This document shows positions 1 through 64,000 of a stretch of DNA of 64,000 nucleotides, piece by piece. A model generated the notes under the pieces. It was not told where the DNA came from. It was given only the letters and a program-made list of their open reading frames with translations, and searched no databases. The translations under genes and the position numbers were made by a program. The stretch's first letter is position 1, and each line of letters starts with the position of its first letter. Source of the stretch: Gemmatimonadota bacterium. Lineage in GTDB: Bacteria > Gemmatimonadota > Gemmatimonadetes > Palauibacterales > Palauibacteraceae. The stretch spans positions 10,567-74,566 of the forward strand of contig JBATJK010000179.1 of the NCBI GenBank assembly GCA_049668445.1. The letters run 5' to 3'.

Positions 1-232
1 CTATTTCGTCAGCCGGTACGGAGAGTGGATTCTCCTTCGGCCGCAGGCGAGGGGCATCAATCTCCTGGTTTACGGGTTGCCCCTGGTGGTGCTGGTGCTC
101 GGTTTCTTCGTGGCGCGAAATCGTCTGAGGAAGTGGGCCAGCGCCGGGAATGAAGCTGCCATGCCGGACGGGCCCGCCGCTCTGGGGGCCGAGGATGAAC
201 AATGGCTGCGCGAGGCGATTCGCGAGAGCTGA
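1..232 (+). CDS. 3' end of an upstream membrane-protein gene (partial; C-terminus ...LVVLVLGFFVARNRLRKW...EDEQWLREAIRES*)
   Basis: Open frame from the window edge to TGA at 230-232; hydrophobic segment followed by a charged tail. No family recognised. Confidence 0.3.
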   Translation, partial: YFVSRYGEWILLRPQARGINLLVYGLPLVVLVLGFFVARNRLRKWASAGNEAAMPDGPAALGAEDEQWLREAIRES

Positions 233-288
233 GGGTTGACGGAACCTGACAGACATTCAGTGTAGTACTGGGGCTTGCGGGCGAACGG

Positions 289-1227
289 GTGTCGCCCTCG
301 TGTGAGAAGCGCCGTTGTACAGCCAGAGATTCGGAGCCTATGAACGCTGCCGCTAGAAAGCAGATCTTCTTCGACGCGCGAGCGCTCGATTCGTTCGACC
401 AGTACCTGCAGGATGTCGAGCGTTATCCGCTGATCGAAGATCCAATGGAAGAACGAGAGATCGCACGCCGGGCGCGTGCCGGGGACCGTGCCGCTGCGGA
501 GCGGCTGGTCACGGCCAACCTGCGGTTCGTGATCTCGTACGTGAAGAAGTACCAGGGACGAGGCCTCAACCTGGCCGAGCTCGTGTGCATCGGGAACGAA
601 GGCCTTCTAAAGGCCGTGAAGAAGTTCGATCCCGACAAGGGGGTAAAGTTCATCTCCTACGCCGTGTGGTGGATTCGACAGACCGTGCTGCAGGCACTGG
701 CCGAGCAGACACGTTCGGTGCGGATTCCGCTGAACCAGAATTCGAACCTGGTCAAGCTGTCGCGCACGGAGACGGCCCTCACGCAGAAGCTCGGCCGGTC
801 ACCGACCGATCGTGAGATCGCGGAGGAGATGAAGGAGCCGGTCGAGACGGTGCGCGCACTGCGTCGCGTGGCCTCGGCGGAGCTCAGTCTCGACGCGCCG
901 CTCGACAAGTCGGACCGCGACAGCGCTTCATTCGGAGAGCGGTTCTCGGGCGCGGACGAGGGGGACATCGAGATCGACGTCGAGGCCCAGGCCCGGCGCG
1001 AGTTCCTGGAAAAGATGTTCGAGAGCTATCTCACCGAGCGGGAGAGGAAGATTCTCGTCCTGTATTACGGACTGGACGACGGCGAGGAGATGACGCTCGA
1101 GCAGATCGGCGAGCTCCTGGGCGTCACCCGCGAGCGTATCCGGCAGATCCGAAACCGCGCCTTCGACAAGCTTCGGGGGTCGGAGCACGGCGACGCGCTG
1201 GAAGGATTCTGGCGAGCCAGCGCCTGA
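289..1227 (+). CDS. RNA polymerase sigma factor, sigma-70 family (RpoD/RpoS-like, regions 1.2-4 present)
   Basis: Region 2 motifs (NLRFVISYVKKYQ...GLNLAELVCIGNEGLLKAVKKFDPDKGVKFISYAVWWIRQ), region 3 and a region 4 HTH (TLEQIGELLGVTRERIRQIRNRA). True start may be the internal Met at 340. Confidence 0.85.
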   Translation: MSPSCEKRRCTARDSEPMNAAARKQIFFDARALDSFDQYLQDVERYPLIEDPMEEREIARRARAGDRAAAERLVTANLRFVISYVKKYQGRGLNLAELVCIGNEGLLKAVKKFDPDKGVKFISYAVWWIRQTVLQALAEQTRSVRIPLNQNSNLVKLSRTETALTQKLGRSPTDREIAEEMKEPVETVRALRRVASAELSLDAPLDKSDRDSASFGERFSGADEGDIEIDVEAQARREFLEKMFESYLTERERKILVLYYGLDDGEEMTLEQIGELLGVTRERIRQIRNRAFDKLRGSEHGDALEGFWRASA

Positions 1228-1261
1228 TCGCCGGCGAAGCCAGCGCCTGTGGAGCAACGAA

Positions 1262-1290
1262 GAAGGGGCGGCCGGTTGGCCGCCCCTTCG
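1262..1290. terminator. GC-rich hairpin (GAAGGGGCGGCC-ggtt-GGCCGCCCCTTC) between convergent sigma-factor and VKOR genes
   Basis: Perfect 12-bp stem with a 4-nt loop immediately after the VKOR stop (1292); a T-rich run follows on the minus strand (TTCTTCGTT). Confidence 0.5.
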
Positions 1291-1291
1291 C

Positions 1292-1738
1292 TCATCCGTC
1301 AGCTGCTGACTGTGACCCTCGAAGCACTCTCCATGGCCGAGCCAGCACGAAGAGGATCACGGTGAGGACGGCGCTGATCACGCACCACATGCAAACGGCG
1401 TGCAGTACGAACAGCTCGATCCCGGTCAGGTAGGCGGAAAACAGGAGCCCCCCGGTGACCGCCAGGGCCAGCAGGACGTCCAGCCATCGCCTTCCGTAAG
1501 CCGGGCCAAGGCCGAGGAACGCCAGCACCAGCACGCCTGCGTACCACAGGGTGCCCCACAGCGGCACCGGCTGGCCTAGAAACCGGGCGTACTTCGAGGC
1601 CTGGACCGTCTCACACGAACCCGCACCGCACAGCAGGGACCCGTAGAAGCCCATCTGATACAGCAGCAGGTAGACCGCCACGAACAGGCCGACCAGGCCG
1701 ACCAGGACGATTCCGCGCAACCGCGTGTCGCAGGACAT
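1292..1738 (-). CDS. Vitamin K epoxide reductase (VKOR) family membrane protein
   Basis: Four to five TM helices, a loop Cys pair (CGAGSC) and the active-site CMWC (CxxC) motif in a TM helix; a DsbA gene lies immediately upstream on the same strand. Confidence 0.8.
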   Translation of the reverse strand: MSCDTRLRGIVLVGLVGLFVAVYLLLYQMGFYGSLLCGAGSCETVQASKYARFLGQPVPLWGTLWYAGVLVLAFLGLGPAYGRRWLDVLLALAVTGGLLFSAYLTGIELFVLHAVCMWCVISAVLTVILFVLARPWRVLRGSQSAADG

Positions 1739-1754
1739 CGACCGAAACCGCGGC

Positions 1755-2465
1755 CTACTCGCCGTCTGCTACGATCGCCTTGATCCGCTCTTCCATCGCC
1801 CCGTAGCCATAGTCACCACCCGTGAGCCGGTACGGCTCTCCATTAAAGAAGATGCTCGGGGTGGAACTGATTCCGAGGGACTCGCCGTACGTCCTGGCTG
1901 CCTGCACGGCGGCAGCCGTCTCCTGGCCGTCCACGCAGCTCTTGAAAGAACCCGCGTCGAGACCGAGGTCCCTGGCGTAGTCCACGAACTTCCGGTTGGG
2001 GTTGCCGCCCCCGCTCCAACTCTCCACCCGGGCGAACAGGAGGTCCTTCATTTCGAAGTACTTTCCCTGCCGCTTCGCGCACTGGGCCGCGATCGCGGGA
2101 GCCCAGGACTCCGGCCACAGGGGGAAGTCGAACGAGATCCACCGCAGGGAGCCTGAACTGGCGTAGTTCTGCCGGAGCAGCTTTCCGCTCAGGCCGTTGA
2201 ACGTCCGGCAATGCGGACACAGGAAGTCCGAGAACTCCATGATCACCACCGGCGCATCCTCGGCGCCCATCGCCGTGCCTGAGGACATATCAGCGGCGAT
2301 ATCCCCTCCCGCCAGCGAAATGGGCGTCAACTCCGGGGCCTCGTTGGACCCGCCCGCGTTCATCAGAAGAACACCACCCACGACGACAACGGCGGCGATC
2401 AGGATGAAGAAACCCTTGCCACCCTTAGCTTTTGCCTTGGCCAAGAAACACTCCTTGTCGAGCAC
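1755..2465 (-). CDS. DsbA-family thiol:disulfide oxidoreductase (membrane-anchored, thioredoxin fold)
   Basis: N-terminal TM helix and thioredoxin active site FSDFLCPHCRTF (CPHC); forms a dsbA-vkor pair with the downstream gene. Confidence 0.8.
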   Translation of the reverse strand: MLDKECFLAKAKAKGGKGFFILIAAVVVVGGVLLMNAGGSNEAPELTPISLAGGDIAADMSSGTAMGAEDAPVVIMEFSDFLCPHCRTFNGLSGKLLRQNYASSGSLRWISFDFPLWPESWAPAIAAQCAKRQGKYFEMKDLLFARVESWSGGGNPNRKFVDYARDLGLDAGSFKSCVDGQETAAAVQAARTYGESLGISSTPSIFFNGEPYRLTGGDYGYGAMEERIKAIVADGE

Positions 2466-2669
2466 CGACTATGACGACTATGATCGGCCCCGGCCATTTG
2501 CGCCGGAAGCCCGCAACCTCGGCCGCACAAGATAACACGGCCGGCGTTTCGCGCGACCTCCGCACGACGTGTGGGCCGCATCCGCGGGAACGAACCATCT
2601 TCTCGTGGGTGAAACGCGGTGTAGACGAGCGCTCATGACTGACAAATACCCACCAGGACCGGTTCATTA

Positions 2670-3578
2670 ATGGGGTTCTTGATATCGAATCGCGTCGTTC
2701 CCGTTTGGTGCGGCGCCTTGATTCTGGCAGCAACGGCATGCGGAGACTCGGATGACGGCGGGAGTACCGATCCCGGCGCCCGCGGAGATTTTGCCGTCGT
2801 TACGGTCACCACGGGCGTAGAGTTCGACACCGACCGGTACGAGATCCGGGTCAACGACATCTTCGCGTCGCTCATCGATGTCAACGACAGCGTGATCTTC
2901 ACCAGCCGCGCGGTCGACACTTACTCGGTCGAGCTGGCCGAGGTCGCGCCGAATTGCGCCGTGAGCGGTGACAATCCTCGACCCGTCCAGGTCACCGCAA
3001 ACACCCAGACCGCTACCACCTTCGAGGTGACCTGCTTCGTCACCGCGGGCGTTCTCCAGGTGGTGACCGCCACGAGTGGAGAAAACCCGGACGACGCCTA
3101 CACGCTGGCGGTGGACGGCCTGGATGCCGGAGTGATGGGAGCCAACGACACGGCTCGCACGGCGGATCTCCAGACCGGAGAACACACCGTGCGGCTGGGA
3201 GACATCGCCCTGAATTGCCGCCTCATCGGGGACCCCGAACGAACAGTCTTCGTGCCGAGCGAGGACATGATCGAAACGAAGTACGAAGTGGTGTGCACCG
3301 ACCAGGTCGGCAACTTGAGGCTCGTCACCTCCACCACCGGGCTGTTTCCTGACGCGGACGGGTACGAGATCGTCATCGAGTCCGGAAGTCCGATCACGAT
3401 GCGGAATACGGAAGTGAAGACCGTGGGTTCGGTCGCGGCCGGAGTGACCCAGGTACGGCTGCTCGAATCGAGCGTGGCTGACAACTGTACGCTGCAGGGA
3501 GAGAATCCCCGAACGCTCGACGTACCGGCCGGTGGACTGATAGACACGCTGTTCGAGGTGACCTGCGTAGTTCCCTGA
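2670..3578 (+). CDS. Secreted lipoprotein with three tandem ~90-aa repeats (hypothetical)
   Basis: Lipobox LILAATACG; three repeat units each with a conserved NC...(E/Y)V(T/V)C cysteine pair (FEVTCFVTAG / YEVVCTDQ / FEVTCVVP). Confidence 0.6.
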   Translation: MGFLISNRVVPVWCGALILAATACGDSDDGGSTDPGARGDFAVVTVTTGVEFDTDRYEIRVNDIFASLIDVNDSVIFTSRAVDTYSVELAEVAPNCAVSGDNPRPVQVTANTQTATTFEVTCFVTAGVLQVVTATSGENPDDAYTLAVDGLDAGVMGANDTARTADLQTGEHTVRLGDIALNCRLIGDPERTVFVPSEDMIETKYEVVCTDQVGNLRLVTSTTGLFPDADGYEIVIESGSPITMRNTEVKTVGSVAAGVTQVRLLESSVADNCTLQGENPRTLDVPAGGLIDTLFEVTCVVP

Positions 3579-3599
3579 GAAGCGGACTCCCGGGCGGGC

Positions 3600-5012
3600 T
3601 CAGCGCGCCAGGACGAAGACGAGCACGGCTGCGAGCAGCAGCGTAATCGCGGCGAGGGCCGCCAGTTGGACCCATTCCGGAATCCGGGGCTTGGCCATCC
3701 GTCCTACGAGGGTCAGGCGCACGAGCAGGTCCGTCGACCACGCGCGTTCGATCTCCTCGACCATCTCGCGCCACGCCCCCTCGTAACCCCTGTCCAGGCG
3801 AACCATCGCGGCTCGCCATTCCTCCGCCGCATCGTGCATCTCCGAATCGTCCTGGTCCGGGTGCCCGGCTTCCAGCTCCGCGATCCGGCGCCGGAGTTCG
3901 GCTTCCTGGTCCCCCTGGTCGCCAAACCTCTCCCACAGCCTGTCGAACGGATCCTGCATGCGCTCGAGGAGGAAGGTCTTCCCGGCTTCACCGAGAGTCA
4001 GGTCCCGGTCACCCGTGATGTCGACGCCCCGGGAGGCTGCCACGCGTTCGAGTTCGCTCGCGTAGACGTCCGCCATCCGGTTCGCCGCGGTAGCCACGGC
4101 TGCCCGCGTGTCCTCCTGGAGACCGCCGGAGTTCATGGCGTCGATTGCCCTCTCGAGACTGTACGCCCCCCCGGCGGCTGACTTCCGCAGCAGAAGCGGT
4201 CCGAGCGCAATCTCTCCCAGTTCCTGGAAGTGGGTCTCGAAGAAGTACTCCCGCATCCCGACCTTGGCCTGCAACTCGCCCGGGACGTTCGCGGCCGCAC
4301 GTTCCGCCACCTCCTGCAGGGAGCCGGCGGCCAGGGAGAAGGGCGGTAGCCCCGCCTGCGGCGGCGGCGAGACCTCACCCCGGCTGAACAGTTCCAGGGG
4401 ACGGCCCTCGCTGCCCTCCGGTGGCTGCTGCGAAGCGGCGTAGAGCACCGCCCCGAGCTCTTCGGCGAACAGGTACCGGATGGTAAGTGAGGTGTCGGGC
4501 TTTCCGATGACCAGGTAGTCGTCGTCGCGCTCGTCCGTGTCCGTCTTCTTCGCCGGCCGGCGGCTGGCTGCCCTGGCCGGCCACGAAACGGTCAACTGGC
4601 GGTCGCGCGACAACAGGTAGAGCGCCCGACGGGTTACCGCAGCGACGTGTAGACCTCCGACCTTCTCACCGTCGATCGTACCCGAGGCCGCGCAGCCGGC
4701 CGTGAAGAGCACGACCTCGTGGCCGAGCAGCTTGACGATTCGGCGCCGAAGCTCGGTCAGGTCCACCCGTTCAATGAGGAGGTCGTAGAGCTGGTCGAGT
4801 TCCTGGGGCGTGCCCTTGATCGCCAGGGTGGCACGACCCGCGAACAGAAGCAGCATCCCCTTGCGGCGCGATACCCAGAACACCTCGCCGTACGGCACCA
4901 TCAGCTCGTCGCACAGAAGCGCGACGCCGGCGATCGTCACGCGGGCGCCCCGGCGGACTCCGCTGCCGTCAATGAACACGTCCGTTCTCAGCGACTGACT
5001 ATTCATCGGCAA
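3600..5012 (-). CDS. Hypothetical C-terminally membrane-anchored protein (duplicated PH/GRAM-like N-terminal segments, charged middle, C-terminal TM helix)
   Basis: Long ORF with a coding-like codon pattern and a C-terminal TM (WVQLAALAAITLLLAAVLVFVLAR); overlaps the HAD gene start by 14 nt, suggesting operon coupling. Confidence 0.5.
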   Translation of the reverse strand: MPMNSQSLRTDVFIDGSGVRRGARVTIAGVALLCDELMVPYGEVFWVSRRKGMLLLFAGRATLAIKGTPQELDQLYDLLIERVDLTELRRRIVKLLGHEVVLFTAGCAASGTIDGEKVGGLHVAAVTRRALYLLSRDRQLTVSWPARAASRRPAKKTDTDERDDDYLVIGKPDTSLTIRYLFAEELGAVLYAASQQPPEGSEGRPLELFSRGEVSPPPQAGLPPFSLAAGSLQEVAERAAANVPGELQAKVGMREYFFETHFQELGEIALGPLLLRKSAAGGAYSLERAIDAMNSGGLQEDTRAAVATAANRMADVYASELERVAASRGVDITGDRDLTLGEAGKTFLLERMQDPFDRLWERFGDQGDQEAELRRRIAELEAGHPDQDDSEMHDAAEEWRAAMVRLDRGYEGAWREMVEEIERAWSTDLLVRLTLVGRMAKPRIPEWVQLAALAAITLLLAAVLVFVLAR

Positions 5013-5691
5013 GCATCCGCACCACTCGAGATGTGTCGCTCAGGTTCTCGAACACGGCATCGGGCCCGTGCTCCCGCAGTTCCTCGACGGAGTGGCGCCC
5101 TGTCGAGACTGCCAGTGCCCTGGCCCCGTTGGCCCGCGCACACCGGATGTCCTCTGGCGTATCCCCCACGACGACCGCCGCCTGCATGTCGAACAGACGG
5201 CCGTACCGCCGCTGCGCTCTCTCTCGCGCCAGTGGAGGCAGATCCTCTCTCCACTCGGAATCCGATCCGTAGGCCCCGAAGCCGAACCGACCGGCCAGAC
5301 CCGCGGCTTCCAGCTTTCGCCGCGCGCCACCCTCCATATTACCGGTGACGAGCCCCTGCGCGAACCTCCCGTCTCCCTCGATCGCGTCGAGGAGCTCGAT
5401 CACGCCCGGAATGGGGCGAACCTGCCCATCCCGCTGCGCCAGTTCCCGATCCAGTTCCGACAGGTAGGATACCCACGTGGCTTCGAACCCCGCCTCAATC
5501 TCGGCATCCGGCCAGTTCACCGCTCGCAGGAGTCCGCGCACGATGGCCGGGTCCGTTCGGCCGTGGAAGTCGAACGAGGCGATGGGTCCGGTCTCCCCAT
5601 AGACCGCGATCATGGCGAGCTCGAGCGCCGCTTTCCCGGCCCCAAGCGAGTTTACCAGGGTGCCATCGATGTCGAACAGTACGAGGCGCAC
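4999..5691 (-). CDS. HAD-superfamily hydrolase (phosphoglycolate phosphatase-like)
   Basis: HAD motif I MRLVLFDIDGTLVNS; motif IV VVVGDTPEDI. Confidence 0.8.
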   Translation of the reverse strand: MRLVLFDIDGTLVNSLGAGKAALELAMIAVYGETGPIASFDFHGRTDPAIVRGLLRAVNWPDAEIEAGFEATWVSYLSELDRELAQRDGQVRPIPGVIELLDAIEGDGRFAQGLVTGNMEGGARRKLEAAGLAGRFGFGAYGSDSEWREDLPPLARERAQRRYGRLFDMQAAVVVGDTPEDIRCARANGARALAVSTGRHSVEELREHGPDAVFENLSDTSRVVRMLADE

Positions 5692-5694
5692 CGA

Positions 5695-6441
5695 TCACTC
5701 CCCCGGGTGGTGCGACGAGGCACGTCGCACTTCCTGGCCGAACACCTCGAACAGCCTGCGGTTCGTGCCGGTGGTTTCCTCGATCTTCCGCTCCGGATGC
5801 CACTGTACGCCGCAGGTCCAGGCGGCCCCTTCGGCCCTGTACTCCACGGCCTCGACCAACCCGTCCGGGGCCCACGCCACCGCGGTCAGTTCCGGAGACA
5901 GGTCCCGGATCCCCTGGTGATGGGCCGAATTCTGTACGAACTCCTCTACTTCGAACACCTGCGCCAGGAGGAGAGGCGCCTCCGAGCGAATGGAGTGGAT
6001 GTGACCATCGAACTCACGATAGCGATCGTGGTCGATATCCTGTCCACGCTGCGTGAAGAGGTCCTGGAACAGAGTGCCGCCGAGAGCCACGTTCAGAATC
6101 TGGATCCCACGGCAGATCGCGAGAACCGGAATGCGGCGCTCCAGGGCCTGCTCCAGGAGGAGCAACTCCATGGCGTCGCGCTCGGGAGACACGGTACGGG
6201 TCCCCTCCGGCGCCTGGCCGTAGCGAGCTGGATCGACGTCCTCCCCGCCCGTCAGCAGCAACCCGGCTGCCAGGTCGAACATGCGCTCACGCGTATCCTG
6301 GTCGTCGAGGGGAGAGAACACCAGCGGAAGACCGCGAGCCACGCGCACGGCCTGAAGGTATCCCGCTTCCAGCACGACCCGGGGCATGCCGATGTCGCTG
6401 TCCCGGACGGGGGCGGTGACCGCAATGAGAGGGTCGCTCAC
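5695..6441 (-). CDS. Class I glutamine amidotransferase-like hydrolase (gamma-glutamyl-GABA hydrolase/PuuD, peptidase C26 family)
   Basis: Motifs LLLTGGEDVDP, AICRGIQILNVALGG (catalytic Cys) and WHPE. Probable GTG start at 6441 overlapping the TGA of the upstream threonine dehydratase (GTGA), giving an N-terminus VSDPLIAVTAP typical of this family. Confidence 0.75.
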   Translation of the reverse strand: MSDPLIAVTAPVRDSDIGMPRVVLEAGYLQAVRVARGLPLVFSPLDDQDTRERMFDLAAGLLLTGGEDVDPARYGQAPEGTRTVSPERDAMELLLLEQALERRIPVLAICRGIQILNVALGGTLFQDLFTQRGQDIDHDRYREFDGHIHSIRSEAPLLLAQVFEVEEFVQNSAHHQGIRDLSPELTAVAWAPDGLVEAVEYRAEGAAWTCGVQWHPERKIEETTGTNRRLFEVFGQEVRRASSHHPGE

Positions 6442-7484
6442 TCCGAGGTCCCATCGCCCGGCGCAGCGCCGGAGGGGTCCGCGAGCCACGCGCGCAGAAT
6501 GGACGGGTCCAGGTTGCCGCCAGACAGGACCGCGACGGTGGCCCCGTCGCTTGCCGGCTTCACCTTCCCGGACGCCAGCGCCGCGATCGTAGCCGCACCG
6601 CTCGGCTCGACGAGAATTCGCTGGCCCAGGCACCACAAGACGGCCGCGCGGATCGATGCGTCGTCTACGGTGACCACCTGGTCGACAAGGTCACGTGTGT
6701 GCTCGAAGGTCAGGTCGCCCGGGCGAACGGGCTTCAGTCCGTCCGCGATCGTATCCACGCTCTCCAGCGTGATCGGATGGCCGGCCTCGAGCGAGCGCGT
6801 CATCTTGGGCGCCCCTTCCGGTTCCACCCCGATGACACTGGCCCCGGGCTCGAGCGCCCGAATCGCGGCCGCCACCCCCGAGAGAAGACCACCCCCGCCG
6901 ATCGGCACGAGCACCCTCGACGCCCTGACTTCCTCGCCCCGCCGCTGCGAGGCCTCACGAAGCTGCTCGACGATCTCGAGGCCCGCGGTGCCCTGCCCCG
7001 CGATGATGTCGCGATGGTCGAAGGGAGGCACCATGGTTCCACCGATCTCGGCGAGAAGCTCCTCGGCCCGCGCCTTTCGCTCGGTCGTCGTGGTGCCGGC
7101 CATCTCGAGGCGTGCACCCAGTCTCCGGACCGCCGCGACCTTGATCCCCGGAGCGTCCACCGGCATCACCACCAGCGCCGGGATACCGAACGCGCGAGCG
7201 GCATAGGCGACCCCCTGTGCGTGATTCCCGGACGAGTAGGTCACGACTCCGGCCTGCCGCACTTCGGGAGGGATCGAAGAAATGAGGTTGTAGGCGCCCC
7301 GGAGCTTGAAGGCCCCGGCGAACTGGAGGCACTCGCACTTCAACCACAGGTCCTGCGCGTCTCCCGGAACCGCCCCCGCGGACCGGTCCACCGGGAGAAG
7401 GGGCGTTCGGCGGATGGCGCCGCGAATTCTGTCCGCCGCGGAACGAATCTCGTCCAGGGTCACCAGGCCGGTGCTCGCAGGCAT
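6438..7484 (-). CDS. Threonine/serine dehydratase (PLP-dependent, catabolic type; no ACT domain)
   Basis: PLP-lysine region CECLQFAGAFKLRGA; SGNHAQGVAYAA and glycine-rich PIGGGGL motifs. 348 aa. Confidence 0.85.
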   Translation of the reverse strand: MPASTGLVTLDEIRSAADRIRGAIRRTPLLPVDRSAGAVPGDAQDLWLKCECLQFAGAFKLRGAYNLISSIPPEVRQAGVVTYSSGNHAQGVAYAARAFGIPALVVMPVDAPGIKVAAVRRLGARLEMAGTTTTERKARAEELLAEIGGTMVPPFDHRDIIAGQGTAGLEIVEQLREASQRRGEEVRASRVLVPIGGGGLLSGVAAAIRALEPGASVIGVEPEGAPKMTRSLEAGHPITLESVDTIADGLKPVRPGDLTFEHTRDLVDQVVTVDDASIRAAVLWCLGQRILVEPSGAATIAALASGKVKPASDGATVAVLSGGNLDPSILRAWLADPSGAAPGDGTSE

Positions 7485-7490
7485 GGAGCT

Positions 7491-10022
7491 CTACTCCCCC
7501 GTTTCGGGTGTCTCCCCGGCTTCTTCCGTGGCTCCATCCTCCAGGACGGCGACCTCCTCGGTATCCGCATCGTCCGCCTCGCCCACGTCCAGGTCAGCCG
7601 CGACCTTGGCGATGTCCATCAGCTCGTCACCCTCGTCCAGCGCGATGATGCGCACTCCCTGGGTGGCCCGGCCGATCACTCGGATCTGTGACGCCGGCTG
7701 TCGATTGATCACTCCGCCCCGGGTCACAAGCATCAATTCGTCATCGTCGGTGACCTCGCGCACCCCCACCACGTCCCCGGTCTTCTCGCTCAGGCGGAAG
7801 TTGATCAATCCCGTTCCACCGCGGCGCTGCACGCGGTAGTCCTCGACCTTCGTCCGCTTACCCCCGCCACGGCTTGTAACCGTGAGCAGGCTCGATCCTT
7901 CCTGGACCACGACGGCTCCCACCACTTCGTCGCCGGCCCGCAGGCGAATCCCACGCACTCCCCGAGTCGCTCGACCCATTTCACGCGCATCGCCTTCGTT
8001 GAACCGGATGGCCATGCCCTTGCGAGTGGCGAGAATCAGGTCGTTCCCCCCATCCGTGAGCCGCGCGTCGATCAAACGGTCGCCTTCGTCGATGTTGATC
8101 GCGTTGATCCCCTTCACCCTCACGTGCCGGTATGCGGCCAGGCTCGTCTTCTTCACCTGCCCGCTCCGGGTCGTGAACAGCACGTAGCGATCGGGATCGA
8201 ATTCACGCACTCGAAGGATGGAAGCGATCTTCTCGTCCTTCGAGATGTCGAGGAGGTTCACCACGGGTTTGCCGCGGGAGGTACGGGAGGCGAGAGGAAT
8301 CTCGTGCACCTTGAGCCAGTAGACCTGGCCCCGCGCCGTGAACACGCACAGATAGTCGTGCGTCGAGGCGAGGAACAGGTGCTCGACCCAGTCCTCCTCC
8401 TTGGTGTCCATCCCGGCGATTCCCCGGCCACCACGGCGCTGCTGGCGATACGTCGCCGGAGCGATCCGCTTGATGTAACCCTGGTGAGTGATCGTGATCA
8501 CCATCGGCTCGTCGGCGATCAGGTCTTCGGGGTTGAAGCTGATCTCAGCGTCGATGATCTGCGAACGCCGATCGTCGCCAAAGCGGGCCGCGAGCTCGAC
8601 CAGCTCTTCACGAATGACCTCCATCCGGGAGTCCCGTGACGCCATGAGAGCTTCGAGTTCCTCGATCGTGGCCCGTACCTCGGCCAGTTCCTCCTCGAGC
8701 TTCTCGATCTCCAATCCCGTGAGACGCGACAGCCGCATCGCGAGAATGGCCTCCGCCTGCTTGTCGCTCAGCCCGAAGCGTTCCTTCAGGTTGGAGGCCG
8801 CTTCCTCGGTGTTCTTGGATGCCCGGATGATGCGCACGACTTCGTCGATGTTGTCTACGGCGATCTTCAGGCCCTCGAGGATGTGCTCGCGTTCGCGCGC
8901 CACCCGCAGGCTGAATTCGGTACGCCGGACCACCACCGTGTGCCGATGCTCGATGAAATGGGCGAGGATCGTCTTGAGGTCCATCACCCTGGGCACACCG
9001 CCCACGAGGGCCAGCATGATGACGCCGAACGTGCTCTGCATCTGGGTATGCTTGTACAGCTTGTTCAGCACGATCTCCGGGATGGAGTCACGCTTCAGAT
9101 CGATCACGACCCGGATGCCGTCGCGCGCCGATGACTCGTCCCTCAGGTCCGAGATGTCCTCGATCCGGCGATCCCTGACGAGCTGGGCGATCTGCTCGAC
9201 GAGGCGGGACTTGTTCACCATGAACGGGATTTCCGTGACGATCAGCCGCTCACCACCGCTCGGCCGATCCTCCACGTGGGCCCGGGCACGCATCACCACG
9301 CGGCCCCGTCCCGTGGTGTACGCTTCCCGAATACCCGTCTTCCCGTAGACGAGACCTCCCGTGGGGAAGTCCGGTCCGGGGACGTACTCGAGAAGTTCTT
9401 CGACCGGGGTATCCGGCGCCTCGATCAGGCGTACGCACGCCGCGACGATCTCACGGAGATTGTGGGGCGGAATGTTCGTGGCCATTCCGACCGCGATACC
9501 CGATGAGCCGTTCACCAGAAGGTTGGGCAACTTCGACGGGAGAACGGTCGGCTCCTCGAGCCGATCGTCGAAGTTCGGCGCGAATTCCACCGTCTCCTTG
9601 TCGATGTCGGCCAGCATCTCGGTCGCCAGCGAGGCGAGACGCGCCTCGGTATACCGGTACGCAGCGGCCGCGTCGCCATCGATGGACCCGAAATTTCCCT
9701 GCCCATCCACCAGCGGATAGTGGAGCGAGAACTCCTGCACCATCCGAACGAGCGAGTCGTACACCGCCGAATCGCCGTGCGGGTGGTACTTGCCCAGCAC
9801 GTCACCCACCACGGTCGCGCATTTCTTGTAGGGCCGATTCGGCGACAGGCCGAGCTCGTGCATGGCGTACAGAATCCTGCGGTGCACCGGTTTCAGCCCG
9901 TCTCGCACGTCGGGCAGAGCCCGCTGCACGATCACGCTCATCGAATAGTCGATGAACGACTCCCTCATCTCGTCTTCGAGAAGTCTCTGCTCAACCCGAT
10001 CGGTTCGTTCAGTCGTCTCCAT
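7491..10022 (-). CDS. gyrA: DNA gyrase subunit A
   Basis: Canonical GyrA N-terminus ([42 protein letters not shown]) and GyrA-box/beta-pinwheel C-terminal repeats. Start taken at the internal Met ([30 protein letters not shown]). Confidence 0.97.
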
Positions 10023-10085
10023 GCGCTCGTCACGGAAGGGTGGTTTTGGCAGCCCTGACGGGGACCCGCGCTCGGCGTGCCACAT

Positions 10086-10251
10086 CGTCGCAGGTACGGC
10101 CGGGCAAGCCCGGCCGCGATCCCTGGCTGACGGCCTCCTGGGGCCGCCTTCGCAATCTCAGAATAACCGGGAAAATATAGCCGTTTGGGGACCCCCGCGC
10201 GACCGTTCGGCTACGATCGCGCAGGGGTCGGATTGAACCGCCGAAGTGGGG
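10086..10251 (-). promoter_or_regulatory. Intergenic region holding a putative terminator for the amidohydrolase operon and the gyrA promoter/5' leader
   Basis: Minus-strand hairpin CCCCTGCGCGA...TCGCGCGGGGG followed by TATATTTT; a second hairpin GGCCGGGcaagCCCGGCC; TATATT as a possible -10. No experimental support. Confidence 0.25.
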
Positions 10252-11547
10252 TCAGAAACCGGCTCCCTTGAACGCCGGGCGCTCCGCGTCAAGCTCCCTG
10301 TATCGCCGGAACAGCTCGAGCTGTCGATGATCCAGGGACGTGATGGTGCCGCGGATCACGACGGCCTCGGCCCGGGTCGAGAGCTCGAAGGGATCCCCGG
10401 TCCACACGACCAGGTTGCCCACCTTGCCAGGCTCCAGCGAACCATATCGGTCCGCCACTCCCAGGGCCCGCGCGGGCGCCAGGGTCACGGCCCGCAGTGC
10501 GACGTCCCAGGGCAACCCGAAGCGCACAGCGTTTCCCGCCTCCAGGACCAGCCAGCGAGCGTTGTGCGAGTTGAAGCTCCCGATAATGACGTCCACCCCG
10601 GCGCGCTCGAGCAGCGTCGCGTTGTCGAACCGCGAACCGAGGCGATCGAATCCACCCGGACTGTTGGTGAGCGGCTTCAGGATCACCGGCACTCCAGCAG
10701 CGACAATGCGGTCCGCGACCATCCAGGCCTCTTCCCCCCCGGAGATCACGAGGTCCAACCCGTACTCATCGGCGATGCGCAGGACGGCCTCGATGTCGCT
10801 GGCCCTGTGGACGCTCACGATCAGCGGTGTTTCGCCGTCCAGCACCGGACCCAGGGCCTCGAGGTCCAGCCTCGAGGCTGCGAGCTCGCGCGTGCGGCCG
10901 GCCGAGAACGCGGCCTGGTTTTCGCGCCAGAACCCGGCGTCGTCGAGCACCTCGCGGAGACGCAACGAAGTGCCGCCCCTGGCTCCGCCGGCTACCCCGG
11001 CGCTGTAGCTCGCCACCATCGCCGCACGGGATCGTACGATCATCTCGCCGACGGATGAGCCCGCCAGGTCGATGATCGCCGCCTGCCCGGCGATCAGTCC
11101 TCCGCCGGGAGCTGAGAGCACCGTGGTGAGCCCGGCCGCCCGGTTCACCGGGATCAGTACGCTGCGCGGGTTGATTCCGTCGACGACGTCGAAGGCTGCC
11201 CTCACCGGGTCACCCTGCAGCTGTGCATCAACGGTCGAACTCACCATGCCAACCTCGACCAGGCCCAGCGACGTGGTGGCGTCGAACAGACCTGGAGTCA
11301 CGACCCGACCGGTGGCATCGAGAGTCGGGACGCCGGCGGGTACCTCGATGTCGTGCCCGATCGCGGCGATGACCCCATCCCTGACGAGCACGGTGGCGCC
11401 CTCGAGCACCTCGCCAGTCACGGTGTGCACGGTGCCTCCGGTCACGGCCAGATCCTGCCCGACAGCGATCGCCGGGGTTCCCGCCAGCAGCGCGAACAGG
11501 ATCGCCAGGCGCGCCGTTCTCCTCGGACCTCTGCTCAGCCCGTTCAT
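10252..11547 (-). CDS. Amidohydrolase-family protein (metal-dependent hydrolase, secreted)
   Basis: Signal peptide; amidohydrolase fold with a C-terminal conserved Asp region; start ATG overlaps the stop of the upstream paralog (ATGA). Confidence 0.75.
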   Translation of the reverse strand: MNGLSRGPRRTARLAILFALLAGTPAIAVGQDLAVTGGTVHTVTGEVLEGATVLVRDGVIAAIGHDIEVPAGVPTLDATGRVVTPGLFDATTSLGLVEVGMVSSTVDAQLQGDPVRAAFDVVDGINPRSVLIPVNRAAGLTTVLSAPGGGLIAGQAAIIDLAGSSVGEMIVRSRAAMVASYSAGVAGGARGGTSLRLREVLDDAGFWRENQAAFSAGRTRELAASRLDLEALGPVLDGETPLIVSVHRASDIEAVLRIADEYGLDLVISGGEEAWMVADRIVAAGVPVILKPLTNSPGGFDRLGSRFDNATLLERAGVDVIIGSFNSHNARWLVLEAGNAVRFGLPWDVALRAVTLAPARALGVADRYGSLEPGKVGNLVVWTGDPFELSTRAEAVVIRGTITSLDHRQLELFRRYRELDAERPAFKGAGF

Positions 11548-13007
11548 CGTCCACCTCCCTGGCCGGCATCGGGTAGGATCCCGAGTTCGAAGTCACTGCT
11601 GGGATTGCCCTCGGTCCGGGAGCGGTCGTAGACCACCGCGCCGTCGATGAACACCTGGTCGGCGCGGCTGTACACGCTGAACGGATCGCCGGACCAGACG
11701 ACCACGTCGCCCGCCTTGCCGGATTCCAGGGAGCCCGTCTCTTCGTCGATTCCGAGGGCCCAAGCCGGGTTGATCGTGACCCAGCGCAGTGCCTGGTCAC
11801 GAGTCACGCCGATGCCCGCGCTGCGTCCGGCGTACATGGCCCGGGCAGCGTTCTGGTTCAGTATCTGGATCTCCAGCCCGCTGTCCGTATGAAGGATGGC
11901 GCGCGCTCCCGCTTCGGTCAGAAGGGCCAGGTTCTGCGGAATGCCGTCGAGGGCCTCCATCTTGAATCCCCACCAGTCCACCCACACGGAAGCGGCCACG
12001 TTCTCCTCCGCGAGGCGGTCCCGGATCTTGTAGGCCTCCGTCGCGTGATGGAACGAGCGAATCGAGAACCCGAACTCGTGTGACAGCTCGAGCATCGTGA
12101 GCATGTCGTCGGCCCGGTAGCAGTGGTTCTGAATCAGGATGTTGCCGCGCAGGACTTCCGCCAGCGTCTCGAGTTCGAGATCTCGATCGGGGCGGTCGGC
12201 CTGCCGGTCGCCCGCGAGCCACTCGTCCCAGCGTTCACGGTACTTCTCGGCCCGGATGAAGGCCGCGCGATACCCGGCCACGTTGCCCATCCGGGTGGAT
12301 GGACCACGACTCGCGTACACGCGCTTCGGATTCTCTCCGCACGCCATCTTCAGGCCCATCGGAGCGCCCGGGAACATCATGTCCGTCGCGCCACGTCCCG
12401 GGACCAGCTTCAGGGTCACACCTCGACCACCGATCAGGTTGGCGCTTCCCGGCAGGGACTGCAGCGTGGTCACTCCGCCGGCGAGAGCTCTCCAGAAGCC
12501 CGGGTCCTGGGGCCACACGCCGTGCTCGGCCCAGACTTCGGCCGTGACCGGGTTGGTGGCCTCATTGCCCTCCCCCATGCCCTCGACGCTCGGCGACGGA
12601 TACACGCCGAGGTGCGAGTGGGTATCGATGATTCCCGGGGTGACGAATCGACCGGCCGCCTCGATCACGGTCGCTCCATCGGGTGCGTCGAGCCCGACCC
12701 CGATCGACTCGATTCGACCGTCGACGAGCAGCACGTCCCCGCCCTCGATCTCCTCGCCAGCGGCCGTCATGACGGTCCCTCCGCGAATCAGAACCGGGCT
12801 CGAGGCCAGCGGCTCGTACGATGACTCCCAGGCACCATTCGGTGTCCCGTTCAGAAGCTGCCGATCCGCTACGGTCCGGCCCGCTTCACCGCCGGCCGAA
12901 GCGTCGGGTCCGCTTGCCGGGGTGCTGCCCCCGGAAGCGCATCCGGCCGCCATGAGCGCGGCGAAGAAGAGGGACACCGCCCTCGAACGGGAACGTCGTT
13001 CTGCCAT
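11544..13007 (-). CDS. Amidohydrolase-family protein (lipoprotein), tandem paralog
   Basis: HxH metal motif IIDTHSHLG; lipoprotein signal MAERRSRSRAVSLFFAALMAAGCASGG; GGAGA RBS upstream of the Met at 13007. The track ORF extends further upstream but lacks a signal peptide or RBS. Confidence 0.75.
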   Translation of the reverse strand: MAERRSRSRAVSLFFAALMAAGCASGGSTPASGPDASAGGEAGRTVADRQLLNGTPNGAWESSYEPLASSPVLIRGGTVMTAAGEEIEGGDVLLVDGRIESIGVGLDAPDGATVIEAAGRFVTPGIIDTHSHLGVYPSPSVEGMGEGNEATNPVTAEVWAEHGVWPQDPGFWRALAGGVTTLQSLPGSANLIGGRGVTLKLVPGRGATDMMFPGAPMGLKMACGENPKRVYASRGPSTRMGNVAGYRAAFIRAEKYRERWDEWLAGDRQADRPDRDLELETLAEVLRGNILIQNHCYRADDMLTMLELSHEFGFSIRSFHHATEAYKIRDRLAEENVAASVWVDWWGFKMEALDGIPQNLALLTEAGARAILHTDSGLEIQILNQNAARAMYAGRSAGIGVTRDQALRWVTINPAWALGIDEETGSLESGKAGDVVVWSGDPFSVYSRADQVFIDGAVVYDRSRTEGNPSSDFELGILPDAGQGGGR

Positions 13008-13149
13008 CTCGAATCTCCTTAGGAACTTGTTGCGGACCGCCCCCCATCCACCGCCGGATCCTACCCGGCGCCCGGAAGCCGCCAATGTAGCCGATTCTCG
13101 AGAAAATCCGGCAATCGACGAAGATCGAGGCGGCTCGTCCGGGCAGCCC

Positions 13150-14214
13150 CTAGGCGCAGACCCGGTAGTCCTCGATCTCGCGCCGCCCCAGGGCGTCAAG
13201 GGCTCCGCGAATTTCCTCGCGAGCTCCCGATGACCCGACCGCGGCGAGCACGTACGGGTCATCCCTGGAGGCCAGAATCTTGAAGCCACCCGGATCCAGC
13301 ACGGGCGCCCCGTGGATCTCCTGGCCGATCTTTCGCACGTCGAGATCTACGAACGCTGTGACCGGGCGCCCCTGCCTGATGAGTTCGCGGGCCAGCGGTT
13401 TCCCGACTTTGCCCGCTCCCCAGACGACGAGGGGACGCGATACCGGGAGAAAGGCCTGGTCGAGGAAGTGCACCTTGCAGCGCCGGAAAGCCCCGGCTGA
13501 GTACCGATCCGAGGCGAGCGAATGACGGTCGGGACGCACCCGCCAGCGCAGCAGCGGCTCCGGGAGGTTCCCGATCCGCATTCCGGCGGCGTGCAACCTC
13601 AGAATCAGGTCGTAGTCCTCTGGCCAACCCGGATCACGATAGCCGCCAAGACCGGAGAGAACCGATCGGCGGATCATCAAGGTGGGGTGAGCCACCGGAC
13701 ACTCGACGAACAGGTCGCGCCATAGCTCAGCGGGATCGGAGAGCCCGTTCAGCCAGGCCTCGTAGCGTCCGTAGCCTTCGCCGACTTCGGAGCGCGGAAA
13801 CAGCTCTACCGCGGTTCCACACGCACCGAGGCCCGGACGGGCCGCCAGGAAGTCCCGCTGGAGCTCCAGGCGCCGGGTCCCGGCGATGTCGTCTCCGTCC
13901 ATGCGGGCCAGGAGCGGGGCCCGGGAAGCGGATACCGCCAGATCGAGGGCACGGACGAGGCCGTCTTCGAGCATTCCTTCCTCGGGCGTCCCGTCCTCCC
14001 CGCGCCGCGGGGACCCGGGGGCGACTTCGAGAACCTGCACCCGGTCGTCCCTGGCGGACCACCGACGTAGCAGCGCCCCAGTCTCATCGGTGGACCGATC
14101 GTCGACGGCCAGGACCTCGTAGTCCGGCAATGACTGCGCCTCGAGACTCTCGATGCACTCGGGCAGCCAGAGGGCCATGTTCCGGCACGGCAGAAGAACG
14201 GAGACTTCAGGCAC
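13150..14214 (-). CDS. Family 2 glycosyltransferase with an extra C-terminal domain
   Basis: GT-A N-terminus VSVLLPCRNMALWLPECIESLEAQSLPDYEVLAVDDRSTDET; DxD-like MDGDD. Confidence 0.75.
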   Translation of the reverse strand: MPEVSVLLPCRNMALWLPECIESLEAQSLPDYEVLAVDDRSTDETGALLRRWSARDDRVQVLEVAPGSPRRGEDGTPEEGMLEDGLVRALDLAVSASRAPLLARMDGDDIAGTRRLELQRDFLAARPGLGACGTAVELFPRSEVGEGYGRYEAWLNGLSDPAELWRDLFVECPVAHPTLMIRRSVLSGLGGYRDPGWPEDYDLILRLHAAGMRIGNLPEPLLRWRVRPDRHSLASDRYSAGAFRRCKVHFLDQAFLPVSRPLVVWGAGKVGKPLARELIRQGRPVTAFVDLDVRKIGQEIHGAPVLDPGGFKILASRDDPYVLAAVGSSGAREEIRGALDALGRREIEDYRVCA

Positions 14215-14223
14215 GTTTGGCCC

Positions 14224-17112
14224 TCATCCGGCCCGGGCGTCGGAATCGCGCGTGGACGGCGCGACACCCTCCGCGGCGCGAGCGACCTCCAGGTGTTGAG
14301 CCAGGTGTCTGCCCGTATGGGATCCCGGAGCCTTCATGACGTCGGCCGGTGTCCCGGCCACCACCACGCGTCCCCCGGCGTCCGCCGCCTCGGGTCCGAG
14401 ATCCACGATCCAATCCGCGGCGGCGATCACGTCCAGGTCGTGTTCGACCACGACGACCGTGTTCCCGGCCTCCACGAGTTGCCCCAGCACCCCCAGGAAT
14501 CGCCCGATTTCGCCCAGCCCCAACCCGACCGTCGGCTCGTCCATGATGTAGATGCGTTGCTTCTTCGACGAGCGCCGCGCGAGTTCCCGAGCCACCTTGA
14601 GCCGCTGCGCCTCACCTCCCGACAGCGTCGTCGCCGACTGTCCGAGCCGCAGGTACCCGAGCCCGACCCTCTGGAGCTGCCATAGCGCCTGTCCCAGGCG
14701 GTCCTGCCGGATGAAGAACCGGATCGCCTCGTCCACGGTCAGGTTCAGCACATCCCTGATGCTGCGACCGCGATACCGCACCTCGAGGGTCTCGGGCTTG
14801 AACCGGCGGCCCTGGCACACCTCGCAGGGCATCGACACATCAGCCAGGAACACCATCTCCACGACTTCTTCGCCGGCGCCCTTGCAGGCTTCGCACCGTC
14901 CCCCCTGGACGTTGAAACTGAAGTGGCCGGCCCCGAACCCGCGCCGCTTCGCCTCCGGCTGTTCGGCGAACAGGCGGCGAATCTCGTCGTATGCCTTGAT
15001 ATAGGTGATCGGATTCGAGCGCGGCGTGCGCCCGATGGGGCTCTGGTCGACCAGGACGACCTCCTCCAGCAGCTCGGCCCCGGCCAGGGATCGCCACTGC
15101 CCCACGGCTTCTCCCAGGTGACGCCGGGTGGACGAGGTTCCGCGCAGGGTCTTCTCCAGGGCCTGATACAGCACGTCGTGCACGAGCGTGGACTTGCCCG
15201 AGCCGGACACTCCCGTCACCACGGTGAGCCGCCCCAACGGAATCGCGACGTCGAGCTCCCGCACGTTGTGGAGCGTCGCGCCCTCCAGTCGCAGCCACGC
15301 CCCGGGGAGCCCTGGCGCCGCCCGGCGGGAGGATGGGAGACGCTCGCGGAGGGCTCGGCCCGTGGCCGTGTCCGCCTTCGCCAGGCCGGCAAAGGACCCG
15401 TCGAACACGAGCTCCCCACCGTGCTCGCCGGCCCCGGGGCCCAGTTCGAGCACCCTGTCCGCTCGACGCATCACCGACGTTTCGTGCTCGACCACCAGGA
15501 CCGTGTTGCCCCGATCTCTCAACTGGCACAGGACCCCGAGAAACTGCTCGACATCTCTCGCGTGCAGTCCTATCGTCGGCTCGTCCAGGACGTACAGGGT
15601 GTCCACCAACCGGCTCCCCAGGCTCCCGGAAAGACGGATTCGCTGCATCTCACCACCCGACAGGGTCCGTGCCTGGCGATCCATGGACAGGTAGCCGAGG
15701 CCGACGGAGGACATGAACTCCAGGCGATCGGCGAGTTCACGAAGCAGCGTCTCCGAGACGCGCGCCTCGAACGGCGACAGGTCGAGCCCGGCCAGCCACT
15801 GCCTCAGCTCGTCCACGGTGAGCGCCGCCGCCGCGGCGATGTCGAGCCCCCCCACACGCACGTGCAGCGCCGCGGGTTGGAGCCGCGTGCCCTCGCAGCG
15901 ATGACAGGTCTCCGGCAGCTGGTACTGACGGAGGAAGACACGGATGTACTGCTTGTACCGCTTTCGCTCGCGGGAGTGCAGGAAGGGAATCATGCCAATG
16001 AAATCGGACGTGCCATCCAGCAACTCCTCGCGGAGCGACTCGGGCAGCGCCCGCCAGGGGAGGGTCGGGTCCACACCTCGACGCGCCGCCAGTTCCAGTA
16101 CCTCGGCCGCTTCGCGGTAGTAGCGGGGTTTGGTCCACGGGTCGAGCGCACCATCCACCAGCGGTCGGTCGGGGTCCGGTACGATCAGGTCGAGTGCGTA
16201 CTCGAGGGTGGCCCCGAAACCGTTGCACACCGGACACGCGCCGGTCGGGTGGTTGAAGCTGAACAGGATCGGCGTAGGGTCCGGGAACTCACGGCCGCAA
16301 TCCGAGCAGCGGAATGCCTCCGCGAAGGGAATTCGCCTCTGCACTTCCGAGGTGTGCCCGCCCGGGCGCACAACCACGAGTACCTCGGCGAGTCCGTGTC
16401 CCTCCGCGAATGCGCCGGCGAGCGAGTCGGACAGTCTCTCACGGCTGTCCTCAGCCACAACGACCCGGTCCACGACGACCAGCACCTCGCCGGCCGAGTC
16501 GAGGCGCGTCGCGTCGGGCGGCGGCGACTCGTCCCCGTAGTCCAGGTCGTCCACGTGGTGCTCGGCCCCATCGATCATCACCCGCACGTAGCCCCGGGCA
16601 CGGAGATTCTCCACCGCCGCCTGGTGCGTAAGCCCCGCGCTGCGCTCGAGCGGAAACGTCACGTAGACGGGTGTGTCCGCGGGGAGAGCCAGGACCTCGT
16701 CGGTGGCGGACTGCACGGTGTCGGGGACGACGCGCTTGCCACAATCCGGGCAGACCGTATGCCCCACCCGACTCCACAGCAGACGCATGTAGTCGTAGGT
16801 CTCGGTCGTGGTGCCCACCGTCGAGCGGCTCGACTGCACCGTGTTTCTCTGATCGATCGCCACGGAGGGAGCGACGCCGTCGATCCAATCCACGGCCGGC
16901 TTGGGCATCCGTTCGAGGAACTGTTTGGCGTAGGTCGAGAGGGATTCGACGTACCGGCGCTGGCCCTCCGCGTACACCGTGTCGAATGCCAGGCTCGACT
17001 TCCCGGAGCCGCTGGGTCCGGTCAGTACGGTCAGCGCCCGGTGAGGGATTTCGACGTCAACCCCCTTCAGGTTGTTCTGCCGGGCGCCGCGTACGCGAAT
17101 GGAGGTGAGCAT
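14224..17112 (-). CDS. uvrA: Excinuclease ABC subunit A
   Basis: Two ABC ATPase modules (GPSGSGKSSLAFDT; GVSGSGKSTLV), zinc-finger Cys clusters and LSGGE signature motifs. Start at the internal Met MLTSIRVRGARQNNLK. Confidence 0.97.
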   Translation of the reverse strand: MLTSIRVRGARQNNLKGVDVEIPHRALTVLTGPSGSGKSSLAFDTVYAEGQRRYVESLSTYAKQFLERMPKPAVDWIDGVAPSVAIDQRNTVQSSRSTVGTTTETYDYMRLLWSRVGHTVCPDCGKRVVPDTVQSATDEVLALPADTPVYVTFPLERSAGLTHQAAVENLRARGYVRVMIDGAEHHVDDLDYGDESPPPDATRLDSAGEVLVVVDRVVVAEDSRERLSDSLAGAFAEGHGLAEVLVVVRPGGHTSEVQRRIPFAEAFRCSDCGREFPDPTPILFSFNHPTGACPVCNGFGATLEYALDLIVPDPDRPLVDGALDPWTKPRYYREAAEVLELAARRGVDPTLPWRALPESLREELLDGTSDFIGMIPFLHSRERKRYKQYIRVFLRQYQLPETCHRCEGTRLQPAALHVRVGGLDIAAAAALTVDELRQWLAGLDLSPFEARVSETLLRELADRLEFMSSVGLGYLSMDRQARTLSGGEMQRIRLSGSLGSRLVDTLYVLDEPTIGLHARDVEQFLGVLCQLRDRGNTVLVVEHETSVMRRADRVLELGPGAGEHGGELVFDGSFAGLAKADTATGRALRERLPSSRRAAPGLPGAWLRLEGATLHNVRELDVAIPLGRLTVVTGVSGSGKSTLVHDVLYQALEKTLRGTSSTRRHLGEAVGQWRSLAGAELLEEVVLVDQSPIGRTPRSNPITYIKAYDEIRRLFAEQPEAKRRGFGAGHFSFNVQGGRCEACKGAGEEVVEMVFLADVSMPCEVCQGRRFKPETLEVRYRGRSIRDVLNLTVDEAIRFFIRQDRLGQALWQLQRVGLGYLRLGQSATTLSGGEAQRLKVARELARRSSKKQRIYIMDEPTVGLGLGEIGRFLGVLGQLVEAGNTVVVVEHDLDVIAAADWIVDLGPEAADAGGRVVVAGTPADVMKAPGSHTGRHLAQHLEVARAAEGVAPSTRDSDARAG

Positions 17113-17291
17113 GCGGCGATGATGAACCCGCGACGGGGGAGCGTCAAACGACACGGGTGGAACGCCACCCTCATGCCGGGTATGTTCGGGGAGCCTGACC
17201 CTCGAGCATCGGAGAATCGACCCTGCAGACATCGCCGGAAGGGCCCGTCCAGGAAGAAGAAGCGCTGGGCAAGGCGTACGACGCGCGCCTC

Positions 17292-19118
17292 ATGCGGCGG
17301 CTGCTGGCCTATCTGCGCCCCTATCGGTGGTACGTGGCGACGGCCGTCGGAATCCTCATCGCCGCTTCGGGACTCGCCCTTGTCGGACCGTGGCTCACGA
17401 AGATCGCCATCGACCAGGCTTTTCCGGCCGGAGACCTGAGGTTGCTGGCCCTCCTTGCCGTCATCTACGTGGGCTCCATGCTCGTGGCAGCGGTGCTCGA
17501 ATATGCCCGCACGCTGCTGACAACCTGGATCGGCCAGCGAGTGATGGAGGACCTGCGGGGCCAGATCTTCGGCCATCTTCAACGCCTCGAACTGGCGTTC
17601 TTCGATCGAAACCCCGTGGGCCGGCTCATGACGCGGGTCACGAGCGATGTCGAGGCCCTGAACGAGATGTTCACCTCGGGCGTGGTGACGATCTTCGGGG
17701 ATGTGTTCACGATCGGCGCCATCGTCACGGCGATGCTGATCCTGGATTGGCGGCTGGCCCTGGTGACGTTCACCGTCCTGCCGATGGTCTTCGCGTCCGC
17801 CTGGCTGTTCCGGACGCGGGTGCGACGGGCCTACCGGGACATCAGGCTCCGCCTCGCGCGCATCAACGCGTTCCTCCAGGAGCGGATCAGCGGGATGAGC
17901 GTGACGCAGCTCTTCCGCCAGGAAGGGGAGACCTTCGACCGCTTCGAGGAGATCAACCGCGACCACCTGTCCGCTCACCTCAAGTCGATCACGTACTACG
18001 CGCTGTTCTTCCCAACGGTGGAGATCCTGGCCGCCGTGGCGATGGCCCTGATCATCTGGTACGGCGGATCGGAGTCGCTGCGCGGCGCCATGACCGTCGG
18101 TACGATCGCGGCGTTTCTCCAGTACGCGAGGCGTTTCTTCAGGCCGATCCAGGATCTGTCCGAGAAGTACAACATCCTGCAGAGCGCGATGGCCAGTTCC
18201 GAAAGGGTGTTCAGACTGCTGGACCGGGAACCTCACCCCGTCGAGTCCGAGCCCGGGGTGGCGCAGGCCGGCCACGCGCCGGCGGGCGCGGAACGCGTAT
18301 CGACGGCGGATTCGGCGATACCGGCCGTCCCGACCCGGGGAGGGCGGATCGAGTTCCGGAACGTCTGGTTCCGGTACGGCGACATGGAGACCGACGCCGC
18401 ACCCCTCGACGCCGAGGATGTCGACTGGGTGCTGAAGGACGTGTCGTTCACGGTCGAGCCGGGACAGCGAATCGCGATCGTCGGGGCCACGGGGGCGGGC
18501 AAGTCGACCCTGATCAACCTCCTGATGCGCTTCTACCGCCCGCAGCGAGGGACCATCTTCCTCGACGACACGGACGTCTCGCTCGTCCCCGCGTCGGAGG
18601 TGAGAAGCCGGATGGGACTGGTGCTCCAGGATGTCTACCTGTTCTCCGACACGGTTTCCAGGAACATCGATCTCGGCCGGCCCGGCGTCGGCGCGCACGA
18701 GGTGGAGGAGGCCGCGCGCCGGGTCGGAGTGGCGGCTTACGTGGACCGTCTTCCGGGCGGTTACGAGCAGCGACTCGGCGAGCGGGGCAGCAATCTCAGC
18801 GCCGGCGAGCGACAACTCCTCAGTTTCGCGCGAGCCCTTGCCGGCGACCCGGATCTGCTGATCCTGGATGAGGCCACGAGCGCCGTCGACTCAGAGATCG
18901 AGGCCCGGATCGAGATGGCCCTCGAGGCCTTGATGGAGGGTCGCACGAGCCTCGTGATCGCACACCGCCTCTCGACGATCCGGAACGCAGACCGCATCCT
19001 GGTCATGCATCATGGTGAGATTCGAGAAACCGGAACACACGACGAGCTTCTGGAACTCGGTGGGCTTTACATGCGCCTGTACCGACTCCAGTTCGCCGGA
19101 TCGCCGAGCGCCGCATGA
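17292..19118 (+). CDS. msbA: ABC exporter, fused permease/ATPase (MsbA-like lipid A flippase family)
   Basis: Six N-terminal TM helices; Walker A GATGAGKST, signature LSAGERQLLSFARAL, Walker B LILDEATSAVD; adjacent to a Kdo transferase gene. Confidence 0.8.
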   Translation: MRRLLAYLRPYRWYVATAVGILIAASGLALVGPWLTKIAIDQAFPAGDLRLLALLAVIYVGSMLVAAVLEYARTLLTTWIGQRVMEDLRGQIFGHLQRLELAFFDRNPVGRLMTRVTSDVEALNEMFTSGVVTIFGDVFTIGAIVTAMLILDWRLALVTFTVLPMVFASAWLFRTRVRRAYRDIRLRLARINAFLQERISGMSVTQLFRQEGETFDRFEEINRDHLSAHLKSITYYALFFPTVEILAAVAMALIIWYGGSESLRGAMTVGTIAAFLQYARRFFRPIQDLSEKYNILQSAMASSERVFRLLDREPHPVESEPGVAQAGHAPAGAERVSTADSAIPAVPTRGGRIEFRNVWFRYGDMETDAAPLDAEDVDWVLKDVSFTVEPGQRIAIVGATGAGKSTLINLLMRFYRPQRGTIFLDDTDVSLVPASEVRSRMGLVLQDVYLFSDTVSRNIDLGRPGVGAHEVEEAARRVGVAAYVDRLPGGYEQRLGERGSNLSAGERQLLSFARALAGDPDLLILDEATSAVDSEIEARIEMALEALMEGRTSLVIAHRLSTIRNADRILVMHHGEIRETGTHDELLELGGLYMRLYRLQFAGSPSAA

Positions 19119-19345
19119 GTGAACTCCTGGACTTCGTAGTAGGACTGGACTCACGGTGGGTGCTGGCGGGACTGCTCGTCGTGCTCGACGTGTGGGCGAT
19201 CGGGATGATCATCCGGGCGCGCCCGGCCACGAAGGTCGGGATCCTGTGGAGCGGGATCATCATCCTGTGCCCGATCATCGGGCTGCTGTTCTGGTACGCC
19301 CTCGGGCCGAAGCCCATCCCGGGAACGGCAAAGCAGGGGAACTGA
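19115..19345 (+). CDS. Small two-TM membrane protein, PLD-nuclease N-terminal domain (PLDc_N) family
   Basis: LVVLDVWAIGMIIRA...ILWSGIIILCPIIGLLFWYALGP; start overlaps the msbA stop (ATGA). Confidence 0.55.
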   Translation: MSELLDFVVGLDSRWVLAGLLVVLDVWAIGMIIRARPATKVGILWSGIIILCPIIGLLFWYALGPKPIPGTAKQGN

Positions 19346-19346
19346 G

Positions 19347-20741
19347 TCAGATCGCGGGCTTCTCGCTCAGAAGGCCCATGATCAGACGTGCCGAGGCCTC
19401 CGTCGCTCCCCGTCCGCTCTCCACGTAGCGCCGGGCCTCCCGGCCCATTTCGGCTCTGCGGCCCGGATCACCCGCAAGACCTGAGAGGATCGAAGGTACG
19501 AGGTCGGGTTCCGCCTCCACGGCGATCTCCCTCTGAACCATCTGGCGGGCCTCCCAGCGATCGTATACCGGGCCGAACAGAACGGGCAGCCCGGCCGCCG
19601 CCGGCTCGACCACGGAGTGCAGGCCCTCTCCCCCGATCCCTCCGCCGACCCAGGCCAGGTCGCACTCCAGGTACAGCTCGGCAAGGAACCCTACCGCATC
19701 CACGATCAGCGGGGGCGGCATTCCCGATCCGGGGCGGGCCGCGCCAGCCGGGGCCGGACCGGCGGACCAGAGACGTGGCTCGACTCCGAGGTGCTCCAGG
19801 CAGAGGTCGCGTATCCGCCTCACCGCCGACGCATCCGGCTCGTGGGGCACGAGAATCAGCTCCAGGTCGTCGTCCGCCCCGGTCGGCCGCGATGCCGCGA
19901 GCACAGCCGCCGCCTCGACCAGGATCCTCTCGTCCTCGGGCCACGTCGATCCTGCGCATAAACGCACCTGCCCGGACGTCCCATCCGGCAGGCGCCGACC
20001 GCTGCCGGAGCTTGCCTGCCGGGCCCGATCCACTCTCTCCAGGGCCCGTTCGAACGAGGCATCCCCCGTGACCTGGATCGCCTCCTTGCGAGTTCCCAGC
20101 AACTCGAGTCGTTCGACTTCCTCCTCGGACACCGCGCCCACGGCGTCGAGTCGACCGTAGCTCGGGACCAGGAGTTGCCGCCCGGGACCTCGCAGTCTGC
20201 TGCTGCTCGGCCGGACCGTGGCGTTGATCATCCCCAGGGGTATCTCCAGCTCCGCAGCGGCCCGTGTGAGAGCGGGCCAGGCGTCCAGCTTGGCGAACAC
20301 CATGGCGTCAGGCCGGGAGCGTTCGAGCGCCTCACGGCAGGCCGCCATAGTCTCGAGTGGAGGATATCCGGCGTAGTCCGCCGCCAGTTCGTCGAGGACG
20401 CTCTCGGCGGAGGGAGAAGAATAGCTGACCAGGAGCTGAAGGTCGGGCCTCTCCGCGCGCACACGTTCCACCACGGGGATCGCGCCGGCCAGCTCGCCCG
20501 CCGATGAGCCGTGCAGCCAGAGCAGCGGGCGGAACGGATCGCGCTCGCGCTCCGCCCAGTGCACGATATCGCCGGCGGCCGCCCGGCGACCCTCCACGGC
20601 GGCCGAAACCTTGGGGGAAGCGGCACTGAAAGCCGGAAGCAGGGGCCTCAGCGCGTTGACCGCCACGTTGTAGAGGTTCTCGAGCAGGCTCACGGGTCCT
20701 CTGGGGTCCGGTGCCCCGGCCAGGCGCCCTCTCCGGTCCAC
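19347..20741 (-). CDS. waaA: 3-deoxy-D-manno-octulosonic acid (Kdo) transferase
   Basis: N-terminal LYNVAVNALRPLLPAF and WLHGSSAGE motif characteristic of KdtA/WaaA; GT-B C-terminal half; linked to an msbA-like gene. Confidence 0.75.
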   Translation of the reverse strand: MDRRGRLAGAPDPRGPVSLLENLYNVAVNALRPLLPAFSAASPKVSAAVEGRRAAAGDIVHWAERERDPFRPLLWLHGSSAGELAGAIPVVERVRAERPDLQLLVSYSSPSAESVLDELAADYAGYPPLETMAACREALERSRPDAMVFAKLDAWPALTRAAAELEIPLGMINATVRPSSSRLRGPGRQLLVPSYGRLDAVGAVSEEEVERLELLGTRKEAIQVTGDASFERALERVDRARQASSGSGRRLPDGTSGQVRLCAGSTWPEDERILVEAAAVLAASRPTGADDDLELILVPHEPDASAVRRIRDLCLEHLGVEPRLWSAGPAPAGAARPGSGMPPPLIVDAVGFLAELYLECDLAWVGGGIGGEGLHSVVEPAAAGLPVLFGPVYDRWEARQMVQREIAVEAEPDLVPSILSGLAGDPGRRAEMGREARRYVESGRGATEASARLIMGLLSEKPAI

Positions 20742-20803
20742 TCCCGGAAGCTGTCGGGTCCCGACCGTCCACGTACTGGTTCATTATAGTACGGCAATCG
20801 TCC

Positions 20804-22003
20804 ATGTCAGGTACAGGATCGCCCCCGGTCGACCTCGACGTCGCGGACGGGACTCGCTGCACCCATCCGGGACGCGGTATCATTCTCACGGAATCGAACC
20901 CCCGTGAGGAGCGCGTGCGCTACATAGGAAACAAGACGAAGCTCGTCCCGTTTCTCCTCGAGACGATCGGCGAGCTGGACCTCGCACCGGGGGTGGCCTG
21001 CGATCCGTTCGCCGGCACCGCGAGTGTCGGGCGCGCGCTCAAGAGCACAGGCTGGCGCGTGCACTGCGGCGATCTCCTGGCGGTGTCCTACGCGTACCAG
21101 GTGGCGCGGGTCGAACTCGACCGGACCCCCCGCTATCCGGGAGTCCTCTCGGGAGGCAGCGCGAGTCGAAGAGCCATGAGCTACGGGGCCGTTCTGCGCG
21201 TACTCGAGGCTCTGCCCCCCAGGCCCGGCTTCGTCACCGAACACTATACGCCGGCCGGCGAGGACGGGCGTGAGCATGGTCGCATGTACTTCACGCCGGA
21301 GAACGGCGCCACGATCGACGCGATCCGGGATCGAATCTCGGACTGGCGCCGCGACGACCTGATCGATCATGCCGGTGCACAACTTCTGTTGGCCACCCTG
21401 ATCCAGGCCGCGGACCGGGTCGCGAACACCACCGGGGTCTACGCTTCCTTCGTGAAGACCTGGCAGCCCAACGCCACACGACGAATCCGCCTCAAGCCGT
21501 TGAGGCCGACCGTACCCCCGGCTTCCTCCGCATTGGGGTGTACGGCGTTCTGCGGACGAGCCGAGACCTTGTTGAGGAAGGCCGGACCGTTGGACCTGTT
21601 GTACCTGGACCCGCCGTACAACGAGAGGCAATATCCGGGCTACTACCACTTGCCGGAACTCCTGGCCCAGGGGTGGGAACCTCCCCCGGAGCTCCGGGGC
21701 AAGACAGGGCTGATACCGGATCGCGACCTGCGCTCCGACTGGTGCCGGCGGGGACGGTGTGAGGCCGCCCTGCGCTCGATCCTGGACCTGGCCGACGCCC
21801 GGCACGTGCTGCTCAGCTACAACGACGAGGGTCTGTTGCCGCGCGAGTTAATCGAGGATGCGTTTCGTGCGTCCGGAAACCCGGACACCTTCCGCGTGTT
21901 CACGCGCGGCTATCGGCGGTATCGCAGTGACTCCGATGGGCCCGGCCGCCGGTACAGCACGGACGCCGTCCGGGAGCGGGTGTACTACGTGAGGAAGCCG
22001 TGA
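20804..22003 (+). CDS. DNA adenine methyltransferase, Dam/D12 (alpha) class; apparent orphan
   Basis: Motif order RYIGNKTKL (D12 N-terminal motif), FxGxG DPFAGTASVG, then DPPY (LLYLDPPYNE). No restriction endonuclease gene adjacent. Alternative start GTG at 20915 (V-R-Y-I-G-N-K) with AGGAG just upstream. Confidence 0.75.
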   Translation: MSGTGSPPVDLDVADGTRCTHPGRGIILTESNPREERVRYIGNKTKLVPFLLETIGELDLAPGVACDPFAGTASVGRALKSTGWRVHCGDLLAVSYAYQVARVELDRTPRYPGVLSGGSASRRAMSYGAVLRVLEALPPRPGFVTEHYTPAGEDGREHGRMYFTPENGATIDAIRDRISDWRRDDLIDHAGAQLLLATLIQAADRVANTTGVYASFVKTWQPNATRRIRLKPLRPTVPPASSALGCTAFCGRAETLLRKAGPLDLLYLDPPYNERQYPGYYHLPELLAQGWEPPPELRGKTGLIPDRDLRSDWCRRGRCEAALRSILDLADARHVLLSYNDEGLLPRELIEDAFRASGNPDTFRVFTRGYRRYRSDSDGPGRRYSTDAVRERVYYVRKP

Positions 22004-22059
22004 CGCCCCGCGCAGCGAGCCGGAAGGGCACCAAAGTCGGTCCAGAACGTATAGCCAGC

Positions 22060-23172
22060 ATGACACGGAAACGCCTGCGCCACTCACTCTGTGTGACAAG
22101 CATTGCCGCCATGGCACTACTCACGGCCTGCTCCCCGGGCTACGTACTGCGTGCGGGCTGGGAGGAAGCGAAGATCCTCACTGCCCGCCGACCGATCCAC
22201 GAGATCGTGCACGACACGACAGCTTCGGCCGAGCTGCGCGGAAAGCTCAGGCTGGTGCAGCACGCCCGCGAGTACGCCGAGCGGACTCTCGAACTGGTAC
22301 CGGAGGATGCGTTTACCAGCTACGTCGAGCTGGAACGGGACACCCTGCTGATGGTGGTCAACGCGGCGCACGAGTTCGAGCTTCGGTGGAAGACCTGGTG
22401 GTTTCCGATCGTCGGGCGCTTGCCCTACAAAGGGTACTTCGACTTCGAGAAGGCCCGACGAGAGGCAGGGAAGCTCGATGAACAGGGATACGACACCTGG
22501 GTCCGGCCGTCGAGCGCTTTCAGCACTCTCGGCTGGTTTCCCGACCCGTTGATGTCGACGACACTCCGGGCCGACAGTGTCGGAATCGTGGAGACGGTGA
22601 TCCACGAGATCACTCACAGCACGTTCTTCCCGAAGGGGCAGGCCCGATTCAACGAGAGCTTCGCCAACTTCGTGGGCCATCGGGGGGCCATCTCGTTCTT
22701 CTGTGACGGGATTGCCGAAGAGGAGTTGTGCGAAGCCGCCGAAGACCGCTGGCATGACACCCGTGTGTTCGGACGGTTCTTCCACTCCGTGCTCGACCCG
22801 CTCCAAGCGTTGTACTCTTCCGAGCTGCCGGCCGACGAGATGCGTACGGAGAAGGCGAGGATTCTCCGGGAGGCGGCCGCGAGGTTCGAGACCGAGGTCC
22901 AGGCCGAGTTCCGGTCCGGGCGGTATCGCGGACTGGATCCCGAGCGCGTCAACAATGCCTGGCTCCTGTCCCGGGTGCTTTACTACACTCGCCTGGACGA
23001 CATGGAAGACCTGTATCAGCAGTCGGGCAGCCTGTCGTTGGCCGTCCGCGAGGTGATCCGGGAAACCGGGAGCGGAGACCCCTGGGAAGCCCTCGACCGA
23101 CTCCTCGCGCGACCGAAGGCAGTAGCCCGGGTTCCGCGGTCGGCTAGTGCGATCGAGACTGCGGTTCGCTAG
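22060..23172 (+). CDS. Putative zinc metallopeptidase lipoprotein (HExxH; predicted aminopeptidase, DUF2265/COG4324-like)
   Basis: Lipoprotein signal MTRKRLRHSLCVTSIAAMALLTACS; HEITH zinc-binding motif. The track ORF starts at a GTG at 22000 overlapping the methyltransferase stop; the signal-peptide position favours 22060. Confidence 0.6.
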   Translation: MTRKRLRHSLCVTSIAAMALLTACSPGYVLRAGWEEAKILTARRPIHEIVHDTTASAELRGKLRLVQHAREYAERTLELVPEDAFTSYVELERDTLLMVVNAAHEFELRWKTWWFPIVGRLPYKGYFDFEKARREAGKLDEQGYDTWVRPSSAFSTLGWFPDPLMSTTLRADSVGIVETVIHEITHSTFFPKGQARFNESFANFVGHRGAISFFCDGIAEEELCEAAEDRWHDTRVFGRFFHSVLDPLQALYSSELPADEMRTEKARILREAAARFETEVQAEFRSGRYRGLDPERVNNAWLLSRVLYYTRLDDMEDLYQQSGSLSLAVREVIRETGSGDPWEALDRLLARPKAVARVPRSASAIETAVR

Positions 23173-23183
23173 GTTCGAGCGCC

Positions 23184-24056
23184 ATGTACCAGAGCATCCT
23201 GATCGGCGTCGACTTCTCCGACACGTCCGTAGAGACCGTCCGTTGGGCCGTGTCGCGCTTCCCCGAAGCGGACATCACCCTCTTTCACGCCATCGAGCGC
23301 CTTGGCGTTCCCGGTTACCTGACACGCGAACTCGGGCCGAAGCTCGGCATGGTCCAGGAACGTGAACTCGACGCCCGGGCCAATCTCGAAGAGATCGCGG
23401 CGCAGTGCGGCATCGATGCGAGGGTGGAAGTCCGGGCGGGGTGGACTCCGGAGGCGCTGGTTGCCGTTGCCGAGGAGATTCACGCCGAACTCGTGGTGGT
23501 CGGGGCCCACCAGAAACGGATGTGGCCGTCGGACGAAGTCGGGAACACGTGTGTGGCCATCGTCCGTAAGGCCACCGTTCCGGTCCTGGTGTGGAGACCG
23601 ATTCGCCAGGAAACGGACAAGACGATCCTCGCGGCCCTCGACCTGAGGGACGGCAGCGCCCCGATCGCAGCCACCGGGGCCCGTTACGCTTCGTATTTCG
23701 GCACGCGCCTGGTGCTGATGCATGCCATGCCCGGTACCCTGCAGGCGTATGTGCGAGTGGTCAGTTCCCCGACCAAGACCGACGAGACGATCCGGCTCCT
23801 CGAGCAGCGCGCGCGGGACGAGGCCCTCGCGCGAGTCCCAGCGGAGTTCAGGGAGGGAATCGAGATCCAGACCGCGATCGTGCGCGGCCGACCGATCGTG
23901 CACCACATCCTCACCGTGGCCGAGGCCGAGGCGGTCGACCTGATCGTCATCGGCAAGTATCACGCACCGGGACTCAAGGGTCGAGTCATCCTCGGCGGTA
24001 TCACTCGGCAGATCATCCAGGGAGCGAACTGCTCCGTTCTCACCGTGCCGGTCTGA
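23184..24056 (+). CDS. Universal stress protein, tandem UspA domains
   Basis: Two Usp domains (MYQSILIGVDFSDTS...; KTILAALDLRDGS...), C-terminal G-x2-G-x9-G-S ATP-binding-like region. Confidence 0.85.
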   Translation: MYQSILIGVDFSDTSVETVRWAVSRFPEADITLFHAIERLGVPGYLTRELGPKLGMVQERELDARANLEEIAAQCGIDARVEVRAGWTPEALVAVAEEIHAELVVVGAHQKRMWPSDEVGNTCVAIVRKATVPVLVWRPIRQETDKTILAALDLRDGSAPIAATGARYASYFGTRLVLMHAMPGTLQAYVRVVSSPTKTDETIRLLEQRARDEALARVPAEFREGIEIQTAIVRGRPIVHHILTVAEAEAVDLIVIGKYHAPGLKGRVILGGITRQIIQGANCSVLTVPV

Positions 24057-24060
24057 CCCC

Positions 24061-24369
24061 GTGTCCGGGCCCGACGTCCCCGCCCCCGGTACCCTTACAT
24101 GCGTGAGGTGCGGCAAGCCCGACCAGGAACCCATCTCCAGGCCACCGTTCCCGAACGAGCTGGGGCAGAGGCTGGTGTCCGAGATCTGCTCGGAATGCTG
24201 GAACGAGTGGAAGCAGCGGCAAATGCTCCTGATCAACCACTACGGACTGAACGTGCGCGACCCGCAAGCCCGCGAGTTCCTGGTGACCAACCTGCGCACC
24301 TTCCTGTTCGACGAAGGCGATGACCAGGCCGAGATCGACACGTCCCGGGAAGGAGACGTCAGCTGGTGA
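24061..24369 (+). CDS. yggX: Fe(2+)-trafficking / oxidative-damage protection protein YggX
   Basis: Strong similarity to E. coli YggX (CxxC...GxRxxxEICxECWxEWxxxQxMLINxxxLN); about 90-100 aa. Confidence 0.8.
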   Translation: MSGPDVPAPGTLTCVRCGKPDQEPISRPPFPNELGQRLVSEICSECWNEWKQRQMLLINHYGLNVRDPQAREFLVTNLRTFLFDEGDDQAEIDTSREGDVSW

Positions 24370-26824
24370 CCACCAGGTTCAGCATCCGATCGGGCACGTG
24401 GATCGTCTTCCGGATGGATCCTTCACCGATGTGACGCTGCACGGATTCGTCTGCCAATGCCGCAGCCTTCGCCACCTCCTCGCTCGCCCCCCGCTCCAGA
24501 GAGATCGTCGCCCGGAGCTTACCGTTCACCTGGACCGGGATCTCCACCGTGTCCGTGGCAAGCTTGTCGGGATCGAACGTCGGCCACGAAGCGTGATCGA
24601 ACAGGCTCGACTCACCGCCGAGCTGCTCCCATAGCTCCTCCGCGAGGTGCGGTGCGATGGGACCCAGCATGATCACCAGCGGCCGGATCTCGTCGAGCGT
24701 GGGCACCCTGCCCGAGGCTCTAAGCGTATTCAGGAGCTCCATCAGAGCGGCGATGGCCGTGTTGAACGACAGACCGGCGAAGTCATCCGTGGCCTGGCTT
24801 ATCGTCTGGTGAACCGCACGCTCCACGGCCGCGTCCGGAAAACCGGTGGCCCCCTCCTCCACCGCGGCCTCCACGGCGTCCGTCACGCGGGAGAGGAACC
24901 GCTGTGGTCCGACGATACCGCTATCCCTGAAGTCGCCACCCTCCTGGTACGGTCCGAGGAACATCAGGTACGTTCGGAAGGTGTCGGCCCCGAACCGGTC
25001 GATGTACTCGTCCGGGTTGACGACGTTGCCTTTCGTCTTGGACATCTTGGCGCCTTCCCGGATGATCAGGCCGTGCTTCCGGAAGCGCACGTACGGCTCC
25101 TCGAACGGGATGTGCCCCAGGTCGTGCAGCACCATCGTGATGAATCGAGAATACAGGAGATGCAGGACTGCGTGCTCCTCCCCACCGATGTACATGTCCA
25201 CGGGTAACCAGCGTTCCGTGCGGGCAGGATCGATCGGACGGTCGTCGAAGTCCGTGCTCGGGTACCGCAGGAAATACCAGGAACTGTCGAGGAAGGTGTC
25301 CGACACATCGGTTTCCCGGCGCGCTTCCCCTCCACAGGACGGGCAGGTCGCAAGGTAGAACGACTCGTCCTTGGCGAGCGGAGCGATTCCATCGTCCCCC
25401 GGCTTGAAGTTCTCCAGGTGCGGCAACACGACCGGAAGGTCCTCCACGGGAACCGGCACGGTCCCGCACGCGTCGCAATACAGGATGGGGATCGGCGGGC
25501 CCCAGTAGCGCTGACGCGAGATGCACCAGTCGTGCAGGCGGTAGTTCACCTTGGGTTCGGCAAGCCCCTGCTCTCCCAGCCACTCGACGATCCTCTCCGA
25601 GCCCACGGACGCCAGGAGGCCACTGAACTCGCCGGAGTTGATCAGCCGCTCGTCCTCGGAGTGCTCCACGAAGGCCTCGTCGCCCAGGTCCAGCTCTACG
25701 GATGACGGATCGGCCAACCCTGCGAACACCTCGGCCGGAGTCACGACGGGCAGGATCTCGAGTCCGAACTGGCGGGCAAACTCGAAGTCCCTCTGGTCGT
25801 GCCCGGGAACGGCCATGATCGCGCCGGTGCCGTATTCCATCAGGACGTAGTCGGCGATCCACACCGGGATGTTCTCGCCGGTCGCCGGATTGACCGCGTA
25901 GCCGCCGGTGAACACGCCCGTCTTGGTCCGATCGTCGGCCTTCCGCCTCTCGACGAGGTCGATCGCGGCGGCCGCGGAACGGTACACCTCGACCTCCGAA
26001 CGCTGCTCCGCAGTCGTCAGCGACTCGACCAGCGGGTGCTCGGGAGCGAGGACCATGAACGTTGCGCCGAAGATCGTGTCCGGCCGGGTCGTGAACACCT
26101 CCAGTGTCTCGTCGCCGTCACCGGCCAGGAGGAAACGGAGGAGGGCGCCTTCCGAGCGGCCGATCCAGTTACGCTGCGCCGTCAGCGTCGACGGCGACCA
26201 GTCGATCCAGTCGAGGTTCTCGAGCAGGCGCTCCACGTATTCCGTGATCCGGAAGAACCACTGGCTGAGAAGGCGTTGGCCCACCTCGGTGCCGCAGCGC
26301 TCGCACTTGCCACCCTCCACCTGCTCGTTGGCCAGGACGGTCTTGCACGAGGGGCACCAGTTGACCGGCGCCTCCTTCTTGACCGCGAGGCCCGCGCCAT
26401 AGAGCTGCAGGAAGATCCACTGGGTCCATCGGTAGTAGTCGGGGTCCGTCGTGTCGACCGTGTGCGACCAGTCGAACATGATTCCCGAGCGCTCCAGCTG
26501 CCGGGTGAAGTTCGCGATACTCCGCGGGATCAGATCCATCGGGTGGACGTTGACCTTGAGCGCGTAGTTCTCGGAGTGGATACCGAACGCGTCGAATCCG
26601 ATCGGCTCGAAGACGTCCTTCCCCTGCAATCGCTGGTACCGGGCGTGGAAATCGGCGCCCGTGAAGGCGTACAGGTTTCCGACGTGCAGACCCTCAGCCG
26701 ACGGATACGGAAACATCATCAGGTTGAAGAACGGGTTCGACGCCCCGTCCATGTCGGGCTCGTTGATTCCTCGGGCCGCCCAATAAGCCTGCCACTTCTT
26801 TTCCAGCGTCGTCGGATCGTACAT
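24359..26824 (-). CDS. leuS: Leucine--tRNA ligase
   Basis: Class I aaRS HIGH motif (HVGNLYAFTGADF), KMSKT motif (KMSKTKGN), CP1 editing domain; 821 aa. Confidence 0.97.
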   Translation of the reverse strand: MYDPTTLEKKWQAYWAARGINEPDMDGASNPFFNLMMFPYPSAEGLHVGNLYAFTGADFHARYQRLQGKDVFEPIGFDAFGIHSENYALKVNVHPMDLIPRSIANFTRQLERSGIMFDWSHTVDTTDPDYYRWTQWIFLQLYGAGLAVKKEAPVNWCPSCKTVLANEQVEGGKCERCGTEVGQRLLSQWFFRITEYVERLLENLDWIDWSPSTLTAQRNWIGRSEGALLRFLLAGDGDETLEVFTTRPDTIFGATFMVLAPEHPLVESLTTAEQRSEVEVYRSAAAAIDLVERRKADDRTKTGVFTGGYAVNPATGENIPVWIADYVLMEYGTGAIMAVPGHDQRDFEFARQFGLEILPVVTPAEVFAGLADPSSVELDLGDEAFVEHSEDERLINSGEFSGLLASVGSERIVEWLGEQGLAEPKVNYRLHDWCISRQRYWGPPIPILYCDACGTVPVPVEDLPVVLPHLENFKPGDDGIAPLAKDESFYLATCPSCGGEARRETDVSDTFLDSSWYFLRYPSTDFDDRPIDPARTERWLPVDMYIGGEEHAVLHLLYSRFITMVLHDLGHIPFEEPYVRFRKHGLIIREGAKMSKTKGNVVNPDEYIDRFGADTFRTYLMFLGPYQEGGDFRDSGIVGPQRFLSRVTDAVEAAVEEGATGFPDAAVERAVHQTISQATDDFAGLSFNTAIAALMELLNTLRASGRVPTLDEIRPLVIMLGPIAPHLAEELWEQLGGESSLFDHASWPTFDPDKLATDTVEIPVQVNGKLRATISLERGASEEVAKAAALADESVQRHIGEGSIRKTIHVPDRMLNLVVTS

Positions 26825-27014
26825 ATCTCACTGCCGGCGCTATCCGGCCTGTCGAATCTCTCGGGGTGGCCGTCCGGTCACGGGGGGACCCCGGCCGGCG
26901 GCGCTCGATTGCCAAGCGGGGGATTATGGGACGGCCCTTCCCCGGTCACAAGCTGAAGGTCATGCAGGTCATGCCTTGCTCCAGCCCGACCTCACGCCTA
27001 GGCTAGGCTCTCAT

Positions 27015-27650
27015 ATGAAACAGACCACGGAAATCGACGGTTGGCTGAGCCCCAGTGTGGCCCTCGTACTTCTCGAGTCTCTGCGCGACGTGGACACTCC
27101 GCCGGAGGTGCTCGAGGACGAGGCGTTTCACATCAGCCTTCCGCGGCGTCTCGGGCTGAGCGACGTCATCGACGGGCAGATGCGACGCTACGCCGACATG
27201 CGGAAGCGAAGGCGGCAACTGGAAGCCAGTGAGTTCCTGGATCTGCTTCGGCTCATCGCTCGCCGGCCTGACGCTCGCATGGTCTTTGAGGCCGCCGGGG
27301 ACCGGCTGGGGTCGGAGTATGTCTCGCGGACCCCGCGCGCCGCGGGCTTCGCGCGGCGGCTCTCACCGGCGGGATTCCGACGGCGATCGCTTCTGCGCCA
27401 TCTGCGGCGGGTCGCAGAATCTCTCAGCCCGGGCAGTGCGATCCGGTCCGACCGGACGGACCCGTCGATTTCGGTGGCGCATTGTCTTCCAGCTGTGGCC
27501 GATGGCACCGGGTCGGCCTGCGGGATCATCACGGCTGCGTTTACGGCGTGCGCTCACGGGCTGGGCGAATCGACGCCGGTTCGTCACCCGCGCTGCGAGA
27601 GCCGGGGAGACGACCAGTGCCTGTGGGAGGTCGCACCGCTGCAGAACTAG
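27015..27650 (+). CDS. Hypothetical protein (possibly V4R-like Cys-containing C-terminus)
   Basis: ORF with a coding-like pattern beginning MKQTTEIDGW; C-terminal Cys/His cluster (CAHGLG...HPRCESRGDDQC). Family uncertain. Confidence 0.4.
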   Translation: MKQTTEIDGWLSPSVALVLLESLRDVDTPPEVLEDEAFHISLPRRLGLSDVIDGQMRRYADMRKRRRQLEASEFLDLLRLIARRPDARMVFEAAGDRLGSEYVSRTPRAAGFARRLSPAGFRRRSLLRHLRRVAESLSPGSAIRSDRTDPSISVAHCLPAVADGTGSACGIITAAFTACAHGLGESTPVRHPRCESRGDDQCLWEVAPLQN

Positions 27651-28555
27651 CCCGCCGGCGATTCTCCTCCGTCCGGCTCACGATCGACCGCGTTCCACGG
27701 CTCCACGTGAACCACGGCGACCGAGAAACCCGCACCCTCCACGAGTCGGCGCTCCACCGCATCCGCCACCTGGTGGCCCGCTTCCACGGTCAGGTCTCCG
27801 TCTACTTCTACCGTGAGTTCCACGAACGCGGCGCCCTCGAGATCCCCCCGGCTCCGCACTTCGGTCACGTCTTGAACGCCGGCCACGTCTGAGACGAAGC
27901 GATGGATCCTGGCCGCGTCGATGGCAGCCTGGTCCACGAGGGAGGGAATGGCCTGCCTGAGTATCTCCCAGCCGCTGTGGGCGATGAGAAGCGCCACGAC
28001 AATTCCGAGCCAGGCATCGGCCGCCGTCCAGCCCCGGCTCACGATGAACAGGCCCCCCAGGACCGACGCGGTGACCAACACGTCGGTGCCGGTGTGACGT
28101 GCATCAGCCTTGAGGAGCACGCTGTTGAGTCGTTTCCCCGCCCGATTCTCGGTCCACGCCACCACCACGTTGACGGCCATCGTACCCAGGAGCACGGCGA
28201 AGGTGAGGGGCTCCAGGCGGGGGGGCGCCGCATCGCCGAGCAATCTTCCGATCGCGGCGCTCACCAGTTCGAAACAGGTGATGGAGAGGAAGGCTACGAC
28301 GGCGAGCGCGCCGAGCACTTCGAACTTCGCGTGGCCGTACGGGTGCTCGTCGTCCGGTGGAGCGGACGCGGCTTTCACCGCCGCGAGGCCGACCACGTTG
28401 TTGAGCGCATCCACCCCCGAGTGAGCGGCGTCTCCGAGGACCGCCAGGGAACCCGAGCGCAGGCCGATCCAGACCTTGGCGATGATCACGGCGAGATTCG
28501 CGAGCAGAACGGCCCACAGGACCCGGCGGACGGCCGCGTGTCGGTCCGAAGTCAC
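27647..28555 (-). CDS. Cation diffusion facilitator (CDF) family divalent-metal efflux transporter
   Basis: Six TM helices with HxxxD-type metal-binding motifs (GDAAHSGVDAL; ADARHTGTDVL) and a C-terminal cytoplasmic domain. Confidence 0.85.
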   Translation of the reverse strand: MTSDRHAAVRRVLWAVLLANLAVIIAKVWIGLRSGSLAVLGDAAHSGVDALNNVVGLAAVKAASAPPDDEHPYGHAKFEVLGALAVVAFLSITCFELVSAAIGRLLGDAAPPRLEPLTFAVLLGTMAVNVVVAWTENRAGKRLNSVLLKADARHTGTDVLVTASVLGGLFIVSRGWTAADAWLGIVVALLIAHSGWEILRQAIPSLVDQAAIDAARIHRFVSDVAGVQDVTEVRSRGDLEGAAFVELTVEVDGDLTVEAGHQVADAVERRLVEGAGFSVAVVHVEPWNAVDREPDGGESPAG

Positions 28556-28779
28556 CGGTTGGACCAGCGCCCGGTGCCGGGTCTTCGGCCACTCCCCCTG
28601 CGCCGGGATCCGCCCATTCGATCCAGGAGCAGGCGGATGGGGGCCCTGCGCGGAGCCTTTGCCCCCGTGTCCTCGTAGCGCTCGTACAGGCCCGGGTAGC
28701 CCAGACCGATCCAGACACCGACTGCCAGAGCCAGCACACTCGCGACAATCAGGAGTACGAGAAAGGTCTGGTCGGTCAT
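28552..28779 (-). CDS. Small single-TM membrane protein (hypothetical, 75 aa)
   Basis: Met at 28779 preceded by GGAGA; TM FLVLLIVASVLALAVGVWIGLGY; stop overlaps the CDF start (ATGA). The longer track ORF N-terminus is likely non-coding. Confidence 0.35.
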   Translation of the reverse strand: MTDQTFLVLLIVASVLALAVGVWIGLGYPGLYERYEDTGAKAPRRAPIRLLLDRMGGSRRRGSGRRPGTGRWSNR

Positions 28780-28988
28780 TCGTCCATCTCCGGGTTGCGC
28801 TACGCCGCTGCCTGAACCTCTATATGCCGTGCCCCGCTGACCGGACGCAACCTCTCGCGGTCCGCCAGGCCAACCGACATCCGCCTGCTTGCACATTCGC
28901 CCAGGGGAGGCCAGCTTTTGGTGAAACGTCGGCGCGTCGTGCCGGCGTCGTGCCTGACCCGGCAATTTCAACTTCAGGAGAGGTTACC

Positions 28989-30428
28989 GTGCGCGACTCC
29001 GACCTCCTTCGCTGCTCCTTCCGTCGGACTGTGAGAGCCAGCCTGGCCGTGCTGGGGCTTGCCGCTTTTGCGGGCGGCTGTGTGGACGAAGACACCGTGT
29101 ACAACGATCGGCCGTTCGGCGACGATCCGCCGGCCTCAGCCGGTGGCATGCTGGGATACGTGCAGGGACAGGCGGGAGAGCCGACGTGCGCCCAATGTCA
29201 CGCCACGCCGAGCGCGAGCTGGACCACGACGGCGCACGCCGGTGCGTGGAACACTCTTCAAGACAGCGGGCACGCGCAGGAATTCTGCGAGGCCTGCCAC
29301 GCGGTCAGTCAGCTCGGCAACGCGGCGACCGAGCCCGCCGGCTGGACGTCCACCGGGGATTCGAGGTACGTGGACGTGCAGTGCGAGGCGTGCCACGGGG
29401 CCGGTGAAACGCACGTGGCCAATCCGGAAGCCTCTCAGCCGCTGCCCTCGCTCGCGGTTGGCGCCGACCTTACGAACGGCTGCGGTGAGTGCCACAACGG
29501 CACGCACCATCCGTTCGTCGAGCAGTGGTCGTTGTCGAAGCACTCGGAGGTAGTCACTTTCGCCGCCAGTCGGCTCGAGTGCGCCGGCTGCCACCGGGGC
29601 CAGGGGACGCTGCTCGCATGGGGGGTCCGCTCCAACTACCTGGAGCGGGACTCTGAGGAGCCCCTCGCGGTCGTATGCGGCGTCTGTCATTCGATGCACG
29701 ACAACACGTTCGAGGGTCAGCTCAGGTTCCCGGTCCAGACGCCGGACGTCGAGGTTCACCTTTGCGCGCGGTGCCATAACCGGCGTTCCGTCGCGGATCC
29801 CAACTCCAGTCACGGCCTCGAGCCGCACGCTCCGGAGACGGCACACCTGGTGGGCGAGTCCGGCTGGGTACCCCCCGGATCGGGACTGGCCCTTGGTTCG
29901 ATCAGCATGACGCACGGATCGCCAAGCAATGAGAAGCTGTGCGCAACCTGCCACGTGGCCATGTACACGGTCACGGATCAGGCCACGGGGGAATTCGAGT
30001 TCCAGGCCGTTGGGCACACGTTCGAGTCAATCCCCTGCGTGGACGAGAGCGGTATCCCGAACGGCGAAGCGGACTGCGCCGTCGATGCCGGTGCCCGATC
30101 GTTCGCTGGCTGCGTGACCTCGGGCTGTCACTCGACCGCAGAATCCGCCGCCGCACTCCTGAACCTCCGGGCCGACAACATCGCGCTTCAGGTGGCGGTC
30201 CTGCTCGACCTGCTGGAGCAGGTGGATCCCAATCTCGATGAACCGGGTGGTGAGATCGACGCCACCGTCGCGACGTTCACCGTCGCCGAGGGCGGCTTCT
30301 TCAACTACAGCCTGGCGACCCATGGAGGCGACGTGTACGGGTCCACGACGCACAACGCTCCGTGGATGAGGGCGTTGCTGGAGGCCAGCATCACAGCGGT
30401 GCAGGACGAGTATGGAGTGAGTCCGTAA
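28989..30428 (+). CDS. Multiheme c-type cytochrome lipoprotein (8 canonical CxxCH plus one CxxxxCH)
   Basis: GTG start at 28989 after an AGGAGA RBS; lipobox LAVLGLAAFAGGC; heme motifs CAQCH, CEACH (x2), CGECH, CAGCH, CGVCH, CARCH, CATCH and an atypical CVTSGCH. Confidence 0.8.
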   Translation: MRDSDLLRCSFRRTVRASLAVLGLAAFAGGCVDEDTVYNDRPFGDDPPASAGGMLGYVQGQAGEPTCAQCHATPSASWTTTAHAGAWNTLQDSGHAQEFCEACHAVSQLGNAATEPAGWTSTGDSRYVDVQCEACHGAGETHVANPEASQPLPSLAVGADLTNGCGECHNGTHHPFVEQWSLSKHSEVVTFAASRLECAGCHRGQGTLLAWGVRSNYLERDSEEPLAVVCGVCHSMHDNTFEGQLRFPVQTPDVEVHLCARCHNRRSVADPNSSHGLEPHAPETAHLVGESGWVPPGSGLALGSISMTHGSPSNEKLCATCHVAMYTVTDQATGEFEFQAVGHTFESIPCVDESGIPNGEADCAVDAGARSFAGCVTSGCHSTAESAAALLNLRADNIALQVAVLLDLLEQVDPNLDEPGGEIDATVATFTVAEGGFFNYSLATHGGDVYGSTTHNAPWMRALLEASITAVQDEYGVSP

Positions 30429-30481
30429 GGGAGGGTTCTCTCGCAGGCACTACCCGGCGGCGACGCTCTCCGGGCCGAGAC

Positions 30482-30530
30482 AAACGAAAGACCCGCGGAA
30501 GCCACTGGCCTCCGCGGGTCTCTTGTTTCG
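30482..30530. terminator. Bidirectional rho-independent terminator between convergent cytochrome genes
   Basis: GACCCGCGGA-agccactggcc-TCCGCGGGTC stem-loop flanked by an A-tract (caaacgaaa) and a T-tract (tcttgttt). Confidence 0.6.
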
Positions 30531-30579
30531 GGAGAGGTCGTTTCCGCTCTCTCCTGTTCCGTTTACTGGCGTCCGACGA

Positions 30580-30969
30580 TCAGCCGGCCGCCACGTGGCA
30601 CATGGTGCACGTGGCGTCTGCCCGCCCTTCGTGGCTGGCGGGAGCCGCAGGCATCCCTTCCATCGCACCCGAATGGCACATGGCGCAGGCCTCACGTCCA
30701 GCGATCTCGTGCGGAGTCGCCGAAGCGGCACCGGTCTGCATCTCCGAGTCGGCGGCATGGCACAACAGGCACGTGTCCAGCTCTCGACCCTCGTGGTCCG
30801 CCGGGTTGGCCGGGATCCCTTCCATGGCACCGGAATGGCACATGGTACAGTTCTCCTTGCCCGCCAGGTCGTGCGACACGACCGTCGGCTTCTCCTGCGC
30901 AAACGCTGGAGCCGCGGCAAGCGCCACGAACAGCGCCGTACCGGCAGCAATCGACATTAGACGGTTCAT
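30580..30969 (-). CDS. Small periplasmic tetraheme c-type cytochrome with an internal tandem duplication
   Basis: Signal peptide MNRLMSIAAGTALFVALAAAPAFA; four CxxCH (CTMCH, CLLCH, CAMCH, CTMCH); two 33-aa repeats CxMCHSGAMEG(I/M)PAxPAxHEGR...C..CH, also visible as a DNA-level repeat. GGAGA RBS. Confidence 0.75.
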   Translation of the reverse strand: MNRLMSIAAGTALFVALAAAPAFAQEKPTVVSHDLAGKENCTMCHSGAMEGIPANPADHEGRELDTCLLCHAADSEMQTGAASATPHEIAGREACAMCHSGAMEGMPAAPASHEGRADATCTMCHVAAG

Positions 30970-31243
30970 ACGAGCTCTCCTTTGAGTTTGCTTACCTTCC
31001 CGCGGCCGCTCTCTACCGCGTAAAACAAGCACGTATATGATAGTTTACACCGGTCGCTATCGCGAGTCTCACCCTATTGGACACCAGTGCAACGTCCACT
31101 GTTTGAATCCGTGGCGACTCGCATGTTCCGCCGCGCCGTTGACGAAACCGAAGTAGCCACAACGCAACGGTTTCGCGGCACGAAAGGTGCTGTGACTGAT
31201 GGGTGAAGCGCTCCCCTCGCTTCACATACATCGGAGACTCGTC

Positions 31244-33250
31244 ATGCTCCTCCAACGACCCCCAATCGCTCGTTGGCTGATGATGCTCACGTGCGTCCTC
31301 CTGTCGGCCTCGCCGTTCGCTCCGCCGCTTCGCGCCCAGGAGACGACCGACGATCCAAACCGCACCTGCTACATGTGCCACGGCGACCCTGAGAACTTCG
31401 CGAACCGGGAGGACGGCCAGCGACTCATCGTGACACAGGACGAATTCGCCGGCTCAGTGCACGGTGGTTTCGGGTTCGCGTGCACGACGTGCCACCGCGA
31501 CTTCGCCTTTCCGCACCCGGAGGAATACGTGCCCGTGCGGTGCGGCGCCTGTCACGGTTCCGAGGACCGGCAGTACGGCGAGAGCGTGCACGGATATGCC
31601 CTGGCGCGTGCCAACGAACGAGCTCCGACGTGCGCCGGGTGTCACGGAAAGCACGACATACGCCGAAGCGACGACCCGGAAAGCCACACCTATCACACGC
31701 GCGTCGCGGAGACCTGCACGGACTGCCACAGCACCGCCGGACTGCTCACGGACCAGTATCTGAAGCTGCCGTCGCCCGCTGCTCAGTTCGCTCAGTCCGT
31801 CCACGGCGAAGCCGGTGAGGCCGGCGACATGGGCGCCGCGACGTGTACAGACTGTCACGGCGTTCACGATCTCAGGGGACACAACGACCCCCTCTCGCGC
31901 ATCAATCGGTTGAACGTCTCTGAAACCTGCGGTGCCTGCCACCAGGAGATCACCACCGACTACGACCGGTCGATTCACGGGCGGGCGCTGGCGGCCGGAA
32001 TCGGCGACAGCCCCACGTGCACCGATTGCCACGGCGAGCACCTGATCCTGCATCCGTCCGACCCGGACGCCGGAACGCACGCCAATCACATGGCGGCTGA
32101 CCTGTGCGGCGATTGCCACGACGATCCGGTGATCGTGGCCAAGTACAGTCTTCGAGACGACGTGGTCCACTCGTACGCCGACAGCTACCACGGGTGGGCG
32201 ACCGGACGAAACCACGAGCATGCGGCCACGTGCGTGAGTTGCCATACGGCTCACCTGGTGCTGCCGACGGCCGACCCGGAGTCGTCGGTCTCCGAGGCGA
32301 ACGTGGTCGCCACGTGCCAGCAATGCCACGAAGGAGCGAGCGCGGAGTTCGCCGCCTCGTACGACCACGCCGCGGCTTCCGCGGCCACGAACAAGGGCCG
32401 ACGGATCGTCACCGCCCTCTACATCGGACTCATCATCGTGGTGATCGGAGGCATGGCACTCCACAACGCGCTCATTCTCAACTACTACCTGGTCGAGAAG
32501 CGACGAAGGGAACGGCAGGAGCGCGGCGTCGTGCGGTTCGACAAGATCCAGATCGTGCAGCATATGACGCTGGCCGTGTCATTCATCCTGCTCGTGATCA
32601 CCGGGTTCGCCCTGCGCTACCCTGATACCCTATGGGTGAAGTGGACGGGACTCACCTTCCTCAGCGAGCCGGTTCGGTCGTGGAGCCACCGAATCCTCGG
32701 AGTCGGCCTGATCCTGTTCTCGGTCGTTCATGTCCTCTACATCCTGTTCGCCCGCCGCGGACGCGACGAGTTCAAGGCCATGCTGCCGAACTTCCAGGAT
32801 CTGAAGGACTTCATCGACAACATGCGCTTCCACACGTGGGGCACGAAGCGCAAACCGCGCTTCGGACGCTACGACTACACGCAGAAGGCGGAGTACTGGG
32901 CCCTCGTTTGGGGTACCGCCCTGATGGCCATCACCGGGCTGGTACTATGGTTCCCGGTTCTGGCCACCACGTGGGCTCCGGCCTGGGTGGTCTCCATCTC
33001 GGAGACGATCCACTTCTACGAGGCCTGGCTGGCGATGCTGGCGATCGTGGTGTGGCACTTCTTCTTCGTCATGGTGCACCCGGATGTCTATCCGATGAGC
33101 TGGATCTGGCTCACCGGGAAGATGCCCGAGCACGAGGTGCAGGCCGTACACGGCCGCTGGTACGATGAGGAAGTCCAGGACATGCTCGACGCGCTTCCGC
33201 CGGGTGAAACGACGGCGGGGCTACCGGACCGTCGAGCCGACGCAGGCTGA
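31244..33250 (+). CDS. Fusion protein: periplasmic 11-heme c-type cytochrome + C-terminal diheme cytochrome b membrane domain (HydC/FdnI/Ni-hydrogenase cyt b-like; CbcL-like)
   Basis: Signal peptide; 11 CxxCH motifs; C-terminal five TM helices with conserved His ligands (ALHNAL, VQHMTL, HRILG...VVHVLY, WHFFFVMVHP). GGAGA RBS before the Met at 31244. Confidence 0.8.
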   Translation: MLLQRPPIARWLMMLTCVLLSASPFAPPLRAQETTDDPNRTCYMCHGDPENFANREDGQRLIVTQDEFAGSVHGGFGFACTTCHRDFAFPHPEEYVPVRCGACHGSEDRQYGESVHGYALARANERAPTCAGCHGKHDIRRSDDPESHTYHTRVAETCTDCHSTAGLLTDQYLKLPSPAAQFAQSVHGEAGEAGDMGAATCTDCHGVHDLRGHNDPLSRINRLNVSETCGACHQEITTDYDRSIHGRALAAGIGDSPTCTDCHGEHLILHPSDPDAGTHANHMAADLCGDCHDDPVIVAKYSLRDDVVHSYADSYHGWATGRNHEHAATCVSCHTAHLVLPTADPESSVSEANVVATCQQCHEGASAEFAASYDHAAASAATNKGRRIVTALYIGLIIVVIGGMALHNALILNYYLVEKRRRERQERGVVRFDKIQIVQHMTLAVSFILLVITGFALRYPDTLWVKWTGLTFLSEPVRSWSHRILGVGLILFSVVHVLYILFARRGRDEFKAMLPNFQDLKDFIDNMRFHTWGTKRKPRFGRYDYTQKAEYWALVWGTALMAITGLVLWFPVLATTWAPAWVVSISETIHFYEAWLAMLAIVVWHFFFVMVHPDVYPMSWIWLTGKMPEHEVQAVHGRWYDEEVQDMLDALPPGETTAGLPDRRADAG

Positions 33251-33274
33251 TACCGGGCAGGCCGATTGCCCCCC

Positions 33275-33308
33275 GGGTCGGGCAACCCCCGACCCACGGG
33301 TTGTTGTG
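33275..33308 (+). terminator. Putative intrinsic terminator after the first cytochrome c/b fusion gene
   Basis: GGGTCGGG-caacc-CCCGACCC hairpin followed by GTTGTTGTG; a lower-GC 200-bp intergenic region follows, presumably the promoter of the next gene. Confidence 0.4.
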
Positions 33309-33511
33309 CCCACGAGCGTTGTGTCATTCTGACCCATTCCGAGTCCTTATCACGGTTCGGCAAGACTTGGACACACGCATATCTCGTTGTTCGGTGTAGC
33401 TTTGCCGAATTGTGTCCAGTTCTTGCAGGTTGTTCGTGCGGCGTTGCGGGTCTCAGCATTCGGGGTCCGCTCCGCCCTCGTGTAGGGACGACCACTCCTT
33501 CCGGAGGTCCA

Positions 33512-36322
33512 ATGCGGATTCGGAAGTTCAGAATAGCGAAGCGACTGACCCCGCTGGCCGCTGCGGCCACGCTCTTGATATTGGCGGCCCCTGCCGCCGC
33601 GCAGGAAGTCAACTGTCTGATGTGTCACGAGAACCCGGCGTTCTTCCAGAGCCAGGAGAACGGCGAGCGCCTCGTGGTCACCCAGGAATCGCTGTCGGGC
33701 TCGGTACATGGCAGCCTTCGTTGCCAGGACTGTCACGCGGGACTCGAGTTCCCACACCAGGCAGACGCCCCGGCGCCCAGTTGCGGGCAGTGCCACGGGA
33801 GACAGTCGCGCCAACACCAGCAGTCGCTGCACGGGCAGGCCGCCGCCCGCGGCGATGCGCTCGCACCGGAATGCGAGGACTGTCACGGCACGCACGAGAT
33901 CCTGTCGAGTCGGGAGTTGGCTTCGCCGACATCGGTGATGAACATCCCGATCCTGTGCGGCGAATGTCACCAGGAAGGCACGGAGGTATCGGAGCGAATA
34001 GACATTCCGCAGGACAGCATCCTGCACAACTACTCCCTGTCCATCCACGGGGCCGGCCTGTTCGAGCGCGGCCTGTCGGTGACCGCCGTATGCACTTCCT
34101 GCCACACGTCGCACTTCATCCTTCCGCACACGGATCCCCGCTCGAGCATCCACGTGGACAACGTCGCCGGGACGTGCATGGCATGTCACGCGCGGATCGA
34201 GGAAGTGCACACGCAGGTGATCGAAGGGCGACTGTGGGAAGAACAGCCCCATATGATCCCGGCTTGCGTGGACTGTCATGAGCCGCACGAGATTCGTCGC
34301 GTGTTCTACGATGCGGGGGTCGCGAACGCGGACTGCCTGGCCTGCCACTCCGATCCGGAACTCATGGGCACGGATTTCGACGGAAACAGCGTCTCGATGT
34401 TCGTGGACGAGGGCCCTTACAGCCTGGGGGCGCATCAGGGTACGACGTGCGCGCAGTGCCACACCGACGTGAGCGTCGCGTACGAGGAGCGTCCTTGCGA
34501 GACCCTCTCCTCGGCGGTCGACTGCGCGATCTGCCACGCCGGACCGGTCTCCGAGTACCAGGCCAGCAGCCACGGCACACTGGCCGCGGAGGGTGTGACC
34601 GACGCTCCCACGTGCCTGGATTGCCACGAGAAACACGCCACGGGGGACAACGACAATCCGACCTCGCCGACGTATGCCCGGAACGTCCCCGAGCTGTGCT
34701 CTACCTGCCACCGCGAAGGGGAAGCGGCGGCCCAACGCATCCAGCGCGAGGGCGCCGACATCGTCGCGGGCTACGAGATGAGCATCCACGGCAAGGGACT
34801 GCTTGAGAGCGGACTCGTGGTCACGGCCACCTGCAGCGACTGCCACGGACCTCACTCGGAGCTTCCGGCCAGCGACTCGACTTCGAGGGTCAATCCGAAC
34901 AACGTCGCCGCCACCTGCGGACAGTGTCACCACGGGATCGAGGAGACGTTCCGCGAGAGCGTCCACTATCCGGAGAACGGGCTCTACACGGCCGAAAGCG
35001 AGCACCAGTATCCTACCTGCGAGGACTGCCACACCTCGCACACGATCGGTCGGACGGACCGGGATGATTTCCGGATGCTCATGATGAGCCAGTGCGGGCG
35101 CTGCCACGAGGACGAGTCCGAGACGTTCTTCGAGACGTACCACGGCAAGGTCTCACGCCTGGGCGGAGCGCGGGCGGCCAAGTGCTATGACTGCCACGGA
35201 ACACACAACATCCTCCCGAATTCGGAGGTTGGTTCGACCCTCAGTCGTGACAACATCCTGGAGACGTGCGCGCAGTGTCACCCGGCCGCGAACGAGAAGT
35301 TCACGGGTTACCTGACGCATGCCACGCACCACGATCCGGACAAGTACCCGTGGCTCTTTCTCGCCTTCTGGGCCATGACGGGCCTGTTGGTCAGCGTGCT
35401 CACTTTCTCGCTCATCCACACCGGCGCATGGCTGTACCGCCTGTGGCGCGAGCCGGAGCACTGGAAGGGCCACGTCGAGGCCGTGGGCGAGGAGCGAAAG
35501 CAGCTCTATCGCCGGTTCACACAACGGCAGCGGATCATGCACCTGGTGATGTTGCTCAGTTTCATGCTGCTGGCCGCGACCGGCATGGCTCTCAAGTTCG
35601 CGTGGATGGGTTGGGCCAAGCTGTTCTCGCGAATGGTCGGCGGATTCGAGGCGATGGGCATCCTGCACCGCCTGGGGGCCGTGGCGCTGATTACCCTTTT
35701 CATCGTTCACCTGGTGGACGTGCGCAAACAGAAGCGCTCGGCCGGGCAGACGTGGAAGGAGTACATCTTCTCCCGAGACTCGCTGATGTTCAACAAGAAC
35801 GACGGACGCGAGTTCGTGGCCTCCATCAAGTGGTTCTTCGGTAAGGGAGAACGACCGAACTACGGCCGCTTCACCTACTGGGAGAAGTTCGATTACTTCG
35901 CCGTCTTCTGGGGGATGTTCATCATCGGCTCCACTGGACTGTTCCTGTGGTTCCCGGAGCTCTTCACGACCGTGCTGCCCGGGTGGTTCGTGAACGTGGC
36001 CACGATCATCCACAGCGATGAGGCGCTGCTGGCAGTGGCGTTCATCTTCACCATCCACTTCTTCAACACGCACTTCCGCCTGGACAAGTTCCCCATGGAT
36101 CCCGTGATCTTCACGGGCCGGGTTCCACTGGAGGAGCTGAAGCGCGACAAGCCGATGGAGTACGAGCGCATGAAGGCGGAAGGAAAGCTGGAAGAGCGGC
36201 TGGTCGATCCGCTTCCGAAGGAATTCGAGACTACCGTTCGCATCTTCGGCTTCACGATGCTCGCGATCGGGCTCACGATCGTGGGGCTCATTCTGTACAC
36301 GATGCTGTTCGGCTACAGATAG
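33512..36322 (+). CDS. Fusion protein: periplasmic 19-heme c-type cytochrome + C-terminal diheme cytochrome b membrane domain (paralog of 31244..33250)
   Basis: GGAGG RBS; signal peptide MRIRKFRIAKRLTPLAAAATLLILAAPAAAQE; 19 CxxCH; C-terminal TM domain with His ligands. N-terminal region is homologous to the upstream paralog (CLMCHENPAFFQSQENGERLVVTQES... vs CYMCHGDPENFANREDGQRLIVTQDE...). Confidence 0.8.
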   Translation: MRIRKFRIAKRLTPLAAAATLLILAAPAAAQEVNCLMCHENPAFFQSQENGERLVVTQESLSGSVHGSLRCQDCHAGLEFPHQADAPAPSCGQCHGRQSRQHQQSLHGQAAARGDALAPECEDCHGTHEILSSRELASPTSVMNIPILCGECHQEGTEVSERIDIPQDSILHNYSLSIHGAGLFERGLSVTAVCTSCHTSHFILPHTDPRSSIHVDNVAGTCMACHARIEEVHTQVIEGRLWEEQPHMIPACVDCHEPHEIRRVFYDAGVANADCLACHSDPELMGTDFDGNSVSMFVDEGPYSLGAHQGTTCAQCHTDVSVAYEERPCETLSSAVDCAICHAGPVSEYQASSHGTLAAEGVTDAPTCLDCHEKHATGDNDNPTSPTYARNVPELCSTCHREGEAAAQRIQREGADIVAGYEMSIHGKGLLESGLVVTATCSDCHGPHSELPASDSTSRVNPNNVAATCGQCHHGIEETFRESVHYPENGLYTAESEHQYPTCEDCHTSHTIGRTDRDDFRMLMMSQCGRCHEDESETFFETYHGKVSRLGGARAAKCYDCHGTHNILPNSEVGSTLSRDNILETCAQCHPAANEKFTGYLTHATHHDPDKYPWLFLAFWAMTGLLVSVLTFSLIHTGAWLYRLWREPEHWKGHVEAVGEERKQLYRRFTQRQRIMHLVMLLSFMLLAATGMALKFAWMGWAKLFSRMVGGFEAMGILHRLGAVALITLFIVHLVDVRKQKRSAGQTWKEYIFSRDSLMFNKNDGREFVASIKWFFGKGERPNYGRFTYWEKFDYFAVFWGMFIIGSTGLFLWFPELFTTVLPGWFVNVATIIHSDEALLAVAFIFTIHFFNTHFRLDKFPMDPVIFTGRVPLEELKRDKPMEYERMKAEGKLEERLVDPLPKEFETTVRIFGFTMLAIGLTIVGLILYTMLFGYR

Positions 36323-36470
36323 CCGATCACACAGCGGGGGCGGGCGCTTCCGGCTCCGCATTCTCGAGACCGGCCGGCGGGCTTGATCCAGTCCGCCCGG
36401 CCGGCCATGTTTCATGGAGCCGTCCAGGAAGCTCCGTGACAGGTAACCTCAAGCGCGTCGGAGCAGGACC

Positions 36471-37925
36471 ATGACTGTCCATCGCCGGCCGTTCTTCTCG
36501 TTTCTCGCGTGCGCCATGGTGTGGCTGCCCTCTGCGGCCCAGGCCCAGGGCATACGCGGAGACGTGAGACTCAACTGGGGCTGGATGCAGCTCCAACCGT
36601 TCGCACAGGACTCGGTCCCCGAGGGCGATGTCTCGGGGTCGGGCCTCCAGCGGCAATTGGCGAACGGGACCGTGGTGTCGTGCATCGAGGGCGATTACTG
36701 CCGCTGGTACGAGAACAACGGCCAGCGCCAGGACATCATGCCCTTCACGCAGGACCTGCGATTCGCCGGGTGGACCGGCGTCCAGGGTCTTTCGTTCCAC
36801 GGGCAGATGCGCACGCGCCTGGGCAGTGACGACCTGTGGCCGCGCACCGATCAGAAGTTCGACCTCCTCACGGGCTACCTGAGCTACAATCGCTCGGCTT
36901 TCCAGATCAAAGCCGGCCGGATGTACAGGGCATCGGGACTCGGCTACTACAACTTCGACGGCGCGTCCGCCGTGTGGCGTGGACTCGGATGGCTGTGGGT
37001 CGAGGGATATGCCGGCTGGAGCCTGGCGCGTGGCGTCAACGCACCGCGGAACGGCAGCCTGTACCAGGATGCCGATCTCCTGGCCACGGACCGACGCGGC
37101 TATCTCTTTGGTGGCGAGCTCGGCTTCCGTGGCGGCAAGGTGTTCTCCGGCTCGGCGACCTACCAGCGCGAGCTCCGCACCGATGAGCTGGCCCTCTATT
37201 CGGAGAGGGCAGCGGTAGACCTCAGGGCCCTCGTGGGCGGCTGGGCATTCGATGGCGGAGCCAGCTACGACTTCGCGTACGACCAGCTCAACGACGCTCG
37301 AGTCCGGATCACGACGCCGCAGGTGCTGGGGATCAAGTTTGCCGCTCAGGCCAGGCACTACACCCCGTTCTTCGACTACTGGACCATCTGGAGCGCCTTC
37401 TCTCCCGTCGGCTTCAACGAGGGGCGCCTTTCAGGCACCTGGACCTCCAGGAGCCTCCCGCTGCTCGTCGAGCTCGGCGGGGCGTACCGCGAGTACGAAG
37501 ACACGAACGCGGGCCCCTCGAACACCACCATCCGCAAAGACGGCTACCGTGGCTTCGGCCGGATCTACTGGAGCCCGGACAAGTGGTACGTGGACGCCCG
37601 CTACCGCGCGGAAGACGGATTCGGAGGCTCCCGGTACGGTGGCGACCTGGTCCTGGGCCGCTACCTGGCCACGGGCTCTGCCTCCTACGTGGCCCTGCGA
37701 GGCACCGCGACGGAGACCCTGTACGAGTTCCGAGAGGGTGAGCGTTACGTGGTTGGCGGCGCCGTCGAAGGATCGTACGACATCACCAAGGCCAACCTGA
37801 CGCTCGACGCCAGCCTCGGTTTCTACCAGATCGAAGACAAGAACCGGCCCCTGGCCGATACCTGGACAGAAGGGCGCGCGAGCGTAGGATTGCGCTGGCG
37901 CTTCAACACTGGAGGTACCCGATGA
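36471..37925 (+). CDS. Putative outer-membrane beta-barrel (porin-like) protein
   Basis: Signal peptide ending AAQAQG; alternating amphipathic beta-strand pattern rich in Y/G/W throughout; aromatic residue near the C-terminus (RWRF); stop overlaps the start of the downstream cytochrome gene. Confidence 0.55.
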   Translation: MTVHRRPFFSFLACAMVWLPSAAQAQGIRGDVRLNWGWMQLQPFAQDSVPEGDVSGSGLQRQLANGTVVSCIEGDYCRWYENNGQRQDIMPFTQDLRFAGWTGVQGLSFHGQMRTRLGSDDLWPRTDQKFDLLTGYLSYNRSAFQIKAGRMYRASGLGYYNFDGASAVWRGLGWLWVEGYAGWSLARGVNAPRNGSLYQDADLLATDRRGYLFGGELGFRGGKVFSGSATYQRELRTDELALYSERAAVDLRALVGGWAFDGGASYDFAYDQLNDARVRITTPQVLGIKFAAQARHYTPFFDYWTIWSAFSPVGFNEGRLSGTWTSRSLPLLVELGGAYREYEDTNAGPSNTTIRKDGYRGFGRIYWSPDKWYVDARYRAEDGFGGSRYGGDLVLGRYLATGSASYVALRGTATETLYEFREGERYVVGGAVEGSYDITKANLTLDASLGFYQIEDKNRPLADTWTEGRASVGLRWRFNTGGTR

Positions 37926-38869
37926 GGCGGCTCGCTTACCTGGGCGCCCTCGTTCTGACGGTCGGCGCCGGAGCGCTGTTCGCGGCCTCCCGTGGATCTT
38001 TCGACTTCCCGCACGAAAAACACGCGGCCCTTGGTGGGGCCGGGTGTGAGAGTTGCCACGCGGGCATCTACTCCGGAGACGCCGCGAGCAACGTCTCGGT
38101 TGACCCGGCACTGTGCTCGGGATGCCATAACGGACAGGCGTTCCCCGAGGTGGGGTACACGGGATACAAACCGCAGGAAAGTGGCCTGAAGTTCCAGCAT
38201 GCCACGCACCCGAAGCTCGGCTGCCAGAACTGCCACGGCGTTCCCGGCGGCGAGGGCGACATGGCCGTTCAGGCCGCATCGGGAGACACGTGCCTGGCCT
38301 GCCACGGCAACGGGGCGACCGACCATTTCGAGGTCGGCATCAACCCGTGCGAGACCTGTCACTACGATCCGGCGCCCGGGCACACGCCTGACTTCATGAC
38401 GCAGCATGCGACGGCGGCAGCAGCGGGACTCCCGAACTGCACGCAGTGCCACAGGGAAACGTTCTGCGTCGACTGCCACGACGGCCCGACGAACCCGGGT
38501 ACGCAGTACCATCCGGCGAACTTCGTCACCCGCCACAGCGCGGAGTCGTGGGCCGCTCCGATGGAGTGCTCCGAGTGCCATTCGAGGGAGGTCTTCTGCC
38601 GCGACTGCCACTCGAACCAGGGAGTCGCGCAGGATGGCAGCCAGAACGGTGGCTACCACGACGGAGTGGCAAACTGGCTGCAGCAGCACGGCGCGGCCGC
38701 GCGGCAGGGCATGGAAAGTTGCACCACCTGCCACCAGCAGACCGAGTGCCTGGCCTGTCACTCGGCCAGGGAAGGATGGCGCGTGAATCCGCACGGACCG
38801 GACTTCGATCCCCAGCGGGCGTCCGACCGCAGCACGCAGTCGTGCGCAATCTGTCACACGGGATACTGA
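37922..38869 (+). CDS. 12-heme c-type cytochrome (secreted), translationally coupled to the beta-barrel gene
   Basis: Signal peptide MRRLAYLGALVLTVGAGALFAASRG; 12 CxxCH in 315 aa; ATGA start/stop overlap with the upstream gene. Confidence 0.8.
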   Translation: MRRLAYLGALVLTVGAGALFAASRGSFDFPHEKHAALGGAGCESCHAGIYSGDAASNVSVDPALCSGCHNGQAFPEVGYTGYKPQESGLKFQHATHPKLGCQNCHGVPGGEGDMAVQAASGDTCLACHGNGATDHFEVGINPCETCHYDPAPGHTPDFMTQHATAAAAGLPNCTQCHRETFCVDCHDGPTNPGTQYHPANFVTRHSAESWAAPMECSECHSREVFCRDCHSNQGVAQDGSQNGGYHDGVANWLQQHGAAARQGMESCTTCHQQTECLACHSAREGWRVNPHGPDFDPQRASDRSTQSCAICHTGY

Positions 38870-38896
38870 TTTCGGACCATTTGGAACCCATAGCAT

Positions 38897-38937
38897 GAGG
38901 GGCCGCAGCCAAGATGGCTGGGGCCCCTCTGTCGTTC
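38897..38937 (+). terminator. Putative intrinsic terminator ending the cytochrome cluster
   Basis: GAGGGGCCGCAGCC-aagat-GGCTGGGGCCCCTC hairpin (one mismatch) followed by TGTCGTT. Confidence 0.5.
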
Positions 38938-38992
38938 AGCCCTCCAGATCCCGCCACCTGCCGGAGGCCCGGCTAGAAGCCCTTCGAGCCGA

Positions 38993-48589: not shown

Positions 48590-48937
48590 CTACTCCCCGA
48601 ATACTCCAAACAACGCCAAGCCGAGTGTCCAGACAGCCGAGCCGGCCGTGGCGCCCAGTAGAGGCCCGGTCTGGAACGCCGTCGCCGGCTCACCCCTTTG
48701 CAGGACCGATCCGTCCTCACTCGACAGGTGAGTCGCAGCCACGATCGCCGTGAGGGAACAGACGGCCACCAGGACTAGCAGCTGGCCGGCAGCTCTCAGA
48801 CGAACTGACTCACGTTCACTCGCTAGTTCGAAGGGTACTGCCTACCCCTCCGCCGAGGTTACTCCCAGGATCAGGATGAGGATGATCGCGATGACGATCA
48901 CCGCCAACCAGTGAATCCGGTTCTTCGGATCGAACAC
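48590..48937 (-). pseudogene. Small three-TM membrane protein gene interrupted by an in-frame TAG (31-aa N-terminal ORF + 83-aa in-frame continuation)
   Basis: GTG start at 48937 with GGAGAGGAGG RBS: VFDPKNRIHWLAVIVIAIILILILGVTSAEG-TAG-AVPFELASERESVRLRAAGQLLVLVAVCSLTAIVAATHLS...GPLLGATAGSAVWTLGLALFGVFGE*. The second part has no start codon or RBS of its own. Confidence 0.35.
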
Positions 48938-49081
48938 GCGATACCTCCTCTCCACTTCCGGGCGCGGCGCGTTACGAATTGCAGTCGTTCTCGCGGCCCT
49001 GCCGCCTTCCTGGAGCGCGTCTCCGCAGCGAAGCGAGGACTAGCGCGAAAGGAAGGCGGCAGGTGTCGTGTATGCGTCTGC

Positions 49082-50479
49082 CTACGTGACGTTCGGAGCC
49101 GTCATCTTCGCAAAGTCGATGATCCCGTCGAGCTCCTCGTCGCTCATCAGGTCCATCTCCTGCACGACCTGGCGCAGGGTTTTGTCCTCCTTCAGCGACT
49201 TCTTCGCCACCTCGGCCGCCTTGTCGTACCCGATCACAGGGGCGAGAGCCGTCGACAGCGAGCCGGTCGTCTCGGCGTTCCGTATGCAGCGATCGACGTT
49301 CGCCGTGATGCCCGCCACGCACTTGTCCGCGAAGGTGTGGCTGCCTGTCGAGATGATCTCGATCGACTCGAGCAGGTTGTGAATCATCACGGGGATCATG
49401 ACGTTGAGCTCGAAGTTGCCACGCTCGCCACCGATCGTGATCGCCGCGTCGTTCCCGATGACCTGCGCCGCCACCATGGTCAGCATCTCCGACATGACCG
49501 GATTCACCTTGCCCGGCATGATGGAGGAACCCGGCTGCAGTTCCGGCAGGTTGAGCTCACCGATCCCGGTGCGCGGGCCGCTCGCCAGCCAGCGCAGATC
49601 GTTGGCGATCTTCATCAGGCTGCACGCGACGACCTTGAGCATGCCGCTCATCTCTACCGTGGCATCGCGAGCCGCCTGCGCCTCGAAGTGATTCTCGGCC
49701 TCGCGGAACTTCACCCCCGTAATGGCGCTGATCTTCTCCGCCATGCGGCTGCCGAATTCCGGGTGGGTGTTGATTCCGGTTCCCACGGCCGTGCCGCCGA
49801 TGGCCAGTTCGCGCAGTGAATCGCGCGCTCTCTCCACCCGACCGATCCCGTGCTTGATCTGGCTGGCATACCCGCCGAATTCCTGGCCCAGCCGCATCGG
49901 GGTCGCGTCCTGCAGGTGAGTGCGGCCGGCCTTGTACACTCCGTCGAACTCGTCGGCCTTCGCCGCGAGCGCCCTCTGAAGGTGAGTGAGGGCCGGAATC
50001 AACTCGCCCTCCACCGCGAACAGGGCGGACACGTGCACCGCCGTCGGGATCACGTCGTTGCTCGACTGTCCCATGTTGACGTGATCGTTGGGGTGTACGG
50101 GCTGCTTCGTTCCGACTTCACCGCCCAGGATCAGGTTGGCCCGGTTCGCCAGTACTTCGTTGGCGTTCATGTTGGTGGACGTTCCCGAACCCGTCTGGAA
50201 GATGTCCAGCACGAAGTGGGCATCGAGATCGCCGTCCATCAGTTCCTGCGCGGCCTGTTTGATGGCCCCGGCTCGTTCGGCGTCGAGCAGTCCGAGGTCC
50301 TCGTTCACCTCCGCCGCGGCTCTCTTGATCACTCCCAGCGCATAGAGGAAACGACGGTCGAAACGAAGCCGGCTGATCGGAAAATTCTGTCGCGCTCTCT
50401 CGGTCTGCGCTCCATACAGCATGTCCGCGGGAATGCGGACGGGACCCATTGAGTCCTTTTCCTCCCGATACTGTGACAT
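49082..50479 (-). CDS. fumC: Class II fumarate hydratase (fumarase C); aspartase/fumarase superfamily
   Basis: N-terminus MSQYREEKDSMGPVRIPADMLYGAQTERARQNF, signature GSSIMPGKVNPVMSE; length 465 aa. Aspartate ammonia-lyase cannot be fully excluded from sequence alone. Confidence 0.8.
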   Translation of the reverse strand: MSQYREEKDSMGPVRIPADMLYGAQTERARQNFPISRLRFDRRFLYALGVIKRAAAEVNEDLGLLDAERAGAIKQAAQELMDGDLDAHFVLDIFQTGSGTSTNMNANEVLANRANLILGGEVGTKQPVHPNDHVNMGQSSNDVIPTAVHVSALFAVEGELIPALTHLQRALAAKADEFDGVYKAGRTHLQDATPMRLGQEFGGYASQIKHGIGRVERARDSLRELAIGGTAVGTGINTHPEFGSRMAEKISAITGVKFREAENHFEAQAARDATVEMSGMLKVVACSLMKIANDLRWLASGPRTGIGELNLPELQPGSSIMPGKVNPVMSEMLTMVAAQVIGNDAAITIGGERGNFELNVMIPVMIHNLLESIEIISTGSHTFADKCVAGITANVDRCIRNAETTGSLSTALAPVIGYDKAAEVAKKSLKEDKTLRQVVQEMDLMSDEELDGIIDFAKMTAPNVT

Positions 50480-50504
50480 TATGGCACCCGCCTTTGGTCG
50501 AATC

Positions 50505-51029
50505 TCAGAACTCGAGGCGATCTCCCGGTCCGACCCCGTTCGCCTCGAACCAGCCCTGGTCCATCTCCAGGGCGTACATCATGGGCCCCTGTGAGTAGTA
50601 GTTCTCATCTGACTGGGGCTCCATTTGTTCGATGTTGATGATGACACCGTTCGAATCGATGAACGCGATGTCGAGGGGAATCCGCGTGTTCCGCATCCAG
50701 AACGACCGCACCTGAGCTGCTCCATATACGAAAAGCATGCCATGGTTCTCGGCAAGCGAGTCCCGGTTCATGAGGCCCTTCCCCCGCAACTCCTCGTTGT
50801 CCGCGATCTCTGCGGTCACCTCGACTCCGCCGATGCGGATCTGGGCGGTTCGGACCTCCTGTCCAACGGCGATCGGCACCGGTTGATCCGTCGCGACACC
50901 GTCCGCTCCCGTACCACCCGCCTGTCCACACCCGGCAAGCACGGGAATGGCCAGCAACGCGGAGACCAGCGCGATCCGAAGACTGATTCGCCGCAGCGTG
51001 TGCCGGACGGGAGAAAGAACGTCGATCAT
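50505..51029 (-). CDS. DUF192 (COG1430) domain lipoprotein
   Basis: Lipobox LVSALLAIPVLAGC from the Met at 51029; DUF192 core (GKGLMNRDSLAENHGMLFVY...PLDIAFIDSNGVI). The track ORF N-terminal extension is non-coding. Confidence 0.7.
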   Translation of the reverse strand: MIDVLSPVRHTLRRISLRIALVSALLAIPVLAGCGQAGGTGADGVATDQPVPIAVGQEVRTAQIRIGGVEVTAEIADNEELRGKGLMNRDSLAENHGMLFVYGAAQVRSFWMRNTRIPLDIAFIDSNGVIINIEQMEPQSDENYYSQGPMMYALEMDQGWFEANGVGPGDRLEF

Positions 51030-51136
51030 GATTCGCAGTCCAGGTGAGGTTCGTGTGGAAGCGTCTGTGCATGCCAAGATGCGTCGGCCCGCTCCGGGCG
51101 CAAGCGGATTGAGAACCGGTCTCGGAACCGATACTT

Positions 51137-51152
51137 TCTCAATACGTTGAGA
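51137..51152. promoter_or_regulatory. Perfect 16-bp palindrome TCTCAAtacgTTGAGA in the divergent promoter region upstream of the Fur-family gene
   Basis: Inverted repeat TCTCAA/TTGAGA with a 4-bp spacer, about 75 bp upstream of the Fur-family start. Coordinates approximate (+/-2). Confidence 0.3.
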
Positions 51153-51225
51153 CGACCGTGAGAAGCCCACGCACCGGGTGACCACACGGCTTTCACTCAC
51201 CTCAAATGCCGCGGGCGAGCCGTCC

Positions 51226-51747
51226 ATGTCCAACCCCTCGACCACCGTTTCCACGAGACCGCCGCTCGGGTGCGCGGCCGTGATGATGCAGGTCCTCAGG
51301 GGTGAACTCCGTGAGCGGGAGCTCCCGTTCACGCACCAGCGCGAGGCCATTGCACAGGTCCTGTTCGAGTCCACCCGCCACCTGTCGGCGGACGACGTCG
51401 CGGCGGCCCTTCGGCAACGCGGCGAGCACGCTGGCAAGGCCACGGTGTATCGCACCCTGGCTCTTCTGGTTGAGCTGGGGCTGGCGACGGAGCACGACTT
51501 CGATGAGGGATTCAAGCGGTACGAGACACAAGTCGGAGGTGCACAGCACGACCACCTGATCTGCACCGAGTGCGGTCGGGTCTCGACGTTTCACCACCCC
51601 GAGTTGGACCGAGTCCTCGCCGAGGTCGCCGCCGAGAACGGTTTCGAGACCATTACACGGCAGGTCAAAGTATTCGGAACATGCAGCGAGTCCGCAGCCT
51701 GTCGAGATGCCCAGCGGGCCTTTCGGGAAGCCGGATCCACATCCTGA
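51226..51747 (+). CDS. Fur-family transcriptional regulator (Fur/Zur/PerR)
   Basis: Winged-helix DNA-binding domain (KATVYRTLALLVELGL), metal-binding HDHLICTECG...HHPE and a C-terminal Cys pair. Confidence 0.8.
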   Translation: MSNPSTTVSTRPPLGCAAVMMQVLRGELRERELPFTHQREAIAQVLFESTRHLSADDVAAALRQRGEHAGKATVYRTLALLVELGLATEHDFDEGFKRYETQVGGAQHDHLICTECGRVSTFHHPELDRVLAEVAAENGFETITRQVKVFGTCSESAACRDAQRAFREAGSTS

Positions 51748-51758
51748 CAGAGAGCGAA

Positions 51759-52343
51759 ATGAACGCGCGAGAGAGGCTTCTTCGCCTGTTTGTCGAGCGG
51801 TCGTTCCGGGAAGGCGACTTCGTGCTCGCCTCGGGCCGCCAGAGCCGGTTCTACATCGACTGCCGCACCACGACCATGCACGCCGAAGGCCAGGTGCTCC
51901 TGGGCGAGGTCGGCGCCGATGCCCTCGAGGCCGCCGGGCTGGTACCGGACGTGATCGGAGGGCTGACCATGGGAGCCGACCCCATCGCCTACGCCATCGC
52001 CGGAGAGACCTGGCGACGCGGAAGCCCTATCCACGCTTTCTCCGTTCGGAAGAGGCCCAAGAGGCACGGAACCGGTCAGCGGATCGAAGGATGCTTCGAG
52101 CAGGGTGCGCGGGCCATCGTCGTGGAGGACGTCATCACGACGGGTGGGTCGGCGCTCCAGGCTTGCGAAGCCGTTCGACAGGAAGGCGGCACGGTCCTCG
52201 CGGTACTCGCCGCCGTAGATCGCCTGGAGGGTGGCCGCGAAACGATCGAGGCCGAGGGCCTCACCGTTCACACCTTGTTCGGCGTTGACGAGTTCCAGGC
52301 ATACCTCGCGAACCCGTCCGCGCCCATGGGAATAGACAGCTGA
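51759..52343 (+). CDS. pyrE: Orotate phosphoribosyltransferase
   Basis: PRTase type I fold with PRPP-binding motif VVVEDVITTGGS; length 194 aa; typical PyrE N-terminus. Confidence 0.85.
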   Translation: MNARERLLRLFVERSFREGDFVLASGRQSRFYIDCRTTTMHAEGQVLLGEVGADALEAAGLVPDVIGGLTMGADPIAYAIAGETWRRGSPIHAFSVRKRPKRHGTGQRIEGCFEQGARAIVVEDVITTGGSALQACEAVRQEGGTVLAVLAAVDRLEGGRETIEAEGLTVHTLFGVDEFQAYLANPSAPMGIDS

Positions 52344-53254
52344 TGCTGAAGCACACACTCCTGTTCTTGAGCGAGCGAAACGACTTCAAGAACGTCCTGT
52401 TCAAGCTCCCATTCGCGAGCCACATGTCCGGACGTTTCGTCGCTGGAGACACGTCCGAAGAGGCCCTGGACGTGGCCCGGCAGTTGAACGACAGCGGGTT
52501 CCGGGTCACGCTCGACTTGCTCGGGGAGAGCGTGTCCGATCGTGCCGAAGCCGAGCGAGCGGCAGCCGAGTATGCCGAGAGCCTGGCGGAAATCGACGCC
52601 CACGCGGCGGAGACCACCATCTCTCTGAAGCTGACCCAGCTCGGACTCGATATCGACACCGACTTCTGCTACGAAAATCTCCTGGGAATCGTCCGCCGGG
52701 CCGAGGAGCTGGGCAATTTCGTGCGGATCGACATGGAAGACTCAGAGCACACGCAGACCACGCTCGACGTCTTCTACCGGGTGTTCGAGCAGTACCGGAA
52801 CGTCGGGATCGTCATCCAGTCCTACCTGTACCGGAGCGAAGCCGATATCGCGCACCTGGTCGAACTCGGTGCATCGGTTCGGCTGTGCAAGGGAGCCTAC
52901 AACGAGCCCGCGTCCGTCGCGTTTCAGGAGAAGAGCGAGGTCGACGGCAACTACGTTCGCCTCATGAAGATGCTGCTCGATGGCGGAGTTCCGACGGCGA
53001 TCGCGTCGCACGACGAGAGGATGATCGACGCGACTCTGGAACACGTCTCCCGGAACGGGATACCGGATGATGCGTTCGAGATCCAGATGCTGTATGGCGT
53101 AAGGAGGGACTACCAGAGGCAGCTGGTGGCGAACGGCTTGAACATGCGGATCTACCTGCCCTACGGATCCCAGTGGTACTCGTACTTCATGCGCCGCATG
53201 GCGGAGCGACCGGCGAACCTCCTGTTTGTCATGCGCGCCGCGATCGGCGATTGA
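52343..53254 (+). CDS. Proline dehydrogenase (monofunctional PutA-like)
   Basis: Proline dehydrogenase (PF01619) TIM-barrel motifs (VRIDMEDSEHTQTTLDVF, CKGAYNEP, YLPYGSQW); start overlaps the pyrE stop. Confidence 0.8.
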   Translation: MLKHTLLFLSERNDFKNVLFKLPFASHMSGRFVAGDTSEEALDVARQLNDSGFRVTLDLLGESVSDRAEAERAAAEYAESLAEIDAHAAETTISLKLTQLGLDIDTDFCYENLLGIVRRAEELGNFVRIDMEDSEHTQTTLDVFYRVFEQYRNVGIVIQSYLYRSEADIAHLVELGASVRLCKGAYNEPASVAFQEKSEVDGNYVRLMKMLLDGGVPTAIASHDERMIDATLEHVSRNGIPDDAFEIQMLYGVRRDYQRQLVANGLNMRIYLPYGSQWYSYFMRRMAERPANLLFVMRAAIGD

Positions 53255-53273
53255 CGGCAAGGAGAGATATGAC

Positions 53274-53849
53274 GTGGTGACGTTCACGGATGGAGCGAAG
53301 GCCCATGTAGTGGCCTTTCTCGCGGAGGAGTCGGAACCCCTCGCGGTGCGTATAGAAGTGCTCGATTCGAGCCCGCTGGCCCCGCAATACGACCTGGCGT
53401 TGATCGAGGAGTCCGAAAAGGAAGCCGGCGATCAGGTGTACCAGCAGGGAGGGTTCGAAGTGGTGGTTCCCCGGTCCAGCGTGGACCTCCTGCAGGGGGC
53501 GACGGTCGATTGGGTGGAATCGATTCAGGGCAGCGGCTTCAAGGTCGAGAACCCCAACATCGTGCCGATCGGGGAAGGCCTGGCCGAGGGACCCCTGGCC
53601 GATCGGGTGAAGCAGGTCATCGAGATGCAGGTCAATCCGGCGATCGCCAGCCACGGTGGCAGCGTAACGCTCGTCGAGGTGCGCGACGATGTCGTCTACC
53701 TCGAGATGATGGGTGGATGCCAGGGGTGCGGCATGGCCGCGGTTACGCTCGCCCAGGGTATTCGCAGGATCATCATGGAGAACGTGCCCGATGTGAGAGA
53801 CATCGTGGACGTGACGAACCACGATGCGGGAGCCAATCCCTACTACTGA
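53274..53849 (+). CDS. nfuA: Fe-S cluster biogenesis protein NfuA (HesB/IscA-like N-domain + Nfu C-domain)
   Basis: GTG start after an AAGGAG RBS; N-terminal A-type-carrier-like domain lacking the usual cysteines, as in NfuA; C-terminal Nfu domain with a CxxC motif (GGCQGCGMA); 191 aa like E. coli NfuA. Confidence 0.75.
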   Translation: MVTFTDGAKAHVVAFLAEESEPLAVRIEVLDSSPLAPQYDLALIEESEKEAGDQVYQQGGFEVVVPRSSVDLLQGATVDWVESIQGSGFKVENPNIVPIGEGLAEGPLADRVKQVIEMQVNPAIASHGGSVTLVEVRDDVVYLEMMGGCQGCGMAAVTLAQGIRRIIMENVPDVRDIVDVTNHDAGANPYY

Positions 53850-54004
53850 TCCATAACCGTCAGCCATTTTCGGGGCGTCCACGTTAGCCTTCGTGCCGTA
53901 ACCGCTCAGGGCCGGGAAACAGTCACCTGGTCAACGACTGCCCTCGGGCCTTGTGCGCGATGGTAGATTTACTCCGCCCCTCCTCCATCGACTCAAGGGT
54001 GAAT

Positions 54005-54091
54005 ATGTTTGATGCCGTGTGGATGCCGGTTGTGCTCGTGGTCATCGTGCTCGTCGTAGCGTTCCTGTATTGGCGCAGGCAGTACAACTAG
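54005..54091 (+). CDS. Small hydrophobic peptide (28 aa, single TM) - candidate unannotated small protein
   Basis: MFDAVWMPVVLVVIVLVVAFLYWRRQYN*; GGGTGA 5 nt upstream; below the 60-aa ORF-track cutoff. Confidence 0.3.
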   Translation: MFDAVWMPVVLVVIVLVVAFLYWRRQYN

Positions 54092-54142
54092 CTGTCCCCG
54101 TCGCCTTGAGCGCGATCCTTCGCGGTCGGGTAGATTGCCTCC

Positions 54143-54295
54143 ATGGTTCTCATCAAGATTGCCGCAGCAGTCGCCGCAGTTGTCATCGTGTTCGTCGTCT
54201 GGAGGTCGTGGCCCAAGCACCAGCGGGCCAGTCCGCCCTGGGGCATACGCGAGTACCATCGCCGCATGGACCCCAAACCTCCGCACAAGGGGTAA
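54143..54295 (+). CDS. Small single-TM membrane protein (50 aa), tandem paralog-like partner of 54005..54091
   Basis: MVLIKIAAAVAAVVIVFVVWRSWPKHQRASPPWGIREYHRRMDPKPPHKG*; same TM-then-W-R-basic pattern as the preceding peptide; weak RBS. Confidence 0.3.
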   Translation: MVLIKIAAAVAAVVIVFVVWRSWPKHQRASPPWGIREYHRRMDPKPPHKG

Positions 54296-54387
54296 TCTTC
54301 GGGCGGGCACGGGCGTCAACACACCCGCCAGAGAGCAGCTAGCGGATATGGGCCATTCTCAAAGTTCACTACTGATCGGGCCGACCA

Positions 54388-55518
54388 GTGAAGCGCCGTG
54401 ACTTCGTCTCGACCGCGACCGCGGGGGCCCTGGGGCTGGGCGTCCTCGGCTCCGCGGCGTTTCCCTCATCGATTTCTGGCTGCTTCGCTCCGGCGAGAAC
54501 CGACTTCAGTGGCTGGCTGTGGATCGGACGACGCCCCGAGAAGTCACCTGCGGAGTGGCAAGCCCTGTTCTCACGCCTGCGCGATGCCGGTTTCCGTGGA
54601 ATCCTGGTCGGCGGGGCGTTCGACCCGGCCCTGGCCGACGCGGCCCACTCAGCCGATCTCGAGTACCACCGGTGGATGTGGATCCTGAACCGGGCCGGAG
54701 ACACCTGGGCCCAGGAGAACCACCCGGAGTGGTTCACGGTGAGCCGGAACGGGGATTCGACTCTCGATGTGCCACCCTACGTCGACTATTACCGGTGGGT
54801 CTGCCCCTCCCGGGCCCCGGTCCGCGAGTACCTGAGCGGCGTGATCGACGAGGCCGCCGCCCAACCGGGGCTGGACGGCATTCACCTCGACTACATCCGG
54901 TACCCTGACGTCATCCTTCCACGCGGCCTGTGGGAGAGGTACGACCTTGTGCAGGATCGTGAGCTTCCGGAATACGACTTCTGCTACTGCGACGAATGCC
55001 GTGAGCAGTTCGGGCGCCTGAGCGGACGAGACCCTCTCGAGCTCGACGACCCTCCGTCAGATCCCGACTGGGCACGATTCCGCTGGGACAGCGTCACCCG
55101 AGTCGTGACCGAGCTCTCGGAGGTGACGCACGCGCGCGGACGGTCCATCAGCGCCGCGGTGTTCGCCACGCCTGCGCTGGCCCGGAAGCTGGTGCGCCAG
55201 GCGTGGGACGAATGGCCCGTGGACCGGTTGTTCCCGATGCTGTACCACCCGGCGTACGACCAGGATATTCCGTGGATCGGGCGCAGCGTCGAAGAGGGCC
55301 TTCGCGCCCTGGACGGTTCGGGCACCGAATTGAACGCGGGACTCTACCTCCCGGCTTTGGCCCCCGACGAACTCGCGGAAGCGATCCGCCTGTCCCGCCA
55401 GGCCGGCGGCGCCGGATTCTCCCTGTTCGACATCAATCCGCTGACCGACGATCACATCACCGCCGTCGAAGCCACGATGCGCGAACCGAGGCCGAGCCCG
55501 CTCCAGCCCGCCGGCTGA
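54388..55518 (+). CDS. Tat-secreted glycoside hydrolase-like family 10 (GHL10/YngK-like) protein
   Basis: Twin-arginine motif MKRRDFVSTATAGALGLGVLG; GHL10-type core DGIHLDYIRYPD. Confidence 0.6.
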   Translation: MKRRDFVSTATAGALGLGVLGSAAFPSSISGCFAPARTDFSGWLWIGRRPEKSPAEWQALFSRLRDAGFRGILVGGAFDPALADAAHSADLEYHRWMWILNRAGDTWAQENHPEWFTVSRNGDSTLDVPPYVDYYRWVCPSRAPVREYLSGVIDEAAAQPGLDGIHLDYIRYPDVILPRGLWERYDLVQDRELPEYDFCYCDECREQFGRLSGRDPLELDDPPSDPDWARFRWDSVTRVVTELSEVTHARGRSISAAVFATPALARKLVRQAWDEWPVDRLFPMLYHPAYDQDIPWIGRSVEEGLRALDGSGTELNAGLYLPALAPDELAEAIRLSRQAGGAGFSLFDINPLTDDHITAVEATMREPRPSPLQPAG

Positions 55519-55712
55519 CCCTGCACCACCAATCGGACTCTGCCGACATCCGCCTCGCGGCCTCGTGCTGAGGTTCGTCAGAAGCGGCGGGCGGTGATTC
55601 CTCCCGATCGAGCCTCCGTAGCGCTGTAATGCATGACGCCGTCAGGCCGATGACATTCCGCGAGGACTCGCTCGTGGAGGGAGGAATCACCCCCGTCGCT
55701 GCAGTTTGACGT

Positions 55713-56858
55713 TTATCTCAGGACTGCTGCGATACCGGTCTCCGTCGGAATCTTCGCGCCCGGTAGTACCAGCGCCCTGCCACCGTGCTGGATCGTCACC
55801 TCCGCCAGTTCGTCGAGCAGGTCGACCGCGTCACCGCCCGGATCCGTACCGCCTTCGCCGATGATCTCGATGTCGCCCGACGATCGGTCGAACCGGCCCC
55901 ACACCGTACGTCCCTTCTCCGTCAGCAGAAGCCTGATCCGACCCGCGACCGCGAGTTGGGCGATGGCCGCCAGCTCAGACTCCGTCTTGCCCCGGCCATA
56001 GGATCTTTCCCACAGCTCGAGCGCGATGTCCAGCTTGTCCTCCACGGATTTCTGAGCGATCGGCCAGGCTGCCGCGTGGATTCTGCCCTCGTCCCATCCG
56101 GAAACGTTTCCGACGATGCCCTCGTCGACCAGGTTCTCCAGCTTGCTCACGCTGTGGTAGATCGGATGGTAGTAGTCCACCGCGGCGAGGATGATCGGGC
56201 CGATTTCATCTGCCAGGAGTTCCCGGACGCCCGCGTCCACGGCTCGGAAGAACTTCTCCAGCTCCTGCTTCGTGTCGTCCTTGCCGGCCCCGTGCCCGTG
56301 GAAGACAGGTGCCGAGCCTCGCCCGCGGGGACTGCGGAGATTGAGGCGGTCCACCACCACCTCGGCTCCGAGAGCTTCCTGCAGACTGCCGGGAACCGTG
56401 GCCAGGTCGACCGGTGCCATCTCTGAGATGGAACCCTCCCACAAGCGGACTTCCTTCTGGGTCACGGAGAGGACCCAGAAGCGTTCGGGCGCCTGCAGGA
56501 ACTCGATCAGGGGCCTGGTATGAAAGGTCGGTCCCACGACGACCATGTCGGGCATCTGCACCGGCAGGCGATAGAGGCGTCCGAAGTCGCGGGAAGCAAA
56601 CAGAGCCAGGCCATCGGCCTGGTGGCGCCAGAAGTCCTGGTCTCCAATCAGGGCCTCGAGCGGGGCCAGGACGTCGTCGACACCGTCCGCGCCATCATCC
56701 GAGAGGATTCCCCTCGCCTCGTCGATGGCGGCCCTCAGACGCAGGGGTTGAGCGGCTACCTCGGCTCCCCTGCGGTGAGTTTCCATGTAGATCGAGACGG
56801 CGGGAGCCGTGTCGATCTGAAACAGTTCTTTGAGTTGATCTCTTCCGAAGTAATCCAC
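55713..56858 (-). CDS. Hypothetical protein; possible bacterial eRF1-like (baeRF) family member
   Basis: 381-aa ORF with a coding-like pattern; central region HGHGAGKDDTKQELEKFFRAVD loosely reminiscent of eRF1/Pelota-like domains. Family assignment tentative. Confidence 0.45.
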   Translation of the reverse strand: MDYFGRDQLKELFQIDTAPAVSIYMETHRRGAEVAAQPLRLRAAIDEARGILSDDGADGVDDVLAPLEALIGDQDFWRHQADGLALFASRDFGRLYRLPVQMPDMVVVGPTFHTRPLIEFLQAPERFWVLSVTQKEVRLWEGSISEMAPVDLATVPGSLQEALGAEVVVDRLNLRSPRGRGSAPVFHGHGAGKDDTKQELEKFFRAVDAGVRELLADEIGPIILAAVDYYHPIYHSVSKLENLVDEGIVGNVSGWDEGRIHAAAWPIAQKSVEDKLDIALELWERSYGRGKTESELAAIAQLAVAGRIRLLLTEKGRTVWGRFDRSSGDIEIIGEGGTDPGGDAVDLLDELAEVTIQHGGRALVLPGAKIPTETGIAAVLR

Positions 56859-56938
56859 GAGAACCCTCGCCCTCCTTCCAGGGGAAAGCGGGACCGGGGA
56901 TGACCGCCACGATCACCACCGGCGCCATGGAACGGCGG

Positions 56939-57298
56939 TCAGTCGTCTTGCTCGACCAGTCCGCCGAGAAGCATTCCGACTACGGAAATCACGATTGCGC
57001 CCAGCACCGCGGATCCAAAACCGGCCAGCTGGAACCCCGGCGTGAGCGCGGCCGCCAGGTAGAGCATCGCCCCGTTCACGAATAGATAGAACAGCCCCAG
57101 CGTGAGGATCGTGAGGGGCAGCGTCAGGAGTACCGCGATCGGTTTGAGCGTGGCGTTGATGAGGCCGATGACGATCGCAGCGATGAGAATTGCCTGCGTA
57201 TCCGATGCCTCGATTCCAGGGACCAGCCTCACGGCCACGTACAGGGCCGCCGCGTTGATGAGCCACCTGAGGATGAGTTTCACGTCGTAGCCCCCCAC
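56939..57298 (-). CDS. Phage holin family protein (4-TM, PF04020-like)
   Basis: 119 aa, four TM helices (LILRWLINAAALYVAVRLV...), typical of the mycobacterial 4-TMS holin-like family. Confidence 0.6.
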   Translation of the reverse strand: MGGYDVKLILRWLINAAALYVAVRLVPGIEASDTQAILIAAIVIGLINATLKPIAVLLTLPLTILTLGLFYLFVNGAMLYLAAALTPGFQLAGFGSAVLGAIVISVVGMLLGGLVEQDD

Positions 57299-57362
57299 CC
57301 GATGTGAATGGTCGCGCGGCCGCGGCGACGCCGAGGCGAGGCCGCGCGCATGACCGGAAAAC

Positions 57363-64000: not shown

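Follow-up and report, generated by a model that had tools for sequence, protein, structure and literature searches.

The 64,000-nucleotide stretch of DNA analyzed here (the window) was found to carry six neighboring genes, G1 to G6, that probably encode a porin-cytochrome conduit spanning the cell envelope of a Palauibacterales-related Gemmatimonadota bacterium and wired to the quinone pool, with electrons most likely moving outward. In the proposed route, the inner-membrane proteins G3 and G4 would oxidize menaquinol at their FdnI-type diheme-b domains, and the electrons would pass to the periplasmic 11- and 19-heme c domains of these proteins and from there to the 12-heme G6, either directly or via the tetraheme G2. 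G6, seated in the lumen of G5, the plugless barrel, would form the outer-membrane crossing. The nonaheme lipoprotein G1 would then hand the electrons on outside the cell, for instance to minerals of Fe(III) or Mn(IV), humic matter, an electrode or a partner cell. We infer extracellular electron transfer (EET), together with its direction and its substrate, and the outward direction is only weakly favored because bis-His wires and CbcL-type modules work both ways.

The six genes lie between positions 28989 and 38869 of the window and carry 54 CxxCH motifs and one conserved CX4CH motif, 55 in all. They are given here with the hairpins beside them.

28989 to 30428, plus strand: G1, a nonaheme lipoprotein cytochrome with 8 CxxCH motifs, 1 CX4CH motif and the lipobox LAAFAGGC
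30482 to 30528, no strand: hairpin (23-nt arms) separating the convergent G1 and G2, a 17-pair stem followed by a T-run
30580 to 30969, minus strand: G2, a 129-aa secreted tetraheme c3/c7-type cytochrome with 4 CxxCH motifs
31199 to 33250, plus strand: G3, a multiheme-c::cytochrome-b fusion with 11 CxxCH motifs and a PF01292 match (77 bits)
33512 to 36322, plus strand: G4, a multiheme-c::cytochrome-b fusion with 19 CxxCH motifs and a PF01292 match (39.7 bits)
36471 to 37925, plus strand: G5, a predicted outer-membrane beta-barrel of 484 aa from an unannotated family, without a heme motif
37922 to 38869, plus strand: G6, a 315-aa secreted c7-type cytochrome with 12 CxxCH motifs, overlapping the G5 stop (ATGA)
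38897 to 38929, no strand: hairpin (15-nt arms) separating G6 from a convergent peptidase gene

The first-pass annotation had listed six genes with about 55 heme motifs, and all six were recovered where it had placed them, with a count that agrees. A six-frame scan of the entire 64 kb placed 54 of 56 CxxCH matches within the 10 kb of the cluster, a packing which shows that the heme clustering is not due to chance. The cluster had also been described as bracketed by terminators and supplied with internal promoters. The first of these descriptions was partly right, as strong hairpins lie at two convergent junctions; the one at 30482 to 30528 is likely a bidirectional terminator, and the one at 38897 to 38929 likely terminates a G3-G6 unit. 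The second had to be dropped, as one sigma-70-like site was seen versus 1.0 expected from shuffles, which is chance level, and this site lies inside G5. G1 and G2 form separate transcription units, G2 being its own unit on the opposite strand, a minus-strand position that had been left unsaid.

The two fusion proteins form the inner-membrane end of the proposed path. PF01292 was matched by G3 at E 1.7e-21 and 77.2 bits and by G4 at 39.7 bits, against a cut-off of 30.1. In the alignment of G3 to FdnI (1KQF_C), His18, His57 and His155 aligned exactly and His169 was offset by one position, and the four b-heme histidines are common to G3 and G4. A hydropathy scan gave 5 transmembrane (TM) helices for G3 and 6 for G4, the sixth being an amphipathic His-bearing helix. 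The true start of G3 is probably 31244 or 31280, as in alternative gene calls. G4 is paralogous to G3 but longer by two tetraheme modules, and it has more than 4100 homologs, the best 120 of which share at least 58% identity, with the named ones among these all from Gemmatimonadota.

By architecture, the assignment of both proteins as CbcL/MtrH/MtoC-type quinol/quinone modules is supported, with the activity itself predicted. Like the members of that group, they join an N-terminal periplasmic multiheme region to a C-terminal HydC/FdnI-type b domain with 5-6 TM helices and the b-heme histidines, and the earlier description of inner-membrane multiheme-c::cytochrome-b fusions was borne out by this architecture and by the four FdnI-type histidines. 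Their heme spacing matches those of the 19-heme member MAF27600.1 and an 11-heme Lacunisphaera protein, the agreement of G4 with MAF27600.1 holding position for position at an offset of 17-22 residues. The 19 hemes of G4 had been called unusually large, a view that did not hold up because the catalogued members span 3-23 hemes (PMC6295460); MAF27600.1, a catalogued Gemmatimonadetes protein of 951 aa and 6 TM helices, already has 19. What differs here is that two paralogs stand one after the other just upstream of the genes for the outer-membrane module, and that G3 has 11 hemes and G4 has 19, compared to 9 in the CbcL of Geobacter. G4 is a candidate periplasm-spanning, inner-membrane-anchored wire.

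G5 was modelled with a pLDDT of 85 as a barrel that has about 22-24 strands and no plug, which agrees with the beta-barrel proposed earlier for 36471 to 37925. No match to any Pfam, NCBIfam or PDB sequence was found for G5. Its best structural matches were TonB-dependent receptors, ushers and MtrB, all of them barrels with polypeptide in the lumen, and it resembled barrels of 22-24 strands more closely than MtrB, which has 26. G5 is confidently modelled as a plugless outer-membrane beta-barrel of an undescribed family. Membership in the Mtr family was considered for G5 and set aside, as neither the Pfam model MtrB_PioB nor the NCBIfam model MtrB/PioB was matched; the missing sequence link to MtrB/PioB also counts against the conduit reading.

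G6 possesses a Sec-type signal peptide without a lipobox, and its twelve CxxCH motifs are invariant, as are 12 more histidines, with about 24 residues per heme; all of its hemes can be bis-His ligated, judging from these motifs. When the family profile was compared with the PDB, the matches were GSU1996 (3OV0; E 6.9e-17), HmcA (about 1e-9) and MtrA (6R2Q_A; E 1.9e-4). The first two are the best PDB sequence matches of the family, and all are c7/c3-type modular cytochromes; GSU1996 has 12 hemes in 318 aa and G6 has 12 in 315 aa, while most G6 homologs have 16 hemes, as does HmcA. In contrast to G6, GSU1996 and HmcA are periplasmic and have no coupled barrel gene, and it is chiefly the N-terminal third of the G6 profile that aligns with them. 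The C-terminal half of the predicted G6 structure was poor and no fold match was returned. G6 is a candidate barrel-threaded wire, and its greater nearness to the periplasmic GSU1996 and HmcA than to the barrel-threaded MtrA counts against the conduit reading. Membership in the MtrA/DmsE family was rejected for G6, which scored 22.5 bits versus a cut-off of 192.2 (TIGR03508) and has 12 hemes where that family is decaheme.

The description of G1 as a 9-heme lipoprotein cytochrome was confirmed by its nine hemes and its conserved lipobox, the lipobox Cys being kept in 34 of 36 homologs and the CX4CH motif in 31 of 36; an alternative start lies at 29031. Alignment of the homologs revealed nine additional invariant histidines and a conserved Cys pair, a pattern consistent with bis-His ligation at each of the nine hemes; as every heme has a candidate sixth His, there is no obvious open catalytic heme. 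The Pfam matches of G1 were MtrC/MtrF_II-IV and Cytochrome_C554, and phmmer returned two distant relatives, the surface reductases OcwA of Thermincola potens (6I5B) at E 2.2e-8 and OmhA of Carboxydothermus ferrireducens (6QVM) at 6.5e-3. OcwA also has nine hemes, and its similarity to G1 is local, made of short segments over the N-terminal heme modules (mainly G1 residues 48-178). OcwA and OmhA align with part of G1 and belong to monoderm hosts with cell wall or S-layer attachment, whereas the host of G1 is a diderm, and G1 itself is a lipoprotein with nine hemes that all appear bis-His. G1 is a candidate outer-surface electron-exit protein, its surface exposure being predicted from the lipobox. 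G2 has four CxxCH motifs, 4 other histidines and a signal peptide ending in AFAQE, in line with the small tetraheme reported before; it consists of a diheme unit duplicated within the protein and matches the Pfam families Cytochrome_C7 and Cytochrom_CIII. About 15 related loci have G2 homologs within the cluster, and these frequently lie at the far side of G6. G2 is a candidate periplasmic carrier.

The distribution of these genes among relatives was then compared. Relatives of G5 occur in at least 365 species-level genomes, and among the 80 seen nearly all are Gemmatimonadota. G5 is followed by a multiheme gene homologous to G6 in 79 of the 81 loci compared, which span 36-95% identity. The translational coupling (ATGA) noted in the first-pass annotation proved to be a lasting feature, with the stop/start overlap kept in 77 of the 81 loci (ATGA/GTGA in 67, TGATG in 10), and this conservation argues for stoichiometric co-assembly. 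The pair is the sole invariant core of the related loci. G1 and G2 are not fixed partners, as sister loci whose G5 is 76-94% identical bear other cytochromes, and this swapping also counts against the conduit reading. G1 homologs and an inner-membrane multiheme module nevertheless recur beside the pair across the phylum; where G3 and G4 are missing, a TM-anchored protein of 17-21 hemes takes their place, so that an inner-membrane module is still present. In several lineages, NiFe uptake hydrogenase or ccm genes adjoin the module.

A closely comparable known design is that of the Geobacter sulfurreducens conduits, ExtABCD/ExtEFG and OmbB-OmaB-OmcB (Pcc), which have the same parts list, all clustered. 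The likeness to the Pcc/Cbc systems that had been proposed for this cluster stands for architecture, in which the composition matches, and is not one of demonstrated homology; the Geobacter conduit components have no homology even to each other (PMC6148476). The three parts by which Geobacter conduits are recognized (PMC6148476) were all found: a periplasmic multiheme cytochrome in G6, with its signal peptide and invariant heme motifs; an integral outer-membrane beta-strand protein in G5; and, at the level of motifs, a redox lipoprotein in G1. The Geobacter versions comprise a periplasmic dodecaheme cytochrome (ExtA, ExtG), a barrel of 18-21 predicted strands and at least one lipoprotein cytochrome; they likewise show non-orthologous swaps of surface components between relatives, and hydrogenase genes are sometimes adjacent, extEFG lying inside a hydrogenase transcription unit (Jimenez Otero et al., PMC6148476). 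By comparison, the barrel here is somewhat larger, and its gene stands ahead of the wire gene and overlaps with it. The surface protein resembles OcwA, and the operon of the barrel also contains two inner-membrane modules of the CbcL type. In Geobacter, cbcL is located elsewhere in the genome. The NCBIfam search also gave weak sub-threshold matches to the Geobacter decaheme model NF041028.

The cluster differs from Shewanella MtrCAB and from MtoAB and PioAB by the missing MtrB/PioB match of G5 and by the 12 hemes of G6, whose profile reaches MtrA far more weakly than it reaches GSU1996. Two-gene versions with a porin and a 12-14-heme cytochrome are known in Anaeromyxobacter and Kuenenia. Lineage-specific porin-multiheme clusters in Acidobacteriota and Verrucomicrobiota (bioRxiv 10.64898/2026.05.27.727921) and the PCC3/PCC4 clusters of Fe(II) oxidizers (PMC5566968) are likewise genome-inferred, with a syntenic porin and multiheme cytochrome whose sequences are unlike Mtr/Omc. 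However, these belong to other phyla and other protein families, PCC3/PCC4 have a different five-TM inner-membrane protein, and neither of the two papers mentions Gemmatimonadota. The conduit design is known; what is new is the outer-membrane barrel, whose family is undescribed and is spread through the phylum.

We infer the protein locations, a complex of G5 and G6, possibly with G1, and a contact between G4 and G6. A more specific scheme, which we put forward tentatively and consider rather doubtful, is a phylum-specific, hard-wired form of EET in which the CbcL-type protein with its 19 hemes, anchored in the inner membrane, would reach across the periplasm to make direct contact with the barrel-held 12-/16-heme wire. 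With the nonaheme surface lipoprotein added, this would give a path of about 42 hemes (2 b and 19, 12 and 9 c) leading from the quinol site to the cell surface without a soluble carrier. Were it true, respiration of minerals or partners would be a widespread Gemmatimonadota trait.

The same hardware could instead be run inward, taking up electrons from a cathode or a syntrophic partner or by oxidizing Fe(II) or reduced minerals, with G3 and G4 serving as MtoC-like quinone reductases that feed oxygen or nitrate respiration. We consider this unlikely, although CbcL/MtrH/MtoC proteins occur in Fe(III) reducers as well as in Fe(II) oxidizers and no sequence feature tells the directions apart. Palauibacterales are also predicted facultative aerobes and denitrifiers, a two-gene porin and periplasmic multiheme cytochrome without a surface cytochrome is typical of oxidizers (MtoAB/PioAB), and the G5-G6 pair is all that is invariant among the related loci. 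The outward direction is favored by the resemblance of the surface component G1 to the terminal reductases OcwA and OmhA, by the uptake hydrogenase adjacent in several relatives, an electron donor system that fits an acceptor-side conduit better, and by the lack of nearby Cyc2, cbb3-linked or carbon-fixation genes in the window; none of these is decisive.

It is very improbable that the cluster serves periplasmic respiration of a soluble substrate, with G1 as an NrfA/OTR/HAO-like multiheme enzyme that receives electrons from G2, G3 and G4 and acts on nitrite, hydroxylamine, sulfite or tetrathionate, and with G5 as an ordinary substrate porin. The Cytochrome_C554 match of G1, weak sub-threshold matches of G3 and G4 to NrfB models, and the kinship of OcwA with the NrfA/OTR fold family point that way. 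However, a motif scan found no CxxCK in the cluster, the nine hemes of G1 each have a conserved candidate sixth His, and the characterized nitrite, hydroxylamine and sulfite reductase families were checked in NCBIfam and came nowhere near cut-off for any of the six proteins. A plugless barrel of this strand number is far bigger than a solute porin, and the strict coupling of G5 to a 12-/16-heme cytochrome would be left unexplained. That unrelated cytochromes and an unrelated outer-membrane protein merely lie together without forming a functional unit is hardly credible, for although G1 and G2 are transcribed separately and replaced in sister genomes, the G5-G6 overlap persists down to 36% identity, the G1 homologs and the inner-membrane module recur beside the pair, and the heme motifs are confined to 10 kb.

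Soils, marine sediments and sponges harbor abundant Gemmatimonadota, few of which have been cultured and whose physiology is obscure; we know of no cultured member that performs EET. The host of this cluster is a marine-sediment bacterium of that phylum. The Palauibacterales genome paper inferred possible metal respiration from a hydrogenase and makes no mention of these cytochromes; a conserved module of this kind would underpin that idea with concrete genes and would bring a new family of barrels to the few outer-membrane electron conduits known. The 484-aa barrel, the 315-aa 12-heme wire and the 19-heme membrane-anchored fusion would be compact parts for tests of how the periplasm is bridged by long multiheme wires, and G5, which current tools label 'hypothetical', could serve as a marker gene for EET potential in metagenomes. 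A Kdo transferase gene was also noted inside the window, which fits an LPS-bearing outer membrane.

We found that 54 of the 56 CxxCH-coding sites in the six frames of the entire 64 kb fall within a single 10 kb region. Six-frame translation placed the six cluster genes at the positions proposed in the first-pass annotation and assigned the tetraheme gene to the minus strand, a detail which that annotation had left unstated. The layout, in window coordinates, is as follows:

28989-30428, + strand: G1, predicted nonaheme lipoprotein cytochrome, 8 CxxCH and 1 CX4CH
30482-30528: hairpin at a convergent junction
30580-30969, - strand: G2, tetraheme cytochrome, 4 CxxCH
31199-33250, + strand: G3, 11-heme c::b fusion, 11 CxxCH
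33512-36322, + strand: G4, 19-heme c::b fusion, 19 CxxCH
36471-37925, + strand: G5, predicted barrel, no heme motifs
37922-38869, + strand: G6, putative 12-heme wire, 12 CxxCH, ATGA overlap with the G5 stop codon
38897-38929: hairpin at a convergent junction

Since hairpins occupy both convergent junctions, the transcription units would be G1, G2 in reverse, and G3-G4-G5-G6. Internal promoters had also been claimed, but sigma-70-like matches occurred at the level of chance (1 found, 1.0 expected) and the claim was dropped. The upstream regions of G2/G3 and G1 held no FNR/CRP-like boxes, and the Rfam and tRNA scans returned no RNA genes in the window. It was noted that TTGAT-N4-ATCAA-like sites with at most 2 mismatches number 19 in the whole window against 7.3 expected from shuffles, with none between the genes of the cytochrome cluster. 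GATC occurs in many of these sites, and the window also has a gene for a D12-class adenine methyltransferase at 20711-22003.

The most constant part of the cluster is the pair G5-G6. A scan using one genome per species detected G5 relatives in 365 genomes, and the best 80 loci among these were nearly all labelled Gemmatimonadota, with one Eiseniibacteriota and one Akkermansiaceae. The latter (L016, contig CAXMRU010000218.1) encodes an 82% identical G5 in a MAG labelled Akkermansiaceae (Verrucomicrobiota), and is probably a mis-binned Gemmatimonadota contig. When all six window proteins were mapped onto the fetched loci (n = 81), a multiheme G6 homolog followed G5 in 79; its heme count is 12 in the window's lineage and 16 in most of the rest. 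The stop codon of G5 and the start codon of G6 overlap as ATGA/GTGA in 67 of the 81 loci and as TGATG in 10. This translational coupling, retained across 36-95% identity, is strong indirect evidence that the two products would form a stoichiometric complex.

Across 53 sequences, none of the 12 CxxCH motifs of G6 varies, nor do 12 further histidines, so that every heme could be bis-His ligated; the density is about 24 residues per heme. The G6 family profile matched the Geobacter dodecaheme GSU1996 (3OV0, E = 6.9e-17), ActA, and the 16-heme HmcA, compared to only E = 1.9e-4 for MtrA, and G6 scored far below the cut-off of the NCBIfam DmsE/MtrA model. From these matches, G6 is classed as a c7/c3-modular wire and not as an MtrA homolog. 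The G6 structure model was good for residues 1-130 only (mean pLDDT 63.5), and Foldseek of this model, poor beyond residue 130, gave no meaningful fold match in the PDB.

No Pfam or NCBIfam model matched G5, and its family profile, searched for a link to solved barrels, hit no PDB sequence at all at E <= 10. The family is compact, with 536 clusters at 50% identity among 1.84 billion representatives. The AlphaFold2 model, built from a 51-sequence alignment, was confident (pLDDT 85.4, pTM 0.75). Beyond the signal peptide, the modelled chain is nearly all beta-strand, forming about 22-24 long strands without a plug domain. The predicted structure thus favors the beta-barrel proposed for this gene over a soluble protein. 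The best Foldseek matches to the model, including FimD (TMq 0.44-0.48) and MtrB (E = 2.4e-6), were all barrels with polypeptide in the lumen. We reason that an empty barrel of such size would leak, which suggests a resident partner in the G5 lumen. Two invariant cysteines (C71, C77) are found within an insert of 40 residues (residues 51-91) between early barrel strands. MtrB has a functionally required N-terminal CXXC, which this pair recalls.

At the inner membrane, both G3 and G4 matched PF01292 (prokaryotic cytochrome b561/Ni_hydr_CYTB) above the gathering score. The G3 b domain aligned with E. coli FdnI (1KQF_C, E = 7.7e-8), with His18, His57, and His155 conserved and His169 offset by one position, and the same four histidines are kept in G4. 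A hydropathy scan placed five transmembrane helices in G3 and six in G4, all after a signal-peptide-led heme domain, and G4 corresponds to G3 with two inserted tetraheme modules. More than 4100 matches to G4 were recorded; the top 120 were at least 58% identical, and the named ones were all Gemmatimonadota. Judged by architecture, G3 and G4 are members of the CbcL/MtrH/MtoC family, whose catalogued proteins come from 15 phyla, carry 3-23 hemes, and are 416-1034 residues long (Zhong and Shi, PMC6295460). That catalogue lists a Gemmatimonadetes protein (MAF27600.1; 951 aa, 19 CxxCH, 6 transmembrane helices) whose heme positions agree one for one with those of G4 at an offset of 17-22 residues, as well as an 11-heme protein with G3-like spacing. 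The first-pass annotation therefore read the fusions rightly, but its description of the 19-heme protein as unusually large did not hold; given the catalogued range and this 19-heme member, the fusions are neither new nor unusually large.

The outer components are more variable. Many loci have a G1 homolog upstream of the barrel; the lipobox cysteine is present in 34 of 36 homologs, and CX4CH in 31 of 36 with a ninth CxxCH in the remainder. G1 has nine invariant non-motif histidines, equal to the number of hemes, and a conserved cysteine pair. It resembles Thermincola OcwA (6I5B, E = 2.2e-8) and, weakly, OmhA (6QVM), both cell-surface terminal reductases from Gram-positive metal reducers. G2, a secreted protein, consists of a duplicated diheme unit and has four histidines to spare; it is found in about 15 loci, often on the opposite side of G6. 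Sister Palauibacterales loci (L012-L020 and L072), with G5 76-94% identical to that of the window, have neither G1 nor G2. Instead, cytochromes with 9 and 21 hemes are encoded upstream, and ones with 4 hemes (about 400 aa), 9 hemes, and 8 hemes (242 aa) downstream. G3/G4 identity in these loci is mostly about 68-72%, reaching about 88% in L015-L017. Judging from gene content, G1 and G2 are not fixed partners. Compared to its nearest relative (L009), the window showed identities of 95% for G5, 95% for G6, 94% for the G4 b domain, 81% for G1, and 74% for G2. These patterns suggest a module that is mosaic around a conserved barrel-wire core, and Geobacter conduits likewise combine a conserved core with variable outer parts (Jimenez Otero et al., PMC6148476).

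In loci without G3/G4, the gene between the G1 homolog and G5 encodes a protein of 590-700 aa that carries 17-21 hemes and begins with transmembrane helices (L007:8089-10041, with equivalents in about 40 loci, e.g. L014, L026, L043, and L053). Its N-terminus is weakly NapC/NirT-like, below threshold, and the protein may combine a long wire with a different type of quinol module at the inner membrane. With this substitute, the barrel-wire pair would be accompanied by an inner-membrane multiheme module in most loci with enough upstream sequence. In at least four lineages (L007:13312-16987; also L026, L066, and L082), the module has as its direct neighbor a NiFe uptake hydrogenase, encoded by genes for the small and large subunits and cytochrome b, which hints at H2-driven extracellular respiration. 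Cytochrome maturation (ccm) genes adjoin the module in about six (e.g. L007:424-6471), with a complete ccm heme-maturation operon upstream in some loci.

The evidence is best read as a porin-cytochrome conduit connected to the quinone pool, for which we infer the locations, complex formation, direction, and substrate. Quinol would be oxidised at the b domains of G3/G4, and electrons would pass through their 11- and 19-heme periplasmic domains to G6, directly or via G2. Held in G5, G6 would carry them across the outer membrane, and they would exit via G1. In its gene content, the cluster fits the three published rules for calling such conduits (PMC6148476). Outward flow is mildly favored because G1 resembles reductases and hydrogenases are found nearby. 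Conduit hardware is in principle reversible, so the same proteins could run inward for electron uptake, a reading of fairly low probability. A reductase operon for a soluble substrate is unlikely: the cluster has no CxxCK motif, all reductase family models stay below cut-off, all G1 hemes appear hexacoordinate, and both the size of the G5 barrel and its tight coupling to a cytochrome gene are excessive for such a role. For nitrite, hydroxylamine, or sulfite, a catalytic reductase operon was rejected on the same motif and model results, together with the candidate bis-His ligands of all G1 hemes.

The proposed conduit is similar in working principle to the Geobacter Ext/Pcc and Shewanella Mtr systems; however, it falls outside the Mtr family, as neither the barrel model nor the decaheme model tested gave a match. 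Literature searches for an earlier account of the cluster in Gemmatimonadota turned up only a CbcL-family catalogue entry and generic porin-cytochrome surveys, and no paper describing the barrel-wire module in this phylum was found. The Palauibacterales paper inferred metal respiration from a hydrogenase only, and comparable porin-multiheme clusters, likewise restricted to particular lineages, are known in other phyla from recent surveys. The ecological relevance of the finding is solid.

The window belongs to a JGI metagenome contig of 95.7 kb. A 6.5-kb contig of the NCBI MAG GCA_049665475.1 carries part of the cluster as well, starting in the 3' end of G3 and including G4 to G6, and homologs carry the names Gemmatimonadota, 'marine benthic group', Candidatus Palauibacterales, and Candidatus Benthicola marisminoris. 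GC content is flat throughout the window, the flanking genes are housekeeping (GyrA, UvrA, the Kdo transferase KdtA, and LeuRS), and CDF, LeuRS, DPP-IV, BNR, fumarase, proline dehydrogenase, and baeRF genes also flank the cluster in distant relatives. On these grounds the cluster is judged chromosomal and vertically inherited, and a mobile or horizontally acquired island was ruled out.

A CDF-family cation-efflux gene and a 75-aa ORF (27647-28779, - strand) are divergent from G1, and the pair also adjoins the cluster in L009, L031, and L042. The CDF product could export a metal (Fe2+/Mn2+) and so bear on metal respiration, or the arrangement could just reflect conserved chromosomal synteny with LeuRS. 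A 712-aa ORF at 5068-7206 (+ strand) has no Pfam match. A gene at 55713-56858 (- strand) encodes a bacterial eRF1-like protein of the baeRF family, and L008, a distant relative, has such a gene downstream of its cluster too.

Follow-up and report, generated by a model that had tools for sequence, protein, structure and literature searches.

An OcwA-like nonaheme cytochrome c lipoprotein of Gemmatimonadota, candidate outer partner of a porin-cytochrome conduit

The window, i.e., the whole stretch of 64,000 nucleotides that was analysed, contains a gene for a lipoprotein nonaheme cytochrome c (the target). This gene is monocistronic, with opposite-strand genes on either side, and lies 6 kb from the gene of an outer-membrane beta-barrel. 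The features of this region are the following.

28976..28981, + strand: AGGAGA, Shine-Dalgarno-like, read from the sequence, with a 7-nt spacer to the GTG start
28989..30428, + strand: gene of the target, a lipoprotein nonaheme cytochrome c; GTG start at 28989, 479 aa (translation 28989-30425)
28989..29081, + strand: signal peptide and lipobox FAGG-C; codon TGT of Cys31 at 29079-29081, then the acidic CVDED
30487..30523, no strand assigned: GC-rich hairpin with a 17-bp stem, between the convergent target and small cytochrome genes; likely a terminator
30580..31032, - strand: small periplasmic tetraheme cytochrome c with an internal repeat; homologs are found near the cluster in relatives
31199..33250, + strand: CbcL-like protein, 11-heme cytochrome c domain plus HydC/FdnI-type cytochrome b membrane domain
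33266..36322, + strand: another CbcL-like protein, with 19 hemes and a cytochrome b domain; Met83 (nt 33512) is probably the true start
36471..37925, + strand: outer-membrane beta-barrel of about 24 strands, 484 aa, matching no Pfam or NCBIfam family
37922..38869, + strand: 12-heme periplasmic cytochrome of 315 aa, with a start that overlaps the stop of the barrel gene

The GTG start and the AGGAGA ribosome-binding site had been proposed in an earlier note on this DNA and both are retained, AGGAGA (28976-28981) being found 7 nt before GTG. The gene calls of homologs give the same start position and the same length (477-482 aa). The mature protein has 449 aa, with a computed mass of ~47 kDa for the apo-protein and ~52.6 kDa with nine hemes, and a computed pI of 4.6. 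A sigma-70 promoter scan of 28400-31300 gave no match, such a scan being uninformative for Gemmatimonadota.

The N-terminus is composed of an Arg-rich n-region followed by the hydrophobic ASLAVLGLAAFAGG and Cys31, a pattern that fits the lipobox of a lipoprotein. All 59 sequences of alignment A1 (the target plus 58 homologs) have Cys31, in agreement with the lipobox FAGGC read by the earlier note. From this pattern and the invariant Cys31, the target is predicted to be a bacterial lipoprotein. A Tat signal, suggested by FRRTVR, was rejected because RR is lost in more distant homologs and because c-type cytochromes are exported unfolded. Positions +3, +4 and +5 after the lipid-Cys are occupied by Asp or Glu in 77, 64 and 61%, respectively, of 166 homologs. 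At least two Asp or Glu in +2 to +5 are found in 81% of multiheme lipoproteins vs. 21% of 19 other predicted lipoproteins encoded on the same contigs. This acidic stretch resembles the surface-lipoprotein export signal of Bacteroidetes, demonstrated only in Bacteroidetes (PMC5080379). In the target, C-V-D-E-D may be a cell-surface sorting signal; alternatively, it could be just a flexible linker.

The translation contains eight CxxCH motifs (starting at residues 67, 100, 132, 165, 198, 230, 259 and 318) and a single CVTSGCH (CX4CH, residues 375-381, nt 30111-30131), i.e., the same count as initially reported, and no CxxCK. The motifs and the other conserved elements of the protein are localized as follows.

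29187..29201, + strand: heme 1, CAQCH, aa 67-71; aligned with OcwA heme 1 (profile, domain 1)
29286..29300, + strand: heme 2, CEACH, aa 100-104; aligned with OcwA heme 2 CAGCH (profile, domain 2)
29382..29396, + strand: heme 3, CEACH, aa 132-136, then G-x-G-x-H142; target CEACHGAGETHVANP aligned to OcwA CEQCHGPGAKHIKNP
29481..29495, + strand: heme 4, CGECH, aa 165-169 (translation, alignment A1, OcwA profile alignment)
29505..29510, + strand: His173-His174 doublet; aligned with OcwA HH281/282
29580..29594, + strand: heme 5, CAGCH, aa 198-202 (translation, A1, BLASTP alignment with an OcwA fragment)
29676..29690, + strand: heme 6, CGVCH, aa 230-234, then S-M-H237-D; VVCGVCHSMHD aligned to OcwA VTCQVCHASHD
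29763..29777, + strand: heme 7, CARCH, aa 259-263 (translation, A1, OcwA profile alignment)
29826..29831, + strand: His280-Ala281; aligned with OcwA HH380/381 of the heme-5 pocket (profile, domain 4), the second His being replaced by Ala
29940..29954, + strand: heme 8, CATCH, aa 318-322 (translation, alignment A1)
30036..30077, + strand: conserved cysteines C350 (30036-30038) and C363 (30075-30077), both within an insertion that follows heme 8 and precedes heme 9
30111..30131, + strand: heme 9, CVTSGCH (CX4CH), aa 375-381; C375, C380 and H381 invariant
30138..30413, + strand: C-terminal three-helix bundle, aa 384-412, 432-443 and 450-475 (AF2 model), including the conserved His455

Shuffles of the target protein sequence contain a mean of 0.05 CxxCH (maximum 2) vs. 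the 8 observed. With all motifs conserved and a signal peptide present, the target is predicted to be a Sec-exported c-type multiheme cytochrome. The Pfam families Cytochrome_C7, Paired_CXXCH_1 and Cytochrome_C554 match it above their cutoffs. Nine non-motif His are conserved in the family and would permit bis-His ligation of all nine hemes. C350 and C363, which probably form a disulfide, are invariant in A1 and missing from the distant relatives P0319, P0349, P0351 and P0369.

OcwA and OmhA are cell-surface multiheme terminal reductases of Gram-positive bacteria, OcwA being a nonaheme protein. Their PDB entries are 6I5B for OcwA (Thermincola potens) and 6QVM for OmhA (Carboxydothermus ferrireducens). 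OcwA/OmhA is the best match of the target both by profile and by fold: (i) the A1 profile run against PDB sequences retrieves OcwA at 3.4e-15, OmhA at 6e-9, c554 at 1e-4 and ONR at 1.6e-3; (ii) the Foldseek alignment of the target model with OcwA is full-length (458 aligned columns, E 3e-6, probability 1.0), with an identity of 17% and a TM-score of 0.45. NrfA, ONR and MccA come next in Foldseek, all at E >=0.13. The AF2 model, built without hemes, has a moderate mean pLDDT of 72, with values below 50 at residues 106-155; the three-helix bundle region reaches 85-98 (means of 10-residue blocks). Such a C-terminal bundle is a hallmark of OcwA, NrfA, HAO and MccA (PMC6703420). By these comparisons the target is assigned, as a distant member, to the OcwA/OmhA branch of the NrfA-c554-MccA multiheme superfamily.

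In sequence alignments with OcwA, collinearity covers hemes 1-4 and 6-7, while hemes 8-9 are matched to OcwA only by their order and by the full-length Foldseek alignment; phmmer searches of PDB with the C-terminal 191 aa and the middle 164 aa gave no OcwA alignment over hemes 8-9. An index of 5.8 billion proteins gave no match to a fragment of OcwA (116 aa, reassembled from HMMER alignments); the comparison with OcwA is thus based on searches of PDB sequences and folds, together with pairwise BLASTP of this fragment. The latter aligns target residues 170-264 at E 4e-7 and places H173-H174 over OcwA HH281/282.

The target and OcwA/OmhA share nine heme sites in the same order, the C-terminal bundle and a His-His at the heme-2 pocket. 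H173 is invariant and H174 is conserved at >=90% in A1 (89% and 56%, respectively, among 50%-identity representatives). In OcwA, HH281/282 is a non-bonding pair over the open distal face of the penta-coordinated heme 2 (PMC6703420). Heme 2 of the target, under its H173-H174 pair, may likewise be open, which would permit the reduction of a small soluble substrate. At the heme-5 pocket, OcwA has HH380/381 over a penta-coordinated heme, its H381 being conserved in all OcwA/OmhA sequences, whereas the target has H280-A281. H280 is 100% conserved, and the distant relatives P0319 and P0359 retain PHHP at this position.

Other differences must be noted. The beta-sheet domain of OcwA (residues 75-156, between hemes 1 and 2) is missing in the target, where no strands are predicted, and the motif starts of hemes 1 and 2 are 33 residues apart vs. 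about 110 in OcwA. The Cys-pair insertion between hemes 8 and 9 is an addition relative to OcwA. Heme 9 is His-Met ligated in OcwA, whereas no conserved Met was found for the CX4CH heme of the target; the conserved H455 of the bundle may be its ligand. Finally, OcwA and OmhA belong to the Gram-positive cell wall, while the target has a diderm host and a lipid anchor and, unlike them, is genetically coupled to an outer-membrane barrel.

CVTSGCH had been read as either a ninth heme site or a structural Cys pair. The conservation of this motif favours the former: it is almost certainly a ninth heme site, with C375 and C380 for attachment and H381 as proximal ligand. These three residues are invariant in all 59 sequences of A1 (homologs devoid of the CX4CH cysteines, which the earlier note had asked for as a refutation, are thus not found there). 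Only the Cys-Cys spacing differs, the same column holding CX2, CX3, CX4, CX5 or CX8. It is a canonical CxxCH in P0072, P0095, P0107 and P0118, CX3CH in P0031, P0032, P0034, P0035 and P0038, CX5CH in P0094 and CX8CH in P0105. Among full-length 50%-identity representatives, CX4 is found 40 times, CX2 12 times and CX3 once. The site directly precedes the three-helix bundle. CX4CH is accepted as one of the motifs that bind heme (PMC11492766, PMC9250108). A CX4CH arises by chance in 4.7% of whole-composition shuffles (0.17% with the eight canonical motifs taken out of the composition); it is therefore convincing only through its conservation.

It is very improbable that CVTSGCH is heme-free, i.e., that C375/C380 form a disulfide or a metal site in an octaheme cytochrome. 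The chance occurrence in about 5% of whole-composition shuffles and the presence of two more invariant cysteines nearby would fit that proposal. However, the His is invariant as well as both Cys, a canonical CxxCH is substituted in the same column in about a dozen family branches, and the position corresponds to that of the ninth heme of OcwA. Moreover, C350/C363 are already available as a disulfide, and are better candidates for a structural one than C375/C380. In cytochrome c3 of Desulfovibrio gigas (PDB 1WAD), two of the four heme motifs are CX4CH: AGCTTDGCH and TGCKGSACH are very similar locally to AGCVTSGCH of the target. This likeness is local only (E 0.01-0.05), fold and size being unrelated.

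None of the families that the earlier note proposed for alignment (OTR, ONR, HAO, OmcA/MtrC) fits the target, while OcwA/OmhA does. In MtrC and OmcA, ten hemes are split between two pentaheme domains, which alternate with two domains of beta-barrel type. PF22113 covers only residues 179-275 of the target, NCBIfam TIGR03507 is not matched, the model is without beta-barrel domains and MtrC is not among the PDB fold matches. NrfA and ONR are characterized by a CxxCK catalytic heme and a Tyr/His/Arg active site; the target has no CxxCK, its Foldseek matches to them have E >=0.13 and the ONR profile match (1.6e-3) extends over 47 residues only. OTR has eight hemes, a Lys-ligated active heme and no C-terminal helix bundle, vs. 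nine sites and a helix bundle in the target, and is missing from the sequence and fold match lists. HAO and HDH have eight hemes with a Tyr-crosslinked P460 heme, and the sole Foldseek match is Kuenenia HAO (E 4.8, probability 0.03).

MccA has a conserved Cys pair, C399/C495, among its catalytic residues, and a dedicated CcsA-type lyase. MccA, the octaheme sulfite reductase of Wolinella (PDB 4RKM), was rejected as the family of the target, with a Foldseek E of 2.4 and none of its catalytic signatures being found. Nevertheless, the analogy with MccA drawn by the earlier note is apt: both proteins belong to the same superfamily clade, and the last heme of MccA (heme 8) has a non-canonical CX15CH or CX17CH motif. 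The CX15CH heme sits at the last-heme position before the three-helix bundle, i.e., that of OcwA heme 9 (PMC6703420, PMC9250108). MccA heme 8 corresponds by collinearity to the CX4CH heme of the target, the last before the bundle, with a loop of 15 residues vs. 4. A dedicated lyase of the MccA type for the CX4CH site was rejected, since ResB/CcsA adjoin the gene in just two of the 84 loci (L001/L014 and L077), i.e., without cluster linkage. It must also be noted that NrfA, MccA, ONR and relatives in the superfamily of the target are periplasmic enzymes, which counts against a surface role.

Among the neighbouring genes, the product of 31199..33250 matches Pfam Ni_hydr_CYTB (E 1.7e-21) and the NCBIfam formate-dehydrogenase gamma model (E 5.6e-17, below the model cutoff). 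The barrel is modelled by AF2 as all-beta with a pLDDT of 85.7, and matches porins, usher barrels and MtrB in Foldseek. The 12-heme cytochrome is matched by the DmsE/MtrA family only weakly and below the cutoff (E 6.7e-5). The gene order was surveyed around target homologs, in the 38 loci that extend for at least 8 kb in each direction. In 29 of them, the barrel and the 12-heme cytochrome are both represented by homologs within 10 kb of the target homolog, the 12-heme cytochrome always accompanying the barrel; in these 29 loci the median gap is 1.9 kb and the strand is the same in 28. A cytochrome b/c fusion is present in 19 loci, and a Rieske/cytochrome b module adjoins the cluster in some relatives. 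One homolog, from an 8.1-Mb genome, has no cytochrome neighbours. This homolog counts against a conduit role, as does the arrangement in the window, where the target gene is monocistronic and 6 kb away from the barrel gene.

Lipoprotein cytochrome, barrel and periplasmic cytochrome are thus co-encoded, as a putative porin-cytochrome conduit gene set. The logic of this putative module is that of MtrCAB (Shewanella) and Pcc/Ext (Geobacter OmaB-OmbB-OmcB), i.e., a lipoprotein multiheme cytochrome, a large outer-membrane barrel, a heme-dense periplasmic cytochrome and a CbcL-like quinol-oxidising inner-membrane cytochrome. The components differ: the lipoprotein is without the beta-barrel flavin domains of MtrC/OmcA, the barrel of about 24 strands has a generic barrel similarity only to MtrB, and the periplasmic partner has 12 hemes vs. 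10.

The family of the target comprises 582 loci in species-representative genomes, mostly of Gemmatimonadota, with some of Eisenbacteria and Krumholzibacteriota. More than 578 homologs are found at E<=1e-3, the closest being 86% identical. Judged by these homologs, the target stands for a large family that spans Gemmatimonadota and neighbouring phyla. Searches of the literature gave no report of OcwA homologs from Gemmatimonadota; the only related statement found assigns a 'putative mtrABC cluster' to a single Gemmatimonadetes bin (PMC4411801).

Most likely, the target serves a porin-cytochrome conduit as outer redox partner, with surface exposure, direction of flow and substrate all inferred. 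According to this proposal, the CbcL-like cytochrome b/c fusions would draw electrons from the inner-membrane quinol pool, and the small periplasmic cytochromes and the 12-heme cytochrome would relay them onward. The 12-heme cytochrome would thread the barrel, and the nonaheme lipoprotein would dock on the outer side of the latter. Its heme chain would then pass the electrons to an extracellular or insoluble acceptor, e.g., Fe(III) or Mn(IV) oxide, as OcwA (Thermincola) and MtrC (Shewanella) do. OcwA is a cell-surface terminal reductase (PMC6703420), and its homology to the target, the synteny with barrel and periplasmic cytochrome, and the acidic motif are consistent with a surface-exposed terminal reductase. 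The explanation as a whole (an OcwA-like nonaheme lipoprotein with a CX4CH heme 9 at the outer end of an electron-exporting conduit) is considered rather probable. The moderate confidence of the AF2 model, the low identity and TM-score to OcwA, and the OcwA features that the target lacks (beta-sheet domain, His-Met heme 9, second His of the heme-5 pocket) count against it.

Two other roles were weighed. The target could be a lipid-anchored enzyme facing the periplasm, with an open heme reducing a soluble N or S compound and fed by the neighbouring cytochromes; nitrite, hydroxylamine, sulfite and tetrathionate are candidate substrates, as in the relatives NrfA, ONR, MccA and OTR. Membership in the NrfA-related superfamily and the conserved His173-His174, aligned with the distal pair over the open heme 2 of OcwA, point in this direction. 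So does the E. coli sorting rule, which sends lipoproteins lacking Asp at +2 to the outer membrane, into its periplasm-facing inner leaflet. OcwA, too, is able to reduce nitrite and hydroxylamine in vitro (PMC6703420). Nevertheless, this role is thought unlikely: there is no CxxCK catalytic heme, none of the catalytic signatures of MccA, NrfA and HAO was found, NrfA, ONR, MccA and HAO are matched only weakly by fold (E >=0.13), and the nine conserved non-motif His would allow all hemes to be bis-His. Moreover, it leaves unexplained the tight and widespread linkage to the barrel and the heme-dense periplasmic cytochrome.

The same conduit could also run inward, in the manner of MtoAB/PioAB: the lipoprotein would collect electrons outside the cell, from Fe(II), Mn(II), a mineral or another cell acting as partner, and these would supply either the quinone pool or an oxidase. 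In principle, porin-cytochrome conduits can work in both directions, Fe(II) oxidisers contribute members to the CbcL/MtoC/MtrH class (PMC6295460), and the Rieske/cytochrome b module beside the cluster in some relatives would suit an inward flow. However, the closest characterized homolog, OcwA, is a reductase (PMC6703420), Geobacter CbcL is linked to reduction (PMC6295460), and no gene specific for lithotrophic iron oxidation is found within the 64-kb window. The inward direction is thus regarded as quite improbable, but is hard to tell from the outward one by sequence.

Gemmatimonadota are among the commonest bacteria of soil and marine sediment, and their respiration is known mainly from genomes; to our knowledge, almost none has been cultured. 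The target may move respiratory electrons out of these uncultured bacteria. As far as we know, OcwA-type nonaheme cytochromes have so far been known only from the cell walls of Gram-positive thermophiles. Tentatively, and with less than even confidence, an OcwA-type nonaheme cytochrome is proposed to be the lipid-anchored extracellular end of an undescribed conduit common in Gemmatimonadota, Eisenbacteria and Krumholzibacteriota, and to be exported via a Bacteroidetes-like acidic signal. This would hint that the acidic surface-lipoprotein export signal may work outside Bacteroidota, and would connect the Gram-positive OcwA/OmhA reductases to the porin-cytochrome systems of diderms. The heme position with spacings from CX2CH to CX8CH, which is where MccA has CX15CH, offers a natural series on the loop-length tolerance of heme attachment. 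The module made of CbcL-like protein, 12-heme wire, barrel and OcwA-like lipoprotein would offer a testable route for metal or electrode respiration. If the proposal is true, these phyla, abundant in soils and sediments yet poorly understood, would have the capacity to respire minerals or electrodes.

The gene at 28989-30428 (+) is translated into 479 aa. The start codon is GTG, with AGGAGA at 28976-28981 (7 nt upstream), and the N-terminus comprises Arg residues, the hydrophobic ASLAVLGLAAFAGG and then Cys31; the protein is probably lipidated. It contains eight CxxCH motifs, with the first Cys at residues 67, 100, 132, 165, 198, 230, 259 and 318, and one CVTSGCH (residues 375-381), while a scan of the whole 479-aa protein gives no CxxCK. 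What the earlier note stated on the sequence (eight CxxCH, one CVTSGCH, GTG, AGGAGA and the lipobox FAGGC) is entirely correct. Shuffled versions of the protein have a mean of 0.05 CxxCH; a CX4CH occurs by chance in 4.7% of the shuffles (0.17% when the eight canonical motifs are first taken out of the composition). With such frequencies, a lone CX4CH requires comparative support.

More than 578 homologs are found in a large protein index at E<=1e-3, and 204 cluster representatives (50% identity) at E<=1e-30. Uncultured Gemmatimonadota, among them «marine benthic group» bins, are the source of the closest ones. The pattern of eight CxxCH and a single CX4CH is present in 107 of the 120 best homologs. 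When 59 diverse members of the family are aligned, C375, C380 and H381 are invariant and the Cys-Cys spacing is the sole difference at this column: CX4CH in the majority, CX2CH in the homologs P0072, P0095, P0107 and P0118, CX3CH in P0031, P0032, P0034, P0035 and P0038, CX5CH in P0094 and CX8CH in P0105. Full-length 50%-identity representatives have CX4 (40), CX2 (12) or CX3 (1) at the ninth site. In P0319, which is 33% identical to the protein, CLECH is aligned with CVTSGCH. Since the column is canonical in some members and Cys...Cys-His is kept everywhere, CVTSGCH is, as judged from the alignments, a heme attachment site. By itself it is an ordinary, already known type of motif: CX4CH is recognised, if less common (PMC11492766, PMC9250108), and AGCVTSGCH locally resembles the two CX4CH motifs of Desulfovibrio gigas cytochrome c3 (AGCTTDGCH and TGCKGSACH). 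The gene is not accompanied by a dedicated heme lyase: among 84 loci, just two have ResB/CcsA close to it.

The earlier note proposed either a ninth heme or a structural Cys pair for this motif. The invariant Cys, Cys and His, canonical in some homologs, favour the former. For the latter, C350 and C363 (30036-30038 and 30075-30077) are the better candidate: they are invariant in the core family, lie in the insertion between hemes 8 and 9, and are both missing from distant relatives. A disulfide may link them, which recalls the redox-active disulfide bridges suggested in other multiheme cytochromes of the outer membrane (PMC6703420).

The Pfam matches are all to generic multiheme domains, and no NCBIfam model scores above its cutoff. 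Searched against PDB sequences, the family profile retrieves OcwA of Thermincola potens (6I5B, E 3.4e-15), OmhA (6QVM, E 6e-9), cytochrome c554 (E 1e-4) and an octaheme nitrite reductase (E 1.6e-3). In the AlphaFold2 model (mean pLDDT 72, pTM 0.72), the well-defined part begins at about residue 180, and residues 384-475 form a C-terminal three-helix bundle. Foldseek aligns this model with OcwA over 458 columns (E 3e-6, probability 1.0, TM-score 0.45, 17% identity); NrfA, ONR, MccA and HAO come next, only at E>=0.13. Among the families put forward in the earlier note, ONR and HAO are weak fold matches. MtrC/OmcA is rejected: beta-barrel domains are lacking, NCBIfam TIGR03507 is not matched and MtrC is absent from the fold matches.

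OcwA, which carries nine hemes, is a terminal reductase of the cell surface (PMC6703420). Hemes 1, 2, 3, 4, 6 and 7 are in register with OcwA hemes in HMMER and BLASTP alignments (e.g., CEACHGAGETHVANP with OcwA CEQCHGPGAKHIKNP, and VVCGVCHSMHD with VTCQVCHASHD); hemes 5, 8 and 9 are matched by order. Two OcwA hemes are five-coordinate, heme 2 beneath the His-His pair 281/282 and heme 5 beneath the pair 380/381; heme 9 has His-Met ligation, and there is a three-helix bundle (PMC6703420). The first pair corresponds to H173-H174, whereas the second is aligned with H280-A281, distant relatives keeping PHHP. In contrast to OcwA, the family has no conserved Met, and it lacks the beta-sheet domain that OcwA has between hemes 1 and 2. 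The family is a divergent OcwA/OmhA relative; since two structural hallmarks of OcwA are missing, it is filed as OcwA-like and not as OcwA. Nine His outside the motifs are conserved (H83, H142, H173, H185, H237, H280, H309, H343 and H455); this would fit equally nine bis-His hemes, or seven bis-His hemes plus two open ones with a pocket His. Hemes 1-8 of MccA superimpose on OcwA hemes 1-4 and 6-9 (PMC6703420), and MccA heme 8 carries CX15CH (PMC9250108). From this superposition and the collinearity with OcwA, the non-canonical motifs of MccA and of the present protein would occupy the same heme position.

The window has a G+C content of 65%. Both genes flanking the cytochrome gene are on the opposite strand (a CDF transporter upstream, a small cytochrome downstream). 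The downstream features are:

30487-30523, T-run on the minus strand: GC-rich hairpin with a 17-bp stem, between the convergent genes
30580-31032 (-): small exported tetraheme cytochrome, internal repeat C[TA]MCHSGAMEG[IM]PA.PA.HEGR
31199-33250 (+): CbcL-like, 11 c-type hemes fused to HydC/FdnI-type cytochrome b
33266-36322 (+): CbcL-like, 19 c-type hemes fused to HydC/FdnI-type cytochrome b
36471-37925 (+): 484-aa protein, no Pfam or NCBIfam family
start 37922 (+): 12-heme periplasmic cytochrome, 315 aa

The hairpin is likely a (bidirectional) terminator. The tetraheme cytochrome, whose homologs in many relatives are likewise encoded close to the cluster, may act as a shuttle in the periplasm; its Pfam IFT121 zinc finger match is spurious. 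Fusion of cytochrome c to HydC/FdnI-type cytochrome b is the CbcL architecture of Geobacter (PMC6295460). The listed start of 33266-36322 is probably too far upstream, Met83 (nt 33512) preceding a signal-like sequence. The model of the 484-aa protein (pLDDT 85.7) is all-beta, with about 24 strands, and matches porins, usher barrels and MtrB; the protein is thus confidently predicted to be a large outer-membrane barrel. It has 173 homologs in the protein index at E<=1e-3; the few with a named source are almost all from Gemmatimonadota (one is from Tepidiformaceae). The stop of the barrel gene and the start of the 12-heme cytochrome gene overlap, which suggests translational coupling.

Immediately upstream are a V4R-domain protein with a Cys-rich C-terminus (26976-27650, +) and the CDF cation-efflux transporter (27647-28555, -). 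This arrangement recurs in the loci of two close relatives (L004 and L005), and a tie to metal handling or regulation is possible. A small ORF at 24061-24369 (+) occupies the place of a Pfam Iron_traffic (YggX-like) gene in the syntenic L004.

Scanning species-representative genomes gives 582 loci that encode a relative of the protein, mostly in Gemmatimonadota (Gemmatimonadales, Longimicrobiales, Palauibacterales), with some in Eisenbacteria and Krumholzibacteriota. Synteny was counted on the 38 retrieved loci that have 8 kb or more on both sides. Homologs of both the barrel and the 12-heme cytochrome lie within 10 kb in 29 of them (median gap 1.9 kb, same strand in 28), and a cytochrome b/c fusion is found in 19 of the 38. 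In several remaining loci a Rieske/cytochrome b insert pushes the barrel past the retrieved flank; one homolog, from a genome of 8.1 Mb, has no cytochrome neighbours. The order in L085, a complete Gemmatimonadales chromosome, is: OcwA-like homolog, second lipoprotein cytochrome, barrel, multiheme cytochrome, further cytochrome, Rieske and cytochrome b. The gene is linked across phyla to a predicted outer-membrane barrel and a heme-dense periplasmic cytochrome.

Rieske/cytochrome b modules with further multiheme cytochromes occur within or beside the cluster (L004 12186-17190, L085 15270-18000), which suggests alternative quinol-oxidising entry points in relatives. L009 (CAXMRU010000218.1) has an 83%-identical homolog in the same synteny; this contig, binned as Akkermansiaceae, is probably mis-binned Gemmatimonadota.

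Residues +2 to +5 after Cys31 are V-D-E-D (29082-29093), i.e., acidic. Asp or Glu is found at +3, +4 and +5 in 77, 64 and 61% of 166 homologs, respectively. At least two acidic residues at +2 to +5 are present in 81% of the multiheme lipoproteins; for 19 other lipoproteins predicted on the same contigs, the share is 21%. This stretch is similar to the signal for lipoprotein export in Bacteroidetes, C-X-K-(D/E)2 or SDDDD (PMC5080379), and by analogy supports surface exposure. Electrons of the quinol pool would pass through the CbcL-like proteins and periplasmic cytochromes to the lipoprotein, which would be the outer partner of a porin-cytochrome conduit and hand them over to an extracellular acceptor. 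Such a module would share the way of working of MtrCAB and the Geobacter Pcc complexes, although the lipoprotein itself is not MtrC/OmcA. Two other readings are to be weighed: (i) an enzyme that faces the periplasm and acts on soluble N or S compounds; (ii) a conduit running inward, i.e., oxidising, which would keep the same components and reverse the flow.

Literature searches found no published description of the family. What comes closest is the mention of a «putative mtrABC cluster» in a single Gemmatimonadetes bin (PMC4411801), and a survey has counted CbcL homologs in Gemmatimonadetes (PMC6295460). The protein is an exported cytochrome of the OcwA type with nine heme sites. Of more interest than its CX4CH are that a protein of this type occurs in diderms, in a porin-cytochrome setting, and that the module is widely spread.

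Follow-up and report, generated by a model that had tools for sequence, protein, structure and literature searches.

A Small Tandem-Repeat Tetraheme Cytochrome Gene in a Conserved Multiheme and Outer-Membrane Barrel Gene Neighborhood of Uncultured Gemmatimonadota

In Geobacter, PpcA has been proposed to connect inner-membrane cytochromes of the CbcL/ImcH type, across the periplasm, with porin-cytochrome conduits of the outer membrane; in Shewanella, the soluble periplasmic protein STC carries electrons between a quinol dehydrogenase of the inner membrane and an MtrAB-type barrel-cytochrome complex (PMC6295460). Proteins of the CbcL/MtoC/MtrH architecture combine 3 to 23 CX2CH motifs with, typically, six transmembrane helices, and CbcL-type proteins occur in Fe(III) reducers and Fe(II) oxidizers, with one in Gemmatimonadetes (PMC6295460). 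Here, we report a small tetraheme cytochrome gene in a 64-kb stretch of DNA from a Gemmatimonadota bacterium, analyzed as a whole (the window), where it lies among genes for two CbcL-like proteins, an outer-membrane barrel, and further multiheme cytochromes (Table 1). With moderate confidence, we favor the reading that its product acts as the soluble periplasmic shuttle of a conserved Gemmatimonadota porin-cytochrome module, by analogy with PpcA and STC.

The gene lies on the minus strand (ATG at 30967-30969, TGA stop at 30580-30582), exactly where a preliminary description of this DNA had placed it. A longer open reading frame with a GTG start at 31032 was rejected; homologues start at the equivalent Met, so this longer frame is not the gene, and the ribosome-binding site precedes the ATG. 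Overlapping plus-strand open reading frames were also discarded, since conservation is seen only in the minus-strand frame. The GC content at third codon positions (GC3, 0.77) is similar to that of the other genes in the window, and Rfam and tRNA scans across all 64 kb found no RNA genes.

Table 1. Features of the tetraheme cytochrome locus, with coordinates in the window
Feature	Coordinates	Strand	Basis or remark
Convergent multiheme cytochrome, ~480 aa, 8 CxxCH + 1 Cx4CH	28989..30428	+	Probable start, placed from the 84%-identical L001 orthologue
Bidirectional terminator-like hairpin, 17-bp stem, 3-nt loop	30487..30523	.	T-rich tails on both strands
Small tetraheme cytochrome gene, 129-aa pre-protein, two diheme units	30580..30969	-	ORF and translation
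Diheme unit 2, residues 87-127: H87-x7-C95xxC98H99 ... H113-x7-C121xxC124H125	30589..30711	-	
Linker between diheme units, residues 74-86, ADSEMQTGAASAT	30712..30750	-	Length conserved, sequence variable
Diheme unit 1, residues 33-73: H33-x7-C41xxC44H45 ... H59-x7-C67xxC70H71	30751..30873	-	
Sec signal peptide, residues 1-24, MNRLMSIAAGTALFVALAAAPAFA, followed by QEK	30898..30969	-	Read from the sequence
Ribosome-binding site AGGAG	30977..30981	-	Sequence; 7-nt spacer to the ATG of the tetraheme gene
Divergent CbcL-like fusion, 11 CxxCH + C-terminal HydC/FdnI-type cytochrome b domain	31199..33250	+	Ni_hydr_CYTB, 77 bits
Second CbcL-like fusion, 19 CxxCH + cytochrome b domain	33506..36322	+	Ni_hydr_CYTB, 40 bits
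Outer-membrane beta-barrel (predicted), 484 aa, no heme motif; candidate porin of a porin-cytochrome pair	36471..37925	+	AF2, Foldseek
Secreted 12-heme cytochrome, 315 aa	37922..38869	+	4-nt overlap with the barrel gene

The signal peptide ends in AAPAFA, which supplies an AxA cleavage site, and it lacks a lipobox cysteine; residues 2 to 23 form one helix in the AF2 model, and across 52 aligned relatives the N-terminal region keeps its type and varies in sequence. The mature protein (105 aa, 10.7 kDa prior to heme attachment) is acidic, with a pI of 5.0 and 15 D+E versus 5 K+R. It carries four CxxCH motifs (beginning at C41, C67, C95, and C121) and exactly eight histidines, four of them within these motifs and the others at positions 33, 59, 87, and 113. 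The AF2 model is confident (pLDDT 88.2) and shows only short helices where the CxxCH motifs lie, like those of small multiheme cytochromes. The four motifs, the signal peptide, and the repeat alignment bear out the preliminary description: the product is a small secreted c-type cytochrome with four hemes in two diheme repeats.

Both copies as first spelled out (CTMCHSGAMEGIPANPADHEGRELDTCLLCH and CAMCHSGAMEGMPAAPASHEGRADATCTMCH) are present, and the full repeat reaches 41 aa. Every heme site has the form H-x7-CxxCH, with successive sites 26, 28, and 26 residues apart. The two units are identical at 27 of 41 residues, and their local alignment scores 162, against 25.8 ± 5.5 in 2,000 shuffles of the second half (z of about 25). 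The duplication had been thought visible in both protein and DNA; the protein signal stands, and the DNA signal only mirrors it. The units match at 82 of 123 nucleotides (67%) but at only 18 of 41 third codon positions, and therefore the likeness of the copies at the DNA level is imposed by amino acid conservation. On these near-random third positions, we rejected a recent duplication or gene conversion in this genome.

Across the family, the mean identity of units is 0.72 between the halves of one protein, 0.64 between units at the same position in different proteins, and 0.62 between units at different positions in different proteins. Unit lengths co-vary (39/39 in 67 proteins, 40/40 in 24, mixed in only 8), and in the 40-residue clade, half 1 is 0.74 identical to half 2 of other members and 0.59 identical to half 1 of the 39-residue clade. 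This is the pattern that concerted evolution or independent duplications leave behind, and it is old, because synonymous sites have diverged even at locus L006, where the halves are 88% identical as protein and third positions agree only moderately (26 of 42). Co-evolution of the units could reflect a symmetric function in docking to two partners.

A word-indexed search returned 110 relatives, nearly all of 127 to 135 aa and all annotated as hypothetical where labeled. In the 52 that were aligned, all eight cysteines, all eight histidines, and G37 are invariant, and M49 and M103 are nearly so. Four invariant non-motif histidines for four hemes are what an all-bis-His tetraheme cytochrome requires, and on this count all four hemes are most likely bis-histidine ligated; M49 and M103 could be heme ligands in place of histidine. 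When one genome per species was scanned, 80 loci with the tetraheme gene were found, 75 of them labeled Gemmatimonadota, Gemmatimonadales, or Gemmatimonadaceae, four labeled “uncultured bacterium,” and one labeled Akkermansiaceae, which is probably a binning error. All 80 come from metagenome-assembled genomes, and none comes from an isolate. Literature searches found no description of the family, which by all these searches is new in being unnamed, without a solved relative, and almost confined to uncultured Gemmatimonadota. Also new are its very regular two-module design, its natural relatives with one, two, or many units, and the co-evolution of the units.

Known heme families were searched with Pfam and NCBIfam models at their own cutoffs. 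The protein scored above threshold for Cytochrome_C7 (PF14522; 27.9 bits versus 24.8) and for Cytochrom_CIII (PF02085; 25.3 bits versus 22.9, with residues 23-125 aligned to profile positions 15-101 of 101). It scored below threshold for Cytochrom_c3_2 (PF14537, STC type; 20.0 versus 25), DHC (PF09626; 12.6 versus 22.2), cytochrome c554 (PF13435; 11.4 versus 20.8), and Paired_CXXCH_1 (PF09699/TIGR01905; 15.8 versus 20.6, residues 35-74 covering profile positions 3-39 of 41). The last model was matched by relative P0143 (23.7 bits) and by all multi-unit relatives tested (26.6 to 37.1 bits). At an E value of ≤1e-3, the 52 aligned relatives matched C7 in 50 cases, Paired_CXXCH_1 in 35, and CIII in 32. 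No NCBIfam model reached its cutoff (nanowire_3heme TIGR04257, 18.1 bits versus 40; TmcA, 15.7 versus 114). The Pfam match to Zf_2nd_IFT121 (36 bits versus 25; 41 of 52 relatives) was set aside as a false positive of a eukaryotic zinc-finger model on a CxxCH-rich stretch.

Among solved structures, Foldseek of the tetraheme model matched no PDB chain at an E value of ≤10, the structural check that had been suggested for the protein. Cytochrome c3 chains gave phmmer and profile E values of about 1, and the STC-type domains 1d4d, 1d4c, and 1qo8 gave about 0.4 to 1.1 in sequence and profile searches of the PDB. For NapB there was no Pfam or NCBIfam match, and the PDB profile search gave 0.4 for 3ml1_B and 0.87 for 1ogy_B. 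As family assignments, we dismissed as weak the single-sequence match to NrfB (2ozy; E = 0.004) and the profile matches to OcwA (6i5b, an identity that was checked and confirmed; E = 2e-5) and GSU1996 (3ov0; E = 2e-3), which were the best that the profile gave for any solved structure and show similarity only at the motif level.

By profile score, the protein falls within the class III/paired-CxxCH multiheme superfamily, and no close relative is characterized or has a solved structure. The C7 and CIII matches, the correspondence to the Paired_CXXCH_1 module, and the reuse of the unit in other proteins therefore point to a new subfamily or variant of a known superfamily and not to a new kind of carrier. 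The preliminary description had seen no obvious match to NapB or to PpcA-type c7; the former agrees with our searches, and the latter does not hold as worded, the C7 model being above its cutoff here and matched by nearly all aligned relatives. Its proposal of a possible new carrier family survives in part: the family is unnamed and unsolved, but it matches class III and c7 models, and its unit corresponds to Paired_CXXCH_1, a module of 41 aa that is already known. The searches gave no confident match to NapB or to cytochrome c4/c554 that would contradict the proposal.

The diheme unit is also found as a module in other proteins. When 1.84 billion representative proteins were searched with the profile, 1,481 matched at an E value of ≤1e-3, 537 at ≤1e-10, and 110 at ≤1e-30, and many of the best matches are not small proteins. 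Counted by the pattern H-x7-CxxCH-x(8-20)-H-x7-CxxCH, the unit recurs in at least hundreds of the 1,481 matched proteins, in copy numbers from 1 to about 18, with 3 to 8 tandem units in proteins of 165 to 950 aa and up to 17 or 18 units in proteins of 2,700 to 3,600 aa carrying 93 to 131 CxxCH motifs. The units in larger proteins are plainly homologous (e.g., PHDLEGRENCLMCH…DHIGRTSDMCPKCH in P0111), and the multi-unit relatives match the same Pfam families as the tetraheme protein, above cutoffs. At locus L091, the gene for P0116, a relative with five units, comes right behind a split cytochrome b. Single-unit diheme versions of 73 to 78 aa, with a signal peptide and the usual C terminus, were found as well; one is at the orthologous locus L088 and another was assembled independently from two samples, and some may be products of assembly collapse. 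One cluster of multi-unit proteins carries an Anaerolineae label, and another multi-unit protein has system II cytochrome maturation genes and genes for surface-type multiheme proteins as neighbors.

These relatives invite a broader reading, in which the 41-aa unit would be a self-contained heme-wire block of readily changing copy number and, at the same time, the two-unit form would be the dedicated shuttle of a previously undescribed conduit (two CbcL-like proteins, a 22- to 24-strand barrel, the 12-heme cytochrome, and the 9-heme lipoprotein) widespread in uncultured Gemmatimonadota. We offer this combination tentatively and regard it as somewhat unlikely to hold as a whole.

The neighboring genes were examined for partners of the tetraheme protein. 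The product of 28989-30428 has a signal peptide ending in FAGGC and matches PF22113 (MtrC/MtrF domain II/IV; 38 bits versus a cutoff of 30), and is probably a lipoprotein. Its nine heme motifs and its orientation agree with the earlier account of a convergent 9-heme lipoprotein gene, and the bidirectional terminator that the two genes were said to share was recovered as a hairpin with folding energies of −40.4 kcal/mol (z = −4.9) and −39.9 kcal/mol (z = −4.4) on the two strands. On the other side lies a divergent block of four genes, the first two of which encode fusions with the CbcL/MtoC/MtrH architecture, a multi-CxxCH domain at the N terminus joined to a HydC/FdnI-type cytochrome b domain. 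The product of 31199-33250 also scored 62 bits for TIGR01583, below the cutoff of that model. The 484-aa protein has no Pfam or NCBIfam match; its AF2 model (built from 48 homologues; pLDDT 85.9) shows a signal helix and about 22 to 24 long beta-strands, and Foldseek returned outer-membrane barrels only, with low TM-scores (MOMP, the FimD and PapC ushers, and OmpK36, with MtrB [6r2q_B] at rank 35). In this predicted structure, it is a large outer-membrane beta-barrel, which may or may not be specifically related to MtrB. A Rieske/cytochrome b block is absent throughout the 64-kb window.

Linkage was assessed by tblastn of the window proteins against the 80 species-level loci, of which 37 were well flanked (≥6 kb on both sides). 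In 69 of the 80 loci, and in 34 of the 37 well-flanked ones, the available flanks held one or more module genes, and so the co-occurrence with neighboring multiheme genes that had been put forward as a check was found elsewhere. Among the well-flanked loci, a CbcL-like gene was present in 29, the barrel gene in 26, the 12-heme gene in 26, and the lipoprotein cytochrome gene in 19; a lipoprotein-like cytochrome gene lay within ±8 kb of the small tetraheme gene in 31 of all 80 loci. The commonest order, on one strand, is cbcL1-cbcL2-barrel-12-heme-small gene, and in 26 loci the small gene directly follows the 12-heme gene in that orientation, <600 bp away. Ten loci, several of them on short contigs, had no module gene in the flanks examined. 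In 24 of the 80 loci (15 of the 37 well flanked), the small gene is accompanied by a Rieske/cytochrome b block, which comes with two more multiheme genes, and one divergent family member adjoins a cupredoxin gene, apart from the module. Literature searches found no paper describing a conserved module with the small tetraheme gene, and we consider this module to be new.

The protein has the features of the functional class of porin-cytochrome periplasmic shuttles, being secreted, free of a lipobox, and linked to CbcL-like proteins and a barrel-cytochrome pair. Under the shuttle reading, Sec would export the protein, the cytochrome c maturation system would attach its four hemes covalently, and it would remain in the periplasm as a soluble protein. 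There, its four hemes, which are close together and probably bis-His ligated and of low potential, would take electrons from the periplasmic heme domains of the two inner-membrane CbcL-like quinol oxidoreductases and hand them on to the barrel-embedded 12-heme cytochrome, or electrons may run in the reverse direction. Beyond the 12-heme cytochrome, exchange with the surface multiheme lipoprotein would follow.

Other partners and arrangements can be drawn from the same loci. Where Rieske and cytochrome b genes occur within 8 kb of the small gene (24 of 80 loci), they lie directly beside it in L001, L003, and L088; this adjacency and the position of P0116 right after a split cytochrome b mean that the primary partner could be a bc-type complex, and the member beside a cupredoxin would also suit such a role. 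The protein would then accept electrons from the Rieske/cytochrome b complex, either in solution or loosely attached, in the role of cytochrome c1 or c, passing electrons onward to terminal oxidases or reductases, and its porin-cytochrome linkage would be secondary. We judge this unlikely, as the window keeps the small gene without any such block in 64 kb, and the CbcL-like, barrel, and 12-heme genes accompany the small gene about twice as often (26 to 29 versus 13 to 15 of the 37 well-flanked loci). It seems quite improbable that the protein stays docked on the 12-heme cytochrome as a fixed periplasmic part of the outer-membrane conduit, lengthening the heme chain toward the inner membrane. 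In the window and in close relatives, the small gene stands apart from the 12-heme gene and is transcribed alone, with a divergent promoter region on one side and a terminator of its own on the other, and the small, acidic, signal-peptide-only design resembles that of known diffusible carriers. Set against these points are the short gap in the barrel-12-heme-small gene order of 26 loci, which is typical of the subunits of one complex, and the occurrence of the same diheme unit in long, “wire-like” multi-unit proteins.

A further question is one of identity, namely, whether the protein is a plain divergent tetraheme cytochrome c3 with the Desulfovibrio fold and heme core, in which the repeat would have no special meaning. 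An H-x7-CxxCH site is also found at heme I of Desulfovibrio c3, the present protein likewise has four hemes in about 105 residues, and its CIII match (25.3 bits versus 22.9) spans residues 23-125 and most of the profile. However, many c3 structures have been deposited, and Foldseek of the pLDDT-88 model matched none of them or any other PDB chain at an E value of ≤10; phmmer and profile searches reached c3 chains only at E values of about 1, and TmcA scored 15.7 against 114. The strict 26/28/26 periodicity and the four identical H-x7-CxxCH sites are unlike the c3 pattern, and the gene context holds no hydrogenase or sulfate-respiration genes. We give a plain c3 a low probability.

Gemmatimonadota are abundant in soils and sediments, but few have been cultured, and what is said of their respiration is mostly deduced. 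The small cytochrome marks a conserved module that resembles a complete electron route between the quinone pool and the cell exterior, which would bear on iron and manganese cycling. Its regular four-heme design (one heme per 26 to 28 residues, at identical sites) and its one-, two-, and many-unit versions make the family a convenient system in which to study the construction and extension of multiheme “wires.”

Compared with PpcA of Geobacter, the protein is likewise a small secreted multiheme cytochrome with motifs of the bis-His type and a C7 match above cutoff. It differs in having four hemes in 105 aa, versus three in about 70, and a clear internal tandem repeat; PpcA is basic, whereas the tetraheme protein is acidic (pI 5.0), and solved c7 chains show no significant similarity to it. 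With STC/CctA of Shewanella, it shares four hemes in about 90 to 105 residues, but PF14537 is below cutoff, the homologous tetraheme domain of flavocytochrome c3 (1d4d and 1qo8) is matched only at E values of about 1, and STC is not known to have a tandem repeat. Tetraheme cytochrome c3 is alike in heme count and size, and PF02085 scores just above its cutoff over nearly the full profile, but here all four sites are CxxCH with identical H-x7 spacing, and the genomic partners are different.

At the level of the module, the 41-aa repeat unit aligns end to end with the 41-position Paired_CXXCH_1 model, to which the family adds two invariant upstream histidines per unit (H-x7-CxxCH twice) and a conserved GAMEG/P-x-P loop. 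GSU1996 (PDB 3OV0), whose modules are of the triheme c7 type, follows the same building principle of a chain of repeated small heme modules; GSU1996 and OcwA (PDB 6I5B) differ in being far larger proteins made of other modules, with similarity only at the motif level. A small periplasmic multiheme carrier beside a porin-cytochrome system is of an already known kind, and the tandem reuse of heme modules is a known theme; current ideas are not overturned, and the known theme is extended to a new phylum and a new module.

The stretch divergent to the small tetraheme cytochrome gene is a candidate compact extracellular electron-transfer module, made up of two cytochrome c/b fusions, a barrel and a 12-heme cytochrome (window 31199-38869 in the table below). 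The module is kept across dozens of Gemmatimonadota MAGs, and no description of it was found in the literature searched. The multiheme protein encoded convergently to the small gene scored 38 bits with Pfam MtrC/MtrF domains II/IV, over the cut-off of 30; its residues 75-187 gave a partial NCBIfam match to "UshA-like (seleno)protein" that was far below threshold (58.8 versus 275 bits).

Coordinates and content of the features in the window and in related loci (L) and proteins (P) from other genomes
Feature	Location	Strand	Content
224-aa protein	window 26976-27650	+	between leucyl-tRNA synthetase and cation-efflux genes
Convergent multiheme protein	window 28989-30428	+	8 CxxCH, 1 Cx4CH; signal peptide ends FAGGC
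Small tetraheme cytochrome	window 30580-30969	-	two diheme units
Two CbcL-like cytochrome c/b fusions	within window 31199-38869	+	11 and 19 CxxCH
Outer-membrane barrel	within window 31199-38869	+	~22-24 strands, without heme
12-heme cytochrome	within window 31199-38869	+	4-nt gene overlap with barrel gene
baeRF-like protein	window 55713-56858	-	381 aa; PF18845, 122 bits
Four-gene block, close relatives	L001 4768-9741; L088 418-2115		148-aa Rieske-like protein, 412-aa cytochrome b, 9-heme and 21-heme cytochromes
One-unit (diheme) forms	L088 2375-2602; L089 768-1004; L090 798-1034		73-78 aa
P0116 gene, directly after split cytochrome b	L091 5824-8200		five units, 399 aa, 11 CxxCH
P0132			giant multiheme, 2703 aa, 93 CxxCH
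P0185			giant multiheme, 3949 aa, 120 CxxCH
P0235			giant multiheme, 3592 aa, 131 CxxCH

Close relatives carry a four-gene block that separates the small cytochrome gene from cbcL1, the first CbcL-like fusion gene; at this position the window holds just 229 bp of intergenic sequence (30970-31198), and a cytochrome b is absent from its whole 64 kb. Among the window's other genes, that for the 224-aa protein had no Pfam match, nor did the 211-aa gene at the equivalent position of L001. The match to baeRF (bacterial archaeo-eukaryotic release-factor-like) families bears no relation to the small cytochrome.

The small cytochrome also occurs in one-unit forms, one of them at the orthologous locus and another assembled out of two independent samples. 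The apparent junction lies inside a stretch that is identical between both repeats, and is compatible with unequal recombination as well as with assembly collapse.

Pfam PF23145 (Zf_2nd_IFT121) scored 36.4 bits against a gathering cut-off of 25 on the small cytochrome, and exceeded that cut-off in 41 of its 52 relatives too. This identity was rejected, as a eukaryotic intraflagellar-transport zinc finger model matching bacterial cytochromes is a systematic false positive, one present in precomputed annotations as well. Locus L079 (contig CAXMRU010000218.1) is labelled Akkermansiaceae; its lipoprotein-cytochrome/small-gene arrangement is that of the window, at 82% and 63% identity, so the contig probably belongs to Gemmatimonadota and was mis-binned.

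Related heme sites extend to far larger proteins: P0132, P0185 and P0235 matched the family profile via related H-x7-CxxCH sites repeated in tandem many times, with as many as 77 of them in P0235. In L091, where the N- and C-terminal parts of cytochrome b lie on separate genes, the adjoining relative P0116 could serve as c-type subunit in a complex of the b6 type.

Follow-up and report, generated by a model that had tools for sequence, protein, structure and literature searches.

Two tandem genes for multiheme cytochrome c–b fusions

Two adjacent genes on the forward strand of the 64 000-nucleotide Gemmatimonadota stretch analysed here (the window) encode large membrane-anchored cytochromes, which we call protein A (31244..33250; 668 aa; GC3 0.83) and protein B (33512..36322; 936 aa; GC3 0.82). 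Motif counts give exactly 11 CxxCH in A and 19 in B, bearing out the heme numbers of a preliminary description of this DNA, and a scan of both proteins for CX3-4CH and CxxCK variants returned none. Both have Sec-type N-termini, ending A-x-A/Q-E, and the homologous N-terminal module reported earlier is present in each (CYMCHGDPENFANREDGQRLIVTQ in A, CLMCHENPAFFQSQENGERLVVTQ in B). In A, the signal peptide is followed by a c domain with 11 hemes (aa 32–383), a linker helix, TM0 (aa 384–415), a diheme b domain built as an FdnI-type four-helix bundle (aa 431–613) and a cytoplasmic tail. The c domain of B (aa 31–610), likewise preceded by a signal peptide, carries 19 hemes and contains an internal tandem duplication of an 8-heme module; TM0 (aa 614–644), an FdnI-type diheme b domain (aa 667–857) and an extra TM helix (aa 911–929) complete the protein. 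The fusion architecture is as it had been claimed, a periplasmic multiheme c domain joined to a diheme b domain of the FdnI/HydC type.

The two proteins share 30% identity over 626 aa (BLASTP, E 1e-86) in an alignment that extends through the membrane domain; judged from this comparison, A and B are indeed paralogues, and old, anciently diverged ones. The longest DNA repeat in the region is only 38 nt of CxxCH-coding sequence, so there is no DNA duplication of A and B. Together with the low protein identity this rules out an assembly duplication artefact, against which the recovery of the A–B tandem from independent metagenome-assembled genomes (MAGs) also counts.

The cytochrome b domains and their heme ligands

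The cytochrome b domains lie at 32534..33082 in A and 35510..36082 in B, both on the forward strand, and both score above the curated Pfam cutoff of 30.1 bits for PF01292 (Ni_hydr_CYTB), at 77.3 bits (E 1.6e-21) in A and 39.7 bits (E 5.6e-10) in B. The predicted heme-b ligands are H440 (TM1), H482 (TM2), H590 and H605 (TM4) in A, and H677, H719, H834 and H849 in B, which align to H18, H57, H155 and H169 of FdnI. The bis-His ligation is kept: all four canonical histidines are invariant in 121 of 121 sequences of each family, and they remain His across 150 cluster representatives. Earlier reading of the sequence had put about five TM helices in each protein. Five is the number found in A, by hydropathy and in an AlphaFold2 model. 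The hydropathy profile of the C-terminal part of B also has five hydrophobic segments; with TM4 placed around His 834/849 from homology to A, it follows that B would have six TM helices, including the extra C-terminal one.

The closest solved structure is FdnI, the cytochrome b556 gamma subunit of Escherichia coli formate dehydrogenase-N (PDB 1KQF/1KQG chain C), with sequence matches at E 6e-8 and 4e-14. Searched on its own, the b domain of B matched nothing in the PDB, and the profile of its family did not reach FdnI at E<=0.01; its assignment to the FdnI type is thus drawn from Pfam and from homology to A. In contrast to FdnI, A and B carry an additional N-terminal linker helix as well as the fused multiheme c domain, lack FdnG/FdnH partners, have TM4 ligands 15 rather than 14 residues apart (in unaligned numbering), and presumably pass electrons in the reverse direction. 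They also possess a further invariant pair of TM histidines (H407/H496 in A, H636/H733 in B); the pair in A has no counterpart in FdnI, where M71 occupies the TM2 site. A third b heme on these residues is disfavoured because, across the 150 representatives, each position is lost independently of the other (H/H 87, H/x 14, x/H 15 and x/x 2), in an alignment that is less certain over TM0.

The source annotations read ‘formate dehydrogenase gamma subunit’, the best NCBIfam match is TIGR01583 (formate-DH-gamma; E 5e-9 for B), and FdnI is the nearest structure, all of which would fit a role for A and B as the gamma subunit, or membrane anchor, of a formate dehydrogenase or [NiFe] hydrogenase. The TIGR01583 scores (62.4 bits for A, 36.4 bits for B), however, fall far under the equivalog cutoff of 115.85, no FdnG/FdnH or hydrogenase genes occur in the cluster, and the fused 11- or 19-heme domain stands in for catalytic subunits. 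On scores and gene context we regard this assignment as effectively refuted.

Membership of the CbcL/MtrH/MtoC family

By architecture, A and B are members of the CbcL/MtrH/MtoC family: each has a signal peptide, a CxxCH domain, a PF01292 domain with its b-heme histidines, and five or six TM helices. CbcL of Geobacter sulfurreducens (GSU0274), with which the preliminary description had compared them, is the right comparator. It too has an N-terminal periplasmic multiheme c domain, and its family shares the HydC/FdnI-like diheme b domain, the five to six TM helices and a frequent clustering of its genes with other cytochrome and porin genes. Distal histidines are conserved for all 11 motifs of A, which has no conserved Met, and number 21 for the 19 motifs of B, a pattern that agrees with the all-bis-His c domain of CbcL (PMC9129911). 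Machine-read, visibly corrupted fragments of CbcL (PMC9129911 supplement), taken as a lead only, align to B (YWEKFD–FAVFWGM) with scores of 73 and 109. CbcL proper differs in having 9 hemes, and the sixth TM helix of most family members is absent from A. Within the family, genetics and biochemistry are available for CbcL alone; it is required for acceptors below −100 mV, and its c domain has an Eapp of −194 mV.

The 19-heme fusion had been presented as exceptionally large, a claim that does not survive comparison with the survey of Zhong and Shi (2018; PMC6295460), in which CbcL/MtrH/MtoC homologues span 416–1034 aa and 3–23 CxxCH. That survey includes 19-heme forms of ~920–950 aa and 11-heme forms of ~700–730 aa, among them a Gemmatimonadetes protein of 951 aa with 19 hemes. 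In its CxxCH spacing, B is within 5 residues of this 19-heme Gemmatimonadetes entry (MAF27600.1), and the spacing in A resembles that of the 11-heme Lacunisphaera/Opitutus entries (Table S2, PMC6295460). The families of A and B are both large, with >3,000 members apiece at E<=1e-10. The proteins themselves are ordinary members of a documented family, and what is new here is the gene context of the pair.

A six-gene cluster around the pair

The A/B pair sits in a cluster of six genes that looks like a complete transenvelope electron wire. The neighbouring genes encode a CDF transporter and a DPP-IV peptidase besides the cytochromes and the barrel; since the flanking genes are housekeeping genes, the six form a discrete cluster. 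The first is a multiheme cytochrome of 479 aa (28989..30428, forward strand) with eight CxxCH and one CVTSGCH. Its signal peptide ends ...LAAFAGGC, a possible lipobox that makes it a candidate outer-surface lipoprotein cytochrome, and it has a weak Pfam match to MtrC/MtrF domain II/IV (E 1.5e-9). In Gemmatimonadota relatives, homologues lie at a distance of 1–6 kb on the upstream side of the short/long pair, and only in loci L005–L009 do they directly adjoin it. On the reverse strand at 30580..30969 lies a periplasmic tetraheme cytochrome of the c3/c7 type (~129 aa from the MNRLMS... start), with four CxxCH, a signal peptide and Pfam matches to Cytochrome_C7 and Cytochrom_CIII; a homologue is found near the cluster in relatives, and we consider the protein a candidate periplasmic shuttle.

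Downstream of B, and on the same strand, is a gene for an outer-membrane beta-barrel (36471..37925; 484 aa, signal peptide, ~22–24 strands), followed by one for a 12-heme cytochrome (37922..38869; 315 aa, 12 CxxCH), the ATG of which overlaps the barrel stop codon. No Pfam or NCBIfam match was obtained for the barrel, which is a candidate for the porin of a porin–cytochrome conduit and resembles generic porins more than MtrB. The 12-heme protein has weak matches, far below cutoff, to the DmsE and GSU2203 decaheme families; on TIGR03508 it scores 22.5 bits against a cutoff of 192.2. By analogy with MtrA or OmaB, it is a candidate barrel-inserted periplasmic cytochrome. Homology to MtrB/PioB is undetectable, as is any to MtrA/DmsE beyond the heme motifs, and we do not assign the two genes to MtrAB/PioAB. 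What they do present is the generic form of a porin–cytochrome conduit, a gene for a large outer-membrane barrel coupled to one for a periplasmic multiheme cytochrome, as in MtrCAB of Shewanella and the OmbB-OmaB-OmcB Pcc of Geobacter, where the periplasmic cytochrome is likewise densely packed. The ombB-omaB order, barrel and then periplasmic cytochrome, is also the order here, and a possible lipoprotein multiheme cytochrome lies near the barrel pair as in both of those systems. The differences are a periplasmic cytochrome of 12 rather than 10 or 8 hemes, a barrel of ~22–24 strands, and the restriction of the barrel family to Gemmatimonadota.

Gemmatimonadota loci L001–L010 keep the order A, B, barrel, 12-heme cytochrome, and the barrel and 12-heme genes stay side by side in relatives, even in L020, where they lie upstream of A. 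The same operon is present in Candidatus Carthagonibacter metallireducens (L009), whose name goes back to a hydrogenase and not to cytochromes. This porin–cytochrome-like setting, overlooked in the preliminary description, is the main functional clue at the locus.

Short and long forms as a recurrent pair

We refer to CbcL-like proteins with 9–13 hemes as the short form and to those with 19–23 as the long form. Both occur together in 38 of the 80 loci examined, 19 of which have the two genes directly adjacent on the same strand. These loci belong to Gemmatimonadota, Woeseiaceae (with the order reversed), Acidobacteriota, including Thermoanaerobaculia and Bryobacteraceae, and an FCB-group MAG. 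Neither this conserved pairing nor the Gemmatimonadota-specific barrel is described in PMC6295460 or the other literature searched. The recurrence of the pair across phyla bears on the reasons for which bacteria maintain several inner-membrane quinol oxidases. A and B may be tuned to different potentials, as the preliminary description had suggested.

A and B might not be independent, alternative oxidases but partners in one pathway or in a hetero-oligomeric inner-membrane complex, in which the 19-heme arm could span the periplasm in the direction of the outer-membrane module. The frequency of the pair in several phyla, the stop/start overlaps and short gaps (<=35 nt) that are common in it, and its age, as reflected in the 30% identity, all speak for such a partnership. 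Against it, the long form stands alone in many loci with 10-kb flanks on both sides (for example L011, L013, L022, L025 and L033), and heterodimers are not known for FdnI-type subunits; on balance we hold partnership to be possible but doubtful. A stronger version, in which A and B are an obligate, co-evolving pair forming one complex whose 19-heme arm bridges the periplasm and docks on the barrel/12-heme module, seems to us improbable. If it were true, menaquinol would be connected to the cell surface by a continuous wire that needs no shuttle, in a phylum for which mineral respiration is not known.

A proposed route from menaquinol to the cell surface

Taking the family membership and the gene context together, we suggest that A and B are probably menaquinol:cytochrome oxidoreductases that supply a conduit for extracellular electron transfer. 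What follows on the quinol site, the direction of flow, the partners and the acceptor outside the cell is inferred. The Sec signal peptides would export both proteins, which places the all-bis-His chain of 11 or 19 c hemes in the periplasm, and the long linker helix TM0 would bring the chain back to the cytoplasmic side, where an FdnI-like four-helix bundle is predicted to hold a transmembrane stack of two b hemes. On the model of FdnI run in reverse, menaquinol may be oxidized near the cytoplasmic-side heme b, with electrons passing from heme bC to heme bP across the membrane and on to the c-heme chain. This chain most likely feeds the conduit of the same cluster, which would consist of the tetraheme periplasmic carrier, the 12-heme cytochrome with its large barrel, and the possible surface lipoprotein cytochrome; insoluble Fe(III) or Mn(IV) oxides are the likely terminal acceptors.

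Since MtoC members come from Fe(II) oxidizers, the direction of flow is not readable from sequence. The cluster could instead take electrons from extracellular Fe(II), a cathode or a partner cell; A and/or B would then reduce quinone, the role proposed for MtoC of Fe(II) oxidizers. Members of the CbcL/MtrH/MtoC family are found in Fe(III) reducers as well as in Fe(II) oxidizers, with no sequence feature separating them (PMC6295460), and homologues are common in Woeseiaceae and in further lineages of sediment chemolithotrophs. Electron transfer from Fe(II) to menaquinone, however, would run uphill; the window contains no carbon-fixation or Cyc2-type genes, and Palauibacterales have been described as facultatively aerobic organoheterotrophs (PMC10469786). 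We therefore consider inward flow unlikely.

The heme-c chains might also serve to distribute or store electrons within the periplasm, supplying nitrite or N2O reductases or acting as a capacitor, rather than in extracellular transfer. Palauibacterales encode denitrification steps, and most non-Gemmatimonadota loci with the long form have no recognizable barrel gene. This reading becomes quite improbable for the present locus, where, as in Gemmatimonadota relatives, the pair is linked to a barrel and an overlapping 12-heme cytochrome, a possible lipoprotein cytochrome is linked as well, and the cluster has no periplasmic reductase gene.

Gemmatimonadota abound in soil and in marine sediment, and mineral electron exchange has been shown for no member of the phylum; in the literature searched we found no experiment linking metal respiration to 11- or 19-heme homologues or to any Gemmatimonadota. 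If A and B work as menaquinol:cytochrome oxidoreductases, the cluster would be a concrete genetic basis for such exchange in a marine benthic (Palauibacterales-like) lineage.

The A–B spacer

Separate regulation of A and B had been proposed from an intergenic terminator and an AT-richer region in the spacer between them (33251..33511, forward strand; 261 nt). The AT-richer region is there, GC dropping to 52–54% at 33300–33450, and so is a hairpin, with 8 bp of GC-rich stem at 33275–33295. The terminator itself did not hold up: the U tract is weak, a terminator scan made no call, shuffled sequences fold equally well (z −1.46), and the hairpin is missing in relatives, which counts against separate regulation. 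The proposal is weakened further by the spacing in relatives, where the A and B genes overlap at TGATG (L001) or lie <=35 nt apart. Scanning the window for Rfam families and tRNAs gave no hits.

Two blocks of the spacer, TGTGTCATTCTGACCC at 33320–33335 and GTGTCCAGTTCTTGCAG at 33412–33428, are conserved in relatives with 68–69% identity in protein B, and the second has an inverted, imperfect copy at 33358–33374. A sigma-54 reading of the conserved GTGTCC...TTGCAG block was dropped, as by eye the GG of the −24 element is missing. An RBS-like CCGGAGGTCC precedes the ATG of B, and the conserved blocks speak for some regulation of this gene, as far as conservation can suggest it.

Paralogous multiheme cytochrome c–cytochrome b fusions

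Two adjoining genes on the plus strand encode fusions of a multiheme cytochrome c to a membrane cytochrome b domain: protein A (31244–33250; 668 aa), which has exactly 11 CxxCH motifs, and protein B (33512–36322; 936 aa), which has exactly 19. The open reading frames, the heme counts and the common N-terminal motif, which occurs in both, are as reported in the preliminary description, and a motif scan of both proteins found no variant heme motifs. Third-position GC (GC3 0.83 for A, 0.82 for B) is usual for genes of the window, which has 65% GC. That the two are paralogues was confirmed by a BLASTP comparison, in which they are 30% identical over 626 residues (E 1e-86) and the alignment takes in the membrane domain. 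An assembly duplication, the artefact that might have produced such a pair, is excluded because the DNA repeats of the region are all ≤38 nt and encode CxxCH motifs. In BLASTP, two separate parts of B each align with the c domain of A, and the halves of the B c domain are 36% identical to each other over 246 residues (E 3e-47), a repeat that is also visible in the CxxCH spacings. Thus B is built like A, with an 8-heme module duplicated in tandem.

Among 120 homologues of each protein, the conserved histidines outside the heme motifs number exactly 11 in the c domain of A, matching its 11 hemes, and 21 in B, which has 19 hemes; A has no methionine that is conserved. These counts fit all-bis-His ligation, as reported for the periplasmic domain of CbcL (PMC9129911).

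The membrane domain

Both C-terminal domains match PF01292 above the curated Pfam cutoff of 30.1 bits (A, 77.3 bits; B, 39.7 bits). The nearest solved structure is FdnI, the gamma subunit of Escherichia coli formate dehydrogenase-N (E 6e-8 with the A sequence, 4e-14 with the profile of its family), whose heme ligands H18, H57, H155 and H169 align with H440, H482, H590 and H605 of A and with H677, H719, H834 and H849 of B. All four predicted heme b histidines are invariant in 121/121 sequences of each family, so the bis-His ligands, the absence of which would have argued against a cytochrome b, are conserved. Judged by sequence comparison, the b domain of B is the more divergent of the two: alone it had no match among PDB chains, and the B-family profile did not reach FdnI at E ≤ 0.01. 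B is assigned as a cytochrome b from its Pfam match and its homology to A. By hydropathy and in a predicted model, A has one long linker helix (aa 384–415) and four bundle helices; B has an A-like arrangement plus a sixth helix (aa 911–929), with five segments visible by hydropathy and TM4 placed by alignment with A.

Each family has two further invariant transmembrane histidines, H407 (linker helix; codon 32462–32464) and H496 (TM2; 32729–32731) in A, and H636 (35417–35419) and H733 (35708–35710) in B; in FdnI, by contrast, the TM2 position is occupied by methionine. A third heme b bound by this extra pair is unlikely, since, in 150 cluster representatives, each position is lost independently of the other and the four canonical ligands stay histidine, which argues against the pair acting as joint ligands. 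The extra histidines may instead serve a quinol site, a proton path or structure.

Family size and distribution

Both families are large: at E ≤ 1e-10, matches to B number more than 4,100 and those to A more than 3,100, each a lower bound; the best 120 matches are 58–98% identical to B, nearly all full length, and 52–92% identical to A, full length. A scan of species-representative genomes found a relative of B in at least 594, including Gemmatimonadota, Acidobacteriota (Thermoanaerobaculia, Bryobacteraceae, Holophagales), Woeseiaceae, Eisenbacteria, Zixibacteria, Ignavibacteria and Bacteroidota. Most members of the B family have 19 hemes, and variants with 21 and 23 occur.

The proposed kinship with CbcL holds at the level of domain architecture: PF01292 is present in both proteins, and their motif spacing matches (B) or resembles (A) that of catalogued homologues of CbcL/MtrH/MtoC, a family of inner-membrane multiheme c–cytochrome b fusions. 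The survey of Zhong & Shi (2018) lists such homologues in 15 phyla, Gemmatimonadetes among them, with 416–1034 residues, 3–23 CxxCH motifs and mostly six transmembrane helices (PMC6295460). The exceptional size claimed for the 19-heme fusion does not hold, since Table S2 of that survey already contains MAF27600.1 from a Gemmatimonadetes bacterium (951 aa, 19 motifs, six transmembrane helices), the motif spacing of which is essentially that of B (offsets 17–22 throughout), numerous further proteins with 19 hemes, and 11-heme entries of ~700–730 aa with spacing resembling A; the architectures of A and B had thus both been catalogued. Fragments of Geobacter sulfurreducens CbcL, recovered from corrupted machine-read text of a supplementary figure, align better with B than with A, a tentative lead. 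We found no experimental work in the literature on the longer (11- and 19-heme) forms. A and B are ordinary additions to a catalogued family, and a moderate interest attaches to the pairing of short and long forms and to a Gemmatimonadota-specific outer-membrane module.

Pairing of short and long forms

We fetched 80 loci encoding relatives of B. In 38 of them the long gene is accompanied, at a distance of ≤10 kb, by a second CbcL-like gene for 9–13 hemes, and in 19 the two adjoin directly on the same strand. The short gene precedes the long in Gemmatimonadota, and the order is reversed in Woeseiaceae and Thermoanaerobaculia; three loci (L028, 3375–8101; L034, 9911–14672; L047, 9605–14948) have a long gene (19–21 hemes) adjoining a short one (11 hemes) with a gap of ≤35 nt or an overlap. 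L034 also carries, upstream on the other strand, a 10-heme/10-heme/706-aa trio with the appearance of an independent Mtr-like module.

Spacers run from none in L001, where stop and start overlap in TGATG, over ≤35 nt where the long gene comes first, up to ~56–259 nt among other Gemmatimonadota; the one between A and B (33251–33511), of 261 nt, is thus at the long end. The intergenic terminator suggested earlier finds little support: a terminator scan did not call the spacer hairpin, its folding is no more stable than that of shuffled sequence, and relatives lack it. Two spacer blocks, TGTGWCRTYYTGACCC (33320–33335) and GTGTCCNNTTCTTGCAG (33412–33428), are kept in the relatives L002–L004 (68–69% identical to B); an imperfect copy of the latter lies inverted 54 nt further upstream (33358–33374, minus strand), and neither block has further copies elsewhere in the window. 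Some regulation ahead of B is thus possible, and the blocks may be a promoter or operator of the 19-heme gene.

The gene cluster and its outer-membrane module

The pair belongs to a discrete six-gene cluster with housekeeping genes on either side: those for a CDF transporter and LeuRS precede it, and a DPP-IV peptidase gene follows. The cluster opens with a 479-aa cytochrome (28989–30428) with eight CxxCH motifs, one CX4CH and a possible lipobox; the CX4CH motif, CVTSGCH (30111–30131, aa 375–381), may bind a ninth heme. A tetraheme c3/c7-type cytochrome (30580–30969, minus strand) is divergently oriented. Downstream of B lie a 484-aa candidate outer-membrane barrel (36471–37925), without a match in Pfam or NCBIfam, and a 315-aa 12-heme cytochrome (37922–38869), the start of which overlaps the barrel stop.

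The barrel family is small, with 173 proteins, nearly all named members of which are Gemmatimonadota, and a multiheme cytochrome gene lies directly 3' of the barrel gene in most loci that have one. The barrel is a candidate for an undescribed porin family of electron conduits. With the 12-heme cytochrome it is a porin–cytochrome module in the generic sense, homology to MtrAB being undetectable with Pfam and NCBIfam.

A, B and the barrel all have their best matches in entries labelled Gemmatimonadota or 'marine benthic group'. Gemmatimonadota loci L001–L010 keep the gene order seen here (A, B, barrel, 12-heme cytochrome); in L020 the barrel and 12-heme pair lies upstream of A instead. The conserved-order loci include a MAG named Ca. 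Carthagonibacter metallireducens, a name based on hydrogenase rather than cytochromes (PMC10469786). The closest species-representative locus, L001 (CAXMRU010000218.1), which has this operon and a protein 82% identical to B, bears the label of an Akkermansiaceae MAG; the contig is probably mis-binned, since every other close relative is from Gemmatimonadota. Between tetraheme gene and A, L001 (2884–7857), L002 (2434–7618) and L004 (2557–7559) carry Rieske-like, cytochrome b (PF00033) and 21-heme genes, and downstream, L002 and L004 also encode another cytochrome b along with an 8-heme cytochrome and a 4Fe-4S protein. The cluster in the window is a reduced version of this island, without the extra Rieske, cytochrome b and 21-heme genes.

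Proposed electron path

Onto the demonstrated architecture, ligands, fold, paralogy and neighbourhood of A and B we place an electron path inferred from the FdnI structure and CbcL genetics. Menaquinol would be oxidized near the cytoplasmic-side heme b, and the two b hemes would carry the electrons across the membrane to the c-heme chain. From there the tetraheme carrier and the barrel-embedded 12-heme cytochrome would take them on to a surface cytochrome and, in the end, an insoluble acceptor. The tuning of A and B to different potentials and their separate regulation, both suggested in the preliminary description, are hypotheses. An FdnI-type loop run as a quinol oxidase would dissipate rather than build membrane potential, which would fit low-potential acceptors, as discussed for CbcL. 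Electrons may also run in the opposite direction, as in the uptake proposed for MtoC, since the CbcL/MtrH/MtoC family has no direction-specific feature. Taken with the rest of the cluster, the pairing and the outer-membrane module plausibly form a complete electron conduit, in a phylum that is not known to respire minerals.

Other features of the window

GC falls to 58–59% at 47000–49000, where Rfam and tRNA scans had no match; a 353-aa open reading frame there (47507–48568) has an N-terminal hydrophobic segment. An ABC ATPase, a fused ABC-2 permease/ABC_transp_aux protein and a DUF4340 protein (42399–46617) form a GldA/GldF/GldG-like transporter operon, unrelated to the A/B pair.
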